NCBI GenBank assembly: GCA_963770745.1
Contig: CAVYRA010000004.1
Span: 383,667-447,666, forward strand
Source of the DNA: an uncultured Rikenellaceae bacterium
GTDB taxonomy: Bacteria > Bacteroidota > Bacteroidia > Bacteroidales > VadinHA17
Reading direction: 5' to 3'
DNA length: 64,000 bases
Part shown: positions 1 to 64,000 of the stretch, piece by piece
How positions within the stretch are numbered: position 1 is the first letter of the stretch
Layout of the letters: each line of letters starts with the position of its first letter
The notes under the pieces: generated by a model
Told to the model about the DNA's origin: nothing
What the model saw: only the letters and a program-made list of their open reading frames with translations
The model's database searches: none
Program-made: the position numbers and the translations under genes

Positions 1-69
1 CGCCCGGGGGCTGCCGCATCATCTTTGGGCCGTCAGCGCCCCTGTCGCCTGCCACTGCAACAATTTTTG

Positions 70-77
70 TATTTTTG
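70..77 (+). promoter_or_regulatory. candidate Bacteroidota -7 promoter box (TATTTTTG = TAnnTTTG) for rbfA
   Basis: Exact TAnnTTTG match 19 nt upstream of ATG 96. The same geometry recurs at nine other gene starts in this window. Confidence 0.35.
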
Positions 78-95
78 CCGGGTAAATCACCCATC

Positions 96-434
96 ATGGA
101 ATCAACACGGCAGAAGAAAGTTGCACGACTGGTGCAGAAGGAGCTTGCAGAGATAATAATGCATCACGGCGGCGAACTGGCACCCGGGAAGATGATCTCC
201 GTGACAACGGTTCGCGTCAGCCCCGACCTCTCGCTGGCAAAGACATATGTCAGCATCTTTCCGTCTGACGGATCTGCAACGGTCCTTGAATCATTGCGCA
301 ACACCGTGCCGCGACTGAGGTACGAGCTCGGACAGAAGGTGCGCAACCAGCTGCGGATCGTCCCGGAGATAGCCTTCTTCCTCGATGACAGCAATGACTA
401 TATTGACAAGATCACTAACCTCCTCAAGGAATAA
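96..434 (+). CDS. rbfA: ribosome-binding factor A
   Basis: ORF 75..434. MESTRQKKVARLVQKELAEII...VTTVRVSPDLSLAKTYVSIF fits the RbfA family pattern and size. Start moved to ATG 96 because the TTG at 75 overlaps the -7 box. Confidence 0.85.
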   Translation: MESTRQKKVARLVQKELAEIIMHHGGELAPGKMISVTTVRVSPDLSLAKTYVSIFPSDGSATVLESLRNTVPRLRYELGQKVRNQLRIVPEIAFFLDDSNDYIDKITNLLKE

Positions 435-439
435 GGCCG

Positions 440-1255
440 ATGCACTATGACCCTATAAAAGAGCTCCTCGGGAAGCAGTTCAACCGCCACCCGTTGTTGC
501 GGAAGCTCTTTTACCGCCTGCTTAATATCCTGCTCCTCCGTTCATGGCACGTCAGAAAGGCCCTGAAGAGGCTGGGTACAACCATCCCCTCCTCAGCCCC
601 TGTGCTGGATGCCGGGATGGGCTTCGGGCAATACACATGGTGGATGGCCTCGAGGTTCCCCGGCTGGACCATCACCGCAGCCGACATCAAGAGTGACCAG
701 GTGGCTGACTGCAATGCCTTCTTCAAAAGCTCAGGGATGGGAGACAGGGTGCATGCCGTCGAAGCCGACCTGGTAACATGGAACGGCGGAGGCAGTTATG
801 ACCTGATCCTCTGCGTTGATGTGATGGAACATATACTGGAAGACCGCAGGGTCTTCTCCTCATTCAACTCAATGATGAACCCCGGAGGATACCTTGTCAT
901 CTCCACCCCCTCCGACATGGGCGGATCGGATGTGCATTCCGATGACGACACATCTTTCATCGGGGAACATGTGCGCGACGGGTACGGCAGCGAAGATATC
1001 ACGGAGAAGCTTACCACGGCAGGATTCGCAGAGGTGTCGGTATCTTACACCTACGGCACGCCCGGCAGCATCGCATGGCGGCTCTCAATGAAATATCCAG
1101 TCATAATGCTTTCAGCCTCAAAGCTATTCTTCATTCTCCTTCCTTTGTGGTATCTTGTCGTCATGCCCTTCGTCCTGGTGCTGAATTTTATCGATCTGCA
1201 TGCCAGGCATGAAAGGGGAACCGGATTGCTTGTCATAGCACGAAACGGAAGATGA
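440..1255 (+). CDS. class I SAM-dependent methyltransferase with hydrophobic C-terminal tail
   Basis: ORF. VLDAGMGFGQY (GxGxG motif I) and YDLILCVDVMEHI (post-I/II region). The last ~60 aa are strongly hydrophobic (LFFILLPLWYLVVMPFVLVL). Confidence 0.7.
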   Translation: MHYDPIKELLGKQFNRHPLLRKLFYRLLNILLLRSWHVRKALKRLGTTIPSSAPVLDAGMGFGQYTWWMASRFPGWTITAADIKSDQVADCNAFFKSSGMGDRVHAVEADLVTWNGGGSYDLILCVDVMEHILEDRRVFSSFNSMMNPGGYLVISTPSDMGGSDVHSDDDTSFIGEHVRDGYGSEDITEKLTTAGFAEVSVSYTYGTPGSIAWRLSMKYPVIMLSASKLFFILLPLWYLVVMPFVLVLNFIDLHARHERGTGLLVIARNGR

Positions 1256-2487
1256 AGCTCTCGCTTTACATAGCAAAAAGATACCTGTTCGCGAAGAAAT
1301 CGCGCAACGCCATCAATGTCATCTCATCCATCTCCGTGGCAGGTGTGGCGGTGGTCACCATGGCGCTGATAACCATCCTGTCAGTATTCAACGGCCTGGA
1401 GGAGATGGTGAAGAGCATCTTCAGCACATCAGACCCGGAGATAAAGATCTCGCCGGTGATGGGAAAAGTGTTCACCCCTGACACCCTGGTACTTCATCAG
1501 CTTTCAGCCATAGAAGGCGTTAATGTTTACGCCGAGGTCCTTGAGGAGAATGCCCTTCTGAGGTATGATGAACAGCAGTTCATAGCCACCGTCAAGGGGG
1601 TCTCGCTCAACTACACTGACGTCACCGATCTTGACACCGCCATGTGGGACGGCGAATTTATGCTGCAGGCGGAGAACGGAAGGCCATATGCCGTTGTCGG
1701 GCTTGGCGTGGCAAACCATCTGGGAATGAGACTTAACTTCATCTCTCCCCTGGCAATCTATATCCCTGACCGCAAAGCCAGGATAAGGGCCAATCCGGGT
1801 AATGAATTCACCAGGAAATATATCTATCTCTCCGGGATCTTTGCGGTGGAACAGGAGTTTGATTCCAAATATGTCTTCCTCCCTCTTGATTTCACCAGGG
1901 AATTGCTTGACTATACCACTGAGGTCAGCTCCATTGAAGTAAGGATGAAGAGCGGAGCGGATGAACGCAGGACACAGAAAGCCATCAGGGAGCTTATGGG
2001 TGACCGGTTCCTGGTGCAGAACAGGTATGAACAGCAGGAAATGTTCTACAAGGTGATGAAGGCGGAGAGGCTTGCCATCTTTGTCATCCTGACCTTTATC
2101 CTGGTAATTGCCTCGTTCAATATTATCGGATCGCTCACCATGCTCATAATAGAAAAGGAGAGGGACATCAATATCCTGAAGAGCCTGGGTGCTGACAACA
2201 GGCTTATTAAACGTATCTTCATCTATGAGGGATGGATGATCTCCATCATCGGCACCGTCCTCGGTCTGCTCCTGGGCTTCATGCTCTGCGCAGCCCAGGA
2301 GCACTTCGGCATTGTGAGGCTGGCCGGCGAATCACTGCTCATTGACGCCTATCCCGTCAGGATGCAGTTTATTGACTTTGTCACGGTGGCAGCCACGGTG
2401 GCAGCCATCGGCTACGGTGCGGCATGGTACCCGGTCCACTATCTCTCGCGAAAATATCTGAGGGAGAACAACAGAGAAAAGCAATGA
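1252..2487 (+). CDS. LolC/LolE-like FtsX-family ABC transporter permease
   Basis: ORF. N-terminus MKLSLYIAKRYLFAKKSRNAINVISSISVAGVAV and a C-terminal FtsX-type TM bundle (LAIFVILTFILVIASFNIIGSL...). ATG overlaps the upstream stop (ATGA). Confidence 0.8.
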   Translation: MKLSLYIAKRYLFAKKSRNAINVISSISVAGVAVVTMALITILSVFNGLEEMVKSIFSTSDPEIKISPVMGKVFTPDTLVLHQLSAIEGVNVYAEVLEENALLRYDEQQFIATVKGVSLNYTDVTDLDTAMWDGEFMLQAENGRPYAVVGLGVANHLGMRLNFISPLAIYIPDRKARIRANPGNEFTRKYIYLSGIFAVEQEFDSKYVFLPLDFTRELLDYTTEVSSIEVRMKSGADERRTQKAIRELMGDRFLVQNRYEQQEMFYKVMKAERLAIFVILTFILVIASFNIIGSLTMLIIEKERDINILKSLGADNRLIKRIFIYEGWMISIIGTVLGLLLGFMLCAAQEHFGIVRLAGESLLIDAYPVRMQFIDFVTVAATVAAIGYGAAWYPVHYLSRKYLRENNREKQ

Positions 2488-3269
2488 GCACAAGGAGATT
2501 GATATACGTCGTCACCCTGGCACTGGCACTGGCATCATGCGGCAATCAGGGCGATAATAAACCCGGCAGTAAAATGCTCATTCCCGATGATAAGCTGGTG
2601 GCTATTCTTACCGACACCTACCTCACCACAGGCATGATGGACCTCCCCTACATGAGGGAGACCTACGCTCAGCGCGACTCCATCCTGAACTACACCGATG
2701 TCATCAGCAGCCACGGTTACACCCTCGCGCAGCTGAATGCAACCATGAGGTACTATTTTACCGATAAGCCAAAGAAACTGGCAAGGATATATGACAAGGT
2801 CACCGGCAACCTGCTGGAGATGGAGACCATGATAATGATCGAGCAGGGGGCTGCCGAAATCGCAGCAGTTGAGAATCTGTGGATGGGAAAGGCAAGCTAC
2901 CGCTTCCCTGAGGACTTCACCCGTGATCCGATATGGTTTGATATGCCGGCAGTGAAGAAAGGTGTATATGTTCTGTCAGCAGATATCCGTCTCTTCGAAG
3001 ATGATAAAAGCCGAAACCCTCGAGTGACGGTCTACTTCAGCTATACTGACAGCGCCGGGATCGAAATACGGGATTACTGGGAGGAGTTTGCCCTGAACAA
3101 GGACGGAGAGTTTCAGAATGTGACACTGAGTCATGAGCTTGACACCATCAGGGGCACACGCCTCAGGGGCTGGCTCCTGAACCACGACAATCAGCCGGGG
3201 CAATGGGAAAAACATGCCCGTATAGCAAACATCAGCCTGCGGGTTGACACGGTCATATTGCAAAAGTGA
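2484..3269 (+). CDS. lipoprotein, DUF4296-like N-terminal region
   Basis: ORF 2424..3269. Internal ATG 2484 overlaps the lolE-like stop (ATGA) and gives MSTRRLIYVVTLALALASCG with a lipobox (LASC). IPDDKLVAILTDTYL resembles DUF4296 proteins that follow lolE-like genes in Bacteroidota. Confidence 0.5.
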   Translation: MSTRRLIYVVTLALALASCGNQGDNKPGSKMLIPDDKLVAILTDTYLTTGMMDLPYMRETYAQRDSILNYTDVISSHGYTLAQLNATMRYYFTDKPKKLARIYDKVTGNLLEMETMIMIEQGAAEIAAVENLWMGKASYRFPEDFTRDPIWFDMPAVKKGVYVLSADIRLFEDDKSRNPRVTVYFSYTDSAGIEIRDYWEEFALNKDGEFQNVTLSHELDTIRGTRLRGWLLNHDNQPGQWEKHARIANISLRVDTVILQK

Positions 3270-3271
3270 CA

Positions 3272-4418
3272 ATGAGAAGGATCTCGGCTCAATATGTCTT
3301 CACTTCGGCCGGTAAACCCCTCAGGAGAGCTGTTGTTACTGTTTCCGGCGACGGAGCCATTGTTGAAGTTGAAGACACCGGAGGTGAACTGAAGGAGAGC
3401 TCCGGAACAGAATTCTACAACGGCATCCTGATGCCCGGGCTGATCAACTGTCACTCGCACCTCGAGCTCTCGCACATGCGAAATGCCATTCCGCGGGGAG
3501 AAGGACTTGCCTCGTTTATTTCCCGTATGCGTGAGCGGCGCGGGGACGGACGCGGGGACGGGAGCGGGAGCGGGAGCCGGGCCCGGGACCACTCACGGGG
3601 AGGTTGAAGCAGCAGCGCACAGGGCCGACAGGGAGATGCGTGACGGAGGGGTTGTGGCATGCGGCGACATAAGCAATGAGTCCGTTTCATTTGATGTTAA
3701 GAGCAGGAGCTCTATACGCTACCTTACCTTTGTCGAAGTCTTTGGCACGGATACCCTCCAGGCCGATGCCCGCATGAAAGGTGCGCTGACGGTGGCTGGG
3801 GCTGCCGTGGAATCAGGGCTGCCGGCATACATTACCCCCCATGCCGTCTATTCACTGTCGGATCGTCTCTCCACCCTGGTACGTGAACAAATCACTCCCG
3901 GATCAGTCATATCACTTCACTTCCTCGAGTCGGACGATGAGCGTAAGATGTCGTCTGATCATGTTGAGACAGCACTTGAGCTTTCCCATCTTGCCTCCCG
4001 TCTCATCCTCGTGCACAACACCGTGATCACGAGGCCGGAGGCTGAGAGGCTGGCCCGCGAAGAAAACACATGGTTCTGTCTCTGTCCGTCATCGAACTTG
4101 CACATAACGGGCGCAATGCCTCCGGTGACGCTTCTCCGCGAGGTCACTGACCGTATCATTGCCGGTACCGACAGCCTCGCTTCCAATGACCGCCTTGACA
4201 TGCTGGCCGAGCTGAGGCTGCTGCATGAAGCAGCACCCGGCATACCCCTCGATGAGATCATCAGGTGGGGGACCATCAACGGCGCCAGGGCACTGAAGAT
4301 GTCAGACACTCTCGGATCAATTGAACCGGGGAAAAAGCCAGGTCTCCTGCTCATTGAAAATGCTGACCTGGTCAACCTGCGTCTGCTGCCCGGAAGCCGG
4401 GTGCGCAGATTATTGTAA
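3272..4418 (+). pseudogene. amidohydrolase-family gene read in two frames (one frame break inside a GC-rich simple repeat)
   Basis: ORFs 3266..3607 and 3483..4418 concatenate to one amidohydrolase. N part: GILMPGLINCHSHLELSHM (HxH metal site). C part: VVACGDISN...ITPHAVYS...LILVHNTV...IAGTDSLASN. The frames switch within 3535-3588. Confidence 0.65.
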
Positions 4419-4444
4419 ATTTGAAGCCTTAATCCCGGACATCA

Positions 4445-5227
4445 ATGCCTACATTCCTCTTTGACAGCATAGTTTTCGGACCGGTACGCAGCCGCAGGCT
4501 TGGAGTGTCGCTTGGTATCAACCTCCTGCCCGTCAGCCGCAAGGTATGCTCCTTCAACTGCATCTACTGTGAATGCGGATGGACCTCCGCAGGCAGCGCC
4601 GGATCAGCATCCTTGCCCTCCCGGTCAGCCGTGTATGAGGCCCTGAGAATCAAGCTGTCAGAGATGAAACAGCAGAACAAGGCTCCCGATGTCATAACCT
4701 ACGCCGGCAACGGAGAGCCTACACTGCACCCTGATTTTTCTTCAATCATCGATGACTCCGTCGCCCTGCGCAATGAATTTTTCCCTGAAGCAAAGGTGTC
4801 AGTGCTCTCCAACGGATCTACGCTTCACCGCAGGAGCGTGCGCGAGGCCCTGAAGAGGGTCGACATGAATATCCTGAAGCTCGATTCTGCCCTTTCCGAT
4901 ACTGTAGCGAGACTCAACCAGCCACGAGGCAAGGTCTCCCTTGCACGGTTTGAAAAATATGTAAAGGATTTTGAAGGGAAGTTCATCATTCAGACCCTCT
5001 TTGTAAGAGGTGAATGCAATGGGCAGCCCGTTGATAACACCACTCCGGAAGAGCTGGATGCCTGGCTTGAGGCCGTCAGCCGTCTCCGGCCTCAGTCAGT
5101 CATGATCTATACCATCGCCCGCGATACACCCCTGGGTAACAACCTGAGGAAGGTGCCCGGGTCAGAGCTTAATGCTATTGCAGCCAGGGTGCAGGCACTG
5201 GGGATCGGTACATCCGTTTCAGGATAA
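4445..5227 (+). CDS. radical SAM protein
   Basis: ORF. FGPVRSRRLGVSLGINLLP...CSFNCIYCECGW carries the CxxxCxxC 4Fe-4S motif near the N-terminus. Confidence 0.8.
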   Translation: MPTFLFDSIVFGPVRSRRLGVSLGINLLPVSRKVCSFNCIYCECGWTSAGSAGSASLPSRSAVYEALRIKLSEMKQQNKAPDVITYAGNGEPTLHPDFSSIIDDSVALRNEFFPEAKVSVLSNGSTLHRRSVREALKRVDMNILKLDSALSDTVARLNQPRGKVSLARFEKYVKDFEGKFIIQTLFVRGECNGQPVDNTTPEELDAWLEAVSRLRPQSVMIYTIARDTPLGNNLRKVPGSELNAIAARVQALGIGTSVSG

Positions 5228-5232
5228 CCGTC

Positions 5233-6342
5233 ATGAGCGGCACGACGATACTCATCAGCCCCCTGAACTGGGGCTTCGGTCATGCCGGGCGGATGATACC
5301 CCTTGCCCTGGAACTGAAAAAGAGAGGCAGCGATGTTGTCTTCGGGGCAGATGCACATATCCTGCCGCTGATAGAACAGGAGCTGCCAGGAATCAGGCTG
5401 ATTGAAATACCCGGAATGCACATCAGGTATTCCCGGTTCCTCCCGCAGTATCTCTGCATCTTCCTGCAGCTGCCTGTGGTGGTTATATCTTCCATTCGTG
5501 AGCACTTCGCTCTCAGAACGATTGTGAGAGAAATTAAGCCCTCAGTCATCATATCCGATAACCGTTTCGGTCTTTTTCATCCCCGCATCTTTTCAGTCTA
5601 TGTCACACACCAGCTGCGCATCCCTTTCCCGCATTCACTGCGGTTCATGGAGCCTTTTACCGCGTGGCTCCACCGGAAGGTCATCAACAGGTACGACCTC
5701 TGCCTGGTGCCTGACTACCCGGGACCGGTGAACCTCTCGGGAAGGCTTTCTCACGGACTGAAGCATCCGGGGAATGTTCACTATATGGGACCCCTCTCGA
5801 GGTTCAGAACGGTTGCACCGGCAGGTGCTGCAATCACCCCGCGCCATCCATACTGCTGCCTTATCCTCTCAGGCCCGGAGCCGCAGCTTACCATGCTTCT
5901 TGAGAAAGTGGCCGCGGCGCTCCACGGCATTCAGCTCTGCGTGCTGAGCGCTGCCCCGGTGAAGATGATTCCCGGTAACGATCCGCTCCTGACCTTCATA
6001 ATCAAGCCTGGTTCCGGCACCATGCGGCAGCTTATTGAAGACAGCTCGCTGGTCATCACCAGGGCAGGATACACCTCCGTCATGGAACTGGCATCACTGG
6101 GGAAGGGCGCGGTGCTGATACCCACCCCCGGGCAACCGGAGCAGGAATACCTTGGTGATTGGCTCAACGGGCATCACGGTCTCATAACGGTTAAGCAGCA
6201 AAATATCGGGAGCCTTCGTGCTCTGGTTGAGAGGTTTATGGAAGGTACTGTACTGACTGAAATACCTTCCCCGCAGTTGTCTGACGGAACCGGTCTTTTT
6301 GAGCAGGCAATAAGTCTTCTACTTGAGCAGAAAAAACAGTGA
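5233..6342 (+). CDS. glycosyltransferase (MurG-like GT-B fold)
   Basis: ORF. N-terminal ILISPLNWGFGHAGRMIPLALELKKRG (G-rich loop of MurG/UGT-like GT-B enzymes). C-terminal ITRAGYTSVMELASLGKGAVLIPTPGQPEQ. Confidence 0.6.
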   Translation: MSGTTILISPLNWGFGHAGRMIPLALELKKRGSDVVFGADAHILPLIEQELPGIRLIEIPGMHIRYSRFLPQYLCIFLQLPVVVISSIREHFALRTIVREIKPSVIISDNRFGLFHPRIFSVYVTHQLRIPFPHSLRFMEPFTAWLHRKVINRYDLCLVPDYPGPVNLSGRLSHGLKHPGNVHYMGPLSRFRTVAPAGAAITPRHPYCCLILSGPEPQLTMLLEKVAAALHGIQLCVLSAAPVKMIPGNDPLLTFIIKPGSGTMRQLIEDSSLVITRAGYTSVMELASLGKGAVLIPTPGQPEQEYLGDWLNGHHGLITVKQQNIGSLRALVERFMEGTVLTEIPSPQLSDGTGLFEQAISLLLEQKKQ

Positions 6343-6954
6343 CAGCGCCATCACCGCTGCCCCGGCCAGCATTCCTGTCCACACCTCTGACGGGGAGTGG
6401 TCACCCAGCCAGATCCTTGATGACAAAACTGCACCGCCAACCAAAACCACTGTGGTCAGCTGCCACACCGTATTTATATCATAGAACACAACCATGAATA
6501 TTATAAGTACCAGCAGTCCTCCAATGCCGGCAGCATGCAGTGACAGCCTGTAAAAGGTGGTGATCAGAAGGGTGATGAGAGTGACAACGGTTATTGAAAT
6601 GAAGTAGGCCCTGAAAAGGTTCGGCACCTGCATCCTGAGAAGAAGCCAGGCGGTGAGGGTATACATCACCAGCGCGAAGGTCAGCAGCATGACCCTCTCA
6701 TTGCGGTCACGCACATTGAATGTGGTGATAGCTCCCCTGACCCGGAGGACAGCTGTCAGACCCAGGGGGAGGAGGACGTTGTTGGTCAGCACCATCAAAA
6801 AAATCAGCATCTTCAGCCTCGACGGAATGAAGGAGAGCAGGGTGGGAGAGCTGTATATGATCAGCAACCCGTACAGCGGGATGAACAGCGGATGAAATAT
6901 CACGGAAAGTACCTCTGCCGTTTTCGTCTGCCAGCCCTTTTCTGCCCTGGTCAT
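6319..6954 (-). CDS. polytopic membrane protein, divergent PAP2-like
   Basis: ORF with ~6 hydrophobic segments. SSRIWLGDHSPSE resembles the PAP2 motif SRx5Hx3(D/E), and SLHAAG resembles the SGH motif. Start overlaps the rpoN stop by 4 nt. Confidence 0.4.
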   Translation of the reverse strand: MTRAEKGWQTKTAEVLSVIFHPLFIPLYGLLIIYSSPTLLSFIPSRLKMLIFLMVLTNNVLLPLGLTAVLRVRGAITTFNVRDRNERVMLLTFALVMYTLTAWLLLRMQVPNLFRAYFISITVVTLITLLITTFYRLSLHAAGIGGLLVLIIFMVVFYDINTVWQLTTVVLVGGAVLSSRIWLGDHSPSEVWTGMLAGAAVMALSLFFLLK

Positions 6955-8411
6955 TTTATCTCCTTCCTCATCCTGGCAACAGGAATATTCAGTTGTTCAC
7001 GGTATTTTGCCACCGTACGTCGTGCTATCTGGTAACCTTTTTCCTGGAGTATCTCGGTCAGCTTCTCGTCGGTCAGCGGCCGGCGCTTATCCTCGTTGCT
7101 GAGACACTCCCGTAGTATCCTCTTTATCTCCCGTGTCGAGACCTCGTCACCGGAATCGGTCTGCATGCCCTCGGAGAAAAAGAACTTCAGGGGATAGATG
7201 CCGAAGTGCGTCTGTATATACTTGCTGTTGGCCACGCGCGATATGGTGGAGATGTCTAACCCCGTCATCTCTGCCACATCCTTGAGGATCATAGGCCTGA
7301 GCCTGGTGTCATCACCCTCCAGGAAGTACTCTTTCTGATATTCCAGGATGGCATTCATGGTCAGCAGGAGGGTGTTCTGGCGCTGCCTGATGGCATCAAT
7401 GAACCATTTCGCGGAATCAAGCTTCTGCTTCACGAACATGATTGCGTCACGGTTCTGCTTGCCCGCCGCCTTGTCACGGCTGTATGACTCGAGCATCTCG
7501 CTGTAACCCCGGCTGATCTTCAGCTCCGGTATGTTGCGGTTGTTCAGGCTCAGCTCGAGCCCGATGTCTGACTGCTCAAGGATAAAATCGGGTATGATGT
7601 GCTGTGCCGACTTACTGTAGGGGTCGCTGACGGTGCCGCCCGGCTTGGGATTCAGCTTCAGTACCTCGTCAACAATACCCTTCATATCCTCTTCGCTGAT
7701 CATCATCTTTGACATTATCTTTTCGTAGTGCCTCCTCGAAAACTCTTCAAAGTAATCACTAATGACGGTTTTAGCCAGGCTCACATTGCGCACCGACTGA
7801 TCCTTTCTCTCCAGCTGCAGCAGCAGGCACTCGCGGAGATCGCGGGCTCCCACGCCGGCCGGATCAAGGTCCTGTATGATTTTCAGGATTGCGTTCAGCT
7901 CATCCGCATCCGTGGTTATGTTCTGCAGAAAGGCCAGGTCATCAACCATGTTCTCCACTTCGCGGCGGAGATAACCGTCATCATCTATGTTGCCAATGAT
8001 GTATTCACCCAGGATATCCTCCCTCTCGGTGTCTGATCTGAGGTTGAACTGGACGGTCAGGTTCTCATGGAATGATGATCCCGAGGCATAGGGTATCTCA
8101 TCCCTTCTGTCCTCATCTTTGGATGTGTTGTTTACCTGGAGGCGGTAGTCGGGGATATCCTCATCATTGAGGTAATCATCAAGTGCAAATTCCTCCTGGT
8201 CGCGCTCCTCCTGTTCAAAGTCGACCTCCTCCTCTTCCTCTCCCTGAACATCATCCTCATCAGGACCCTCCTCCAGGGCAGGGTTCTCCTCCAGCTCCTT
8301 CTTGATGCGCTGCTCAAGCTGCATGGCAGGCACCTCCAGCAGCTTGATCATCTGGATCTGCTGCGGGGAAAGCTTCTGGAGCAGTTTCTGCTGTAGTTTC
8401 TGGTCGAGCAT
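6951..8411 (-). CDS. rpoN: RNA polymerase sigma-54 factor
   Basis: ORF. MLDQKLQQKLLQKLSPQQIQMIKLLEVPAMQLEQRIKKELEENPALEE, an acidic region, and the C-terminal RpoN box ARRTVAKYREQLNIP. Confidence 0.95.
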   Translation of the reverse strand: MLDQKLQQKLLQKLSPQQIQMIKLLEVPAMQLEQRIKKELEENPALEEGPDEDDVQGEEEEEVDFEQEERDQEEFALDDYLNDEDIPDYRLQVNNTSKDEDRRDEIPYASGSSFHENLTVQFNLRSDTEREDILGEYIIGNIDDDGYLRREVENMVDDLAFLQNITTDADELNAILKIIQDLDPAGVGARDLRECLLLQLERKDQSVRNVSLAKTVISDYFEEFSRRHYEKIMSKMMISEEDMKGIVDEVLKLNPKPGGTVSDPYSKSAQHIIPDFILEQSDIGLELSLNNRNIPELKISRGYSEMLESYSRDKAAGKQNRDAIMFVKQKLDSAKWFIDAIRQRQNTLLLTMNAILEYQKEYFLEGDDTRLRPMILKDVAEMTGLDISTISRVANSKYIQTHFGIYPLKFFFSEGMQTDSGDEVSTREIKRILRECLSNEDKRRPLTDEKLTEILQEKGYQIARRTVAKYREQLNIPVARMRKEIK

Positions 8412-8430
8412 ACCGCCTGCCGTTCAGTGG

Positions 8431-9821
8431 TTAAAACTCCGCATTCCGCGGTGTGCGCGGGAACGGGATCACATCACGTATGTTCGACATCCCGGTCATG
8501 AAGAGAATGAGCCTCTCAAAGCCGAGGCCGAATCCAGAGTGAGGTGCCGTGCCGAACCTCCTGGTGTCAAGGTACCACCAGAGATCCTTCACGGGCAGGT
8601 TGAGCTCCTCAATCCTGGCTGTCAGCTTATCCAGCTCCTCCTCCCTCTGTGAACCGCCTATGATCTCACCAATTCCAGGGAACAGCACATCCATGGCCCT
8701 GACAGTCAGACCATCATCGTTCTGCTTCATGTAGAAGGCCTTGATGGTTTTGGGGTAGTCGGTGAGTATAACAGGACGTTTGAAGTGAGTCTCAACAAGA
8801 TAACGCTCGTGCTCTGCCTGGAGGTCGCGCCCCCAGCCAACAGCATACTCCCACTTGCGGTCTGCAGCCTCGAGGATCTTTATCGCCTCCGTGTAAGGCA
8901 GCCTGACGAAATCGTTGGTGAGGACGAACTCCAGCCTCTCAATGAGGCCGGTGTCAATCATCTTGTTCAGGAACTCAAGATCCTCACGGCAGTTGTCAAG
9001 AGCATATTTTATAAGATACTTGAGGAAATCCTCGGCCAGGTCCATGTTGTCATTCAGGTCCCAGAAAGCCATCTCCGGCTCAATCATCCAGAACTCCGCA
9101 AGGTGACGCGGTGTGTTTGAGTTCTCGGCACGGAAGGTGGGACCGAAGGTATATATCTCTCCCAGCGCCAGGGCACCGAGCTCTCCCTCGAGCTGACCGC
9201 TGACGGTCAGGTTGGTAGGCTTGCCGAAGAAATCGGCTTCATAATCGACTGGCACCATCCTTTGTGCGGGGCGGATCATTCAGGTCGAAGGTGGTGACGT
9301 GGAACATCTCACCCGCCCCCTCGGCGTCGCTGCCGGTGATGATGGGAGTATGCAGGTAAAAGAAACCCCTGTCATTGTAATACTTGTGTATGGCGAAAGA
9401 CATGGCATGCCTTATGCGCATCACCGCGCCGAAGGTGTTGGTACGGAAACGCAGATGAGCTATCTCCCTCAGGAACTCCATCGAGTGTCCCTTCTTCTGA
9501 AGAGGATAGCTGTCAGGATCACACTTTGCCGTACAGAGTCAGCTCCGTTGCAAGTATCTCAACATTCTGTCCCTTGCCCTGCGATGGCTCCAGTGTTCCC
9601 GTCACCCCTATGCTGGCACCCGTGGTTATATCCTTCAGCAGATCGGCCGCGAAAGCGCTCAGGTCAATGACTATCTGGATGTTGTTTATGGTTGAACCGT
9701 CATTGAGTGCGACAAATGCCACATTCTTGATCTCTCTCTTTGTCCTGACCCATCCCTTTACAAGCACCTTCTCCCCGGTCGCCGGATTTACCAGCAGCTC
9801 CTTTACTCTTTTCCTCTTCAT
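8431..9821 (-). pseudogene. asnS: asparagine--tRNA ligase split over three frames (two 1-nt frame breaks, or sequence errors)
   Basis: ORFs 9519..9821, 9239..9481 and 8431..9279 concatenate to a full AsnRS: an OB-fold N-terminus, [25 protein letters not shown] and [27 protein letters not shown]. Breaks at ~9521-9527 (YGK|[17 protein letters not shown]) and ~9249 (DGA|[10 protein letters not shown]). Confidence 0.9.
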
Positions 9822-9845
9822 AAAACAATCAAACCGTTATGCTCA

Positions 9846-9853
9846 CAAAAATA
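9846..9853 (-). promoter_or_regulatory. candidate -7 promoter box (TATTTTTG) for asnS-rpoN operon
   Basis: Exact TAnnTTTG on the minus strand, 25 nt upstream of ATG 9821. Confidence 0.35.
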
Positions 9854-10016
9854 GCATTTTGTTCCTCTTGCCGTAACGGACATGTAACAAATGGCATTGT
9901 TTTTGTGCACAAAAGCAATTTTTCATCTGGTGGCAGCGTTTCCCATAGGAGGATTAGGTTTTTGAATTATCACCGAAAAAGGGTAAATTTACTTTCAAAC
10001 TGAAAACGCGTACATT

Positions 10017-10859
10017 ATGGAAGTCGACAGCAAGATAATTGTAGTACCATGGGATTTTACTCCGGTAACGGATTATGCATTGCAGCATGCCATTAAGATA
10101 TCACGCATGACTCACAATGACGTTTGCCTGCTGCATATTGTTGACAAGATCATCTCCGAGGGTGGCATCAAGGCCAAGCAGGCTGCTATGAACAATAAGG
10201 GAAGCGAAGTTGAGCGCAACTTCGGTGTCAAGGTAAAAACACATGTTCAGCGCGGCACCATCTTCAAAAGTATACCCGAGTTCGTCAATGACCGCAGCGC
10301 ATCACTGGTGGTGATGGGAACGCACGGCATGAGCGGCATGCAGAAGATCACCGGCAGCTGGGCACTGAAGGTGATAGCCAAATCGAAGGTACCGTATATT
10401 GTGGTTCAGGCACCACCGGCTGACCAGGAGAGGTATCATGATATCGTCTGCCCCATCGACTGGCGGGCAGAGGAGAAGGAGAAGCTCTCAATGGCTATCT
10501 TCATGGGCAAATACTTTGATTCAAAGGTCCATGTCCTGAAGGCAACCCGGAAGGATGAGTCGCTTGCCAAGAAGGCCAACCTGAACCTCAACTATACGGT
10601 GAGAATGCTCATACAGAACAATATAGAGTATGACATCAAGGAGGTGCCCTCAGACAAGCTGGCCGAGAAGACCATCGAGATAGCCCAGGAGCTTAAGGCA
10701 GACCTCATCCTTATCATGACCACCAAGGACATCACATTTGCAGATTACGTCATTGGGGCGAAGGAGCAGGAGATTATCGCCAACAGCTCAAAGATTCCCG
10801 TCTGCTGTGTGAACCCGTCCTCGGCGTTTGCCAACCTCGGGCAGTTCATGTATGGGTAG
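10017..10859 (+). CDS. universal stress protein, tandem USP domains
   Basis: ORF of 280 aa. IIVVPWDFTPVTDYALQHAI...LVVMGTHGMSGMQKITGSWALKVIAKSKVPYIVVQ, plus a second half ending in LILIMTT...IANSSKIPVCCV. Confidence 0.85.
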   Translation: MEVDSKIIVVPWDFTPVTDYALQHAIKISRMTHNDVCLLHIVDKIISEGGIKAKQAAMNNKGSEVERNFGVKVKTHVQRGTIFKSIPEFVNDRSASLVVMGTHGMSGMQKITGSWALKVIAKSKVPYIVVQAPPADQERYHDIVCPIDWRAEEKEKLSMAIFMGKYFDSKVHVLKATRKDESLAKKANLNLNYTVRMLIQNNIEYDIKEVPSDKLAEKTIEIAQELKADLILIMTTKDITFADYVIGAKEQEIIANSSKIPVCCVNPSSAFANLGQFMYG

Positions 10860-10863
10860 AGCA

Positions 10864-11042
10864 GGCAATAGGCAATAGGCAATAGGCAATATTTAAAAAT
10901 TGCGCGTAGCGCATAAAGTATTGTAGAATTGTCGGTTATAAGCTTTATTTATTCCTCGTAGAGGATTAATTATTGTAGGCAGTTGTGAAGTCCTCAGTCA
11001 AAATCGCAAATTCTAATCGACAATCGAAAATCGAAAATCGAC
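10864..11042. repeat. intergenic mosaic: (GGCAATA)x4, REP-like hairpin, AGTCCTCAGTC, (AATCGAM)x4
   Basis: Read directly. GGCAATA x4 at 10864-10891. Hairpin TGCGC-GTA-GCGCA at 10901-10913 followed by TAAAGTATTGTAGAATT. AGTCCTCAGTC at 10989-10999. AATCGAC/AATCGAA x4 at 11015-11042. Confidence 0.9.
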
Positions 11043-11064
11043 AATTCTAATCGTCAATTCTTCA

Positions 11065-11778
11065 ATGTCCATAATAGTCAGTAATGTAACGAAGAGCTAT
11101 GGTCACCAGAAAGCCCTGGACGACGTTTCATTCACCATTCCTGCCGGCGAGATAGTTGGTTTCATCGGCCCCAACGGCGCCGGGAAGTCGACCATGATGA
11201 AGATCATCACCGGTTTCTTCTCCGCCGATTCGGGCAGCGTGTCGGTCTGCGGCCTCACCGCCGGACCTGGCGCCACGGAGATGAAGCGGCTCATAGGTTA
11301 CCTGCCTGAAAACAACCCTCTTTACACTGATATGTATGTCCGGGAGTACCTCGGATATGTTGCTGACATTTACCGGATGGGCAACAGGAGCCGTGAAGCC
11401 GTGAACTCCGTCATTGAGCGCACAGGACTGACCCCTGAGCAGGGCAAGAAGATAGGCGCCCTCTCCAAGGGATACCGGCAGCGGGTGGGGCTGGCGCAGG
11501 CGCTGATCCATGACCCGCAGGTGCTGATACTCGACGAGGCCACCACCGGCCTCGACCCCAACCAGATAGTAGAGATACGCAACCTCATCTCCGAGGCCGG
11601 CCGAGAGAAGACGGTCATGCTCTCAACGCATATCATGCAGGAGGTGGAGGCCATCTGCAGCCGCGTCATCATCATTGACCACGGCCGTATCGTAGCCGAC
11701 GGCCCCATTGACGAGATCTCCTCCCTCGCCGGCGCCCGCCTCGAGGAAACCTTCCGCCAGCTCACCGGCAATCGATAG
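11065..11778 (+). CDS. gldA: ABC transporter ATP-binding protein, GldA-like, no adjacent permease
   Basis: ORF. GPNGAGKSTMMKI (Walker A), LSKGYRQRVGLAQAL (signature), VLILDEATTGLD (Walker B). Overall close to my recollection of Flavobacterium GldA, but shorter at the C-terminus (237 aa). Confidence 0.6.
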   Translation: MSIIVSNVTKSYGHQKALDDVSFTIPAGEIVGFIGPNGAGKSTMMKIITGFFSADSGSVSVCGLTAGPGATEMKRLIGYLPENNPLYTDMYVREYLGYVADIYRMGNRSREAVNSVIERTGLTPEQGKKIGALSKGYRQRVGLAQALIHDPQVLILDEATTGLDPNQIVEIRNLISEAGREKTVMLSTHIMQEVEAICSRVIIIDHGRIVADGPIDEISSLAGARLEETFRQLTGNR

Positions 11779-11795
11779 GTGCCCGATCTGGCAGA

Positions 11796-11864
11796 AGTCC
11801 TCAGTCCTCAGTCAATCAGTAATTTACACTACTGCCTATTGCCTACTGCCTATTGCCTACCGCC
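11796..11864. repeat. heptanucleotide arrays (AGTCCTC)x2.5 and (TAYYGCC)x5
   Basis: Read directly. AGTCCTCAGTCCTCAGTC at 11796-11813. TACTGCC TATTGCC TACTGCC TATTGCC TACCGCC at 11830-11864, which is the reverse complement of the GGCAATA array at 10864. Confidence 0.9.
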
Positions 11865-11886
11865 TGAGCGTGACTTGCGACTGAGC

Positions 11887-13017
11887 TTATTGCCTCTCCA
11901 GCCACCTCGACAGGAAGAGATCATAAACAGAATTATATGTCCCGCTGCTATCACTCTCCTCATAAATCATCTCCTTAGCCAGCAGCGCATCAATCGCTCT
12001 CTTCGTTCCGGCCGGCGTGCCAAGGGAATACCTGCTCAGGAATTCACCCGACTGAGCTCTGTATACCTTACCCTCCTTTGCAACAGCCACCAGTACCTGC
12101 CACTGATTTGCCGTTAGCAGGTGGCGGTATTGCAGGAAAGTCTTCTCCTGCTCTTCAAGAATTTCACCGCAGATAGCTTTCGCAGATTGAATATCAATCT
12201 CCCTGCCTCCGTAACTAAACAGGGTATTACAAACTGACTGTGTATAATAGGTATGCCTGCGGGTCCAGCCGAGAACAAAAGCAATCGCCTCCGGAGATAT
12301 CTTTCTCTTATATTCTGTAAACTTCTCAGCAATAAACCGGCTGTAACTTTCTGTGGATATCACCGGCAGGCTCATAATCCTTGTGCTGGCAAAGAACGGT
12401 CTCTTTGAGCTGTGAAAAATCTCATTCATCATATGCTTGTTGCTTCCACTGAAAATAAAATGAATATTGGTCAGTGGCTGAATCATAGTCCTGAGCATGG
12501 CTTCCGCATTTCCATCCTCATATGAAGAAATTACCTGGAACTCATCAAAGGCAAGGTAGACATCGGTTCCAATCTCATCCAGAAACTTAAGCAGAGCTGC
12601 GAGAGTAACCTCATATTCCGAAACATCTGAGTATTCAAACCTGACCCCTGGCGCTCCGGTCAGAGGATCATACGTTATTACCGGCCTCAATCCCTTAAGG
12701 AAAGAAAGAAAACGGTTGCCTGTCCGCTTTTTCCTCGGGAGCACATTCATCGAGGCTGTCGCCAGTTGCTTCGTAAGATCCTTTATGCTTCGGGTAGGAT
12801 AGAGGTCTACATACAGGCAAACCGATTGCTTATTACTTATTATTTCATTAAATACATGATGTATCAGTGCGGTTTTACCCATTCTTCGAAGAGAAATTAA
12901 GGTTATGTTCAAACCCCCCATCAGATTCTTCGAAAGTCTTTCAGTTTCTTTCTCTCTGTCGCAAAACGTCTCTGGTCCATGATATCCGACCACCGGAAAA
13001 GGATTCTTTAGTTTCAT
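11887..13017 (-). CDS. AAA-type ATPase (archaeal-ATPase/DUF234-like)
   Basis: ORF. FCDREKETERLSKNLMGGLNITLISLRRMGKTALI (Walker A variant GKT), VYLAFDEFQ (Walker B), and a C-terminal winged-helix-like tail. Confidence 0.7.
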   Translation of the reverse strand: MKLKNPFPVVGYHGPETFCDREKETERLSKNLMGGLNITLISLRRMGKTALIHHVFNEIISNKQSVCLYVDLYPTRSIKDLTKQLATASMNVLPRKKRTGNRFLSFLKGLRPVITYDPLTGAPGVRFEYSDVSEYEVTLAALLKFLDEIGTDVYLAFDEFQVISSYEDGNAEAMLRTMIQPLTNIHFIFSGSNKHMMNEIFHSSKRPFFASTRIMSLPVISTESYSRFIAEKFTEYKRKISPEAIAFVLGWTRRHTYYTQSVCNTLFSYGGREIDIQSAKAICGEILEEQEKTFLQYRHLLTANQWQVLVAVAKEGKVYRAQSGEFLSRYSLGTPAGTKRAIDALLAKEMIYEESDSSGTYNSVYDLFLSRWLERQ

Positions 13018-13035
13018 TACAACTCATTTTCTTTC

Positions 13036-13043
13036 CAAATATA
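13036..13043 (-). promoter_or_regulatory. candidate -7 promoter box (TATATTTG) for the AAA ATPase gene
   Basis: Exact TAnnTTTG on the minus strand, 19 nt upstream of ATG 13017. Confidence 0.35.
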
Positions 13044-13062
13044 AGCAATTTTAATACATAAT

Positions 13063-13090
13063 GTATCATACATTTTGTATCATACATTTT
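13063..13090. repeat. perfect 14-bp tandem direct repeat GTATCATACATTTT x2
   Basis: Read directly. Sits 46-73 nt upstream of the ATPase start, next to the palindrome ATACATAATGTAT. Confidence 0.85.
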
Positions 13091-13140
13091 GTTGGATGAA
13101 TTTCACTGGTATCTGCCCCACCAGGAGTACACCATCTATA

Positions 13141-13364
13141 AATTCTACAATACTTTAACCGCTACGCGGTAAGGGAAATGTGAGCTCCATCAGATCTACC
13201 ATACTATAACCGCTACGCGGTAGGAGACTGAGGACTGAAGACCGAGGACTGAAGACTGAAGACTTCACTATTGCCTATGCCTCCCTGCAAACTGGCTCCT
13301 TGCTAAAAAAATCCACCGGATTTTTTCTTAACGCTCGGCCCTCTACTGCCTATTGCCTATTGCC
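13141..13364. repeat. intergenic mosaic: two REP-like hairpins, (GACTGAR)x6, (TAYTGCC) arrays
   Basis: Read directly. Hairpins ACCGC-TAC-GCGGT at 13158-13170 and 13209-13221, each preceded by CTACaATACTtTA. GACTGAG/GACTGAA/GACCGAG units at 13226-13267. TACTGCC TATTGCC TATTGCC at 13344-13364. Confidence 0.9.
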
Positions 13365-13508
13365 CTTTTAATATTATCTTTGTGCCGTTATACGACGGTG
13401 GACAGATTTGCGCTGATTGCAACCACGGAAAAAAATGCTAAAACGGTTTTCACGCCGCTGCTTTTCAACAATCCGTCCCTGCCTTTGTTAAACTTAAAAA
13501 ATTAACAG

Positions 13509-14768
13509 ATGAGCTATTTATTTACTTCTGAATCCGTTTCCGAAGGCCACCCTGACAAGGTCGCCGACCAGATCTCCGACGCACTGGTTGACAACTTCCT
13601 GGCATGGGACCCCGACTCGAAAGTCGCATGCGAAACCCTCGTTACCACCGGACAGGTGGTCGTGGCAGGCGAAGTTAAAACCAAAACCTATATCGACGTA
13701 CAGACCATCATCCGCGAGGTAATCAACAAAATAGGGTATACTAAGGCCGAGTACATGTTCGACGGCAACTCCTGCGGCATTTTCTCGTCAATCCATGAAC
13801 AGTCGCCCGACATCAACCAGGGCGTCGTCCGCAAGAAGAAAGAGGATCAGGGTGCCGGCGACCAGGGAATGATGTTCGGCTATGCCGTCAATGAAACTAA
13901 AAACTTTCTCCCGCTCTCACTTGACCTGGCACACGAGCTGGTTTACCAGCTCGCTGAGATACGCCGCGAAGGCAAGGTTATGAAATACCTCAGGCCCGAC
14001 TCAAAGTCGCAGGTCACCATCGAATACAACGAGGACGGCACACCGAAAAGGATCCATACAATTGTCGTGTCTACACAGCATGACGACTTCGACAAGGATG
14101 AGAAGAAGATGCTGGAGACAATCAAAAAGGATGTCATCAACATCCTTGTCCCCCGGGTGAAGGCTCAGTTCAATGCTAAGGAACAGAAACTGTTTGACGG
14201 CAAAATAAAATACCACGTCAACCCGACCGGCAAGTTCGTAATCGGCGGGCCTCACGGCGACAGCGGCCTCACGGGACGCAAGATCATCGTCGACACCTAC
14301 GGAGGTCGCGGCGCTCACGGCGGCGGCGCCTTCTCAGGCAAGGACCCCTCGAAGGTCGACCGCTCGGCAGCATACGCCGCACGCCACATAGCAAAGAATA
14401 TGGTCGCCGCCGGCGTCGCACGCGAGATGCTGGTGCAGGTATCATACGCCATCGGCGTGGCTGAACCGGTAGGCATCTTCGTCAATACCTTCGGTACGTC
14501 AAATGTCAGGATGAAAGACGGCGAGATCGCAAAAATTATCGACAAAATGTTCGATCTGCGTCCGGCCATGATAGAGAAGGAATACGGTCTCCGCAAACCG
14601 ATTTACAGTGAGACCGCAGCTTACGGGCATATGGGCCGCGAGCCCAAGACCGTGGAAAAGACATTCAGATCATTCAACGGCAAACCCGATAAAAAGATTG
14701 TAGTTGACCTCTTCAAGTGGGAGGAGCTGAACAAGGTAAATGCCATCAAAAAGGCTTTCGGCCTCTAA
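13509..14768 (+). CDS. metK: S-adenosylmethionine synthetase
   Basis: [58 protein letters not shown]: canonical MetK motifs. Confidence 0.97.
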
Positions 14769-14809
14769 AGGAGAATCCTGACAGCTGCCACCGGGCGGAA
14801 TATCGGCAT

Positions 14810-15772
14810 CTAAAACGAGGCTTTTACAATACGGGCAATGTTATCCGATCTGCCGAGGGTATAGTAATGTATCCCCGGCACTTCGTTTTTAAGGAGGTCA
14901 CGGCTCTGCACAGCGGACCACTCAATACCCACCTCCCTCGCCTCCTCGTCGGACCGGCACTTTGAGAGCTCATGCACCAGCTCCTCTGGCATGTCTATAT
15001 GGAACGTCTGGGGCAGCAGGTTCACGTCGGTCATCGCAGAGACCGGCTTGATGCCCGGGATCAACGGCACTGTGACACCCATGGCCCGCAACGCTTCACG
15101 GAAAGCATAGAACTTCCTGTTGTCGAAGAACATCTGGGTGACAATATAACAGGCGCCTGCATCCACCTTGCGCTTCAGGTTGACCATGTCACTCTTCAGG
15201 TTGGGAGCCTCGAAATGCTTCTCCGGATAACCGGCCACACCGATGCAGAATGATGTTGCAGCGGTGTTCTTCAGATCCGGATCGAGATAGTGCCCCCGGT
15301 TCATGTCGGTGATCTGCTGCACCAGCTCATTTGTGTTCTTATGACCTCCGGGGTCAGGGATGAAGACGCGACTGCCCTTCGGGGGGTCTCCCCTTAGTGC
15401 CAGCACATCATTGATACCCAGGAAGTTCATCTCAATCAGTGCATTCTCCGTCTCCTCCTTTGAGAAACCGCCGCAGAGGATATGAGGTACCACATTCACA
15501 TTGTACTTGTACTTCACCGCAGCAGCCAGGGCAATGGTGCCCGGACGCTTGCGGGTGGTGCGCTTCTCCAGCAGACCGTCGGATCTCTCCGTCAGCACCA
15601 CCTCGTTGCGGTGAGAGGTGAAGTTGATGTATGCAGGTGCGTACTCGAGCAGCCCTTCTATGGTGTGATAAGTCCGCTCAATGCTGTGCCCCTTCAGCGG
15701 CGGCAGCAGCTCAAATGTGAAAAGCGGCTTCTTTGAGTCGTTTATAAGGTCAATTACAGTAGCTCCGTTCAT
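14810..15772 (-). CDS. metF: methylenetetrahydrofolate reductase
   Basis: ORF of 320 aa. FTFELLPPLKG...INFTSH...CYIVTQMFFD fits the MetF family. Lies 9 nt downstream of metH. Confidence 0.9.
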   Translation of the reverse strand: MNGATVIDLINDSKKPLFTFELLPPLKGHSIERTYHTIEGLLEYAPAYINFTSHRNEVVLTERSDGLLEKRTTRKRPGTIALAAAVKYKYNVNVVPHILCGGFSKEETENALIEMNFLGINDVLALRGDPPKGSRVFIPDPGGHKNTNELVQQITDMNRGHYLDPDLKNTAATSFCIGVAGYPEKHFEAPNLKSDMVNLKRKVDAGACYIVTQMFFDNRKFYAFREALRAMGVTVPLIPGIKPVSAMTDVNLLPQTFHIDMPEELVHELSKCRSDEEAREVGIEWSAVQSRDLLKNEVPGIHYYTLGRSDNIARIVKASF

Positions 15773-15781
15773 ATGATAAAT

Positions 15782-18700
15782 CTAAAGATTCGGGGCCAGC
15801 CATCTCGCCGCCTCCTCAACCGTCATGCCGCACCGTGCTGCATAATCTTCAAGCTGGTCACGGCCTATCGTGCCCACATTGAAATATGATGAACCTGGTG
15901 AAGCAAAAATATATCCGCACACCGATGAAACAGGTACCATGACAAAACTCTCCGTCAGGGTAACGCCTATCGTCTCCGTGGCCCTGAGCAGGTCAAAGAT
16001 CACCTGTTTGCCGGTATGGTCGGGGCAGGCGGGATAACCCGGCGCAGGCCTGATTCCCTGGTATTTCACCTTGAACAGCTCCGCTGCCGTAAGTGCTTCT
16101 CCGGGAGCATAGGCCCAGTGCCTGACGCGTATCTCGCGGTGCAGCCATTCGGCGGCGGCCTCTGCAAAACGGTCGGCAAGGATCCTGAACATAATAGTAT
16201 GGTAATCGTCGCCGGCGATTCCTTCAGGCAGTTGCTCCACCGGCTTCACGGTCACCACAAACGCCCCGGCATGATCACCCTTTTCGGCTACGAAGTCCGA
16301 GAGACAGAGGTTCCGGTGCCCCGGATCCTTCTCCTCCTGGTTGCGCAGGAAGCGGAACCATGCCTCTTCGCTTCCGTTACCGGGAAGCAGCTTTACATCA
16401 TCACCGTGACGCTCCGCCGCGAAGATGCCCGATAGCGCCTCCGCAACCATCAGCTCCTCATCTATGATCCTTTCAATCATGACAAGTGCATCATCGTAGA
16501 GCTTCCTGGCCTCGGTGCCCTTCACCGGGTCATTGAATATGTCAGGATATTTGCCGTTTATCTTCCATGCAAAGAAGAAGAAGGTCCAGTCGATGTAATC
16601 AACAAGCTCCCTGATGCTTACCGGCCCTGAATTGATCACTCCCGTCATTACGGGCGCCGGTGACGGCATATCACTCCTGAACCCATTCCTTCTCGCAGCC
16701 TCAAGCGTTACCAGCTTCTTAACCCTCCTTGAGGCCTCATGTTCCTTACGGAGCTTCTCATATTTATCCTTCAGCGTCACCGCCAGCGATCCGCCGGCTG
16801 CCATCAGTCCCGACATGACAGGAACCGCCCTGGAGGCATCCTTTACATATACCGCGCTGAATGAATACACAGGGGCAATCCTGACAGCAGTGTGAATCTC
16901 CGAGGTGGTCGCCCCGCCAATCAGCAGGGGGGTCTTCATACCGCGCTCCTCCATTAGTGAGGCGACATGAACCATCTCTTCAAGCGATGGTGTGATCAGT
17001 CCCGACAGCCCGATGAAGTCAACCTTCTCTCTCTCGGCAGTGTCAAGGATTGTGGCGGCGGGAACCATCACTCCCAGGTCGATGACCTCATAGTTGTTAC
17101 ACGAAAGTATTACACCAACAATATTCTTTCCAATATCATGCACATCGCCCTTCACCGTTGCCAGCAGCACCTTTCCTGCCGACGATGCCTCGCCCGTCTT
17201 CATCTCTGCCTCAATATAAGGGGTGAGGCGTGCCACGGCCTTCTTCATCACCCTGGCGCTCTTCACCACCTGCGGCAGGAACATGCGTCCCGACCCGAAC
17301 AGGTCGCCCACCTCGTTCATGCCGTCCATCAGCGGACCTTCAATGACCCTCAGTGCCCTCTCATACTGCGGCCGCGCCTCCTCAACATCGTCCTCAATGA
17401 AGGTGTCGATGCCGTTCACCAGCGCATGCTTTATGCGGCTGACGACGTCACCGTCACGCCACTCATGGTGTTTTGTGGTCTCCTCCTGCTTCCCAATCTT
17501 CATGCCCGATGCATACTGCAGGAGCCTGTCGGTGGCGTCCTTCCTTCGGTTAAGTACCACATCCTCAGTCAGCTGCAACAGGCCCGGCTCAACGGAAGTA
17601 TAGACCTTCAGCAGGCCGGGATTGACGATCCCCATATCCATGCCGGACCTGATGGCATGATAGAGGAAGACCGCGTGCATCGCCTCCCTGACAGGGTCAT
17701 TGCCCCGGAAGGAGAACGAGAGGTTGCTCACCCCTCCGCTCACCCTGGTAAAAGGAAGGTTTGCCTTGATATACTCCGTGGCCTTAATGTAATCGACAGC
17801 ATAGTTATTATGCTCCTCGATGCCGGTGGCGATGGCCAGTACGTTCGGATCAATGAAAATATCTTCCGGGGGGAAGCCCGCCTCTTTCGTCAGCAGCCTG
17901 TAAGAGCGGTCTGCCACCTCTTTTCTTCTCTCAAAGGTGTCAGCCTGCCCGCGTTCATCGAAGAGCATGACCACGGCTGCTGCGCCGTAGCGGCGCACCA
18001 GCCGCGCCTTCTTCAGGAAATCCTCCTCGCCCTCCTTGAGGCTTATCGAGTTGACCACCGGCTTACCCTGTATGCATCTGAGCCCTGCCTCCAGCACCTC
18101 CCACTTCGAAGAGTCTACCATAATGGGCAACTTTGCTATGTCAGGCTCACTCATCAGCAGGTTTATGAAACGCGTCATGGCAGCCGCGCCGTCGATCATG
18201 GCATCATCCATGCATATATCTATCACCTGCGCGCCGCTCTCCACCTGGTCGCGCGCAACGTCAAGGGCAGCCGCGAAGTTGCCCTCGCGTATCAGACGTG
18301 CGAATTTGATTGAGCCGGCGACGTTGGTGCGCTCGCCTATGTTGACGAAGTTGGTTTCAGGCCTTATCACCAGCGGCTCCAGCCCTGCCAGGGCAGTGAT
18401 ATGCTTTCTTTCAGGAAGCGCCCGTGGCGCCCGGCCCTCTGCCAGCGATGCTATGACCCTGATGTGGTCAGGTGTTGTGCCGCAGCATCCGCCGATGATA
18501 TTCACCCAGCCGTTCTGAAGGAAACTGTTGATGATGTTGCCCATATAATCGGCCGACTGGTCATACTCGGCGAACTGGTTCGGCAGGCCGGCGTTGGGAT
18601 GCGCCGACACAAAGAATGGTGCCTTTGCCGACAGCTCCTCTATGAATGGCCTGAGCTGCTCTGCTCCCAGTGCGCAGTTCAGCCCGATGCTGAGGAGCGG

Positions 18701-19402
18701 GAAATGCGACATGGTAATAAGGAACGCCTCGAGGGTCTGGCCCGTGAGTGTGCGTCCGCTGGCATCGGTGATCGTCCCGGATACCATGACAGGCAGGTCA
18801 ATGCCCTTCTCCTCAAAAACCCCGCTGATGGCAAAGAGCGCAGCCTTGGCGTTCAGGCCGTCGAAGACCGTCTCAACAAGCAGAAGATCAGCCCCGCCCT
18901 CTATCAGCCCGCGCACCTGTTCCCCATAAGCCTCAGCCAGGTCCGTGAAGGTGACGGTACGGGCTCCGGGGTCACTCACATCAGGTGACATCGAGGCGGT
19001 ACGGTTGGTGGGGCCCACCGAGCCTGCCACCCATGCCTTCCGTCCTGTCTCTGCCGTGTATGCTTCAACAGCCTCACACGCCAGCTTCGCGGCAGCAACG
19101 TTCATATCATAAACAAGTGACTCCATGCCGTAGTCGGCCATGGATATCCGGTTGGCATTGAAGGTGTTGGTGCTGATGATGTCAGCGCCGGCCATCAGGT
19201 AATCGAGATGGATGCTGCGGATGATCTCCGCCTGCGTTAGAGAAAGCAGGTCGTTGTTCCCCTTCAGCGACTTCGGGTGTGTGGCGAACTTTGTGCCACG
19301 ATACTGCTCCTCGGTCAGCCGGTGACGCTGTATCATCGTGCCCATGGCGCCGTCAAGGACGAGTATTTTTTCCCTGAGGATTTTACTGATATCTGCCTTC
19401 AA
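15782..19402 (-). CDS. metH: cobalamin-dependent methionine synthase
   Basis: ORF of 1206 aa. [13 protein letters not shown] (Hcy domain), GLNCALG, pterin-binding region, [15 protein letters not shown] (B12 DxHxxG motif) and a C-terminal reactivation domain. The start codon is TTG. Confidence 0.97.
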
Positions 19403-19422
19403 CTCCTTTATATTTTGATTTG

Positions 19423-19430
19423 CAAAAGTA
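19423..19430 (-). promoter_or_regulatory. candidate -7 promoter box (TACTTTTG) for metH-metF
   Basis: Exact TAnnTTTG on the minus strand, 21 nt upstream of the TTG start at 19402. Overlaps a 6-bp hairpin TTCAGG-AAC-CCTGAA (19432-19446) downstream of the kinase gene. Confidence 0.4.
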
Positions 19431-19468
19431 CTTCAGGAACCCTGAATATCAAAACGTATCTGATGAGA

Positions 19469-20875
19469 TCAGAATCTGCGCCTGATGGCATTCCATATTT
19501 TTATCAGCGCCACAGCGAGGCTTCCAATGAAATATGGCATGCGCCGGGGACTGATCATTACCGTCTTATTGTCTTCCGTCACCTTCTTCACCAGGCCGGC
19601 TACATCTGCTGACGATATCCACGTATCATATATTAATCCTGTGTCTCCCCGTGTACGGATGAAATTCATGAACTGGCCTCTCCGGTAATCCGTGACCCGG
19701 TGAACAACGAATCCGCCGTCACGTCTGAGTGCCACCACCATCTCCTTTGCCAGTGGTATCTGAGGATTAAACGGTGTTATTACAATTCGGTCACCCGGTC
19801 TGATAGCGGGCCACATGCTGTAGCCGCCGGCAGTAATCGTAACGGGGCTCTTTTCTGCAAGGATGGCAGATGCTGTCTCAGCAGCCGTGACTGCATTGTC
19901 CGACTCCCGGGCAATGAGATAATCACGTATCACTCCGACAGGCAGAAATGAGAGCCGGCTCACCCTGACTGAGGATACCAGGTCCTCGACTGCCGCTGCC
20001 AGGCGTGACGCTGCGTCCCTGTGGCGGTTCTGCTGCACGCAGTTTGACAGTACCATCGCTACTGCTTCTGCCCCGGTGACGGGTGTTGAAACATTCGCCC
20101 GGCCATGCGTGATGCCCCACAGGTGATCAACAGCGGCGCTCCGTGGTTCATCATTGCGGTAGACAGGGGTGCTGTGCATCACCCAGCCATTTCCTGCTCT
20201 TCTCAGGATAAGCCTGTCGTCATGAATCACCCTGTCTCCGGCCCGGTCAAAGATTCCTGCCATGGTAGTCTTGCCACTGCCGGACCGCCCCGTGAAAATC
20301 CATCCGCGGCCTTCGCATATCACGCCCGATCCGTGTATCATTATGTCGCCGGATGCCGATGATAAAAAGTACAGCAGCAGCCCGTCAAGCGGATAAGGGA
20401 GGGGATTGACATCAGAACCCTGGGTGCTGTCATGACGGCTGTCAGGGAGCGGATAAGGGAGGGGATTGACATCAGAACCCTGGCTGTCAGCGAAGATCTG
20501 CCAGGTCATTTTGCCGTTCGGCATGACAAGGACAGGATTACAGCCCGGATCCTTTAGATAAACTTTTGCATAGGTAATATCTCCCCGGGTCAGTATCTCC
20601 CAGAATGGTTCGCCTGTATCGCGAAGCCCTTCAGGAGTCTCTTCCATCAGCCGGGCATCAAACACCTTCACGGCATCAGCCGGAATTGCCGCCCTTCCCG
20701 GGAATACATCAACCGTCAGCTCCGGCTCGAGGGCCCCTGCTGTCTCTTTTCCGGCTGCCGCATCCTTCCGCACAGACGTCATGAAAGCGCTGAATCGCTC
20801 ATCAGGCCGGAGAGTGATGCCATCCCCGGACTGCAGGCGAATCATCCTGCCGGCTATGATAAGATCAACAGTCAC
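19469..20875 (-). CDS. HprK-like kinase fused to a Sec11/SipW-type (S26B-like) signal-peptidase domain
   Basis: ORF of 468 aa. PYPLDGLLLYF...IHGSGVICEGRGWIFTGRSGSGKTT (HPr-kinase C-terminal-type P-loop, aa ~160-205). GGYSMWPAIRPGD...FVVHRV...TRGDTGLIYD (Ser, His and GDxxxxD boxes, aa ~350-417). GTG start overlaps the PqqD stop (GTGA). Confidence 0.6.
   Translation of the reverse strand: MTVDLIIAGRMIRLQSGDGITLRPDERFSAFMTSVRKDAAAGKETAGALEPELTVDVFPGRAAIPADAVKVFDARLMEETPEGLRDTGEPFWEILTRGDITYAKVYLKDPGCNPVLVMPNGKMTWQIFADSQGSDVNPLPYPLPDSRHDSTQGSDVNPLPYPLDGLLLYFLSSASGDIMIHGSGVICEGRGWIFTGRSGSGKTTMAGIFDRAGDRVIHDDRLILRRAGNGWVMHSTPVYRNDEPRSAAVDHLWGITHGRANVSTPVTGAEAVAMVLSNCVQQNRHRDAASRLAAAVEDLVSSVRVSRLSFLPVGVIRDYLIARESDNAVTAAETASAILAEKSPVTITAGGYSMWPAIRPGDRIVITPFNPQIPLAKEMVVALRRDGGFVVHRVTDYRRGQFMNFIRTRGDTGLIYDTWISSADVAGLVKKVTEDNKTVMISPRRMPYFIGSLAVALIKIWNAIRRRF
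20389..20483 (-). repeat. in-frame 60-bp tandem duplication inside the kinase gene
   Basis: A 35-bp perfect direct repeat GCGGATAAGGGAGGGGATTGACATCAGAACCCTGG at 20389-20423 and 20449-20483. It encodes a duplicated QGSDVNPLPYPL. Confidence 0.9.
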
Positions 20876-21162
20876 CGCTCCCTGAAATGAAGGAATTCCT
20901 GTACCTCCCCGAAGAAACCGAGAATGTCCTTTTCTGCAACATCCTGCTCAACATCGAACTCTTCTGCCACCTTCGACGTTATATCACTGATGGCAAGTTC
21001 GCCGTCTATCAGCTCCCAGATAAATGCACCGGTCTCAGTAAGCCTGTAAAGCGAATCCATATCGGCAATATTGTCCGTAAGGGGGATCAGCAGAAATTCG
21101 TCTTTGATCCTGCGGAAAACCACATCAGGTGAATGAGAAGGTATCGAGGAGAGTGATATCAT
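20872..21162 (-). CDS. PqqD-family peptide chaperone (RRE)
   Basis: ORF of 96 aa. VVFRRIKDEFLLIPL...LYRLTETGAFIWELIDGE...ISDITSKVAEEFDV...DILGFFGEV fits the PqqD pattern and size. Confidence 0.7.
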   Translation of the reverse strand: MISLSSIPSHSPDVVFRRIKDEFLLIPLTDNIADMDSLYRLTETGAFIWELIDGELAISDITSKVAEEFDVEQDVAEKDILGFFGEVQEFLHFRER

Positions 21163-21178
21163 TTATTTATAATCAACT

Positions 21179-21207
21179 CAAAGATAGCCAATTTCAGCCT
21201 ATCTTTG
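21179..21207. promoter_or_regulatory. perfect 9-bp inverted repeat formed by two divergent -7 boxes (TATCTTTG on each strand)
   Basis: CAAAGATAG-11 nt-CTATCTTTG. The minus-strand box is 17 nt from ATG 21162 (PqqD) and the plus-strand box is 23 nt from ATG 21230 (rnr). Confidence 0.45.
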
Positions 21208-21229
21208 AAAAAGCAAAATCAAGCTTGAA

Positions 21230-23356
21230 ATGGCAAGAAAGAAACAGGAGAAAAAACCTGGCATAGACCAGAAGAGTCTCATTGAACTCATCACAAAGGC
21301 GATGGCCAAAAATCCGAGGCAGCCTATGAACTACAAGCAGATAGCTGCCCGGCTCAAAATAGAGGAAAGCGAAGAGAAAAAGGCTCTCTCGGATGCGCTC
21401 CTCCGGATGAAGAAAGAGGGAATGACCGAAGAGAGGAACCACGGCAAATATATTCTGAAGTCTGTCGGAGGATATGTGACCGGCACCATCGACCTTACCA
21501 AATTCGGTTATGCATTCGTGGTCTCCGAAGAATCCGAAGACGATGTCTTCATTGCTGCCCGCAACCTCAACACCGCCCTTCACGGCGACAAGGTGAAGGT
21601 CATCCTCCATGCACGTCACAAGGGCAAGAGGCCCGAGGGAGAGGTGGTTGAGATCATCAGCCGCTCGCGGGCAACATTCGTTGGCACCATAGAAATGGCA
21701 AAACAGTTTGCCTTCCTGATGCCCGACAATAAGAATATGCCCTTCGATCTCTTTATCCCCCTTGCAAAGCTTAACGGGGCCAAACAGGGGCAGAAGGCCG
21801 TGGCAAGGCTGGTGGAATGGGATCAGCGTTCGCGGAACCCCGTTGGTGAGATAATTGAGGTTTTGGGCAATCCGGGTGAAAACGACACGGAAATGCACGC
21901 GATACTCGCCGAGTTTGGCCTCCCCAACAGGTTCGATCCCGAGATCGAAACTGCAGCTGAAAAGATCCCGGCTGAGATCACCCCTGAGGAGATTGCGGCA
22001 CGCCGCGACTTCCGCGAGGTGCCGACTTTCACCATCGACCCCGAGGATGCCAAGGACTTTGATGATGCACTCTCGCTGAGACGATTGCCTGACGGGAATA
22101 TGGAGGTTGGCGTGCATATTGCCGATGTGACGCATTACGTCAGAACAGGGTCGGTAATTGAGAAGGAAGCGCAGGAACGCGCCACCTCGGTCTACCTTGT
22201 TGACCGTACCATACCGATGCTCCCGGAACGGCTTTCCAACCATATATGCTCACTCGGTCCCGATGAGGACAAACTCACCTATTCAGCCGTCTTCGAGCTC
22301 GACAGTAAAGCCAATGTGGTTAAGGAGTGGTTCGGGCGGACTATCATCAGGTCAGACAGGCGCTTCTCATATTCCGGGGCTCAGATGGTCATCGACACCG
22401 GCGAAGGCGACATGAAGGAACAGCTCCTGACCCTTAACAGCATGGCACAGACGCTTCGCAGCCGGCGGTTCGCCTCCGGCTCCTTTGCCTTCGAACGGCT
22501 CGAGGTCAAGTTTAACCTTAGCGAGAAGGGAGTGCCCCTGGGGATACTCTTCCGCGAGTTCGGGACGGCAAACCAGCTCATAGAGGAGTTCATGCTGCTG
22601 GCCAACAGGCGCGTCGCGGAGTACGTCGGCAAAAAGATGAGCGGGAAGACCTTCGTCTACCGTATCCATGACAAACCCGATCCTGAGAAACTGAGCTCAT
22701 TCAGCTACTTCATCAAACGGTTCGGCTATGAGCTTGACACCGAAAATGTGAAAGGGCTTCCCGCAGCCATGAACAAACTCATGGACAATGTCTCAGGGAA
22801 AAAGGAGCAGAATATTATCGAGACCCTCGCCCTGCGCTCGATGGCCAAGGCGATCTATTCCACAGACAACATAGGTCACTACGGCCTTGCCTTCAGTCAT
22901 TACACCCACTTCACCTCGCCCATCAGACGTTATCCGGATATGATGGTACACCGCCTCCTGACAAAATACCTCGAAGGACAGCCTGCACGCGACAAGGACA
23001 AGTACGCAAAGTTGTGCGAGTACTCGTCAAAGCGTGAGAGGCTGGCTACAGACGCCGAACGGGCCTCTATCAAGTACAAGCAGGTGGAGTTCATGAGTGA
23101 CAAGATCGGAAAGGTGTTCGAAGGAGTCATCTCGGGAGTGACGGAATGGGGTATCTATGTCGAAATCATCGAGAACCAGTGCGAGGGAATGATCGCCATC
23201 AGGGAGTTGCAGGATGACTACTTTGAATATGACGAGGTGAACTACAGCATCAAAGGCCGGCAATCGGGCAAGGTTTACATGCTTGGTGACAAGATCAATG
23301 TGGAGGTGGCAAAAGCCGATCTGCAGAAGAGACAGCTCGATTACCGTCTGGCCTGA
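21230..23356 (+). CDS. rnr: ribonuclease R
   Basis: ORF of 708 aa. Cold-shock-like N domains, RNB core (FTIDPEDAKDFDDALS, HYGLAFSHYTHFTSPIRRYPD) and a C-terminal S1 domain (GKVFEGVISGVTEWGIYVEI). Confidence 0.95.
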   Translation: MARKKQEKKPGIDQKSLIELITKAMAKNPRQPMNYKQIAARLKIEESEEKKALSDALLRMKKEGMTEERNHGKYILKSVGGYVTGTIDLTKFGYAFVVSEESEDDVFIAARNLNTALHGDKVKVILHARHKGKRPEGEVVEIISRSRATFVGTIEMAKQFAFLMPDNKNMPFDLFIPLAKLNGAKQGQKAVARLVEWDQRSRNPVGEIIEVLGNPGENDTEMHAILAEFGLPNRFDPEIETAAEKIPAEITPEEIAARRDFREVPTFTIDPEDAKDFDDALSLRRLPDGNMEVGVHIADVTHYVRTGSVIEKEAQERATSVYLVDRTIPMLPERLSNHICSLGPDEDKLTYSAVFELDSKANVVKEWFGRTIIRSDRRFSYSGAQMVIDTGEGDMKEQLLTLNSMAQTLRSRRFASGSFAFERLEVKFNLSEKGVPLGILFREFGTANQLIEEFMLLANRRVAEYVGKKMSGKTFVYRIHDKPDPEKLSSFSYFIKRFGYELDTENVKGLPAAMNKLMDNVSGKKEQNIIETLALRSMAKAIYSTDNIGHYGLAFSHYTHFTSPIRRYPDMMVHRLLTKYLEGQPARDKDKYAKLCEYSSKRERLATDAERASIKYKQVEFMSDKIGKVFEGVISGVTEWGIYVEIIENQCEGMIAIRELQDDYFEYDEVNYSIKGRQSGKVYMLGDKINVEVAKADLQKRQLDYRLA

Positions 23357-24969
23357 TCGCTCTCAATAAGTTCCAGGAGCCTGGCGAGGGCCTCGGCCTC
23401 CGGGATATTCTTCAGCACGGCCTCTGTGCCGCGGTAGATGTGCACCTTCCCCTCTGCGGCGCCCACATAGCCGTAGTCGGCCCCGGCCATCTCACCCGGA
23501 CCGTTGACTATGCAACCCATCACTGCTATCTTCATGCCGGTCAGATGTGACGTGCCGGCTTTCACCCTGCGCACCGCCTCCTCAAGATTGAATTTCGTAC
23601 GGCCGCATGTGGGACATGAGATATACCTTGTGCGTGTTATGCGTGCCTCAGTGGCCTGGAGGATGGAGAAAGCAAGCCGGCGGAGAGCCTCTCCCTGTAC
23701 TGCTCCACTGTTGTTTATGCATAAGCCGGCGGGCTGACGTGCAATGAAGAACCTCCCCAGCAGCGCAGCCGCATCAATGGCAAGTTTCCCGGGGTCGTCC
23801 TCGCTGAAGACGGGATTCAGGACTGCGTTGTAAGCCTGCAGGTATTGGCAGCGCTTCAGCTCATCGGCTGCCATCGTCAGCACCTCGGTCTCATGCATGC
23901 CTCCCTGCTCATCGATAAAGATTCCGTCCTGCTCCTCTGAAATACCGACCTCCTGCTCATTAGGGATACTGCCCTGTTTTTCCTTTGGGATAATGACCTT
24001 TTTTTCATCCGGGAGACTGATCACCTTTTCGGAATAAACCTGGGGGTGGTAACGCTCTCCCGCCTTCCTTTGCGGTAGCGGGGCCGATGGTGCCTTCACC
24101 CTCCCTGCCGGGCCCGCCACGGCGCTGATGATCTGCCTGGCAACAGGTATCTCTTTCTCCGGTGCCTCGGAGAGCGAGACCCTTATGGTGTCACCGATGC
24201 CCTCCGTGAGCAGGGTGCCGATACCGGCTGCCGAGATGATCCTTCCGTCTTCGCCCTCACCGGCCTCGGTGATGCCCAGATGAACCGGGAAACGCATTCC
24301 ATCTTCAGCCATCATCCTGACGAGAAGACGGTTTGACTCAACCATCACGCGGGTGTCTGACGACTTCATCGAGACCACCAGGTTGCGGAAACCCTCATCC
24401 CTGAAGATCCACAGGAACTCTATTGCCGAGATGACCATCCCCTCCGGCGTGTTGCCATACCGTGTCATGATGCGGTCAGAGAGCGAGCCATGGTTCACCC
24501 CGATGCGAACGGCGGTACCGTTCTCAGAGCATATGCGTATCAGTGGCAACAGCCGCTCCCTGATGCGTTCCAGCTCAGCCATATATTCATTTTCAGTCAG
24601 CTCCTGTCTGATGAATGAAGCCCTCTTGTCGGCATAGTTGCCGGGATTGATGCGCACCTTCTCAACGAGGCGTGCCGCCACTTCTGCCGCTGCAGGATTA
24701 AAGTGTATGTCGGCGCAGAGCGGCGTATCAAAGCCTGCGTTTCGCAGTTCTCTTTTAATGTTTGCGAGGTTCTCCGCCTCCCTGACCCCCTGTGCCGTCA
24801 GCCTCACCAGCTCACCTCCGGCTTCGATGATACGGATGCACTGGCCGACGCTTCCCGCAGTGTCAAGGGTATCTGTATTGGTCATGCTCTGAACACGCAC
24901 CGGGAGATCTCCTCCCATGGTCAGGCTGCCGATCTTAATAACCTCTGATCTGTAGGGAATCACCGTCAC
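23341..24969 (-). CDS. ispG: 4-hydroxy-3-methylbut-2-en-1-yl diphosphate synthase (long form)
   Basis: ORF of 542 aa. [17 protein letters not shown], and a C-terminal ISCPTCGRT...[11 protein letters not shown] Fe-S motif. GTG start overlaps the cysS stop (GTGA). Confidence 0.9.
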
Positions 24970-26435
24970 ACCGTTATCTCCCAGTCATAACCATCCTTGC
25001 GGTCCTTCACCGTGATGCCGAGCTCGCTCAGCCGGTCGCGGATGCGGTCCGAGACGCTCCACTCCTTCCTGGCCTTGGCCTCCTGCCTCATGTCGAGCAG
25101 CAGTGTCAGCACCCCGGCAAGTTTGTCATTTCCCACAGCTTCCTCTGCCCTGAGGCCGAAGAGCTCATGAACGAATATCCTGAAAAGCTCCTTAAGCGAA
25201 GCAATGTCAGCCGCTGTCAGCCGCTCTTTGCCGTCATTCACCAGGTTGATGATCCTGACGGCATCAAATAGCTGGGCTATCGCTACCGGCGTGTTCAGGT
25301 CGTCACTCATGGCTTCATAACACTTTTTGGTGATGCTGCCTATGTCTGTGGTCGATGCGTCAGAGGGAGTGAGGTTCGCCAGGGTGCGCTCTGCCGTGAG
25401 CAGCTTCTGCAGTCCCAGTGATGCCGCCAGCAGAGCCTCATTGCTGAAGTCCAGTGTGCTGCGGTAGTGCGCCTGAAGCATGAAGAAACGGATGGTCATC
25501 GGTGAGTAGGCCTGAACAAGCAGCTTATGGGTGCCGGAGAACATCTCCCCGAGGGTGATGAAGTTGCCGAGCGATCTCGCCATCTTCTGGCCGTTGATGG
25601 TGACCATGTTGTTATGAACCCAGTAACGCACCGGCTGGTGACCCTGCGCTGCCGTGCTCTGGGCAATCTCGCACTCGTGGTGGGGGAAGATCAGGTCCAT
25701 GCCGCCGCCATGGATGTCAAAGGTTTCACCAAGATATTTGGTGCTCATCACCGAGCATTCGAGGTGCCATCCGGGGAAACCGTCGCTCCACGGCGAGGGC
25801 CATCTCATGATATGACCGGGAGAGGCTTTTTTCCACAGGGCGAAGTCAAACTGGCCGCGCTTCTCATCCTGCCCCTCCAGTGGGCGGCTGTTGGCACGCA
25901 TATCCTCAAGCACCCTTCCCGAAAGGATGCCATAATTATGCTCACTGTCATACTTCTCAACATCGAAATATACCGAACCGTTCGATTCGTAAGCATACCC
26001 GCTTTGGATGAGTTTTTCGGCCAGCAGCTGCTGCTCAATGATATGCCCTGTGGCCCGGGGTTCTATCGACGGGGCCAGGGTGTTGAGCTTATCCATTGCC
26101 GCATGATAGTTGTTCATGTACTTCTGGACTATCTCCATCGGCTCCATGTTCTCCTGCCGGGCACGGCGGCTGATCTTGTCCTCTCCGGAGTCATCAACCT
26201 CATTCTCCAGGTGACCGACATCCGTTATATTGCGTACATACCGCACCTTATAATCCAGATGCATGAGGTACCTGTAGAGCAGGTCAAAGGTCACGGCAGG
26301 GCGGGCATGACCCAGATGCACCTCACTGTAGACAGTCGGGCCGCAGACATACATGCCGACGAAGGGAGGAGCCAGCGGCTCAAACAGTTCTTTCCTGCGC
26401 GTAAGGGTGTTATACAGATAGAGTGCACTTTTCAT
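24966..26435 (-). CDS. cysS: cysteine--tRNA ligase
   Basis: ORF of 489 aa. [18 protein letters not shown] (HIGH), [18 protein letters not shown] (KMSKS-type), WHLECS zinc site. Confidence 0.97.
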
Positions 26436-26452
26436 CTCATCGGCTCTTTGTG

Positions 26453-26460
26453 CAAAAGTA
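26453..26460 (-). promoter_or_regulatory. candidate -7 promoter box (TACTTTTG) for cysS
   Basis: Exact TAnnTTTG on the minus strand, 18 nt upstream of ATG 26435. Confidence 0.4.
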
Positions 26461-26490
26461 ATGCTTTTGAAGTAAAGGCGCGGAACAGTC

Positions 26491-26530
26491 AGAGCAGAAA
26501 ACTGCCCCGGACCTTTTCAGGCCGGGGCAG
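26491..26530 (-). terminator. rho-independent terminator-like hairpin
   Basis: CTGCCCCGG / CCGGGGCAG 9-bp GC-rich stem (26502-26510 and 26522-26530), followed on the minus strand by TTTTCTGCT. Confidence 0.6.
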
Positions 26531-26745
26531 CAAAGCGACGATAATGCAATCTATCCCGCCGGAAGAGACGAATCATGCAGCGAGACGCGCCAGTGAAGCG
26601 CCTTTTCCCCTTTGAGCGCTATTCAACCGTAGACTTCAGACGGGTAGTTTCCATTCTGTCGCATTTTAATTAGTGACTGACAATAAGCCTTACATGACAT
26701 TGACTATTAACAAAAGGTGACTAAAGTAAAATTAAAAAAATATTT

Positions 26746-26769
26746 TCTCAATTAGCAAATAAATTGAGA
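26746..26769 (-). terminator. weak AT-rich hairpin downstream of the nucleotidyltransferase gene
   Basis: TCTCAATT / AATTGAGA 8-bp stem with an 8-nt loop, followed on the minus strand by AAAATATTTTTTTAAT. Starts 30 nt after the stop at 26799. Confidence 0.3.
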
Positions 26770-26798
26770 GAAATTTTAGTAAAATTTTGATTTTAGTA

Positions 26799-28268
26799 TT
26801 ATTTGTCCCGTTTTATGGCGCTTTCGGGCCTAAAAATCCAAATCAGCTTCCCGAGCCTGTGCGGATAATGCAGCATTGCGGAGAGGGTTGACTGGCATCC
26901 GTACCTTCGCTTCATGAAATCAACCGACGGGAAAACATCGCCGGCAATGAATATCAGTTTCTTCCTGAATCCCTTCATGGAATTCAGGTTCCTGGTAAAC
27001 ATTTCGTGCTGACTCTCCGGAGTGATCAGCCCCGGGTACATCAGGTCATGCATGAACCGGTCGGCTTTTCTCTGCTCCTCACCGGGCAGGGCTCTCAGCA
27101 TTTCTACGGGCAGGGCTTGCATCTCTGCGGGCAGGTTCTTCATCTCACCGGACTGGGACGCCATCTCCCCGGACCCGGCTGTCATCTCTGCGGGAACCTC
27201 AAGGCCCCATGCCTGCTCCATGACGGTCATAACCACCCGGACTTCAGACGAAATGCCGGCCTGTTCCGCTGCGGTCATCAGGTCTTTGTTGATGATCACG
27301 CTTCCGTGCTTCTTAAGGAGAAGGTATATGTCTGTATACAGGCGAAGCTGAAACTCTCCCTTGACCTCGTGCTTGTAAATATGGCTTACCAGTCCGAGGA
27401 AGGCTGTCACCGGAGGCAGCACATGGAAAGTCTTTCCTCCCACTGAGATTTCCTCCGCCTCACTGATGGCAGTGCTGACCATCTCCTCACCCTCTGTCCC
27501 GAAGAGGCGGTAATGGAGATCAACCGATATCCCTCCCCGGTGCATCTCGGGCAGGTGGTTGCCCAGGTCAAGTGATATGTGCCTGTATAACCACGACTTC
27601 ATGGGCATCGATGCAAAACCGGCACCGGCGAGTATATCCTTTGCTTTCAGCGCATCACCCGGTGCCACAAGCAGATCTGCATCACTCATCTGCCGGAGTC
27701 CCCTCGAGCCGTAAACCGTATGCTCCAGGGCAAGTCCCTTGAGCAGAAGAACCCTTATCCCTTTATTCTCAAGAATATCAACCACCTCAGCAGCAGCATT
27801 GGTGATGTATGCCACCCTGGCGATAGACTTGAACCGCAATCCTTCAAGAATTATCTTTTCGGGTTCCGGCACATGTCCGTCAAGCAAAAGATCGCACATG
27901 TTCTGCCATACGAGTGCTGCCACACCATGCCTGACAGCCAGGTCAGTGAACAGCTTCCATAAGCCGAAAGATTTGCATTCCTCCCTTAACCGGAGCTTTT
28001 CCTCAACCGTGAATTCAACCCTGCTCAACAGAAGGAGCAGGCTGGCTGCCTTCGCCCGGTTAATATCATCAGTGCCCGTCAGGTGACTTCCGGCGGTCTG
28101 CTCCCGGTTGTTGCCCGTAACTATTTCAGCCTTAGGGGAGGCTGCCCTCTCACGGCTGTCGCCTGGCGTACACTCTGTCATATCGCCAGATGCCCTCTTC
28201 CGGTTATCGCTGCCAAGCCTCTCCCTGCTTTTGTCGGCAGGATCCCCGGGTGTATCGGTTGCTTCCAT
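26799..28268 (-). CDS. nucleotidyltransferase family protein (NTP_transf_5-like) with disordered N-terminal extension
   Basis: ORF. VLLLKGLALEHTVYGSRGLRQMSDADLLV...ISVDLHYRLF fits the 'uncharacterised nucleotidyltransferase' family. ATG 28268 shares one base with the ABC gene stop. Confidence 0.6.
   Translation of the reverse strand: MEATDTPGDPADKSRERLGSDNRKRASGDMTECTPGDSRERAASPKAEIVTGNNREQTAGSHLTGTDDINRAKAASLLLLLSRVEFTVEEKLRLREECKSFGLWKLFTDLAVRHGVAALVWQNMCDLLLDGHVPEPEKIILEGLRFKSIARVAYITNAAAEVVDILENKGIRVLLLKGLALEHTVYGSRGLRQMSDADLLVAPGDALKAKDILAGAGFASMPMKSWLYRHISLDLGNHLPEMHRGGISVDLHYRLFGTEGEEMVSTAISEAEEISVGGKTFHVLPPVTAFLGLVSHIYKHEVKGEFQLRLYTDIYLLLKKHGSVIINKDLMTAAEQAGISSEVRVVMTVMEQAWGLEVPAEMTAGSGEMASQSGEMKNLPAEMQALPVEMLRALPGEEQRKADRFMHDLMYPGLITPESQHEMFTRNLNSMKGFRKKLIFIAGDVFPSVDFMKRRYGCQSTLSAMLHYPHRLGKLIWIFRPESAIKRDK
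27099..27203 (-). repeat. 21-bp x5 in-frame tandem repeat inside the nucleotidyltransferase gene
   Basis: CATYTC... units start at 27099, 27120, 27141, 27162 and 27183. They encode the heptads PAEMT AGSGEMA SQSGEMK NLPAEMQ ALPVEML. Confidence 0.8.
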
Positions 28269-30064
28269 CACCTGTACATCGATTTCTGCCTGGTGAACAT
28301 CGAGAAATACCTGCCGCGGGCCGTCATCAGCTCCTCATGAGTCCCCGATTCTGCTATCCGGCCACTGTCGAGGACAATGATCCGGTCAGCCTCCCTGACG
28401 TTTGAAAGCCTGTGACTGATGAAGATGCAGGTCCTCCCTGCAGTGATCTTACCCAGATCAGAGAATATTTCATATTCTGAGTCGGCATCAAGCGACGATG
28501 ACGGTTCATCAAGGATCAGCACCGGTGCCTCGCGGTAAATGGCCCTGGCAATGGCAATCTTCTGCCACTCGCCCCAGCTGAGCTCACGCCCCCCCTCTGT
28601 ATGATGACCGAGGAGGGTCTCATAACCCTCCGGGAGGTTTTCAAGCAGTCCGGCCAGCCCCGCCCTGGTGATGGCATCACTGAGACGCTGTGGATCTTCA
28701 TTTCCTTCTGCCGCGCCCAAACGGATATTGTCACCGGCGCTCAGGAAATAAAGCATAAAGTTCTGGAAAACCACTGAAAACAGCTGCCGGTATCCGGCAG
28801 GATCGATTGCATCAATGTTGCTGCCGTTGAGCATGATACGGCCGCTGTCAGGATCATAAAGCCTGCACAGAAGCTTGACCAGCGTGGTCTTGCCCGATCC
28901 GTTCGGCCCCACAACAGCCACCTTTTCGCCCCTGGCTATCTTCAGGCTTATATCCCGCAACGCCGGTCCCGATGCCCCCGGATAGGTGAAGTTTATATTT
29001 TCCACAGTGATATCGCTGAATAAGGACGGGTCAGGCCCCTTCTCCCCGCCTGTCATATCGCCCTGCATATCAAGGAACCCGAACAGGTCCTGCAGAAAGA
29101 GGCTGTTCTCCGCCAGTCCCGAGTAACCTGTGACCGCATCGCGCAGGTATACCAGTGCCTGCCTGAAGGCAACCACATACATTGCCAGTTCGCCAGCAGT
29201 GATGGACGATCTCAGGTAAGAGGTGGTAGCATAAACAAGCACACCGGCAAAGGCCGCCATCTTTATAACTGAAGCAACGCTGTCAGGGATGATGCTCTTT
29301 CCGGCATCAGTAATCTCAGGCTCCCGTGAGGCGCTGAAGTGTTTGCGGAACAGTCTCTCAAAATAGCCCCCCAGATCAAAGAGCCTCACCTCCCTCGCCG
29401 GCTTCTCTCCCGTCAGGAGCCAGCTGAAGTATGACGCCTGACGGTTGTCCTCAGTGGTTCTCTTTCTTGTGCGGTAGAGCCTTGCGGAATAGCGCGACCT
29501 GATCAGGAGAACCGGGATGAATACAACTACCAGCACTGCCAGAGGGATAATGCCAAAGGTCCTCAGTACATATCCCATCGCAATGAATGAGACCACCCCG
29601 CGCATCAGAAGGACCAGGTCATTGACCATCGCCGCGGGCCTCCACGAGATGTCGTTTGCGGCTCTCGCAAGCCTGTCATGAAAGAGAGGGTCCTCAAAGA
29701 ACTTTAAACCGAGGTTGTTGGCATGGCTGTGTATCAGTGATGAAATATGCCCCTCAACCAGGTATGAGTGTCTCTTTGCCAGGTAGTGCCCGGCATACGA
29801 CAGCAGGTCGTCGGCAAGCAGTACCATCGCCATGGCCAGTATGAGCCAGGTGAACCCGGCTGGTGATGAGGCTTCTGTCGATGAGACCGCGGCCTCGCCT
29901 GCGGTACCTGTTATAGCGTCAACAAAAAATCTTATCAGAAAAAGTGCAACCAGGGGAAGAAATGACCTGACAATGAGAATTATAAGGCTTGCCGCCGTCT
30001 CCGTGCGGGAGCTTTTCATAAGAATCGTGAGTGACCGTGATATGATCTTCCGCTGCAGCTTCAT
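28268..30064 (-). CDS. ABC exporter, fused permease/ATP-binding protein
   Basis: ORF 28268..30082. N-terminal six-TM-type domain, GPNGSGKTTLVKLL (Walker A), LSWGEWQKIAIARA (signature variant), VLILDEPSSSLD (Walker B). Start placed at ATG 30064 because the GTG at 30082 lies inside the -7 box. Confidence 0.85.
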   Translation of the reverse strand: MKLQRKIISRSLTILMKSSRTETAASLIILIVRSFLPLVALFLIRFFVDAITGTAGEAAVSSTEASSPAGFTWLILAMAMVLLADDLLSYAGHYLAKRHSYLVEGHISSLIHSHANNLGLKFFEDPLFHDRLARAANDISWRPAAMVNDLVLLMRGVVSFIAMGYVLRTFGIIPLAVLVVVFIPVLLIRSRYSARLYRTRKRTTEDNRQASYFSWLLTGEKPAREVRLFDLGGYFERLFRKHFSASREPEITDAGKSIIPDSVASVIKMAAFAGVLVYATTSYLRSSITAGELAMYVVAFRQALVYLRDAVTGYSGLAENSLFLQDLFGFLDMQGDMTGGEKGPDPSLFSDITVENINFTYPGASGPALRDISLKIARGEKVAVVGPNGSGKTTLVKLLCRLYDPDSGRIMLNGSNIDAIDPAGYRQLFSVVFQNFMLYFLSAGDNIRLGAAEGNEDPQRLSDAITRAGLAGLLENLPEGYETLLGHHTEGGRELSWGEWQKIAIARAIYREAPVLILDEPSSSLDADSEYEIFSDLGKITAGRTCIFISHRLSNVREADRIIVLDSGRIAESGTHEELMTARGRYFSMFTRQKSMYR

Positions 30065-30081
30065 CTTAACAGTGATATTCA

Positions 30082-30089
30082 CAAAGATA
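30082..30089 (-). promoter_or_regulatory. candidate -7 promoter box (TATCTTTG) for ABC-nucleotidyltransferase operon
   Basis: Exact TAnnTTTG on the minus strand, 18 nt upstream of ATG 30064. Confidence 0.4.
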
Positions 30090-30168
30090 GCAAGAAGAGC
30101 TATTCATAACTCCTATGCAATTGTTCTTAATTGACCGGCACAGCTATTGACGGAGAGGAGAGAATTCT

Positions 30169-30176
30169 TACTTTTG
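30169..30176 (+). promoter_or_regulatory. candidate -7 promoter box (TACTTTTG) for the beta-helix T9SS cargo gene
   Basis: Exact TAnnTTTG, 57 nt upstream of ATG 30233. Confidence 0.3.
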
Positions 30177-30232
30177 CAACAATTTCGGATTCTATCAGTT
30201 ATATAAGAAAATACAGGGCTATCTATTTAAGG

Positions 30233-32973
30233 ATGAAAACAGGACAACTTGCAAGGCTTGGCATAAAGGGGGGCTTTTTGTTCACCTGTATGTCCTTACT
30301 GTCATTATTGCCGTTATCAGGGCAGTTGGTAGGAGACGGCTCTATGGCAAATCCGTATAGCGGTTTTCTGGCAGGTAATTTTACCATTTCCGGAACGAAG
30401 TACTTCAACGGAAACATATACGTTGACAATGAGGTACTTACTGTCAGCCCCGGGGCAACACTCATAGCTGTCCAGAACAGAGCATCCATCTTTGTTACCG
30501 GCACCGGCCGGATAATGGCTGTCGGAACAGGGTCAAGCCCGATCCTCTTCACATGCGACATCGACAAAGATGGCATCAATGCTGAGCCCGGCGAATACTG
30601 GGGGAACATCAACATAAATTCATCCGGCACCAGCCAGGTGACGTACAGTACTTTTGAGAATGGCAGAAAAGATTTCTTCAAGTTTGGACTGCTCGGCGGA
30701 GGACTGCGTCTGGCATCATCAGCTGTGACTGTTACAAACTCCACCTTCCGCAACTGTGTTGCCGAAAGGGGAGGGGCCATCGCTGTCTCAACGGGGCCAC
30801 ACCCTCCATCTCTGCCTGTACCTTCCTGAATAACAGTGCTATTATACAGGGAGGCGCCATCTATACCGAAGCAGGTTCATCACCTCTCATAGAGAACTCC
30901 CTCTTCAATGGTAACAGCTCCGGATCGCCAACCCTCATGGGAGGAGCGGTGGCATCCCTCTCCGCAGCACCAAAAATAGTTAACTCCACCATTGTAAACA
31001 GCTCATCGTCCGCCGGCGACGGAACATCACTTTATCTTGAGAACTCCCCGGCAGCAATCGTTGTCAACACCGTTATCTGGGGCGGTGCGAACCATGTGCG
31101 ACTGAACGGCACCCCGTCGTCCGTACTGGAATACAATGCCATAGAGGGCGCTTCATATGCCGGTAACCTTACTCTCAACAGCGTGAACAGTGCCGCTGAC
31201 GGACCCAATTTCATCGATCCCGCCGCAGGCAACTTCAACATCGCATTTACCTCCCCGTTGCGCGACAGCGGTGCAGAAACCTATCCGGGCATAACCATCC
31301 CGACGCGTGACATCGTCAATTCATCACGTATCCATATTACCGACAGGGGAGCCTGGGAGATGATATACAGCCGCTGGAACGGTAGCTTCAGCACATCATG
31401 GGGTTATCCCAAGAACTGGGATGGAACCTTTCCTCCGGGAGACAGGAATGTTGTCGTTCCTGCCGGACTGGCAAACTACCCGGTTAATGTTCCCGGCCCT
31501 GCCTTCACATTGAATGCCGGCCTGAGGATGATCGTCGAGCCCGGGGCCAGGGTGACCTTCACATCACTTACAAATAATGGCACCGTTGAGCTCCGTGCAG
31601 ACGAGACCGCCATGGCGTCGGTTATCACTAACAGCTACTCAGGCGCCGGAGGTAATATTCACGTCGGCCTTTACCTTAAGGGGGCACCCCCGGACATCGA
31701 TATATGGCATTATATAGCAGCCCCGGTCACTGTCTCAAAGACAGTGTTCACGGATATCGAACCTGACTTTCTTTGTAGCTATGATGAAAGCAAGGTGCTT
31801 ACAGATGTTGTTGAGGGATGGCAGTGGCATGACGGATATGGAGGAACAACACCCTTCTCCAACCTTGAAGCCAAAAAAGGATACGATGTCCTTGTCATAC
31901 AAGACACAGTTATGGTTTACAGGAACCTCAAGGCGCTGACCACCTCCCTTGGCCGGTTTGACCTTCCCTTCAGCGGTTCGGGAGGAGACACTACAATCTA
32001 TGGTTATTCGCTGCTGGGGAACTCTCTCACCTGCGGAATAAACTGGGATATGGTTACCGTTTCCGACGCTAACGTAAGAAATGCCTATTACCTCCAGACA
32101 GAAAATGGCGAAGCATCATACGTCAACGGAGTGGGTACCAACGGAGCCACGGCACATCTGCCGCCGTTGCAAGGCTTCTTTGTCAGGACACGTGCAACGG
32201 GAACCTACATCACAATTCCCGATAACGCCAGGGAACACAACGCCACAGCCAGATATAAATCAAACATCATTCTGCCGCTCCTGAGGCTTGCACTCACTTC
32301 TGCTGTATCGCAGGATGAGATGGTCGTCAGGTTTGAACCGGCCGCAACAATGGATTTCGACATCGAATACGATGCCGGCAAGATCCTCAATCCAGTGGTA
32401 AAAACTGCGAAGCTATACTCTGTAACAGGGGGAGAGCAGTATTCCATCAACTCCATCCCCTGGCCTGAGAAAAAGACAGTAATCCCGCTTGTGGTAATCA
32501 TACCTGAAGCTGGAACATTCAGTATCAAAAGGAGCCAGGTGCCTGCCGGAGGAAACTGCACTATCGTGCTTACTGACCGCATGACAGGCAAAAAGGTTGA
32601 TCTCCTGGCGTATTCTGAATACTCCTTCTCCGCCCCTGAAGGAACGATCACTGACCGGTTCACGCTGACAATATCACCTGTTGAAAAGTCAGCCGTGACA
32701 GAAAATGAGCCCGAACCGATTGTCAGCTCACTTAAAATTTACTCCTCTTCCGGAATGGTATACGTTCTGCCTCAGGGGCCTGACTGGGATGGCATCAGCG
32801 GAAAAGTAAGGATCTTCGATATAACCGGCAGGATGCTTGTTGCCGAAAATAACGAGCGTTTCAACTCCGGGGAGCTGAAAGAGTATTATATGTCATCTGC
32901 AGGGGGCCTTCTTATAGTTGAGGTCACGGTCGGACAAAAAAGATATCTTGAAAAGGTAGTATTAACCAAATAA
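30233..32973 (+). pseudogene. secreted parallel beta-helix protein with T9SS type A C-terminal sorting domain, one frame break at ~30790
   Basis: ORFs 30131..30829 and 30937..32973. Signal peptide MKTGQLARLGIKGGFLFTCMSLLSLLPLSGQ. GGAI-type beta-helix repeats (NSTFRNCVAERGGAIAVS | NGATPSISACTFLNNSAIIQGGAIY) continue across the frame change. C-terminal LKIYSSSGMVYVL...VRIFDITGRMLV...LIVEVTV resembles Por_Secre_tail. Confidence 0.7.
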
Positions 32974-33038
32974 CCAGCACAATAAAGACTGAACATTACA
33001 GGTTAATATATGTTTAGGGGGGAATAAATCAAATGCCT

Positions 33039-33046
33039 TATATTTG
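33039..33046 (+). promoter_or_regulatory. candidate -7 promoter box (TATATTTG) for the 58-aa gene
   Basis: Exact TAnnTTTG, 22 nt upstream of ATG 33068. Confidence 0.4.
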
Positions 33047-33067
33047 GGGCGCAATATCAGTCAGTCA

Positions 33068-33244
33068 ATGAAAAGGAAGAAGAGAAGATATGTCAGGCCA
33101 GCGGTGATCCGCATAGAGCTTGACAACTCTATCTCCCTTGTCATGATGACATCAGCGCCTCCTCACCCTCCAAGAAGAAATAACAGCAAGAGTGACCCTT
33201 CCAGCCCCTTCTCCTCGCCCTTCTCAGACAAGCCATTCAGTTGA
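33068..33244 (+). CDS. small 58-aa protein: basic N-terminus, YxxP leader-like motif, Ser/Pro-rich tail ending in Ser (candidate RiPP precursor)
   Basis: Within ORF 33044..33244. MKRKKRRYVRPAVIRIELDNSISLVMMTSAPPHPPRRNNSKSDPSSPFSSPFSDKPFS. It has a promoter box at canonical spacing and a GC hairpin 11 nt after its stop. Confidence 0.45.
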   Translation: MKRKKRRYVRPAVIRIELDNSISLVMMTSAPPHPPRRNNSKSDPSSPFSSPFSDKPFS

Positions 33245-33255
33245 TATACATACAG

Positions 33256-33276
33256 AGGCGCCCACACCGGGCGCCT
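33256..33276 (+). terminator. hairpin AGGCGCCC-ACACC-GGGCGCCT after the 58-aa gene
   Basis: 8-bp GC stem read directly. The downstream U-tract is short (TTGCTATAAT), so the terminator call is tentative. Confidence 0.4.
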
Positions 33277-33457
33277 TTGCTATAATCACCCGGTTCTGCG
33301 ACAAGCAGTGCTGTATTTATAAAGACATACACACCCGCACCGGGCGCCTTTGCTATACTATGTCCTTTCCGCGGGTAGCAGTGCTCTTATCATAAAGACA
33401 TACACACTGCACCGGGCGCGTTCGTCATATTCAACCGTTTTCACGACTTACCGTGCA

Positions 33458-33497
33458 GTGATATAAAGGCAGAGGCGCCCGGTGGGGCGCCTCTGCC
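33458..33497 (-). terminator. rho-independent terminator of the giant adhesin gene
   Basis: 13-bp perfect stem GGCAGAGGCGCCC / GGGCGCCTCTGCC (33468-33480 and 33485-33497) with a 4-nt loop, followed on the minus strand by TTTATAT. Begins 25 nt after the stop at 33522. Confidence 0.7.
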
Positions 33498-33521
33498 ATA
33501 GTTATTCCCATTGACATGCTA

Positions 33522-36500
33522 TCAATGGAGCAGCGTGATGTCTCCTGCCTTCTTGAACGGTCTGCCATTGGCATACTTGCCCTCCACGAGCCATACATAG
33601 ACTCCCTGCTGGCAGAGCTTGCCCTTGTAATAGCCGTTCCATGGCCTGTTGATGTCGAAGGTCTCGAAGATAAGCGTACCCCACCTGTTGAAGATCTGCA
33701 TATGGTATTCAAGCACGGTCTCCCTGATCGGCGGGAAGAAGAACATATCCATCTCTTCACCGCTGTTGGGCAGCTCATCAATCTCTATCGGACCGTCAGG
33801 GCTGGGCTTGAAGACCGTGGCAAAGACCAGGTCTCCGAAAGGCTCAACAGTGACTCCGGGCGACTTAATGTAGGTGTCATAACACCCGTTCGCAGAGTAG
33901 GCATGAAGGGTTATGTCATAGATTCCCTCGGTGGTGTACCTGTGGAACGGATCGCGCACATGCGACGTATCACCGTCACCAAACTCCCAGATAAAGCTCG
34001 ATCCACCGTCAGAGAGGTTGAACATCCTCACCTGCTCATCATTGACATATACCTTCGGCGGCGAGACATCAAAGTAGGCCCTGGGTGACGGATAGACATT
34101 GACTATCCTTGACCTGGAGGCATTCCCGCCCGGACCGGTGACATACAGTGTGATCTGGTATGTGCCCGGCTGTACATAGGTGTATGTCGGATTGGCAGCA
34201 TTGGACGTGTAACCGTCACCAAAGTCCCAGTAGTATGTTGTGGCATACAGCGAGGTGTTGTTTGGTGAAATGCTCCATGGATTACAGCCTGACGGTATCG
34301 AGTCAAAAGCCGCTATCGGCGGTGTGGGAAGAACCCTGACCGTCTGAGTCACCATCTCCGTGCAGACACCGTTGCTGACCGTCAGGTTCACGTTGTAGTC
34401 GCCCGGGGCGGCATAGGTATGAACCGGTGACTCCGCCGGCGATGTATTGCCGTCAGCGAAGTTCCAGAGCCAGTTCCATGTGCCCGGGTTCGTGTTGTTC
34501 GTGAAGGTGACTGTGGCAGCCGGGAATATCTGCGATGCCGGCGCGGCAACAAATGCTGGTACCGGCTTCGGATAAACTACCAGCGGCACCGTCGTCTCAC
34601 TGATGCAGCCGAAGAACGATTCGGTCCGCAGCGTGACGTTGTAAGTCACCGGGGCAGTGGTGGCATTGTAGTATATATGGTTGACGACATTCGAACCGGT
34701 TGCAACGTTACCGTCCCCGTAGGTCCAGTAGTAATTCAGGGCGGTGGGCACGGTCGAGAAGGTGACGTTTTCGCCGGAACAGATGGTGTCATCACTCATT
34801 ATGAAGTCAGAGAGTATCTCAGGAAAGACAGTTATGTTGTTCTCCATCGATGATACACATCCGTTTGCCGAGGTGACCTCCAGCCTGACCGTATAGAATG
34901 CCAGGGCAGATCCAAGGTTCGGATATGCATGCGTCGGACTGATCACTGTCGAAGTCTGAGAGTCGCCAAAGTTCCAGAGGACTGAAACATAACCTGCAGA
35001 CCCGTTGGTGAAGCTGACCGTCAGAGGCTGACATCCAGAAGTATTATCTACCGTGAACATGGCAACAGGCTTCTCAACCTCGATCACCAGGGTGTCAAGT
35101 CCTGTGCATCCCTTACTGTCGGTCACCTGGTATGTCAACCTGTAATAGCCGGCCATAGAGGTGTTGAACACAGGATTCTCGATGTTGAACTGGCTCAGCG
35201 GACCGATATCGCCGAACCATCTGTGGTTCGTGTATACCAGCGATCCTCCTGCAGGATTACCGTGCAGTTGTGTGGGCACGCCACCGCATACAAGCAACGT
35301 ATCAACAGGCGCTATCTGTGCCGTCGGCCATGCGTTGACCGTCAGCAGTGCTTCGCGGGTGTAGTAAAGCCCGCACGGACCTGTGATCTCGAGCCTGAAG
35401 AGCCAGCCGTTCATCGCGGTGGTGGCGCTCATAACCACCAGCTGCGGTGTCTGGGTGCCCTGGTAGAGAGCTCCGTCACTCAGGGTATTCCAGCCTGAGC
35501 CTTCATTGACCTGCCATACCGTGGTCTCACCCGCTCCGGTGTTGAACACCTGCGAGAAGAACGTGGCGCCGGTCTGGTCACAAACCTCGGCATCAGCCGG
35601 CTGGGTTATGATCGAAGGCTCCATGTAGACTCTGAGAGGTGCGAACGAACTCGTGACAGGAGGCAGACATGTGCCTGACACAACCACCCTCACCAGGTAA
35701 CCGTTCATCGAGAGATTAAGGTTATTTATGGTAAGGTTAGGTGTGGCGGTTCCGGAATAGGTGGCATTATCCGTCACATTGACGAACCCTGCCCCGCTGT
35801 TGACCTGCCACTGGTAGGTAATGCTTGTGCCCGTGGCAACAACGCTGAACGTTGCACTTCCTGCCGGACAACCTCTGAACTCATCGGGATGGTCAGATAT
35901 CTCCGGAGCTGTGTAAACTGTCAGAACAGCCTCGTTTGAAATGAGGTCAGCCGAACAGTCGCCACTGATGACTACCCTGTAACGGGTACCGTCCATGGTT
36001 CTCTGCGGACCGAAGACCATGAGAGTCGGGCTCTGGACACCGAGGTACAACCCTGTATTAGTCATATTGATCCAGTTCGTCCCGTCAAAGGTCTGCCACT
36101 GGTAACTCAGGTTGGCACCGTCGGCAAGAGCGGTGAAGCTGGCCGTCATGAACTCGCAGATGGCCGCGCTGGCCGGGTGCGTGTTGATGATGGTCTCAAT
36201 CGAGACATCAAGTTGTACAGTCTGCGAAATTGCCTTCGGCACACATGTCCCTGTAACCTCGACACGGTAACGGTAGTTATCGTAAGTCCTTGGGACATTC
36301 GTCAGCGTCAGCGTGTTCGAGGTGGCGCCTCCATAGACGCCGCCGTTGCTTAACGCAGTGAACCCTGATCCGGTATCGACGAACCACTGGTAAGTGATGG
36401 CTGTACCCTGTGCGACAACCGTGAATGATGTATTGGTGTTCTCACAGATCGAAGAGGCAACGGGCTGCGCAAGTATCTCCGGGGCGGTGTTGACCGTCAG

Positions 36501-39500
36501 GAGAGCAGCAGAAGAGGTGTCAGGCGGCAGGCATGTCCCGGATATTATCACCCTGAACATATCCCCGCTCATCGTCCTGTGCGTGCCGTTCACCTTCAGG
36601 TTCATCGTTGAGACGCCGAAGTAGGTCGATGTCTCCGTCAGGTTGTTCCATGTCGTTCCGCCGTTAATGCTGCGCTGCCATCTGTATGTAGCACCGGTGG
36701 TGACGCCTGCATCGACGATGAAGTCGGCAATGGCATACTCACAGATGGTCACATCATCAGGCTGATCGGTTATCTCAGGCAGCTCATTGACTGTCAGGAA
36801 TGCCGGCAGCGAGGTGATGGATGACCCGCAGGTGCTGCTGACAACGGCACGGTAAGCAGTGTTGTTGTCGGCAGTGGCAGCCGCCGCAATGGTGTAAGTT
36901 GCGGTAGTGGCACCCGCCAGAGGTGTCCATGTCATTCCGCCGTCGCTGCTGATCTCCCACTGGTATGAAGGATTGGTAGTCAGACCGGCATTGACCGTAA
37001 AGACTGCCGGCTGTCCCTCACAGAGGGTAAGGCTGGCCGGATGCTGTGTTATCTCGGCCTGACGGGTGACGGTGAGTGTTACAGGTATTGATTCTATATA
37101 AGGTATACAACTACCTGATACCCTAACCATATACTGGTAACCCGACATCATCTCCAGAACACTCACCACCGTAAGAGTGGCGGTGTTGGCTCCCTGGTAG
37201 CGGGCCCCTGTTGCAGGTGTCCATCCGCTGCCGGAATTGACGTACCACTGGTACAAAGGATTGGTGGTGACACCCGCATTAACGGTGAAGATTGCATCCT
37301 CACCCGAGCAGAGGGTCACATCCACCGGCTGGGTGATGATCTCAGGCTTCTCACTGACGGTAAGGGTCACCGTTGCTGATGTGACCGGAACCGGACAGTC
37401 GCCTGAGATAACAGCCTGGTAACGGTTCCCGTTCATTGCGGAAACCGCAGTGAAAGTAAGAGTTGCTGCTGTCTCACCTGGCATCAGGGTCATACCTGAT
37501 CCTGTATCAACGTACCACTGGTAAAGCGGATTGGTGGTCAGGCCCGCATCGGTGACAAACGTTGCAACATCATCCTCGCAGACGGTCACATTGACCGGCT
37601 CAAGTACGATCTCCGGAACAACCTTGACATCAATGGTGGCCGAACCGGTAAGGTCAGCATGCGGAGCGGAAACAACGCATCCGTTGTTGTCCGTCACTGA
37701 TGATATGGTGTAGGTGGTCGTTACAAGCGGGTTAACTGTAATCGGGCTTCCGCTGAGGTAATTGACAACCGTAGTACCGTCGCTCAGCACAACCGTGAAG
37801 GGCGATTCACCCACGGTGACAGTTACTGTAAGGGTTGCGGCATCGCCCGGGCAGACAAATCCTGCACCGGCTATCGAAGCCACAGGCAGAGGATTGACTG
37901 TCACGATCACCGGGTTGCTGTACTCCGGTGCACATGCTGCCGAGTTGACGCGGCGACGGAAATGTGTCGTCTGCATTATGCCGGCAGGAGGATCGTATGA
38001 GGCTGTGGTTGCTCCCGGAACGTTGCTCCAGGTGGCGCCGCCGTCAAGGCTGCGCTCCCACTGCATCAGTATCACGGCCGGACCGCCGGCAGGTGCCGTC
38101 ACCTCATTTAACGGTAACGGATTGCCAAGATAACAGACCTCCTGGGTGCCGTCAATGGTACCCGGGGTGAGCTGCAGAGGCTGCGTGATGATGATGGAAG
38201 CCTGCGTGCTGCAGCCGTTGGCATCAACGACTCCTGCCGTGATGGTGCCGGCAGCAGCGCCGGTGAACGATAGCTGCGTCGCGGTGATAGTCACGGCGGC
38301 ACCGGTGTCGTCACTCACAACGCTCAGGATATAAGGCGAGGTGCCCCCTGAGACAGTGAATGAGCCGGTGGCAGTCGCGTCACCGAAACATGCAAGCACC
38401 ACATCCGGAGTCCTGCCAAGAGTCAGCACGGCCGGCTCAAGCAGAACAACGGTGGTGACTGATGTACAGTTGTTGGCATCGGTGACCGTGACGTTGTACG
38501 TCCCGGCAGCCAGGCCGCTGATATCCTGAACCGTCGAGGTAAATCCTGAAGGACCGGTCCATGCGTACACATATGGAAGCTCTCCTCCGCTGACCCCGAG
38601 GTCTATTGCACCGTCAGATGCACCGTTGCAGGTTATGTTGTAACCTCCGGCATAAACGACGGGAGTGGTGGTGAGCACAATCGGCGGATTGACCGTGATG
38701 GTCACCTGGTCAGAAGCGGTACAACCGTTCCTGTCAGTGATGGTCACAGTGTAGATTGTCGTAACCGCAGGCTTGGCCGTCGGACTGGCTACATTGGTGT
38801 AGTTGAGACCCGCGGCAGGCGACCAGAGATAGGTGTAGTCTCCCGAAAGGAAGAGCTCACCGCCGGCGCCGACAGCTGTAAGGTTTGCCACCGAAGTGGG
38901 GCATGCACCAATGATATAGTCATCAGCGCTGGCTGTCACCGTCAGCGGCGGAGCCACGTTGACCTGCACCTGTGCGGTGGTAGTACAACCGTTGGAATCG
39001 GTCACAAGAACGGTATAGAGCGTTGAGACTGCCGGCTTGGCCGTCGGATTGGCCCTGGTGGCATCATCAAGCGTGCCTGCATTGTCCCACAGGTATGTGT
39101 ACCCCCCTTCGCCGCCGCTGACAGTGGTACTCAGACGAGCAACGGATGTCGGGCAAGTGCCTATCGGGTCATCATCAACGGCTGCTGCGGCCACGAGTGG
39201 CGGTGCAATGTTGATGGTCACGTTTGCCGTGACTGTACAGCCGTTGGCATCGGTGACGGTTACCGTGTAGGTGGTGTTGACAGGCGGTTTTGCAACCGGA
39301 CTCTTGATTGCGGCATCATTGAGCGATGCAGCAGGAGCCCAGCTGTAAACATACGGCAGCTCACCTCCCGTGACATTCACGTCAAGGGTTGTGGTGGAAA
39401 CCGGACAGTCACCTATCAGGTAGTCCGTCGCCGTTGCATTGGCAGCAAGCGGAGGACGAACCTCAATGGTGATGGTATTTACAGCTGTACAGCCGTTGGC

Positions 39501-42233
39501 ATCAGTGACGGTGACAGTGTAGGTCGTCGTTGATGCCGGCTTGGCAACCGGGTTGGGAATATTGGTTGCACTCAGTCCTGCCGAGGGCGCCCAGCTCCAG
39601 AGATAACCTCCTCCGGCAAGCTCCTCACCGCCAAGGGCCGTGGCAGTAAGCTGCGCCACGGAGGTCGGACAGGTGCTGAGTATGTTGTCGTCGGCAATGG
39701 CCGATACTACCAGGTCAGGCTGAACGGTGATGGTTATTGCATCAGTGGCCTGGCAACCGTTGGCGTCAGTGACGGTGACAGTGTAGGTCGTCGTCACGGC
39801 CGGCTTGGCAACAGGATTGCTGACATTGGGGTTGTTGAGCCCGAGAACGGGCGACCAGCTGTAGGTATAACCCGGTTCGCCGCCGGTGACGGTAACACCC
39901 AGATTGGATCTTGAAGTCGGACAGGTGCCTATGATAAGATCATCAGCAGTGGCCGTGGCAACAAGGGCTGGAAGAACATTAACCGTGACAGTCGCCGTTG
40001 TGGTGCATCCGTTGTTGTCAGTCACCGTCACAGTATAGGTGGTTGTGACGGCCGGCTTGGCAACGGGATTCTTGATCAGAGGATCACTAAGGCCTGCCGC
40101 AGGCGCCCAGCTGTAGGTGTAACCTGGCTCGCCTCCCGTGACGATCACATCGAGGGTGCTCGTTGAGGTCGGACAGGTGCCTATGTTCGGGTCACTGGCT
40201 GTGGCTGTGGCTGAGAGCGCCGGTGCAACTGTTATTGTCAGTGAGGCCGTAGCTGTACATCCGTTGACATCAGTGACAAGCACCGTGTAGGAGGTTGTCA
40301 CTGCAGGCTTGGCAACAGGATTTGCAATGCCGGCGTTTGAAAGTCCGGTGGCGGGTGACCACAGGTAAGTATAACCCGGTTCGCCTCCTCCGGCAACAGC
40401 TGTGAGCTGTGCGTCGGACGACGGGCAGGTACCTATATTGTAATCGTCAGCCGAGACGGTGACATTCAGCACCGGGGCAACAACTATCGTCACACTGGCG
40501 GTGGTCTGACATCCATTTGCGTCAGTCACGGTGACTGTATAGGTTGTGGTGGCAGCCGGCTTGGCGGTCGGAGTCTTGCTGTTCGGATCACTCAGCCCTG
40601 CTACGGGTGACCACAGGTAGGTATACCCGGGTTCTCCGCCGCTGGCAGTGACATCGAGATGTGATACAGATGTCGGACAGGTGCCTATCGTCAGGTCATC
40701 AGCCGTAGCAATTGCAGTAAGATCAGGTGCCACTGTGATGGTCACGGCAGCCGTGGCCGTACAGCCGTTGTTGTCTGTTACCGTGACGGTGTAGGTGGTG
40801 GTGACAAGAGGCTTGGCAAGAGGCGACTGCAGGGCAGGATTGTCAAGTCCTGCTGCGGGCAGCCAGCTGTAGGTGTAACCCGGCTCTCCCCCGATAGCTA
40901 CGGCATTGAGTGTGCTCGTCGAGGTCGGACAGGTGCCTATCAGCAGGTCGGTGGCCGAAGCAGTTACAGTCAGTGCGGGAACAACCGTAATGGTGATGTC
41001 CCTTGAGATGGTACAGCCGTTCTGGTCTGTCACAGTCAGGGTATAGGTCGTCGTTGCCACCGGCTTGGCTGTCGGGTTGGGATCAATGGCGCTGCTTAGT
41101 CCTGCTGCGGGTGTCCAGAGGTAGGTGTACCCCGGTTCGCCGCCGCCGGCAGTGGAGGTGATATGTGCCTCCGAGGTCGGGCAGGTGCCTATCGAGCTGT
41201 CATCAACAGCCAGCGTGAGCGTCAGGGCAGGCCTGACGGTGATGGTGATTACATCCGTGGCCTGGCATCCGTTGGCGTCTGTCACGGTGACGGTATAGGT
41301 CGTGGTGACGGCCGGCTTGGCTGTCGGGGTCTGGATGTTGCTGTCATCAAGTCCTGTCAGCGGTGTCCACTTGTAGGTGTAACCGGCCTCGCCGCCGACG
41401 ACTGTCGCATTAAGGTGCGAGACGGAGGTGGGGCAGGTGCCAATGAACAGGTCATCAGCGCTGGCAGTGACAGTGAGGGCAGGAGCGACGTTGACAACAA
41501 TGGTTGTCTGGTCGGTGCAGCCGTTGGCATCGGTCACAGTCACAGTGTACGTGGTGGTGACTGCCGGCTTGGCTGTCGGGTTAGCCCTCGCGGGATCATC
41601 AAGCGTAGCCGCGTTGTCCCACAGGTATGTATACCCTCCTTCACCGCCGGTGGCCGTGGCGCTGAGGTGAGCAACCGAAGAGGGACAGAGTCCTATCAGG
41701 TTGTCATCAACGGTAGCGGTCACATCAAGCGCGGGAGCGACATTGATTGTCACGTTTGCGGTTGCGGTGCATCCGTTGGCGTCGGTGACAGTCACGGTGT
41801 AGGTAGTCGTGGCTGCCGGTTTAGCAACGGGATTCTGAATGTTTGCAGGCGTCAGTCCGGCAACGGGCAGCCAGCTGAAGCTGTAGGGAGCTTCGCCGCC
41901 GTTGACGTTGACGTTCAGCTGTGCCACCGAAGTGGGACAGGTACCTATAAGATTGTCGTCAGCAAATGCCACAGCCGTAAGAACGGGAGCCACATTGACG
42001 GTGACAGAGCTTGTTTTGATACAGCCGTTGGCGTCGGTGACGGTGACTGTGTAGGTTGTCGTTGAGGCAGGAGTTGCAACCGGATTGGCAATATTGGCTG
42101 CACTGAGGCCTGCTGAAGGCGACCAGCTGTAGAGATACCCGCCGGCTGGCATAACGCCGCCCGAAACGACCGTATTAAGCTGTGCGTTCGAGCAGGTGCC
42201 GATGAGGTTGTCATTTGCCGATGGCGGTGACAA
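33522..42233 (-). CDS. giant SprB-like adhesin, C-terminal 2903-aa frame segment with T9SS type B sorting domain
   Basis: ORF. About 17 tandem ~93-aa modules (DDNLIGTCPTS...GGEPGYTYxW...TTTYTVTVTDANGC). SprB-type repeats (CNGASDGAIDLGVSGGELPYVYAWTG...AGTYNVTVTDANNC). About 10 Ig-like modules (YQWY/YQWQ...C), then PKD-like modules. C-terminus FNRWGTLIFE...WNGYYKGKLCQQGVYVWLVEG...GDITLLH resembles the gliding-motility C-terminal domain. Confidence 0.85.
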   Translation of the reverse strand: MSPPSANDNLIGTCSNAQLNTVVSGGVMPAGGYLYSWSPSAGLSAANIANPVATPASTTTYTVTVTDANGCIKTSSVTVNVAPVLTAVAFADDNLIGTCPTSVAQLNVNVNGGEAPYSFSWLPVAGLTPANIQNPVAKPAATTTYTVTVTDANGCTATANVTINVAPALDVTATVDDNLIGLCPSSVAHLSATATGGEGGYTYLWDNAATLDDPARANPTAKPAVTTTYTVTVTDANGCTDQTTIVVNVAPALTVTASADDLFIGTCPTSVSHLNATVVGGEAGYTYKWTPLTGLDDSNIQTPTAKPAVTTTYTVTVTDANGCQATDVITITVRPALTLTLAVDDSSIGTCPTSEAHITSTAGGGEPGYTYLWTPAAGLSSAIDPNPTAKPVATTTYTLTVTDQNGCTISRDITITVVPALTVTASATDLLIGTCPTSTSTLNAVAIGGEPGYTYSWLPAAGLDNPALQSPLAKPLVTTTYTVTVTDNNGCTATAAVTITVAPDLTAIATADDLTIGTCPTSVSHLDVTASGGEPGYTYLWSPVAGLSDPNSKTPTAKPAATTTYTVTVTDANGCQTTASVTIVVAPVLNVTVSADDYNIGTCPSSDAQLTAVAGGGEPGYTYLWSPATGLSNAGIANPVAKPAVTTSYTVLVTDVNGCTATASLTITVAPALSATATASDPNIGTCPTSTSTLDVIVTGGEPGYTYSWAPAAGLSDPLIKNPVAKPAVTTTYTVTVTDNNGCTTTATVTVNVLPALVATATADDLIIGTCPTSRSNLGVTVTGGEPGYTYSWSPVLGLNNPNVSNPVAKPAVTTTYTVTVTDANGCQATDAITITVQPDLVVSAIADDNILSTCPTSVAQLTATALGGEELAGGGYLWSWAPSAGLSATNIPNPVAKPASTTTYTVTVTDANGCTAVNTITIEVRPPLAANATATDYLIGDCPVSTTTLDVNVTGGELPYVYSWAPAASLNDAAIKSPVAKPPVNTTYTVTVTDANGCTVTANVTINIAPPLVAAAAVDDDPIGTCPTSVARLSTTVSGGEGGYTYLWDNAGTLDDATRANPTAKPAVSTLYTVLVTDSNGCTTTAQVQVNVAPPLTVTASADDYIIGACPTSVANLTAVGAGGELFLSGDYTYLWSPAAGLNYTNVASPTAKPAVTTIYTVTITDRNGCTASDQVTITVNPPIVLTTTPVVYAGGYNITCNGASDGAIDLGVSGGELPYVYAWTGPSGFTSTVQDISGLAAGTYNVTVTDANNCTSVTTVVLLEPAVLTLGRTPDVVLACFGDATATGSFTVSGGTSPYILSVVSDDTGAAVTITATQLSFTGAAAGTITAGVVDANGCSTQASIIITQPLQLTPGTIDGTQEVCYLGNPLPLNEVTAPAGGPAVILMQWERSLDGGATWSNVPGATTASYDPPAGIMQTTHFRRRVNSAACAPEYSNPVIVTVNPLPVASIAGAGFVCPGDAATLTVTVTVGESPFTVVLSDGTTVVNYLSGSPITVNPLVTTTYTISSVTDNNGCVVSAPHADLTGSATIDVKVVPEIVLEPVNVTVCEDDVATFVTDAGLTTNPLYQWYVDTGSGMTLMPGETAATLTFTAVSAMNGNRYQAVISGDCPVPVTSATVTLTVSEKPEIITQPVDVTLCSGEDAIFTVNAGVTTNPLYQWYVNSGSGWTPATGARYQGANTATLTVVSVLEMMSGYQYMVRVSGSCIPYIESIPVTLTVTRQAEITQHPASLTLCEGQPAVFTVNAGLTTNPSYQWEISSDGGMTWTPLAGATTATYTIAAAATADNNTAYRAVVSSTCGSSITSLPAFLTVNELPEITDQPDDVTICEYAIADFIVDAGVTTGATYRWQRSINGGTTWNNLTETSTYFGVSTMNLKVNGTHRTMSGDMFRVIISGTCLPPDTSSAALLTVNTAPEILAQPVASSICENTNTSFTVVAQGTAITYQWFVDTGSGFTALSNGGVYGGATSNTLTLTNVPRTYDNYRYRVEVTGTCVPKAISQTVQLDVSIETIINTHPASAAICEFMTASFTALADGANLSYQWQTFDGTNWINMTNTGLYLGVQSPTLMVFGPQRTMDGTRYRVVISGDCSADLISNEAVLTVYTAPEISDHPDEFRGCPAGSATFSVVATGTSITYQWQVNSGAGFVNVTDNATYSGTATPNLTINNLNLSMNGYLVRVVVSGTCLPPVTSSFAPLRVYMEPSIITQPADAEVCDQTGATFFSQVFNTGAGETTVWQVNEGSGWNTLSDGALYQGTQTPQLVVMSATTAMNGWLFRLEITGPCGLYYTREALLTVNAWPTAQIAPVDTLLVCGGVPTQLHGNPAGGSLVYTNHRWFGDIGPLSQFNIENPVFNTSMAGYYRLTYQVTDSKGCTGLDTLVIEVEKPVAMFTVDNTSGCQPLTVSFTNGSAGYVSVLWNFGDSQTSTVISPTHAYPNLGSALAFYTVRLEVTSANGCVSSMENNITVFPEILSDFIMSDDTICSGENVTFSTVPTALNYYWTYGDGNVATGSNVVNHIYYNATTAPVTYNVTLRTESFFGCISETTVPLVVYPKPVPAFVAAPASQIFPAATVTFTNNTNPGTWNWLWNFADGNTSPAESPVHTYAAPGDYNVNLTVSNGVCTEMVTQTVRVLPTPPIAAFDSIPSGCNPWSISPNNTSLYATTYYWDFGDGYTSNAANPTYTYVQPGTYQITLYVTGPGGNASRSRIVNVYPSPRAYFDVSPPKVYVNDEQVRMFNLSDGGSSFIWEFGDGDTSHVRDPFHRYTTEGIYDITLHAYSANGCYDTYIKSPGVTVEPFGDLVFATVFKPSPDGPIEIDELPNSGEEMDMFFFPPIRETVLEYHMQIFNRWGTLIFETFDINRPWNGYYKGKLCQQGVYVWLVEGKYANGRPFKKAGDITLLH

Positions 42234-45200
42234 CCAGCGCCGTCGGCTGCGTCAGTGTCCAGGAGCCTGTTGTCTGACAGCCGTTGGCGTCGGTGACGGT
42301 GACGTCATATGTTCCTGCAGTCAGTCCGCTCTGGTTCTGGGCGCCCGGTGTCAGCCCGCTGCCACCGCCCGAAGCGGTCCATGCATACAGGTAAGGCGGT
42401 GTGCCTCCGTTGACGGTAGTTATAATCATACCGTTGTTACCACCGAAACAAAGAATGTTGGTGGTGACGGCAGAGAGGTTCAGGGCGGGCGGCTGAGTAA
42501 CATTGATTGTAGATTCTGCCGTACAGCCGTTTGCATCTGTAACCCTGACCGTTATGGTTCCTGCTCCGGCATTGGTTACTGTAACCGAAGCCGGGCCGTA
42601 GGTCAGTGTTGCTCCCGAATTGTTGAATACTTCCGTAAACCCATACGGCAATGTGCCTCCGGCAGCCGTGAAACTTCCGGCACCGGTTGTTGCACCGTTG
42701 CATTGCAGCGCAATATCTCCCGATTTCGAGAGTGTGAGCACCGCCGGTTGCGTCAGGGTAGTGTTACCGGAAGCGGTACATCCCTTGCTGTCGGTAACCG
42801 TTACGGCGTAATAGCCGGCCTGCAATCCTGAGATATCCTCAGTGCCTGCCGTGAAGCCGCCAGGACCGGTCCATGCAAAGCTGAACGGTGCCGTCCCTGC
42901 AGCAACCGTAAGATTGATCACCCCGCTGTTGTCTCCGAAGCACGAGAGATTTGTTCCCGAAAGAGTAAGCACCAGCGCTGGATTTATCGTAATGACGGCG
43001 GCTCCGAGGGGTGTCCCCACACAGCCGTTGTTGTCATTCATTGAGGTAACGGTGTAGGTTGTGGGTACTGCCGGTGAGACCGTGGCAGTATAGACCATGG
43101 CTGCATGATTCGTAACCGTCACGGGGGTGATGCCGTCAGTATAAATAAAGGTATATGGCATTGCCCCTGTAAGTGAAATGGTCAGCACGGCCGAGCCTCC
43201 TGCACACATTTCCGTTGTCCCGCTGATAGTCGCCGTGGGGACGGGGAAATGGGTAACTATGGCATTGCCGATACCGGGCCCTGTACAGTTATTTGCGTCA
43301 GTGACACTGACGATTGTATAGTTTCCTGACAGGTTTGCATTAAGTGTATATGGAGAGGCAGCAATATTTAGAGGTGCCTGTGAGACTCCGTTGATTGCAT
43401 ATACAACTGTCCAGGGCGCCAGACCTGTAAGCGAAATATTCAATGGCTGTGTCCCCTCAACGCAAATCGTGCCGCTGTTGCTGATTACCGCTGAAGGCAA
43501 CGGTAACACACTTACTGAAAGCGGAGTATGATCCGTAATACATCCTGCAGCATTGGTCTCTCTGACAAGAATGTTTCCGCTGACGGTACCGAATGTCACT
43601 GTTACTGAGGCTCCGGATGGATTACCAATGATGGCAGCGCCCGTTGGCACGGTCCAGAAATATGTTGACCCAACACTATTCGGAACGCTGTAAACTGCGG
43701 TTTCGAGCGCACATACGGAATTATCACCTGTTATCGGAGAAACGGGTGAAGGAGCCATTACGGTAACAGGGAATGTACCGGCAACGCCTGAGCATCCGTA
43801 ACTGTTTGTCTCAGAGACGGTAATTATGCCTGCGCCTGCCACAGCTGCGGCATTTATTATAATGGCATTGGAGTTAAAGTCCAGCACTTTGATACCGACA
43901 GATGCAGGAACAGTCCAGGTGTAAGATGAACCGGGAGTGAGGGGGACAGTGTAAACTATATTCGTCTCTCCCACACACAGTTTGTCTCTGCCTGAAATAA
44001 CCGGTACAGGAGGTTCCGGATTGACATTTACAACAACACTCTGGGTGTAGCTGCATCCGTTTGCCGTTAAGGTATATACATAAGTGACTGCGATAGGATT
44101 CGGGGTACTGTTATTCAGGACTTCATTCGGATTGTCATTTCCCGAAGTTGGCCCTGCGGGGGTGATGCCTGCCACTGCTGCCCGCGTCCAGCTGAAAGTC
44201 GCACCCGCTGTGGCGCTGGTCGGTGTGTAACTGAACGCCGTGCTGCTGCAGATTGGCAATGGCGTCAGCGAGCTTGAGAGAATGGGGGTGGGATTGACCA
44301 CTACAATGACATTCTGACTGCTTGTACATCCTGCTGCGCTGAGTAAATAGGTATAGGTGACAGCCAACGGAACTGAAGTGAGGTTGGTCAGTGTCTCATT
44401 TGGATTATCTGTTCCCGTTGTAGGTCCGGCCGGAGTAATTCCTACAACATTCGCACGCGTCCAGCTGAACGTCACACCCGCTGTGGCGCTCGTCGGTGTG
44501 TAGCTGAATACAGTGCCGCTGCAGATGGCCGGGGGTGTAAGGGTGCTCGAAAGCACAGGCCCGGGATTGACAATTAGTACAACGTCCTGTGTAATTGTGC
44601 ATCCGAGAGCCGATATAGTGTATGCATATGTAACAGTTATGGGCGCTGATGTTGTGTTTGTGAGCGTCTCCATCGGATTATTCGTGCCTGAAACAGGACC
44701 CGCAGGTAATATACCCGGAATGTTGGCCCTTGTCCAGTTGAACGTTGTTCCGACAGTCGCGCTCGTAGGCGTATAGTTAAAAACATTGCCGCTACAGATA
44801 TCCGGGGGCGTAAGTGAACTTGACAGAACTGGTCCGGGATTTACGGTAACAGTAACATTCTGTGTGTTGGTACAGCCATTGGCCGTCAGAGTATATATAT
44901 AGGTAACAATGATAGGCGCTGCCGTCGTATTGGTCAGTGTTTCATTCGGATTGTCGTTGCCCGAGGTCGGTCCGACAGGTGTAATACCTGCTACCGTCGC
45001 CCGCGTCCAGCTGAAGGTAGTTCCCCCAGTGGCACTCGTCGGCGTGTAGCTGAACGCCGTGCCGCTGCAGATCGCAGGCGGCGTAAGGCTGCTCGATAGT
45101 GTCGGTCGCGGGTTGACCGTAACCGTTACGTTCTGCGTGTTGGTACAGCCATTGGCCGTCAGAGTATATACATAGGTCACTACGATCGGCGCTGCCGTCG

Positions 45201-46490
45201 TATTGGTCAGTGTTTCGTTCGGATTATCGTTACCCGAGGTCGGACCGACAGGTGTAATACCTGCTACCGTCGCCCGCGTCCAGCTGAAGGTAGTTCCCCC
45301 GGTGGCACTCGTCGGCGTGTAGCTGAACGCCGTGCCGCTGCAGATCGCAGGCGGCGTAAGGCTGCTCGATAGTGTCGGTCGCGGGTTGACCGTAACCGTT
45401 ACGTTCTGCGTATTGGTACAGCCATTGGCCGTCAGTGTATATACATAGGTCACTACGATCGGCGCTGCCGTCGTATTGGTAAGTGTTTCATTCGGATTAC
45501 CGTTACCCGAGGTCGGACCGACAGGTGTAATACCTGCTACCGTCGCCCGCGTCCAGCTGAAGGTAGTTCCCCCGGTGGCACTCGTCGGCGTGTAGCTGAA
45601 CGCCGTGCCGCTGCAGATCGCAGGCGGCGTCAGGCTGCTCGATAGTGTCGGTCGCGGGTTGACCGTGACCGTTACGTTCTGCGTGTTGGTACAGCCATTG
45701 GCCGTCAGAGTATATACATAGGTCACTACGATCGGCGCTGCCGTCGTATTGGTCAGTGTTTCATTCGGATTGTCGTTACCCGAGGTCGGTCCGACAGGTG
45801 TAATACCTGCTACCGTCGCCCGCGTCCAGCTGAAGGTAGTTCCCCCGGTGGCACTCGTCGGCGTGTAGCTGAACGCCGTGCCGCTGCAGATCGCAGGCGG
45901 CGTAAGGCTGCTCGATAGTGTCGGTCGCGGGTTGACCGTAACCGTTACGTTCTGCGTGTTGGTACAGCCATTGGCCGTCAGAGTATATACATAGGTAACT
46001 ATGATCGGCGCTGCCGTCGTATTGGTAAGTGTTTCATTCGGATTACCGTTGCCCGAGGTCGGACCGACAGGTGTAATACCTGCTACCGTCGCCCGCGTCC
46101 AGCTGAAGGTAGTTCCCCCGGTGGCACTCGTCGGCGTGTAGCTGAACGCCGTGCCGCTGCAGATCGCAGGCGGCGTAAGGCTGCTCGATAGTGTCGGTCG
46201 CGGGTTGACCGTAACCGTTACGTTCTGCGTATTGGTACAGCCATTGGCCGTCAGAGTATATACATAGGTAACTACGATCGGCGCTGCCGTCGTATTCGTC
46301 AGTGTCTCATTCGGATTGTCGTTACCCGAGGTCGGACCGACAGGTGTAATACCTGCTACCGTCGCCCGCGTCCAGCTGAAGGTAGTTCCCCCGGTGGCAC
46401 TCGTCGGAGTGTAGCTGAACGCCGTGCCGCTGCAGATCGCAGGAGGCGTCAGGCTGCTCGATAGTGTCGGTCGCGGGTTGACCGTGACCG
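42211..46490 (-). CDS. giant adhesin, middle frame segment (continues into 33522..42233 after a 1-nt frame change at ~42215-42230)
   Basis: ORF 42211..45726, with the same frame open upstream to ~46490. The end ...TALVVTAIGK* versus the next frame SANDNLIGTC shows module continuity across the frame change. Contains the 273-bp repeats and SprB-type repeats. Confidence 0.75.
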
Positions 46491-46750
46491 GTTACGTTCT
46501 GCGTGTTGGTACAGCCATTGGCCGTAAGTGTATAAACATAGGTCACAACGATCGGCGCTGCCGTCGTATTGGTCAGTGTTTCATTCGGATTACCGTTGCC
46601 CGAGGTGGGTCCGACAGGTGTAATACCGGCTACCGTCGCCCGCGTCCAGCTGAAGGTAGTTCCCACAGTGGCGCTCGTAGGCGTGTAACTGAACGCCGTG
46701 CCGCTGCAGATCGCAGGAGGCGTCAGACTGCTCGAAAGCGACGGACTCGG
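44020..46750 (-). repeat. 273-bp (91-aa) coding tandem repeat x10, the seven upstream copies near-identical
   Basis: Unit boundaries (GTTGACCGT or variants) at 44020, 44293, 44566, 44839, 45112, 45385, 45658, 45931, 46204 and 46477, an exact 273-nt period. Copies from 44839 upward differ by only a few bases. Confidence 0.9.
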
Positions 46751-48270
46751 ATTCACATTTATTACATAGGAGATGGGAAGACCCGGGACAGGAGTAGTAC
46801 AGTCATCCGTAATGGAGGTAACAACAATTGTATAGACGTTGACGGCAAGAACTCCCAGATCTACGTGGGTGCCGCTGGTGTAGCCATTAATTGTATTGGG
46901 AGTGCCGTTGATGGTGTAATTAAGGGTATAAGGCCATGCACCACCGGTAATATCAACCTTGAACCAGCTCGATCCTCCGACACAAACATCGCCGCTGCCG
47001 CTAATGACTGCACCGGTCGGACTTGACCCAATGGCAATGGTCATATTGTCGGAAGCAGTTCCGCAGGGTCCTGCCGGATCATTGGTTGTAAGGGTCAGGG
47101 TTACGGTTCCGGCAGTCCTCTCGGCCGCTGATGGAGTATAAACGGCATTCAGGGCATTGGCATTCGGAACAAAACTTCCGGTACCGCCCGACCAGGTGGC
47201 AGATATCGCGGAACCTCCAATGCTCCCGGCAAGAGTAGCCGAGGCAAGGGCACAAATTGACTGGTCAGGACCGGCATTAACTGTTGCGGCAGGAAATATT
47301 GTCACTAACAGGGCATCGCTGGCCAGGGGACACGGTCCGGCAGGATCATTCGTTGTGAGAGTGAGAGTCACTGTTCCCGCACTGATATCCGCCGCACTCG
47401 GCGTATAGGTTGTGCTTAGGGCGGTGGCATTGGCAAAGGATCCCGTTCCTGAAGATGACCAGGTGGATGAGGTTGCGCCTCCTCCCCTGGTACCTGTAAG
47501 ACTTACAGTGGAAATGGAGCATATATTCTGGTCAACACCTGCGTTGACTGTTGCCGCAGGACTGATAGTCAGCACCATTGCATCTGACAAGGCTGAGCAG
47601 GGTCCGACAGGATCGTTTGTTGTAAGAGTCAGGGTGACAGTACCTGCAGTAATGTCTGCAGCGCTGGGAGTGTAGGTGGTTACAGGATTGCCGGCAGCAG
47701 CAAATGACCCTGATCCACTGGTTGACCAGGTAGAAGAAGAGGCACCTCCGCCTATGGTTCCGGTAAGATTTATAAGGGCTGTAGTTGAACAGATGTTCTG
47801 GTCTGCGCCGGCATTGACTGTCGCCACCGGGGATATTGTGACCACAAGGGCGTCACTTACCGCCGGACAGGGGCCCGCCGGATCATTAGTCGTCAGTGTG
47901 AGGGTAACAGTGCCGGCGGTTTTGTCGGCAGCACTGAATGTATAGGTAGTGGAAAGACTGGAGGGCGAGGCAAAGGTTCCTGTGCCCGAGGTAGTCCAGG
48001 TTGATGAGGTTGCGGAACCGCCTCGTGTACCGGTAACAGTTATTGAATTGGTAGTTGAACAAACCGATTGGTCTGCTCCGGCGTTAACGGTAGCCGGCTT
48101 TCCGATCAGCACTGACACTGCAGCAGAAAGCGGACTGGGACAAAGGGTGGGCGCCACTCCATATGTTCTGACAGTATAATTCCCGCTCTGGGCTATGGCA
48201 TTAAGTACAATTGTGCTTGAAGTTGCACCGCCTACGGGGGTTCCATTACGGTACCACTGGTAGGATGATG
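46491..48270 (-). CDS. giant adhesin, upstream frame segment with ~88-aa (A/T)TVNAGxDQ...TLTLTTNDPxGPC modules
   Basis: ORF 46322..48157, with the frame open upstream to ~48270. Five ~264-270-bp modules. The frame is lost at the extra G at ~46490. Confidence 0.7.
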
Positions 48271-50004
48271 AGCGGGCGGTGTATGGGGATCCGCTGTCAG
48301 CGTAATTGTACTCGATCCGTCAAAACAAAAGTCAGCGCCGGTTTTTGTAATTGTCGGTGTGTTTGGGATCGGATTAATTGTCAGTACGATATCCTCTGCC
48401 GGACCCGGACAATTTCCTGTAGATCCTGAAATCTCCCTGACATAATATGTATAAGTTCCGACTGCAGACACCGGGGGAGTGTATGTGGTTCCGGTAGCAA
48501 CCTCAAGGGTCAGGGCAGCATCATCATACCAGTGAAGCACACCGGGATTTGGTGCACCGTTCCTGACTGCAGTGAGTGTGGTAGATCCACCGAAACAGAT
48601 TGCAACGTCAGGGGCAGTAGGAAGAGGAGGCGATGCAATCAGGCGAAGTCTCGAAAAGTCAGTTACAGCATCAAGGTATGTGTAAAGGGATTGCCAGCAT
48701 CGTATGCGTTGCAGGGGCCCCAGTTACGCAGGGTAACATCGAATATATCCCCGGCCTGATCATTGATAAAATCACCCGTATGATAAATAGGATATGTTTC
48801 TGCCATGGGTGTGACAAGAGTCCTGGTAAAAAAGTCCCAGTTATACTTTAATCACAGGACCTTCAAAAAAACCGGAGGGTGTCGTGTAACCGGCCCGTTG
48901 GGGGTACCGTCAGGATTAACATGCCATGTCCCGCTAATCGGAACACCGTTATTATCGGTGACCTGCACCATCGTGCCAAAAACATCTATGAACACATTAG
49001 GAATACCTGCACCGACATGGGTACCGTAAACATACTGTACATGACGGGATAGATGTTGGGCAGATCCGGTTCAACAGGCAGCTGACAGTCAAAAACAGTC
49101 GCATCGGTAAAAGTGAAATGCAGCTATATCGTCGCCGACACAGAAAAGCGTCCGCGGATCATCAACGGGCGGATCAATCCCCAGCTCACCGGTACCCACC
49201 GGAGGAGTACCGTTATCGCTTTTGTAGTTGGGAAGCTGAATAACGATCTGATTGACTGTAACATAAAGATTGGGTTGCAATGTCCCGGTATTGTACAGAT
49301 ACGGATAGATTGATACATCCCAGGTACAGTTGCGTGTGTTGTCAGGGTATCCTGCATAAGGTTCCTGAGCCCTGAAAGTGCCTGAGCCAGCTCCGCCTAC
49401 TTCAGCATAAAACCCCAGGGTGCGGGGAAAGGCATTGGGATATTCCCACTGTATCCAGACTTTGGGCAAGAGAATAATGGATACTGTTCCTGTACCTGCG
49501 GCTCATCACGATATTGGACTCAACCTGAACGCCTACAACCGGCGCACATATATCCACCGGGGCAATTTCACCGTACAATCCGTTGGAGAAATCTGCTGAG
49601 GTGGCAATATAATTGTTTACAGCCTGAACATTTGTGAATATTCGGCTCGACCCCACCGGTAAGGGACAGGGTGCCAACCGCCGTAGTATAAGAAACCAGC
49701 ACACTGTTCCTGTTGGCATAGGAAATGCCGGATGAGAGGACTATTCTTAAAAAGTTGCCTGCGGATGTCGGGCTTCCGACCATGGGAACCGGCACCCCGC
49801 CTACAGTAATGGTCCAACCGGCCGATGTGCCGGGAAGTCACTGCTCTGTCGAACTCAAGAATAAGGGTTACCTGAGCTTCGTCAGTGAAAGTTATCGGAT
49901 ACAGGTTGGATGCGGCACCGGGGGTATCAGATATGATTGGCCTAAAACAGCATTCATGGAAATGAATGCAAGGAACATCGTAGAAAATACCTGAGCTGTT
50001 TCAT
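48271..50004 (-). pseudogene. giant adhesin N-terminal region, fragmented over many frames; signal peptide at 50004
   Basis: Fragments in different frames: 48232..48540 (WYDDAALTLEVATGTTYTP...), 49089..49469 and others. ATG 50004 gives MKQLR, and after a frame change FSTMFLAFISMNAVLGQ, a typical signal peptide. Confidence 0.55.
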
Positions 50005-50086
50005 TTTGAATGGCATCTTAATCCTAGGACCTTGTTCTTTCATGACGGAGAATTTTTCTTTACTGTACGGGTGAAATAATCTAAGT

Positions 50087-51114
50087 TTAAGACTCTCGAC
50101 CAAACGAAAAGGTTGCACCGGTAATTCCAAAAACTCTAAAAATCAAAGTTTGTTTACTAGAGGAGCAACCTTTACAACAGTAAAATGTTAACATGAGTGA
50201 ATAAGTTATTGATTCATTAGCCGTCCGGAAACCGATCTTATGTGTAAATTTAATGGTGCGGATCACTGTCTTGATCTGATTTTTCAGGCTTTGAAAGACA
50301 AGTTCATACGTCCAGGGCAGCGACTTGTCCGTCCACCGCTGGGGATGAGTGTTTATGATCACTTTTTGTGGTAGGATTCTCGTTCTCCGCCAAGCCTGAT
50401 CAGGTCAGTGGTACTGTGAATCTGTTTACGGCCCTGAAGGCGATCCCCTCAGGCGTCATACACATCAGGCTCCCCGAACAGGTCGGGTCATCCATTCGGC
50501 ATAGGATCTCCTTCCTGGCTCAGGCATGGGAAGTGCCTCCTGTCACGGATATTTGACTTCTCACCGTCCCATCGGCGACCCGTATCAGTAAGATACAGCA
50601 ACATCAGAAACATCAATGTCAAAATAGGGCTCGCAGACAATGCCGTTTTCCTGGTAGTCATAATACTTCCAAAGCAACCGGTTATCAATGGCAGAAAGAG
50701 GGCTGCCATGCATCGATATTACTTTCACACGGTAAGACTTCCTGCAGATACGCGAGGTTTGCCCGGAATCTTTCATAGGCTGCCTGGCATGTCTTCTCAC
50801 TTAACCCCCGGCTCTTTTGTGAGTTATTACAGACTGCTGAAAGATCCTCATAGTGATATGCAACCTCATGGCCCATATCCGCTAACCTCCCTGATGAACA
50901 GAATAATGATCTGCAATATGCCGATCCTGAAATGGTAACTTGCCTTTATTCCGGAAGCAGCTTCCATTTCCGCGAGTAAAAGGGCATACCTTGGTCTTCT
51001 GTCAACATCATGCCTCAGAACAATAAAACGGTCGGGTCTTCCGAGTGAGCTCACCGAACCCGTAAAACCGGGGGAAATTATCTTTTAATGCCTCAAGCAG
51101 TCTTTTGTATGTCT
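50087..51114 (-). pseudogene. polysaccharide deacetylase-like (ArnD/NodB-fold-like), multiple frame breaks
   Basis: IVLRHDVDRRPRYALLLAEMEAASGIKASYHFR (50866..51054), GHEVAYHYEDLS (50685..50876) and INTHPQRWTDKSLPWTYELV (50087..50362) lie in different frames. Confidence 0.45.
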
Positions 51115-52226
51115 TTAATGTAAAATCCATCCCCACCCGAAGTTTTTCAGTCTTGTTTTTTTTCGTGCATACCGCCGGTTTCTGTCCTGCGGATAATCCT
51201 CAATAAACCTGACAAGGAAGTCAGTCGGATCAACTGAAATCTTCAGGAACCGCTCCCTCCTGGTGGCCCAAAGTTGCTTTAGTCCATTTATAGCCAGCAC
51301 GGATTCTGTTTTAGCTAACATGCTGTCAAATTCATCAGGCTGAAAGGCATAACACAGGTCATACTTTTTCTCAAGCATGTTTGGTACGGAAAGCTTGTGA
51401 GCAAAAGAGTTGCATTTAAGAGCCGGAGTACCCAGAATTGCTGCCTCTGATGTCATGGTCTGGCTGTCTCCGACAAACATCGTGGCATAATAAATAAGAT
51501 GATGAATGAACTCGGGTGGAATTTTAAGCTGCCATTGCTGAAGCTCAGGTTCAATCTCGTGCTCAGTTGTTATAAAGACCTTGCCGGAATTCTCCAGTAG
51601 CTTAACGATCCTTAGTTTTTGTTCCATGGATAACCATTTTCCGCCAATGTCGTGATAAGCCCTGCCGGAGACAAACCGCAGGATAAAATACGGTGATGAG
51701 GTATCTATTCCTGCCAACACAGGAATTGATGGATCAGGCTTAAAATATTCAGGGTGAAGATAAAAGAGCTCATGAGTGCCTGCATATACAACATCACGTG
51801 AATGAGTACGCTGGTGAGCCAGGGCATCAGGCGACAGGACAGTATCGGCAAAAGGATGGGCAAATAAAGAAAAGAGGCGCACGGCCTCAGCATCATCGTC
51901 GTCAAGAATTATTGACTTCATCCTGTGAACAGCTGATACCTGCGCCACGGTGATTGAGGAGCCTATGGCGATATCAATATTATAATCCCGGCTATTTCCC
52001 ACAGACGGTAATTAAACCTTATCTGCGACAGCCCTTTCATCACCACCGAATTAAACTTTCGGCCGAGCGAAAGCCAGGGAATACCGTAAGCATCAAGCAA
52101 CTGCTGCGCAGAGGGTATCTCTTTTACAGTCACTGTCACCCGATGCCCCCTCGATTGAAGGATCCTGATTGCATTCCTGAACAGGTGTACCTGCCCCGGA
52201 TGCCCTATGTCAAACAGTAAATTCAT
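51115..52226 (-). pseudogene. DUF354-family protein, one frame break at ~51985-51995
   Basis: ORFs 51963..52226 (MNLLFDIGHPGQVHLFRNAIRILQSRGHRVTVT...) and 51115..52002 (...RDYNIDIAIGSSITVAQVSAV...) join as LWEIA|RDYNIDIAIG at a C/G run. Confidence 0.6.
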
Positions 52227-53059
52227 TATACTCTGTTCTGGCAGTTATCTCCCTGATCAGTCTTCCTATTATGGTAGTACCGGCATAAACCTGTTCGCCT
52301 TCCCTGACTAAAATTTCACTATTGCGCGGGATGATCATGTCAAGCTGTGAACCCCATCTGATCTTCCCGATTATCTGCCCCCTGGACATTCTATCTCCCA
52401 CAGTTGCGTTGATTATACAACGACTTACTCCGCGTGCTGCAATCTGCACAATTCCGGACCTGACACCGTCTTCACGGTCAATGACGACCGTGTTCCTTTC
52501 ATTTGTCAGGGTCGAGGAAGGAGTATTCAGCCCTATCGCTGTGCCGGGAGTATGCTGGATAAAAGTGATTCTGCCGTCAATGGGAGACCGGTTCATGTGA
52601 ACATCAAATAGCGTCATGGCAATGCCGACGAGATAGCAAGGCTGCTTCAGCATGTCTGTCTTCGTTATCTCACTGATATTGGCAACACGCATTTTTTTTA
52701 CGGTGACAGGCGTCTGATTGATTTCAAGCTCCTTGATATAAATAATGCGCCCGTCAGCAGAAGAGACAATGTCATCCGGTCCCCCTGGAATTACCTTTTC
52801 GGATTCCGGAAAAACCGGTATAGAAAAGAGAAGAATGAAAAGCAAAAGGATGATGACACCGCAGATAAACGGGACAACAACCCAGAAGGGTACGGAAACC
52901 GTATAGAAAAGTATCAGTGTCAATATTGCCCCGGGCAAACCCCAGCAGCAGATTGTCCGTGTACAGGTACCTTCTGTTGAATCCTCCTTTTGCCACCCAG
53001 AAAATAAAGAGGGCGGAAGACATTAAAAAGCACGATAAAACAATTACCAGTTGTTGCAT
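52210..53059 (-). pseudogene. phosphatidylserine decarboxylase-related protein, probable N-terminal frame break
   Basis: ORF 52210..52938 has VHMNRSPIDGRITFIQHTPG...GSQLDMIIP (PSD-family core). ORF 52772..53059 (hydrophobic, ATG 19 nt after the upstream stop) probably supplies the true N-terminus. Confidence 0.5.
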
Positions 53060-53078
53060 AGGTCAGGTATTTTTTAGT

Positions 53079-54253
53079 TCAACCTCTCTTGGGGCAATAT
53101 AAAAAGACATGAACATTAATGCCGCTGACGGTACAGGGTCTCCGGAGAAAGACCGCCCTGACCCTCTTGCCCCTAACTGACCTCAGATATTCCCGGACGC
53201 TAAGCTTCCCGGCAAAAAGAGCCTTCAGACTGAACCAGCTGTCAGTAAGCCAGTTGATCCACTTTACACCGGCAATGTAACTGTCCGGGAATGTAATATC
53301 CAGTCCATTGACAAACCGGTAGGTAATCAGCGCATAGTTTACTCCGCAGGCTTTTGCCAACCCAACCCACAGCCAGGTACGGGCATTCATCTCAATCAGT
53401 TTGTAACAGCCGTCTTCCGGATCACGCAAGAATTCAATCTCACAAACACCGGTATAATTCAGCCCCTTGAGCAATCTGGCAGAGATGTCAAGGCACTCAT
53501 CGCTCTCAATGCTCTCGGCAAGCGTAGCTGTCCCGAATGTCCAGGGATGCTCTCTAAGCTTCTGCCCAGTCCAGTGACACTTTATCTCGCCTTCAATACT
53601 GAATGCCGTGAAGGAGACGGTTCTGTTAGACCCGGTGAACGGTATCACGGACTGGGTGAGCGAGCTTGCGGTATCATGCTTCTCTTCAATCAATGTGAGT
53701 TGTGCGCCCAGTTCCTCAGCATTGTTTGCAAGCAGCGCCTTCGCCTTCATGGATTTGTAGAACGAAAGGCCAAATCTGCCCCGGGTTATCACCGGGTATC
53801 TCAATTTACTGGCACCGGCTTCACCGGGACTCTTAAAATAGCGGGTCGGGGGGATTTTTATGTCCAGCTCCTCAGCGAGATCAAGCAGGTTTTTTTTATC
53901 ATATATCCTGTTGATGATCTCAGGCCCCGGGGTGACGAGTTTATAAATGCTCTCCAGCCTGTCATGATTCCGAGAAATGGTATGAACGGCATGGTCATTG
54001 GAGGGCAACAGGAGCCATCCATGCAAGCCTTCCCTCACACCCAGGTCAGCCAGGAACAGGCAAAATCATCAGTATCAAAATCGGGTGAAGAATAGAACAT
54101 TTTACAGTACCTTGAATACCTTGCTATGCAGTTATTCCTGTCAACGACTATAACCGGAATACCGGCTTCACCCAGTGACCTTGCATTGGAGAGTCCCTGA
54201 ACATGGCCTTCAATAATGACTGCGCCGGTGATCGTATTCCTGATTTTTTCCAT
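53079..54253 (-). pseudogene. ATP-grasp ligase A, one frame break at ~54040
   Basis: ORFs 54035..54310 (MEKIRNTITGAVIIEGHVQGLSNARSLGEAGIPVIVVD from ATG 54253) and 53079..54038 (LLPSNDHAVHTISRN...DKKNLLDLAEELDIKIPPT...EIEFLRDPEDGCYKLIEMNAR). Confidence 0.6.
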
Positions 54254-54275
54254 CTTTGCTTTACCCCCCCGGATT

Positions 54276-55246
54276 TCAGTTATCTGCAAGGTTCCCGCTG
54301 TCGGATACAACTGTGCGGTATATTTCTGACAGTCTGCTGTTTACAGATTTGGCATCAAGCCCCAGTTCCATGATCCTTTCCCTTCCAGCCAGTTCAACCT
54401 CCTGATCCAACGCCATGGAAAGCTTCCCTGCAATATCATCCCGATCATATGATGTTATATAATATCCCTGCAGGCCCCGGGTGTTGGTACGGACATCGCC
54501 CACATCAGTGCTTACTACAGCCAGGTTGCAGGCCATCGCCTCCTTCACGGTATTCACCGAACCCTCCCAGGCAGAAGTAAGCAACAGGACATCTGCCGCA
54601 TTGTAATACCAGGGCATCATGTCATGATCGGCATGATGGACGGGAAGGAGCATTGCGTCATCCCGTTCCATCCTGCTGAACGAATCCGAAGCAAGGTTAA
54701 AATTTTTTTCCGGTCTGTCAGGATCTGCTGCAAACAACACTATCTTTTTTATCCGGGAGGCCAAGATGTCTCCTGGCTTCAGCCCTGTCAAGCGGACGGA
54801 ACATGTCAGTATCAACTCCGTTTGGAAGCACGGTCAGGCTGCGGATCCCGATTCTCGTCTTTATCGCTTCCGTTTTGACCAGCACCGCGTCCCGCCGGCA
54901 CCTGCAAAAGAGCCTCAGAGAGGCAGCATGAGTGATTGCCAAGCACATCACCGCCCATCAGTGCACAATCATCTATGTCTTCCGGCCGGGGAAGCTGCAA
55001 TGGCTGTCAGACCATAATGGGCATGCACAATATCAAAACCGCCGTTAAGGATCTGCTTTCTTCAAACTGGTATATTCTTCAGGTAACCCCAAAACCCCTT
55101 GCCGGTGATGCAAAAGTATTCAACGTCCAGACCCTCATTCCTTAACGACTCTCCCTGCATTACTGCGTGCTTGAGGGGCTTCGCCCTGTCGTCCGGTGTT
55201 GCCGTACGCGACGGATTATTGCCACTTCAAACGAAAAGGATCTTCA
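54276..55246 (-). pseudogene. GT4-family glycosyltransferase A, several frame breaks
   Basis: Fragments KILFV|SGNNPS..., DIVHAHYGLTAIAA, LTVLPNGVDTDMFRP (54718..54951) and YYNAADVLLLTSAWEGSVNTVKEAMACNLAVVSTDVGD (54276..54815) lie in different frames. Confidence 0.55.
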
Positions 55247-55260
55247 ACTGCTGCCTGGCA

Positions 55261-56301
55261 TTAATGATCAATCATCTTCAGGGCATGTTCGAGCCTCAGA
55301 TCATAAGATGCGTTCGAGGCGAACTCACCTGCTTTGAATGCCCACGCTCCATCCTTAAATCGGTATCGTCCGGGACTGAATTTACCAGCATCTGGTATGG
55401 ATCGGACTGTCCGAAGTAGCACTGGATCTCGTTCACAAGGTATCGTCCTTCATGGTCAAACAGGTCTATGGCGACGCAGTGAAAGACCGGTTCGTTCAGT
55501 CATCTCCCGGATGAAATCAGGCAGCATGACCGGCACCTCATCATAAGCCTTTATGAGAGTGCCGCTCGATTTGTTGTTACGGGATCTTTTTATGGGCAAA
55601 ATAAGAGCTCCCTATTCGTACACACCTCCATTCATAAAAGTGGGGAATGAACTCCTGGAGACTACAAAACCCTTTTGCGGGTTAAAATAAGTCGTCTTGT
55701 ATTCGAGCATCCGCTTCGCAAAGAAACCTCTCGCAGTAATTGCCTTCCCGACTTTCTTCCAGAGGGAACCCTTGTTCAGTTTTGGGCCGGTCTGGTATTT
55801 ATCCCCGGCCCGAAGGCTTTCCTGACATACTCTGATGCGGCCCTTCTGTCCCTGATCTAAGTCACACCGTTGCCTGAAGCCCCGATATTGGTCTTTGCCA
55901 CCACGGAAATATTTCACGGCTCTCAAGAAATCTTACAGCTTCCCCGGATGAATAGAAAACGTGTGTTTCCGGATGCGGGACAGAATTTGCCTTCAGCCAG
56001 TCGCGGAGAAACCGTTTGTTCGTAGACCAGCACCTCATCAAGCGACGGGTATACCGGGACCCCTGCATTTTATGGAGGATGTATGTCCGCTCGTCGTACA
56101 GTCAGGTCCCCCGGGGTCCGACCTGGTAGGCCGAGAAGAACAAGGTCGAATTGTTTCTCCCTGAACCTGTCAAACCATTCTGAAGAGGTCAGATGAAGCA
56201 CCGTCCAGGCTATCTCATCACTTCTCCGGCTGCATGCCTCAACCCACTGATCATGATCATCGGCTGATTCATTCCTGAAAAGTGCAAATCTCCATTTTCA
56301 T
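55261..56301 (-). pseudogene. ATP-grasp ligase B, heavily frame-broken
   Basis: Fragments FLRDWLKANSVPHPETHVFYSSGEAVRFLESREIFPWW (55862..56068) and a C-terminal ...GAWAFKAGEFASNASYDLRLEHALKMIDH* lie in different frames. ATG 56301 overlaps the upstream stop (ATGA). Confidence 0.4.
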
Positions 56302-58059
56302 CGTATCAATTCCTGTTCCAGCATATTGAACATAACAATATTGGAAAATTTATGAAGCTGACGCTCAGCAGTCAAGGGGGTGATGCAATCAGAGCCTCCA
56401 GCGCTTTTTCAGTGTCAAAATAATCATTTATCATATACCGTCGGTCCCCCGCCTTCTCCAGCCATCCAGTCAGAAACGACCTGTAAGTGTCTCCGTAAGC
56501 AAATGAAGGCGGATATTTTTTCGATCAGAGACATACCGGAATCCCTTCAGCGGCATCGATCAGGGGCCCCATCAGGTATTCACGCGTGTTGTATGTTCCT
56601 CTCTTCCCGAAGGTACCGAGATCCAGTCCGGGATACAAAAGATGCTGTAACTGCATGCTGAGCGAATAAAGACCGTGACGCTTCAGCAGGTTCCTACTGC
56701 TGTTGTCCTTATGTAAAAAACGGAACGGCTTCTGAAGAGCATCTCCAGAAAATCGATGTCAAGAAAATAGGATAGGGATAGTCCCAGTAACCCGCCGACA
56801 GGTGTACATCCTGTGAATGGTGAGGTATGCCGATCTCAAAAATGCCGTAGAAAGCCTGCATCTTCTCGGATAAACCAGTTACCATGCTCCTCATCCTCTG
56901 AAAAACGCTCGCTGATCTGAATCGGCAATGCTTGTTACTCCTGAAGTGGTCGCCCAACCTGGAGGGCAGATCGCTGATGCTTCCCGTCTTCCATATCTCC
57001 TTCAGGAAATCCGTGAAGATCAGGTCGTCAGAGATCCCCGCAGGAGCTCTCCGCCAAGGTATCCCGTGTAGAAGGCGGCATCACTGCCGGTACTTTAGAT
57101 GCAATGCATAGTTGCGGTGGCTCCTGTGAATATTTATCTCCGGGTTCAGGTCCGCAACAATCCTGGAAGCTTCATCCTCAAACGACTCCCTGGTACCAGG
57201 AGGCTCAATGATCATATTCTCTCATTCCTGATGCTCTGCTAAAATTGCGGCATAAAACTGGAATCACGTGAGCCTTTGTTGCCAGTACGTCAATCCGGTG
57301 GGCTTCTGTCCGTCGCCAAGCAATGCTGCCAGATGGGCCGCTGTCCTTCCCGCCTGTAAGGGTGATGATGGCGGATTCCGGCTTTCAAAAAACCGGCGGA
57401 AGCCGGAGATGAGTGTTTTGAACAACTTCGCAAAATCCTCAATCGCGGGCTCCGGATCATCAACACCATAACACGTAAGGTCATCAGGCTACGAAGTATT
57501 TGCTGTGGGTGGCCTTCCCTCACTTATGCTGAGGAGTCACCCCATGTCGTCTTAAATATGTCCCTGACAGGGTGTATGAAGAGGCACACGGTTAAAAAGC
57601 GACTGCATGCCGAGTGATGCAGCATCAAACTCCGGCTTAAGCCCGGTTATGATCAGGCGTCTTACCGACCCGGGGAGACAAGCCGCTCTTCCCGGGACAA
57701 GGCAGCCCTGTGCAGGGGCCTGACTGTCGGTGGAATACTCATCCTTCCCGCTGATAATGATGATGCAAATTCATTCATGTGATCGGTGTAATGACCGTCC
57801 GTATCTTTCATAGAGTGATGCCACCAGCCGGCTCTGATCAGGTGATCCGTAAGCATCGGTTTTGTCTGCTGCGCGGGATAACGTAACCCCTGATAAACAC
57901 AGAGGTCTCACCGTACACTCTCACCTCCGCCCCGTCATAAAAGAGTGTGTAATGTCCGTACTCAAATCAGTGCGACAGCCCGACTGACAATTCCCGGACA
58001 CCTCCCTGCGTGACGGGGCAGAGCAGAAAACCGTCCGTAATTTTAACCCTGGCTGTCAT
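56298..58059 (-). pseudogene. asparagine synthase-like (PP-loop) protein lacking an N-terminal Cys2, heavily frame-broken
   Basis: My own minus-strand translation: MTARVKITDGF... at 58059, a PP-loop-like LTGGKDS near 57350, GYLGGELLRG (GDELFGGY-like) near 57060, and a C-terminus TAERQLHKFSNIVMFNMLEQELIR*. The pieces lie in several frames and total ~586 codons. Confidence 0.35.
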
Positions 58060-58209
58060 CGGAAAAGCTTCCTTATCTTTTTTATGTCGCCCACCTGAAA
58101 AAGCCTTTTAGAGGATTCAAGATCCAAAAGTATTCGTAAACCCTGTAAAGCACATTCTCATGAAACTTTATCGCACTCCTGACGATCACACTTTTGCGTC
58201 TCAGGTCGT

Positions 58210-59095
58210 TCAGGACCGTAAGCCTCCTGTTACGGGCCGCGATATTCTTCTTCCCCCTGACAGTGACGTTCCCTTCTCCTCATGTGTCGGTATTGCCTCC
58301 TTAATCCCGCAATTCTCATCCAGAATAAAAACTGCTGAGTTTTTTGTCTTCCGGAACAACGCGTAACTCCTACCGTTTCTGATGAAATCACCGAAAGTCA
58401 GGCCACCGAGAACGTAAAATATATGTGATGATCTGTAAGGCTCATAAGCCTGAAGGGTATGCAAATGATGCCCCATGATCAGGTCAGCCCCGGCATCTGC
58501 CAGCACTCTGGCGGCATCGCTCTGCCACTCATCATGATAGAATGAATAATCGTTCCCCCAGTGAATGCTCACTATTACAATATCAGCCTGTGGCCTGAGA
58601 ACGCTTATCTCCCTTGTTGCCGCAGCCGGATCAAAGATGTTCAGGAAGATGTCGGTAAAGAATGAGCTCTTGGGTTTGTGGAGCGATGAACATAGGCAGC
58701 AAAGGCCACCCTGACGCCGGCAAGCTGAAAGATCACCGGACCGGCCTGTTTTGCCGTGAGCCCTGCCCCGGCGTGGTAGATACCAGCTTCATCCAGAAGC
58801 CTGACAGTCTTTGGAAGACGATCTAGTCGCAATCGAGGATGTGATTGTTTGCCAGGGAGACACAGACTACATTTAACATCTTCAGGATGTCCCTTGTAAC
58901 ACTGGCATCCGAAAAAAGATGCGCCGTCTTGCCCACGTTCGTATCCTCAGATACAACAGGCGTCTCCAGATTGGCAATGAGACCGTCGGTCTTCTCCAGT
59001 AATGATGTCAGCCATGCGAACCTGCGGCTGCTATTCTCATGATCAGTGCTGATCAGGCCGTTCAGGGCAATATCACCGGCAAGGCAAAATTCATT
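58210..59095 (-). pseudogene. CapA-family (PGA_cap) metallophosphatase-like protein, frame-broken
   Basis: FCLAGDIALNG...IANLETPV...VSLANNHILDC (my translation of 58845-59090), GIYHAGAG (58641..58832) and HWGNDYSFYHDEWQSDAARVLADAGADLIMGHHLHTLQ (58210..58572). ATG 59095 is out of frame at a T4 run. Confidence 0.6.
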
Positions 59096-59197
59096 CTGTA
59101 GCCCCGTTTGTACTCACTTTTAACTGGAGAGCAGACCTCTTCTTATCTTGCAGATAACCCCTCATGACACGAAGAATGGCGCCCCAGATCAGGAATA

Positions 59198-60345
59198 TCA
59201 GGCTCCGTAGCTCAATGGCATAGATGGTACCGGCGACCGAAAGCACCAGTTGGGCTCAAGCAGCACCCAGAATAGTGCATTCAGCTCTCTGAACAGGATG
59301 TGGTGGCGCAATGCCCTGTAAAATCTGTTCTTCTCTCTTAAAAGTCTGACAAACATGTAAAACCACAACAAAAACCCAATTAGTCCGGAACCGTTGAGCA
59401 TTATCATATAATCAGTGTGCAGCATTCTCTTGCTGTTAAAGAACAGACGGTCGTTAAATACCTCGGATCCGATTAGTTTATGGTGGAATGATCCGGAATA
59501 CCATGTACTCATAACCGCCTTATCTCGCTTATCCTTCCTTCCGTTTCTATTGTCTCCTCGGTAAGTTCAACTCTTTCGCCCCGGGCTTCAAACCGCACCT
59601 GAAATAAACTTACCAATTTCGGAAAAGCAGGAATAATCGACAAGTCCCAGTCGACCAGTATTAACGTTGCCCTTATCAGCAAGGTGACTCTTTGCTTGGC
59701 AAGCAGATATGTTATTATCCCAGCTACAGCAGAGATCAGTACTGATCGCTTTATTCCCATAATAGCTACTAGAAAGCCGATAAGGTAAATCGCCAGCACG
59801 GTTTTGCGGTATTTCTTGACAAACAGCATTGTTACGGGAAACATAAAAACCAGGATCAGAATATTCTTTGTAATATTTACACGGCCAGCCCCGAATAAAA
59901 TGTCTGATCGAGATAATCAGACGTTCCCAGGTCGAATATATTAGCGATGGCAATGTTCAGGAGGTGGAGGAGAAGGATCACAAAAAGTACCCGGAGCAAA
60001 ATCTCCAGCTTCCTGATGGAGTTAATGTAGTAGTATCCAATAGGCAGCATCATCACCCCAAGGAAAAACTTCAGGAAACAGGTTGCCCGACAGCAATCTG
60101 TCTGTAGAGAAAAGCGCCAGGATCATGTAATAGACTAGATAGAGTATAATGAACCTGTATAAGCCCTCATTGGGCACGGTCACTATGAAATAAACTGCAA
60201 ATACTCCTATTATCAGGGCACGCAGGTTGCCGGTATTAAAGATGTCTGAACTGAAATATTCCGAGGTGTTCGAAGCAATGGCATTAATCAGCGGAATGGC
60301 AAGTACAAAATAAAACTGCCATGAATATTTCACTGTCTTAACCAT
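59198..60345 (-). pseudogene. polytopic membrane protein, Wzy/O-antigen-polymerase-like, frame-broken
   Basis: Hydrophobic ORF fragments 60022..60345, 59509..59844/59588..59953 and 59198..59512 lie in different frames. Position within a glycosyltransferase locus. Assigned by context and hydrophobicity only. Confidence 0.35.
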
Positions 60346-61530
60346 TAACGACTTCGGTCAATATCTGTTTGTACTGCTGTGACCTGGCTTTCCATGAAAA
60401 TTCTTCCGGAGGCCACGTGATTAATGAATGTGATACCGCTGTCCATGATCTTTCTTATCGCCCCGACAATCATCTCAGCCTTGTTTGGCGTCAATACTAT
60501 ATGACCGGCGCCATGTAATACCTCAAGTGCAGGCGACTGCCCCCGGTCAGCAGTGCAAAGCACCGGACGGTTAATCATGGATATCTCAAATACCTTGCCC
60601 GGTGTCTGAATGCCGTAGGCATTGTCAATAACACAACTGCATCGGCATCCAGGTAAACATTTATCAGATCGCTGTGTGCAACCTGTCCTCTGAAATTATA
60701 TGGTGTGCCGCTGACCCGGTATTTAGGAACTCACTGTTATATGAGCCGTACATATCCAGCCTCACCTCTTTGGCCTGATTGATTCATTGAGCAATGAGAT
60801 GGCCTTGTACAGTTCATGATGGCTCCCTCAACCCCTGGTATAACTGCCCTGCATATACAAGGCTGAAATATTTCCTTTCACCTGATCTGGCATATTCGTC
60901 TGATTCGCTCCTGACAGCCGAAATATATGATTCGCTGACACCGTAAGGGATGATGCTCACCTGCTCCGGGCGGAGGTTCTTATATGTTCTGAGATAGTGA
61001 TCACGTGTTATCGTGTTGGTGACAATGAGCCTGTCAATGTCCTTCAGGTACCTCTTTTCAAAAGTGCGGGCCAACAGATCTTTAATGAACCCGTTCTTTG
61101 AATTTTTGTAAAACGGATCTCCAACATCAAGAATGATCCCGGCCCCTGTCTTCCGCCTCAGAGCCCTTATACTGAGCATCACCGTAAATGGAAATGCGCT
61201 GAGGACAACCACACCAAACTTATGTTCCCTTGTCAGCCTTAAAGCCTCCCGCCTTATCCTTCCTCCCTCCGTAATGACGCTGTCAGGGAAAAGCAGGGTC
61301 CTGGCCACCCTGGTGATTACAGATTTCAGTTTCCCCGGTTTCGCGCGAACACCGGGCATTGTCCCTGCCATAGTGCCCTCCCGGTTGAATAGTCTGCCAG
61401 GCAATGAATACTCCAGTGAGTGGATGGTAAGCCCGTCTTCATGCCTCACTCCTCCCTGCCCGTGTGTCAGTTCAAGGACATGAACGTCAAGAATGAACTC
61501 AGAAAGCTTAATATCTCTCTGAAGCGGATT
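60345..61530 (-). pseudogene. GT4-family glycosyltransferase B, frame-broken in the C-terminal half
   Basis: ORF 60814..61449 (N-terminal GT-B domain: VVVLSAFPFTVMLSIRALRRKTGAGIILDVGDPF...) and 60345..60578 (C-terminal fragment). The intervening 60579-60813 is readable only by changing frame. Confidence 0.5.
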
Positions 61531-61593
61531 GGCTCAGCACCTGTTATTGAGAAAGACCTTACTACAAACAGGACCCCTTTACCGGACACACTA

Positions 61594-62797
61594 TCATAGT
61601 TTTTTAACAAATGTAGTCATCAGAGCTTTCCCGTCACCTGTGACAACCAGGTAATACGACCCGGGCTTAAGAGCTGAAATATCAACCGTTTCAGACTGGC
61701 TGCCGGCAATTTTTCTTTGCATCAGAGAGCCCGTGTGACTGTATATGCTTATTCACTGTGCACAGCCTGTCCTTCCGGCAATACGACAGTCAGCTCATAT
61801 GATGCGGGATTCGGATAAACCTTCAGCACGCCATCACCAAAACTGTCGTCATTGCCCTTCGAACCATCAGAATAATCTTCCGGGAAGAGGCACTCACATG
61901 TACCAAGCAATGCTCCCATGTTTAAAAGCCTTACGGCAATCCTTACATATACCATCCTGGTCACTCCGTTATAACACACAGGTACTATCTTGTCTTTCAT
62001 TAGAGAGCGGTGATAAACGCTCTTGCCGGTCAGTACCCATTCATTGTCCGTCCAGGTCTCCGTGAGATATCCTGACAAATCGTTGAACCTGTCATATGAA
62101 TATATCTGCCTGTTCAGGTTGACAGTCCGTAAGTGCCCGTCTCAGGGAAATACTTAAGCGTCTGCCTCACCCTGGTGGCTGTCCTGTCCTGATCGTTATA
62201 CGTGAAAAGCTCAACCCAGAAAATGACATTGTCAGCAATACGTTGTTCATTCCTCTCAATAAGCCGGCCCTGGTCATCGTATATGTAGTTCTTGTATGAA
62301 AAATCCGTCCACACATCAGGCGAATACATCATCTGTCTCAGATAAGTGACCACGGTCATATCCTCTTCATAGTTATACCAGTGTTGCTGATACGGTACCC
62401 ATGATCCTTCACGATATGATGAAAACAGGTCTCGCTCCGGGTAACCATCTTCATCATAGAAGTAATCGGTCCGGGAACTGTTGATATATTCGGAATAATT
62501 CCAGACCTGAAGTATATAATTGACCTTCAATCCATTATCACTATAGGAGTAATCCTGCCTGTTGACACGATTCCTGGAAGGAAGTGACAGCCTTTCAACA
62601 ACCTGGATCAATTCCGCTGCATCAGCCGTATATATGAAAACATCCACGGGAGTGTATGTGTCTGTCTGCCCCACCCTGACATAGTTCACAACCGAATCCA
62701 GTTTCTGTAATATGACAGGCTCACAATCCAAATCCACTTGTCCGGCTGCTGGCAGAGCCATAACCAGACACAGTGATATAATGATTTCCCTTCTCAT
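61594..62797 (-). pseudogene. secreted YD-like repeat protein with T9SS type A C-terminal domain, two frame breaks
   Basis: ATG 62797 gives the signal peptide MRREIIISLCLVMALPAAGQ. YDEDGYPERD and YDDQGRLIERNEQ motifs. Breaks at ~62115 and ~61755. C-terminus KVYPNPASYELTVVL...IYSHTGSLMQRKIAGSQSETVDISALKPGSYYLVVTG. Confidence 0.6.
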
Positions 62798-62853
62798 TTT
62801 CTGAATGTTGTATTTCAATCTTATACGAACCGGGAGGGATTTTGTTCTTTGAT

Positions 62854-63858
62854 TCAACTCCTTTTTATTGGCCTTTCACGCCGTTGAAGTTTCTTAACCA
62901 CACCAACGGCCCGGCTGTAGAGCATAAAAAACCGGTAATCCACCCTTGCAGCTCTGTAAATGATGCGGTTCACCGGCCTGAAGAGATAAAATTCTGTCGT
63001 TCTGAATATCTCACTGTCGAAATACTCCCTGTACTCCCTCCACCTGCCTGTATTGATGGCTGTGATCATATGGTTGCGGATCCCCGAAAAGAAGTTATCC
63101 ATCGGTATCCTGACCCCGCTCTCCTTAGACAGGCCGCTCATCTGCCGGGCCATGAAGTGAAGATCGTCAATATGCACCGGCGAGATGCCTGATGTTGTGA
63201 TGGAACCCTCAACCTTGACGTAATTGTAAACCAGCCTGTCAGTATACATGACCCTGTCCGATCCCAGGTATGCACCCGCAGTGAAGATCAGGTCCTCATA
63301 CTTACGTCCTTCTATGAAGGTGAGGCCTCTGTCGGCAATCATCTGCCGTCTGAAGAGATGTGACCACGCTGAAACAAAAGGCTGTTTACCGTACCTGGCT
63401 ACATAACTGGTCAGATAACTCCGTCCGTCTGACACCTCCGACTCCCAGCCCGAATCAGGAAACATTAAGTTGCTGATTCCGTCTCTCACAACGTTCACCC
63501 TGAAATCGATAATATCAAGATTGTGGCGTGAACACAAGTCGTACAAATGGCCCAGTACATTCTCCTCCAGGTAGTCATCACCGTCAACAAACATAAGATA
63601 CTCGCCCTCCGCCACCCGCATTCCACTGTTTCTCGCATTGCTGAGTCCGCGGTTCGGCTGACTGATGATCTTAATATCCCGGCCACCTGAAGCATACGCC
63701 TCCGCTATCGCGAGACTTTCATCCGTGCTGCCATCATTGACACACACTACCTCGTCGTCATCCAGGTCCTGCCTTATAACAGAATCGAGGCATCTCCCAA
63801 GATAGTCCGCCGCATTGAAGAAAGGAATAATTATGCTGATCTTGTATCGGCTTTTCAT
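62854..63858 (-). CDS. GT2-family glycosyltransferase
   Basis: Intact ORF of 334 aa. ISIIIPFFNAADYLGRCLDSVIRQ...VVCVNDGSTDES...MFVDGDDYL (DxD). Confidence 0.85.
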   Translation of the reverse strand: MKSRYKISIIIPFFNAADYLGRCLDSVIRQDLDDDEVVCVNDGSTDESLAIAEAYASGGRDIKIISQPNRGLSNARNSGMRVAEGEYLMFVDGDDYLEENVLGHLYDLCSRHNLDIIDFRVNVVRDGISNLMFPDSGWESEVSDGRSYLTSYVARYGKQPFVSAWSHLFRRQMIADRGLTFIEGRKYEDLIFTAGAYLGSDRVMYTDRLVYNYVKVEGSITTSGISPVHIDDLHFMARQMSGLSKESGVRIPMDNFFSGIRNHMITAINTGRWREYREYFDSEIFRTTEFYLFRPVNRIIYRAARVDYRFFMLYSRAVGVVKKLQRRERPIKRS

Positions 63859-63893
63859 ACGGTATCATGTTTTGTCCCGGCCTGACTTGCCCT

Positions 63894-64000
63894 TCACAGA
63901 ATCCCCGACAATCGCGGTACCCTCTCGGTAATAATATTCCTTATCTCAATGTAGCCCTTCAGCCTTAATGACTTGCCAAGTGTCAACGTCAACACTGACA
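63894..64000 (-). CDS. 3' end of an unidentified gene running off the window
   Basis: An open minus-strand frame from the window edge to TGA at 63896-63894 (...GKSLRLKGYIEIRNIITERVPRLSGIL*). No recognisable motif. Confidence 0.25.
   Translation of the reverse strand, partial: SVLTLTLGKSLRLKGYIEIRNIITERVPRLSGIL

What the first reader, a model, noticed from the sequence alone, without database searches (positions are those of the whole stretch)
48158..62797. Sharp boundary between intact and shattered coding sequence: every gene in a 14.6-kb co-directional stretch is frame-broken
Seen: all 11 genes I can recognise between 50.1 and 62.8 kb, plus the adhesin N-terminus, need at least one frame change to read through. 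The PSD-like case is inferred from operon spacing, and several genes need three or more changes. Immediately adjacent ORFs are intact: 8.7 kb (33522-42233) and 1.0 kb (GT2, 62854-63858). So are metH (3.6 kb) and rnr (2.1 kb). Motifs within the fragments are well preserved and I saw few in-frame stops other than those caused by frame shifts, so the lesions are mostly small indels. Some sit at short runs (T4 at the CapA start ~59090, a C/G run at ~51990, G to GG at 46490). By eye this stretch is more AT-rich than the rest of the window. Inference: either a low-coverage or error-prone assembly region (homopolymer-type platform errors concentrated where coverage or composition differs), or very recent relaxed selection on a horizontally acquired surface-polysaccharide locus and its neighbouring adhesin.
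Basis: partly seen in the sequence, partly recalled or inferred. Interest (0 to 1): 0.6.

Follow-up and report, generated by a model that had tools for sequence, protein, structure and literature searches.

The report
Error-dense patch in a draft assembly
A 14-kb stretch in which every gene looks broken is almost certainly a poorly supported piece of a long-read genome assembly, full of 1–2-base sequencing errors, and not a set of genes decaying in nature.

Summary
Between window positions 48270 and 62131, 11 co-directional genes and the first 1.8 kb of a giant secreted adhesin need 74–85 frame corrections, about 6 per kb. The same 11 genes are intact in seven related metagenome genomes, where the same alignment method finds 0–3 corrections.

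The pattern is that of consensus error, not gene decay:
- Every lesion is a 1–2-nt indel, with deletions about twice as common as insertions. There are no large deletions, and gene lengths are preserved.
- Only 4–6 in-frame stops occur.
- The link to homopolymers is weak.
- The dense patch ends inside the adhesin gene: 11 frameshifts in its first 1.8 kb and 2 in the remaining 14.7 kb (p≈2e-9).
- dN/dS on the window's branch stays at 0.06 in the broken adhesin part, equal to relatives, and at 0.19 in the operon.
- The "intact" remainder also carries frameshifts. asnS, which I take to be essential, has two. An amidohydrolase and a beta-helix protein have one each, and the adhesin has two more.

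The low GC and the gene order are shared with relatives, so the locus is not a recent acquisition.

The source contig is 468 kb long. The most likely cause is a stretch of very low read support in a long-read metagenome assembly. Read-level data were not available to prove this.

The parts
48270..62131 (.). Frameshift-dense patch, about 13.9 kb, with 84 inferred 1–2-nt indels (6.1 per kb)
   Evidence: Frameshift-aware alignments to L003, L001 and L005 proteins. Density varies from 1 to 14 per kb across 1-kb bins (chi-square p=0.007).
61597..62806 (-). Protein with a T9SS type-A C-terminal sorting domain; 2 frameshifts (62131, 61754)
   Evidence: The L003 orthologue matches Por_Secre_tail.
60341..61583 (-). 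GT4-family glycosyltransferase; 6 frameshifts
   Evidence: Pfam Glyco_transf_4
59094..60345 (-). Multi-pass membrane protein, read as a Wzy/O-antigen-polymerase-like protein (no family hit); 4–6 frameshifts
   Evidence: 419-aa intact orthologues in L002, L003 and L017. The Wzy-like label is my reading of the hydrophobic sequence; Pfam and NCBIfam found nothing.
58059..59098 (-). CapA/PGA_cap-family protein; 4–5 frameshifts
   Evidence: Pfam PGA_cap on two fragments
56301..58059 (-). 596-aa protein with a weak amidotransferase-like match; 16–22 frameshifts and 1 nonsense codon (57969, TCA→TGA)
   Evidence: NCBIfam TIGR03104, partial, E=4.7e-6
55264..56301 (-). 349-aa RimK/LysX-like ATP-grasp ligase; 10 frameshifts and 2 in-frame stops
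54279..55247 (-). GT1-type glycosyltransferase; 4–5 frameshifts and 2 nonsense codons (TTA→TGA at 55229 and 55064)
   Evidence: Pfam Glyco_trans_1_4
53082..54253 (-). 392-aa ATP-grasp carboxylate–amine ligase (some sources name homologues D-aspartate ligase); 3 frameshifts
52249..53059 (-). Phosphatidylserine-decarboxylase-like protein; 3 frameshifts in the N-terminal 90 codons
   Evidence: Pfam PS_Dcarbxylase
51166..52226 (-). DUF354 protein; 1 frameshift (51992)
50261..51130 (-). 291-aa protein with no family hit; 9–10 frameshifts
33522..50094 (-). One giant adhesin gene (~5,500 codons) with Ig-like, PKD-like and SprB repeats and a CHU_C T9SS signal. It has 11 frameshifts in 50094–48270, then one at 46490 (an extra C compared with five sister repeat copies) and one at ~42215.
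62854..63858 (-). GT2 glycosyltransferase, unbroken; lies just outside the right edge of the patch
   Evidence: Pfam Glycos_transf_2 covers profile positions 1–164 of 168. Not orthologous to the relatives' upstream GT2 (22–25% identity).
8431..9821 (-). asnS (asparagine–tRNA ligase) needing two frame corrections (~9520 and ~9280); shows background error outside the patch
   Evidence: Three-frame reading. The repaired protein matches the NF003037 equivalog end to end, 672.7 bits against a cut-off of 414. One search shows the C-terminal fragment alone.
3266..4418 (+). Amidohydrolase split by one frameshift inside a GC-rich Gly/Asp/Ser-coding repeat (~3540–3590)
   Evidence: The repaired protein aligns colinearly to hydrolase models (profile 48–363 of 418) and scores higher than the fragment.
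30131..32973 (+). Beta-helix (PMP-repeat) protein with a probable frameshift at ~30790
   Evidence: The repeat motif continues in the other frame. No orthologue was available to confirm it.

Best explanation
The shattered stretch is a consensus-quality artefact.

The window comes from a 468-kb contig of an uncultured Bacteroidales-like (Rikenellaceae-related) bacterium. The contig was most likely assembled from error-prone long reads, and I infer Nanopore-type metagenome assembly with light polishing.

Over about 13.9 kb (48270–62131) the consensus seems to rest on one or very few reads. I estimate that it therefore keeps close to raw-read error: about 0.6% small indels (deletions > insertions) and roughly 1% substitutions. 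The rest of the contig has about 50 times fewer indels.

The underlying genes are probably intact in the organism. They are an 11-gene surface-polysaccharide-type operon and the start of a giant T9SS adhesin.

Shown directly:
- the lesion spectrum;
- the position of the boundaries;
- preserved purifying selection;
- background frameshifts elsewhere in the window;
- conservation of the locus in relatives.

Inferred: the sequencing platform and low local read support as the cause.
For: 1. All 84–85 lesions are 1–2-nt frame changes (45 −1, 26 +1, 11 −2, 3 +2). There are no large deletions or insertions, and every gene aligns end to end with its orthologue.
2. Only 6 in-frame stops occur, and about 4 are clean single substitutions. 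That is about what I expect from ~1% random substitution.
3. The dense zone ends inside one gene. The adhesin has 11 frameshifts in its first 1,824 nt and 2 in the next 14,748 nt (binomial p=1.8e-9).
4. dN/dS on the window's branch is 0.06 in the broken adhesin part, the same as relatives (0.057–0.058). In the operon it is 0.19, against 0.10–0.15 in relatives.
5. At residues invariant in all relatives the window differs at 5.4%. The figures are 1.7% for L003, 3.3% for L002 and 4.0% for L017. This implies only about 1% extra substitution per nt beside 0.6% indels. The resulting ratio of about 2:1 is far from the roughly 10:1 I recall for natural bacterial mutation.
6. Indels are only weakly tied to homopolymers.
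7. The assembly is indel-prone elsewhere. asnS needs 2 corrections yet is otherwise perfectly conserved. An amidohydrolase needs 1, a beta-helix protein 1, and the adhesin 2 more. That is about 0.125 per kb.
8. Relative L002, a Nanopore-only Flye+Medaka genome (title; methods in PMC12313526), also has 2 frameshifts in its adhesin. The short-read-style genomes L001, L003, L005 and L017 have none beyond gene-start artefacts.
9. Locus, gene order and GC (0.48) are shared with relatives.
10. The source contig is 467,924 bp long.
11. Indel-driven fragmented gene calls at low Nanopore coverage are a documented problem (PMC9262707).
Against: - No reads or coverage data could be examined, so low read support is inferred and not shown.
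- The patch roughly coincides with a functional unit (one operon plus the adjacent gene start). Real inactivation would also predict that.
- Operon dN/dS on the window's branch is somewhat raised (0.19 against 0.10–0.15), and it is highest in the genes with most frameshifts (0.28). The window also has more changes at conserved residues. Relaxed selection would produce this as well as substitution errors would.
- The sequencing platform of the source is not known. The exact-match look-ups of the source contig failed.
Confidence: 0.88

Rival explanations
1. Genuine pseudogenisation. The polysaccharide operon and the adhesin were inactivated in this lineage and have since accumulated indels and substitutions under relaxed selection.
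For: - The affected stretch approximates a functional unit.
- dN/dS is raised on the window's branch in the operon (0.19 against 0.10–0.15, and 0.28 in the most broken genes).
- There is an excess of changes at conserved residues (5.4% against 1.7–4.0%).
- About 4 true nonsense codons are present.
Against: - At natural indel:substitution ratios of about 1:10 (my recollection of mutation-accumulation data), 85 indels imply roughly 6% neutral divergence. The excess found is about 1% in the operon and close to zero in the broken adhesin part.
- dN/dS stays far below 1.
- No indel is longer than 2 nt and there are no large deletions or insertion sequences.
- Indels are not concentrated in homopolymers.
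- A dead 16.6-kb adhesin should decay evenly, yet 11 of its 13 breaks lie in the first 11% of the gene.
- The same contig has frameshifts in asnS, which is otherwise perfectly conserved.
Confidence: 0.07
2. Systematic platform error at homopolymers or methylation motifs in a region of different base composition, with coverage otherwise normal.
For: - Slight enrichment of runs ≥4 nt near the sites (26% against 17%, p=0.036).
- The region has lower GC.
Against: - About three quarters of the sites have no run ≥4 within ±6 nt.
- GC is equally low in the unbroken GT2 gene (0.50), and the patch ends inside genes without any composition step.
- Systematic errors would recur across the contig wherever the motif occurs, rather than in one 14-kb block.
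- I did not run a motif-enrichment test for methylation sites.
Confidence: 0.04
3. Collapsed consensus of co-occurring strains or close species that differ in this locus, so that polishing produced a mosaic with spurious indels. This is a sub-type of the artefact in which the cause is heterogeneity rather than low depth.
For: - The flank just upstream is variable among relatives. The GT2 gene is non-orthologous (22–25% identity), and the T9SS-tail protein is only 56% identical.
- Surface-polysaccharide loci are commonly strain-variable (general knowledge).
- Microdiversity is reported as a problem in such assemblies (PMC12313526).
Against: - The 11-gene operon itself is conserved in content and order in all seven relatives.
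- A single consensus sequence cannot reveal heterogeneity.
- I count this reading inside the 0.88 given to the best explanation, as one of its possible causes.
Confidence: 0.25

Closest known systems
Indel-induced fragmented gene calls in long-read (Nanopore or PacBio CLR) assemblies at low coverage. These are the problem that IDEEL-type length tests measure and that frameshift correctors such as proovframe address (PMC9262707; bioRxiv 10.1101/2021.08.23.457338, listed).
   Same: - Lesions are small indels that split otherwise conserved genes.
- A background of sporadic frameshifts runs across the contig, including in a gene I take to be essential.
- The contig is long (468 kb).
- A known Nanopore-only relative (L002) shows similar sporadic breaks.
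   Different: - The errors here are concentrated about 50-fold in one 14-kb block.
- They are mostly outside homopolymers. That points to near-raw-read support locally rather than the usual residual homopolymer errors of a well-covered, polished consensus.
Decaying pseudogene clusters in bacteria undergoing genome reduction or niche change, for example inactivated capsule or O-antigen loci
   Same: Many adjacent co-directional surface-structure genes are all disrupted, and deletions outnumber insertions.
   Different: - There are no large deletions or mobile-element insertions.
- The frameshift:nonsense ratio is about 14:1.
- dN/dS is still 0.06–0.19.
- The boundary falls inside a gene.
- Gene lengths are preserved to within a few codons.

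Membership tests
Long-read assembly consensus-error patch | Lesions are almost exclusively 1–2-nt indels, with gene lengths and order preserved | tested here: met
   85 events, all ±1 or ±2 nt. Each gene needs at most 8 whole-codon gaps. All genes align end to end.
Long-read assembly consensus-error patch | The error zone is independent of gene or functional boundaries | tested here: met
   The left edge at 48270 lies 1.8 kb inside the 16.6-kb adhesin gene (p=1.8e-9). The right edge at 62131 lies inside the T9SS-tail gene.
Long-read assembly consensus-error patch | Frameshifts also occur in conserved or essential genes elsewhere in the same assembly | tested here: met
   asnS has 2. The repaired protein is a full-length equivalog match at 672.7 bits. 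An amidohydrolase has 1, and the adhesin has 2 more.
Long-read assembly consensus-error patch | Locally low read depth, or indels not supported by most reads | not testable with these tools
   No reads were available. The source record could not be retrieved.
Long-read assembly consensus-error patch | The assembly was made from long reads | tested here: inconclusive
   Only indirect evidence. The contig is 467,924 bp and is held by NCBI and ENA, like the Nanopore-only relative L002.
Genuine pseudogene decay | Relaxed selection: dN/dS on the lineage approaches 1 | tested here: not met
   Branch dN/dS is 0.06 in the broken adhesin part and 0.19 in the operon, against 0.06 and 0.10–0.15 in relatives.
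Genuine pseudogene decay | A mixed lesion spectrum: nonsense codons, multi-base and large deletions, insertion sequences, and indels mostly in simple repeats | tested here: not met
   6 stops against 85 frameshifts. No indel exceeds 2 nt. Homopolymer association is weak.
Genuine pseudogene decay | Even decay along a dead gene | tested here: not met
   The adhesin has 11 breaks in 1.8 kb and 2 in 14.7 kb.
Recently acquired genomic island | Atypical composition together with absence from, or different context in, close relatives | tested here: not met
   The operon is syntenic next to the adhesin in L001, L002, L003 and L005 (L017's contig ends inside the operon). Operon GC is 0.48 in the window, L002 and L003 alike.
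Homopolymer-type platform error | Indels sit in homopolymer runs | tested here: not met
   26% of sites lie within ±6 nt of a run ≥4, against 17% of random positions. The mean longest run is 3.05 against 2.74.

The most novel reading that the evidence does not exclude
The indels are real. Under this reading, a natural population carries a polysaccharide operon and an adhesin 5' end riddled with about 6 small indels per kb while their substitution pattern still looks selected. That would imply a localised, indel-biased mutational process, or recoding or tolerance of frameshifts, confined to a 14-kb tract.
Probability: 0.04. Interest if true: 0.6.

Novelty: not a real feature. Interest (0 to 1): 0.08.

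Why it matters
The value is mainly as a caution. Taken at face value, this stretch would be annotated as a dozen pseudogenes and read as loss of a capsule-like locus and a major adhesin. The evidence indicates that the genes are probably intact and that the sequence needs polishing.

It also shows that a consensus sequence alone, together with relatives, can separate error from decay. Four things did the work here:
- the lesion spectrum;
- a boundary that falls inside a gene;
- branch-specific dN/dS;
- frameshifts in a conserved housekeeping gene elsewhere on the contig.

Tried and rejected
- **Source look-ups.** Exact-protein look-ups to recover the source contig or another assembly of the same species all returned nothing: GT2, P0121 and P0246. 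The big protein search found no same-species copy of the ATP-grasp gene; the best hits were 90% (P0001) and 89% (P0002). A direct comparison with an independent assembly was therefore impossible.
- **Three-taxon counts of unique differences**. These showed a raised ratio of codon positions 1+2 to position 3 on the window's branch (about 1.0 against 0.7–0.8). I first suspected unresolved pairs of close frameshifts. Lowering the frameshift penalty found 11 more events and reduced the ratio only slightly. A run-length test showed that the window's mismatches are no more clustered than L002's. A modest genuine excess of substitutions therefore remains, about 1% per nt by the invariant-site test.
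- **Upstream GT2 as a control.** This failed because the relatives' GT2 genes are not orthologous to the window's (22–25% identity).
- **Recent horizontal acquisition.** Rejected on synteny and shared GC.
- **Chimeric join.** Considered and rejected. Relatives L002 and L003 are colinear across the adhesin-side boundary and as far as the T9SS-tail gene, and identity to them is similar inside and outside the patch.
- **Pure homopolymer error.** Rejected.
- **Not attempted.** I did not test for enrichment of methylation motifs around the indels.
Full report
**What is in the window**

The window is from a Bacteroidales-type bacterium. Its closest relatives are metagenome genomes labelled Bacteroidales or Rikenellaceae, with about 74–83% nucleotide identity over the region.

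On the minus strand, from 62.8 kb down to 50.3 kb, lie 11 co-directional genes:
- a protein with a T9SS sorting tail;
- a GT4 glycosyltransferase;
- a membrane protein I read as Wzy-like (no family hit);
- a CapA/PGA_cap protein;
- a 596-aa protein with a weak amidotransferase-like match;
- a RimK/LysX-like ATP-grasp ligase;
- a GT1 glycosyltransferase;
- a second ATP-grasp ligase;
- a phosphatidylserine-decarboxylase-like protein;
- a DUF354 protein;
- a 291-aa protein with no family hit.

Next comes a single giant adhesin gene running from 50094 to 33522. It has Ig-like, PKD-like and SprB repeats and a CHU_C T9SS signal at its C-terminus.

**Checking the observation**

ORF fragmentation is obvious. 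Between 48 and 62 kb the longest stop-free stretch covering a position averages 86–273 codons. In most of the rest of the window the average is 250–2900 codons.

Relatives give exact references. In L003 all 11 genes are intact (407, 415, 419, 349, 596, 349, 324, 401, 270, 354 and 291 aa). In L002 and L017 every gene their loci cover is also intact, in the same order. In L001, L003 and L005 the adhesin start stays open for 785–1256 codons to the contig end.

I wrote a protein-to-DNA aligner that allows frame changes. With the L003 proteins as reference it finds 74 frame changes in the window at a strict penalty and 85 at a moderate one. With the same settings L017 gives 0 and L002 gives 2–3. 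More than 50 further gene comparisons with more distant relatives give 0–2 each, mostly where the reference ORF start overlaps the upstream gene.

Every one of the 11 genes is hit, from 1 frameshift in DUF354 to 22 in the 596-aa gene. The core observation therefore stands.

**Corrections to the observation**

1. The dense zone runs from 62131 to 48270.
2. The "intact 8.7-kb ORF" is not a separate intact gene. The reading frame continues across ~42215. There, "…LVVTAIGK*" continues in another frame as "…NDNLIGTC…", matching the next repeat unit. It also continues across 46490, where this copy of a 273-nt tandem repeat has GTAACCGGT and five sister copies have GTAACGGT.
3. The supposedly intact 1–33 kb part has frame breaks too.
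   - asnS (8431–9821) reads through three frames. When joined, it matches the asparagine–tRNA ligase equivalog over its full length, at 672.7 bits against a cut-off of 414.
   - An amidohydrolase (3266–4418) is split inside a GC-rich repeat. When joined, it aligns colinearly and scores higher.
   - A beta-helix repeat protein changes frame at ~30790.
   - metH and rnr are indeed intact.

   The background is therefore about 6 frameshifts in 48 kb, against 84 in 13.9 kb.
4. The GC dip is real (0.48 against 0.53–0.56). However, it extends into the unbroken GT2 gene and is identical in the operons of L002 and L003 (0.48).

**Error or decay?**

Several independent lines point to error.

*Lesion spectrum.* All events are ±1 or ±2 nt (45 −1, 26 +1, 11 −2, 3 +2). 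No gene has lost or gained more than a few codons. Only 6 in-frame stops occur, and about 4 are clean single-base changes such as TTA→TGA. Homopolymers are only slightly enriched near the sites: runs ≥4 are found at 26% of sites against 17% of random positions (p=0.036). From my own knowledge, natural small indels in bacteria concentrate in simple repeats and come with larger deletions.

*Geography.* The adhesin has 11 frameshifts in its first 1,824 nt and 2 in the remaining 14,748 nt (p=1.8e-9). At the patch rate about 89 would be expected in the remainder. On the other side, about 10 would be expected in the 1.7 kb of coding sequence beyond 62131, and none is seen. A dead gene should decay evenly along its length. 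A poorly supported stretch of an assembly pays no attention to gene borders. Within the patch, density varies on a kilobase scale from 1 to 14 per kb (p=0.007).

*Selection signature.* With frames corrected and codons near frameshifts excluded, dN/dS on the window's own branch is 0.06 in the broken adhesin part, against 0.057–0.058 in relatives. In the operon it is 0.19, against 0.10–0.15.

*Substitution load.* At residues invariant in all other relatives the window differs at 5.4%. L003, L002 and L017 differ at 1.7%, 3.3% and 4.0%. I read the excess as roughly 1% random substitution per nt. That is about what is needed to give the 4–6 nonsense codons seen. It makes the substitution:indel ratio about 2:1. 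Natural mutation gives around 10:1 (my knowledge), which would demand about 6% neutral divergence for 85 indels. That much divergence is excluded, most clearly in the adhesin part.

*The assembly is indel-prone elsewhere.* The two frameshifts in an otherwise perfectly conserved asnS are hard to explain as biology.

*Comparison with relatives.* L002 is a Nanopore-only Flye+Medaka genome (record title; methods in PMC12313526). It has sporadic breaks of its own in the adhesin. The short-read-style assemblies do not.

**Source**

A 598-aa protein identical to part of the window is on record from a single 467,924-bp contig held by NCBI and ENA. The contig itself could not be retrieved. A contig of that length from an uncultured relative of these genomes fits a long-read assembly. 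This is inference.

Published work documents that Nanopore consensus indels fragment gene calls and that about 40× coverage is needed for near-finished quality (PMC9262707).

**Most likely mechanism**

Over about 14 kb, roughly one long read in length, the consensus rests on one or very few reads. Alternatively it rests on a minority haplotype that polishing could not fix. Either way I estimate that it keeps close to raw-read error, about 1.6% in total. Whether the cause is a chance dip in depth in a low-abundance genome or strain heterogeneity at a surface-structure locus cannot be told from the consensus.

The part of the locus just upstream (GT2 and the T9SS-tail protein) is variable among relatives. 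This gives some support to the heterogeneity variant.

**What argues the other way**

- The patch roughly matches a functional unit.
- Operon dN/dS and changes at conserved sites are somewhat raised on the window's branch, most of all in the genes with most frameshifts.

Substitution errors explain these as well as relaxed selection does. Without reads I leave about 7% for genuine decay and about 4% for something stranger.

**Comparison with known things, and verdict**

This is the familiar problem of indel-fragmented genes in long-read assemblies. It is unusual only in being concentrated about 50-fold in one block and in not being driven by homopolymers. It is not a biological feature.

The 11-gene cluster next to the giant adhesin is itself conserved in at least seven genomes and is probably functional in this organism. 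Interest is low. The practical message is to re-polish before annotating pseudogenes.

Noticed in passing
window 8431-9821 (-): asnS (asparagine–tRNA ligase) is split over three frames (breaks at ~9520 and ~9280). When joined it is a full-length, high-scoring equivalog match. Neither break lies in a homopolymer.
   Followed up: yes
window 3266-4418 (+): An amidohydrolase (TRZ/ATZ or aminofutalosine-deaminase-like) is split by a frameshift inside a GC-rich repeat coding for a Gly/Asp/Ser-rich linker (~3540–3590).
   Followed up: partly
window 30131-32973 (+): A beta-helix / PMP-repeat protein probably has one frameshift at ~30790. The GGAI-type repeat continues in the other frame. No orthologue was checked.
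   Followed up: partly
window 13392-13451 (+): A SAM-II (long-loop) riboswitch hit (56.3 bits against a gathering score of 44) lies just upstream of metK (13509–14768). MTHFR (14810–15772) and metH (15782–19402) lie next to it on the opposite strand.
   Followed up: no
window 44831-46735: Seven copies of a 273-nt tandem repeat, 95% identical, inside the adhesin; each encodes one PKD-like unit. One copy carries the extra C at 46490.
   Followed up: partly
window 50261-62806; L002, L003, L004, L015 (L001, L005, L017 in part): The 11-gene cluster is conserved in content and order in at least seven metagenome genomes. In L001, L002, L003 and L005 it sits directly upstream of the giant T9SS adhesin. 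It contains two ATP-grasp ligases, an amidotransferase-like protein, CapA, a PSD-like protein, DUF354, GT4, GT1 and a Wzy-like protein. Its product is unknown, and several members have no family hit.
   Followed up: partly
window 62854-63858; L002 1-1140; L003 60-1133: The GT2 gene upstream of the cluster is not orthologous between the window and its relatives (22–25% identity). Conserved gene order therefore ends at about 62.8 kb.
   Followed up: partly
L002 14837-14883: The Nanopore-only relative L002 has its own two frame changes near codon 290–305 of the adhesin. They split it into ORFs 13991–14857 and 14854–20442.
   Followed up: partly
window 19469-21162 (-): A small PqqD-family ORF (20875–21162) lies directly upstream of a 468-aa ORF with no Pfam hit. 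This could be a peptide-modification pair.
   Followed up: no
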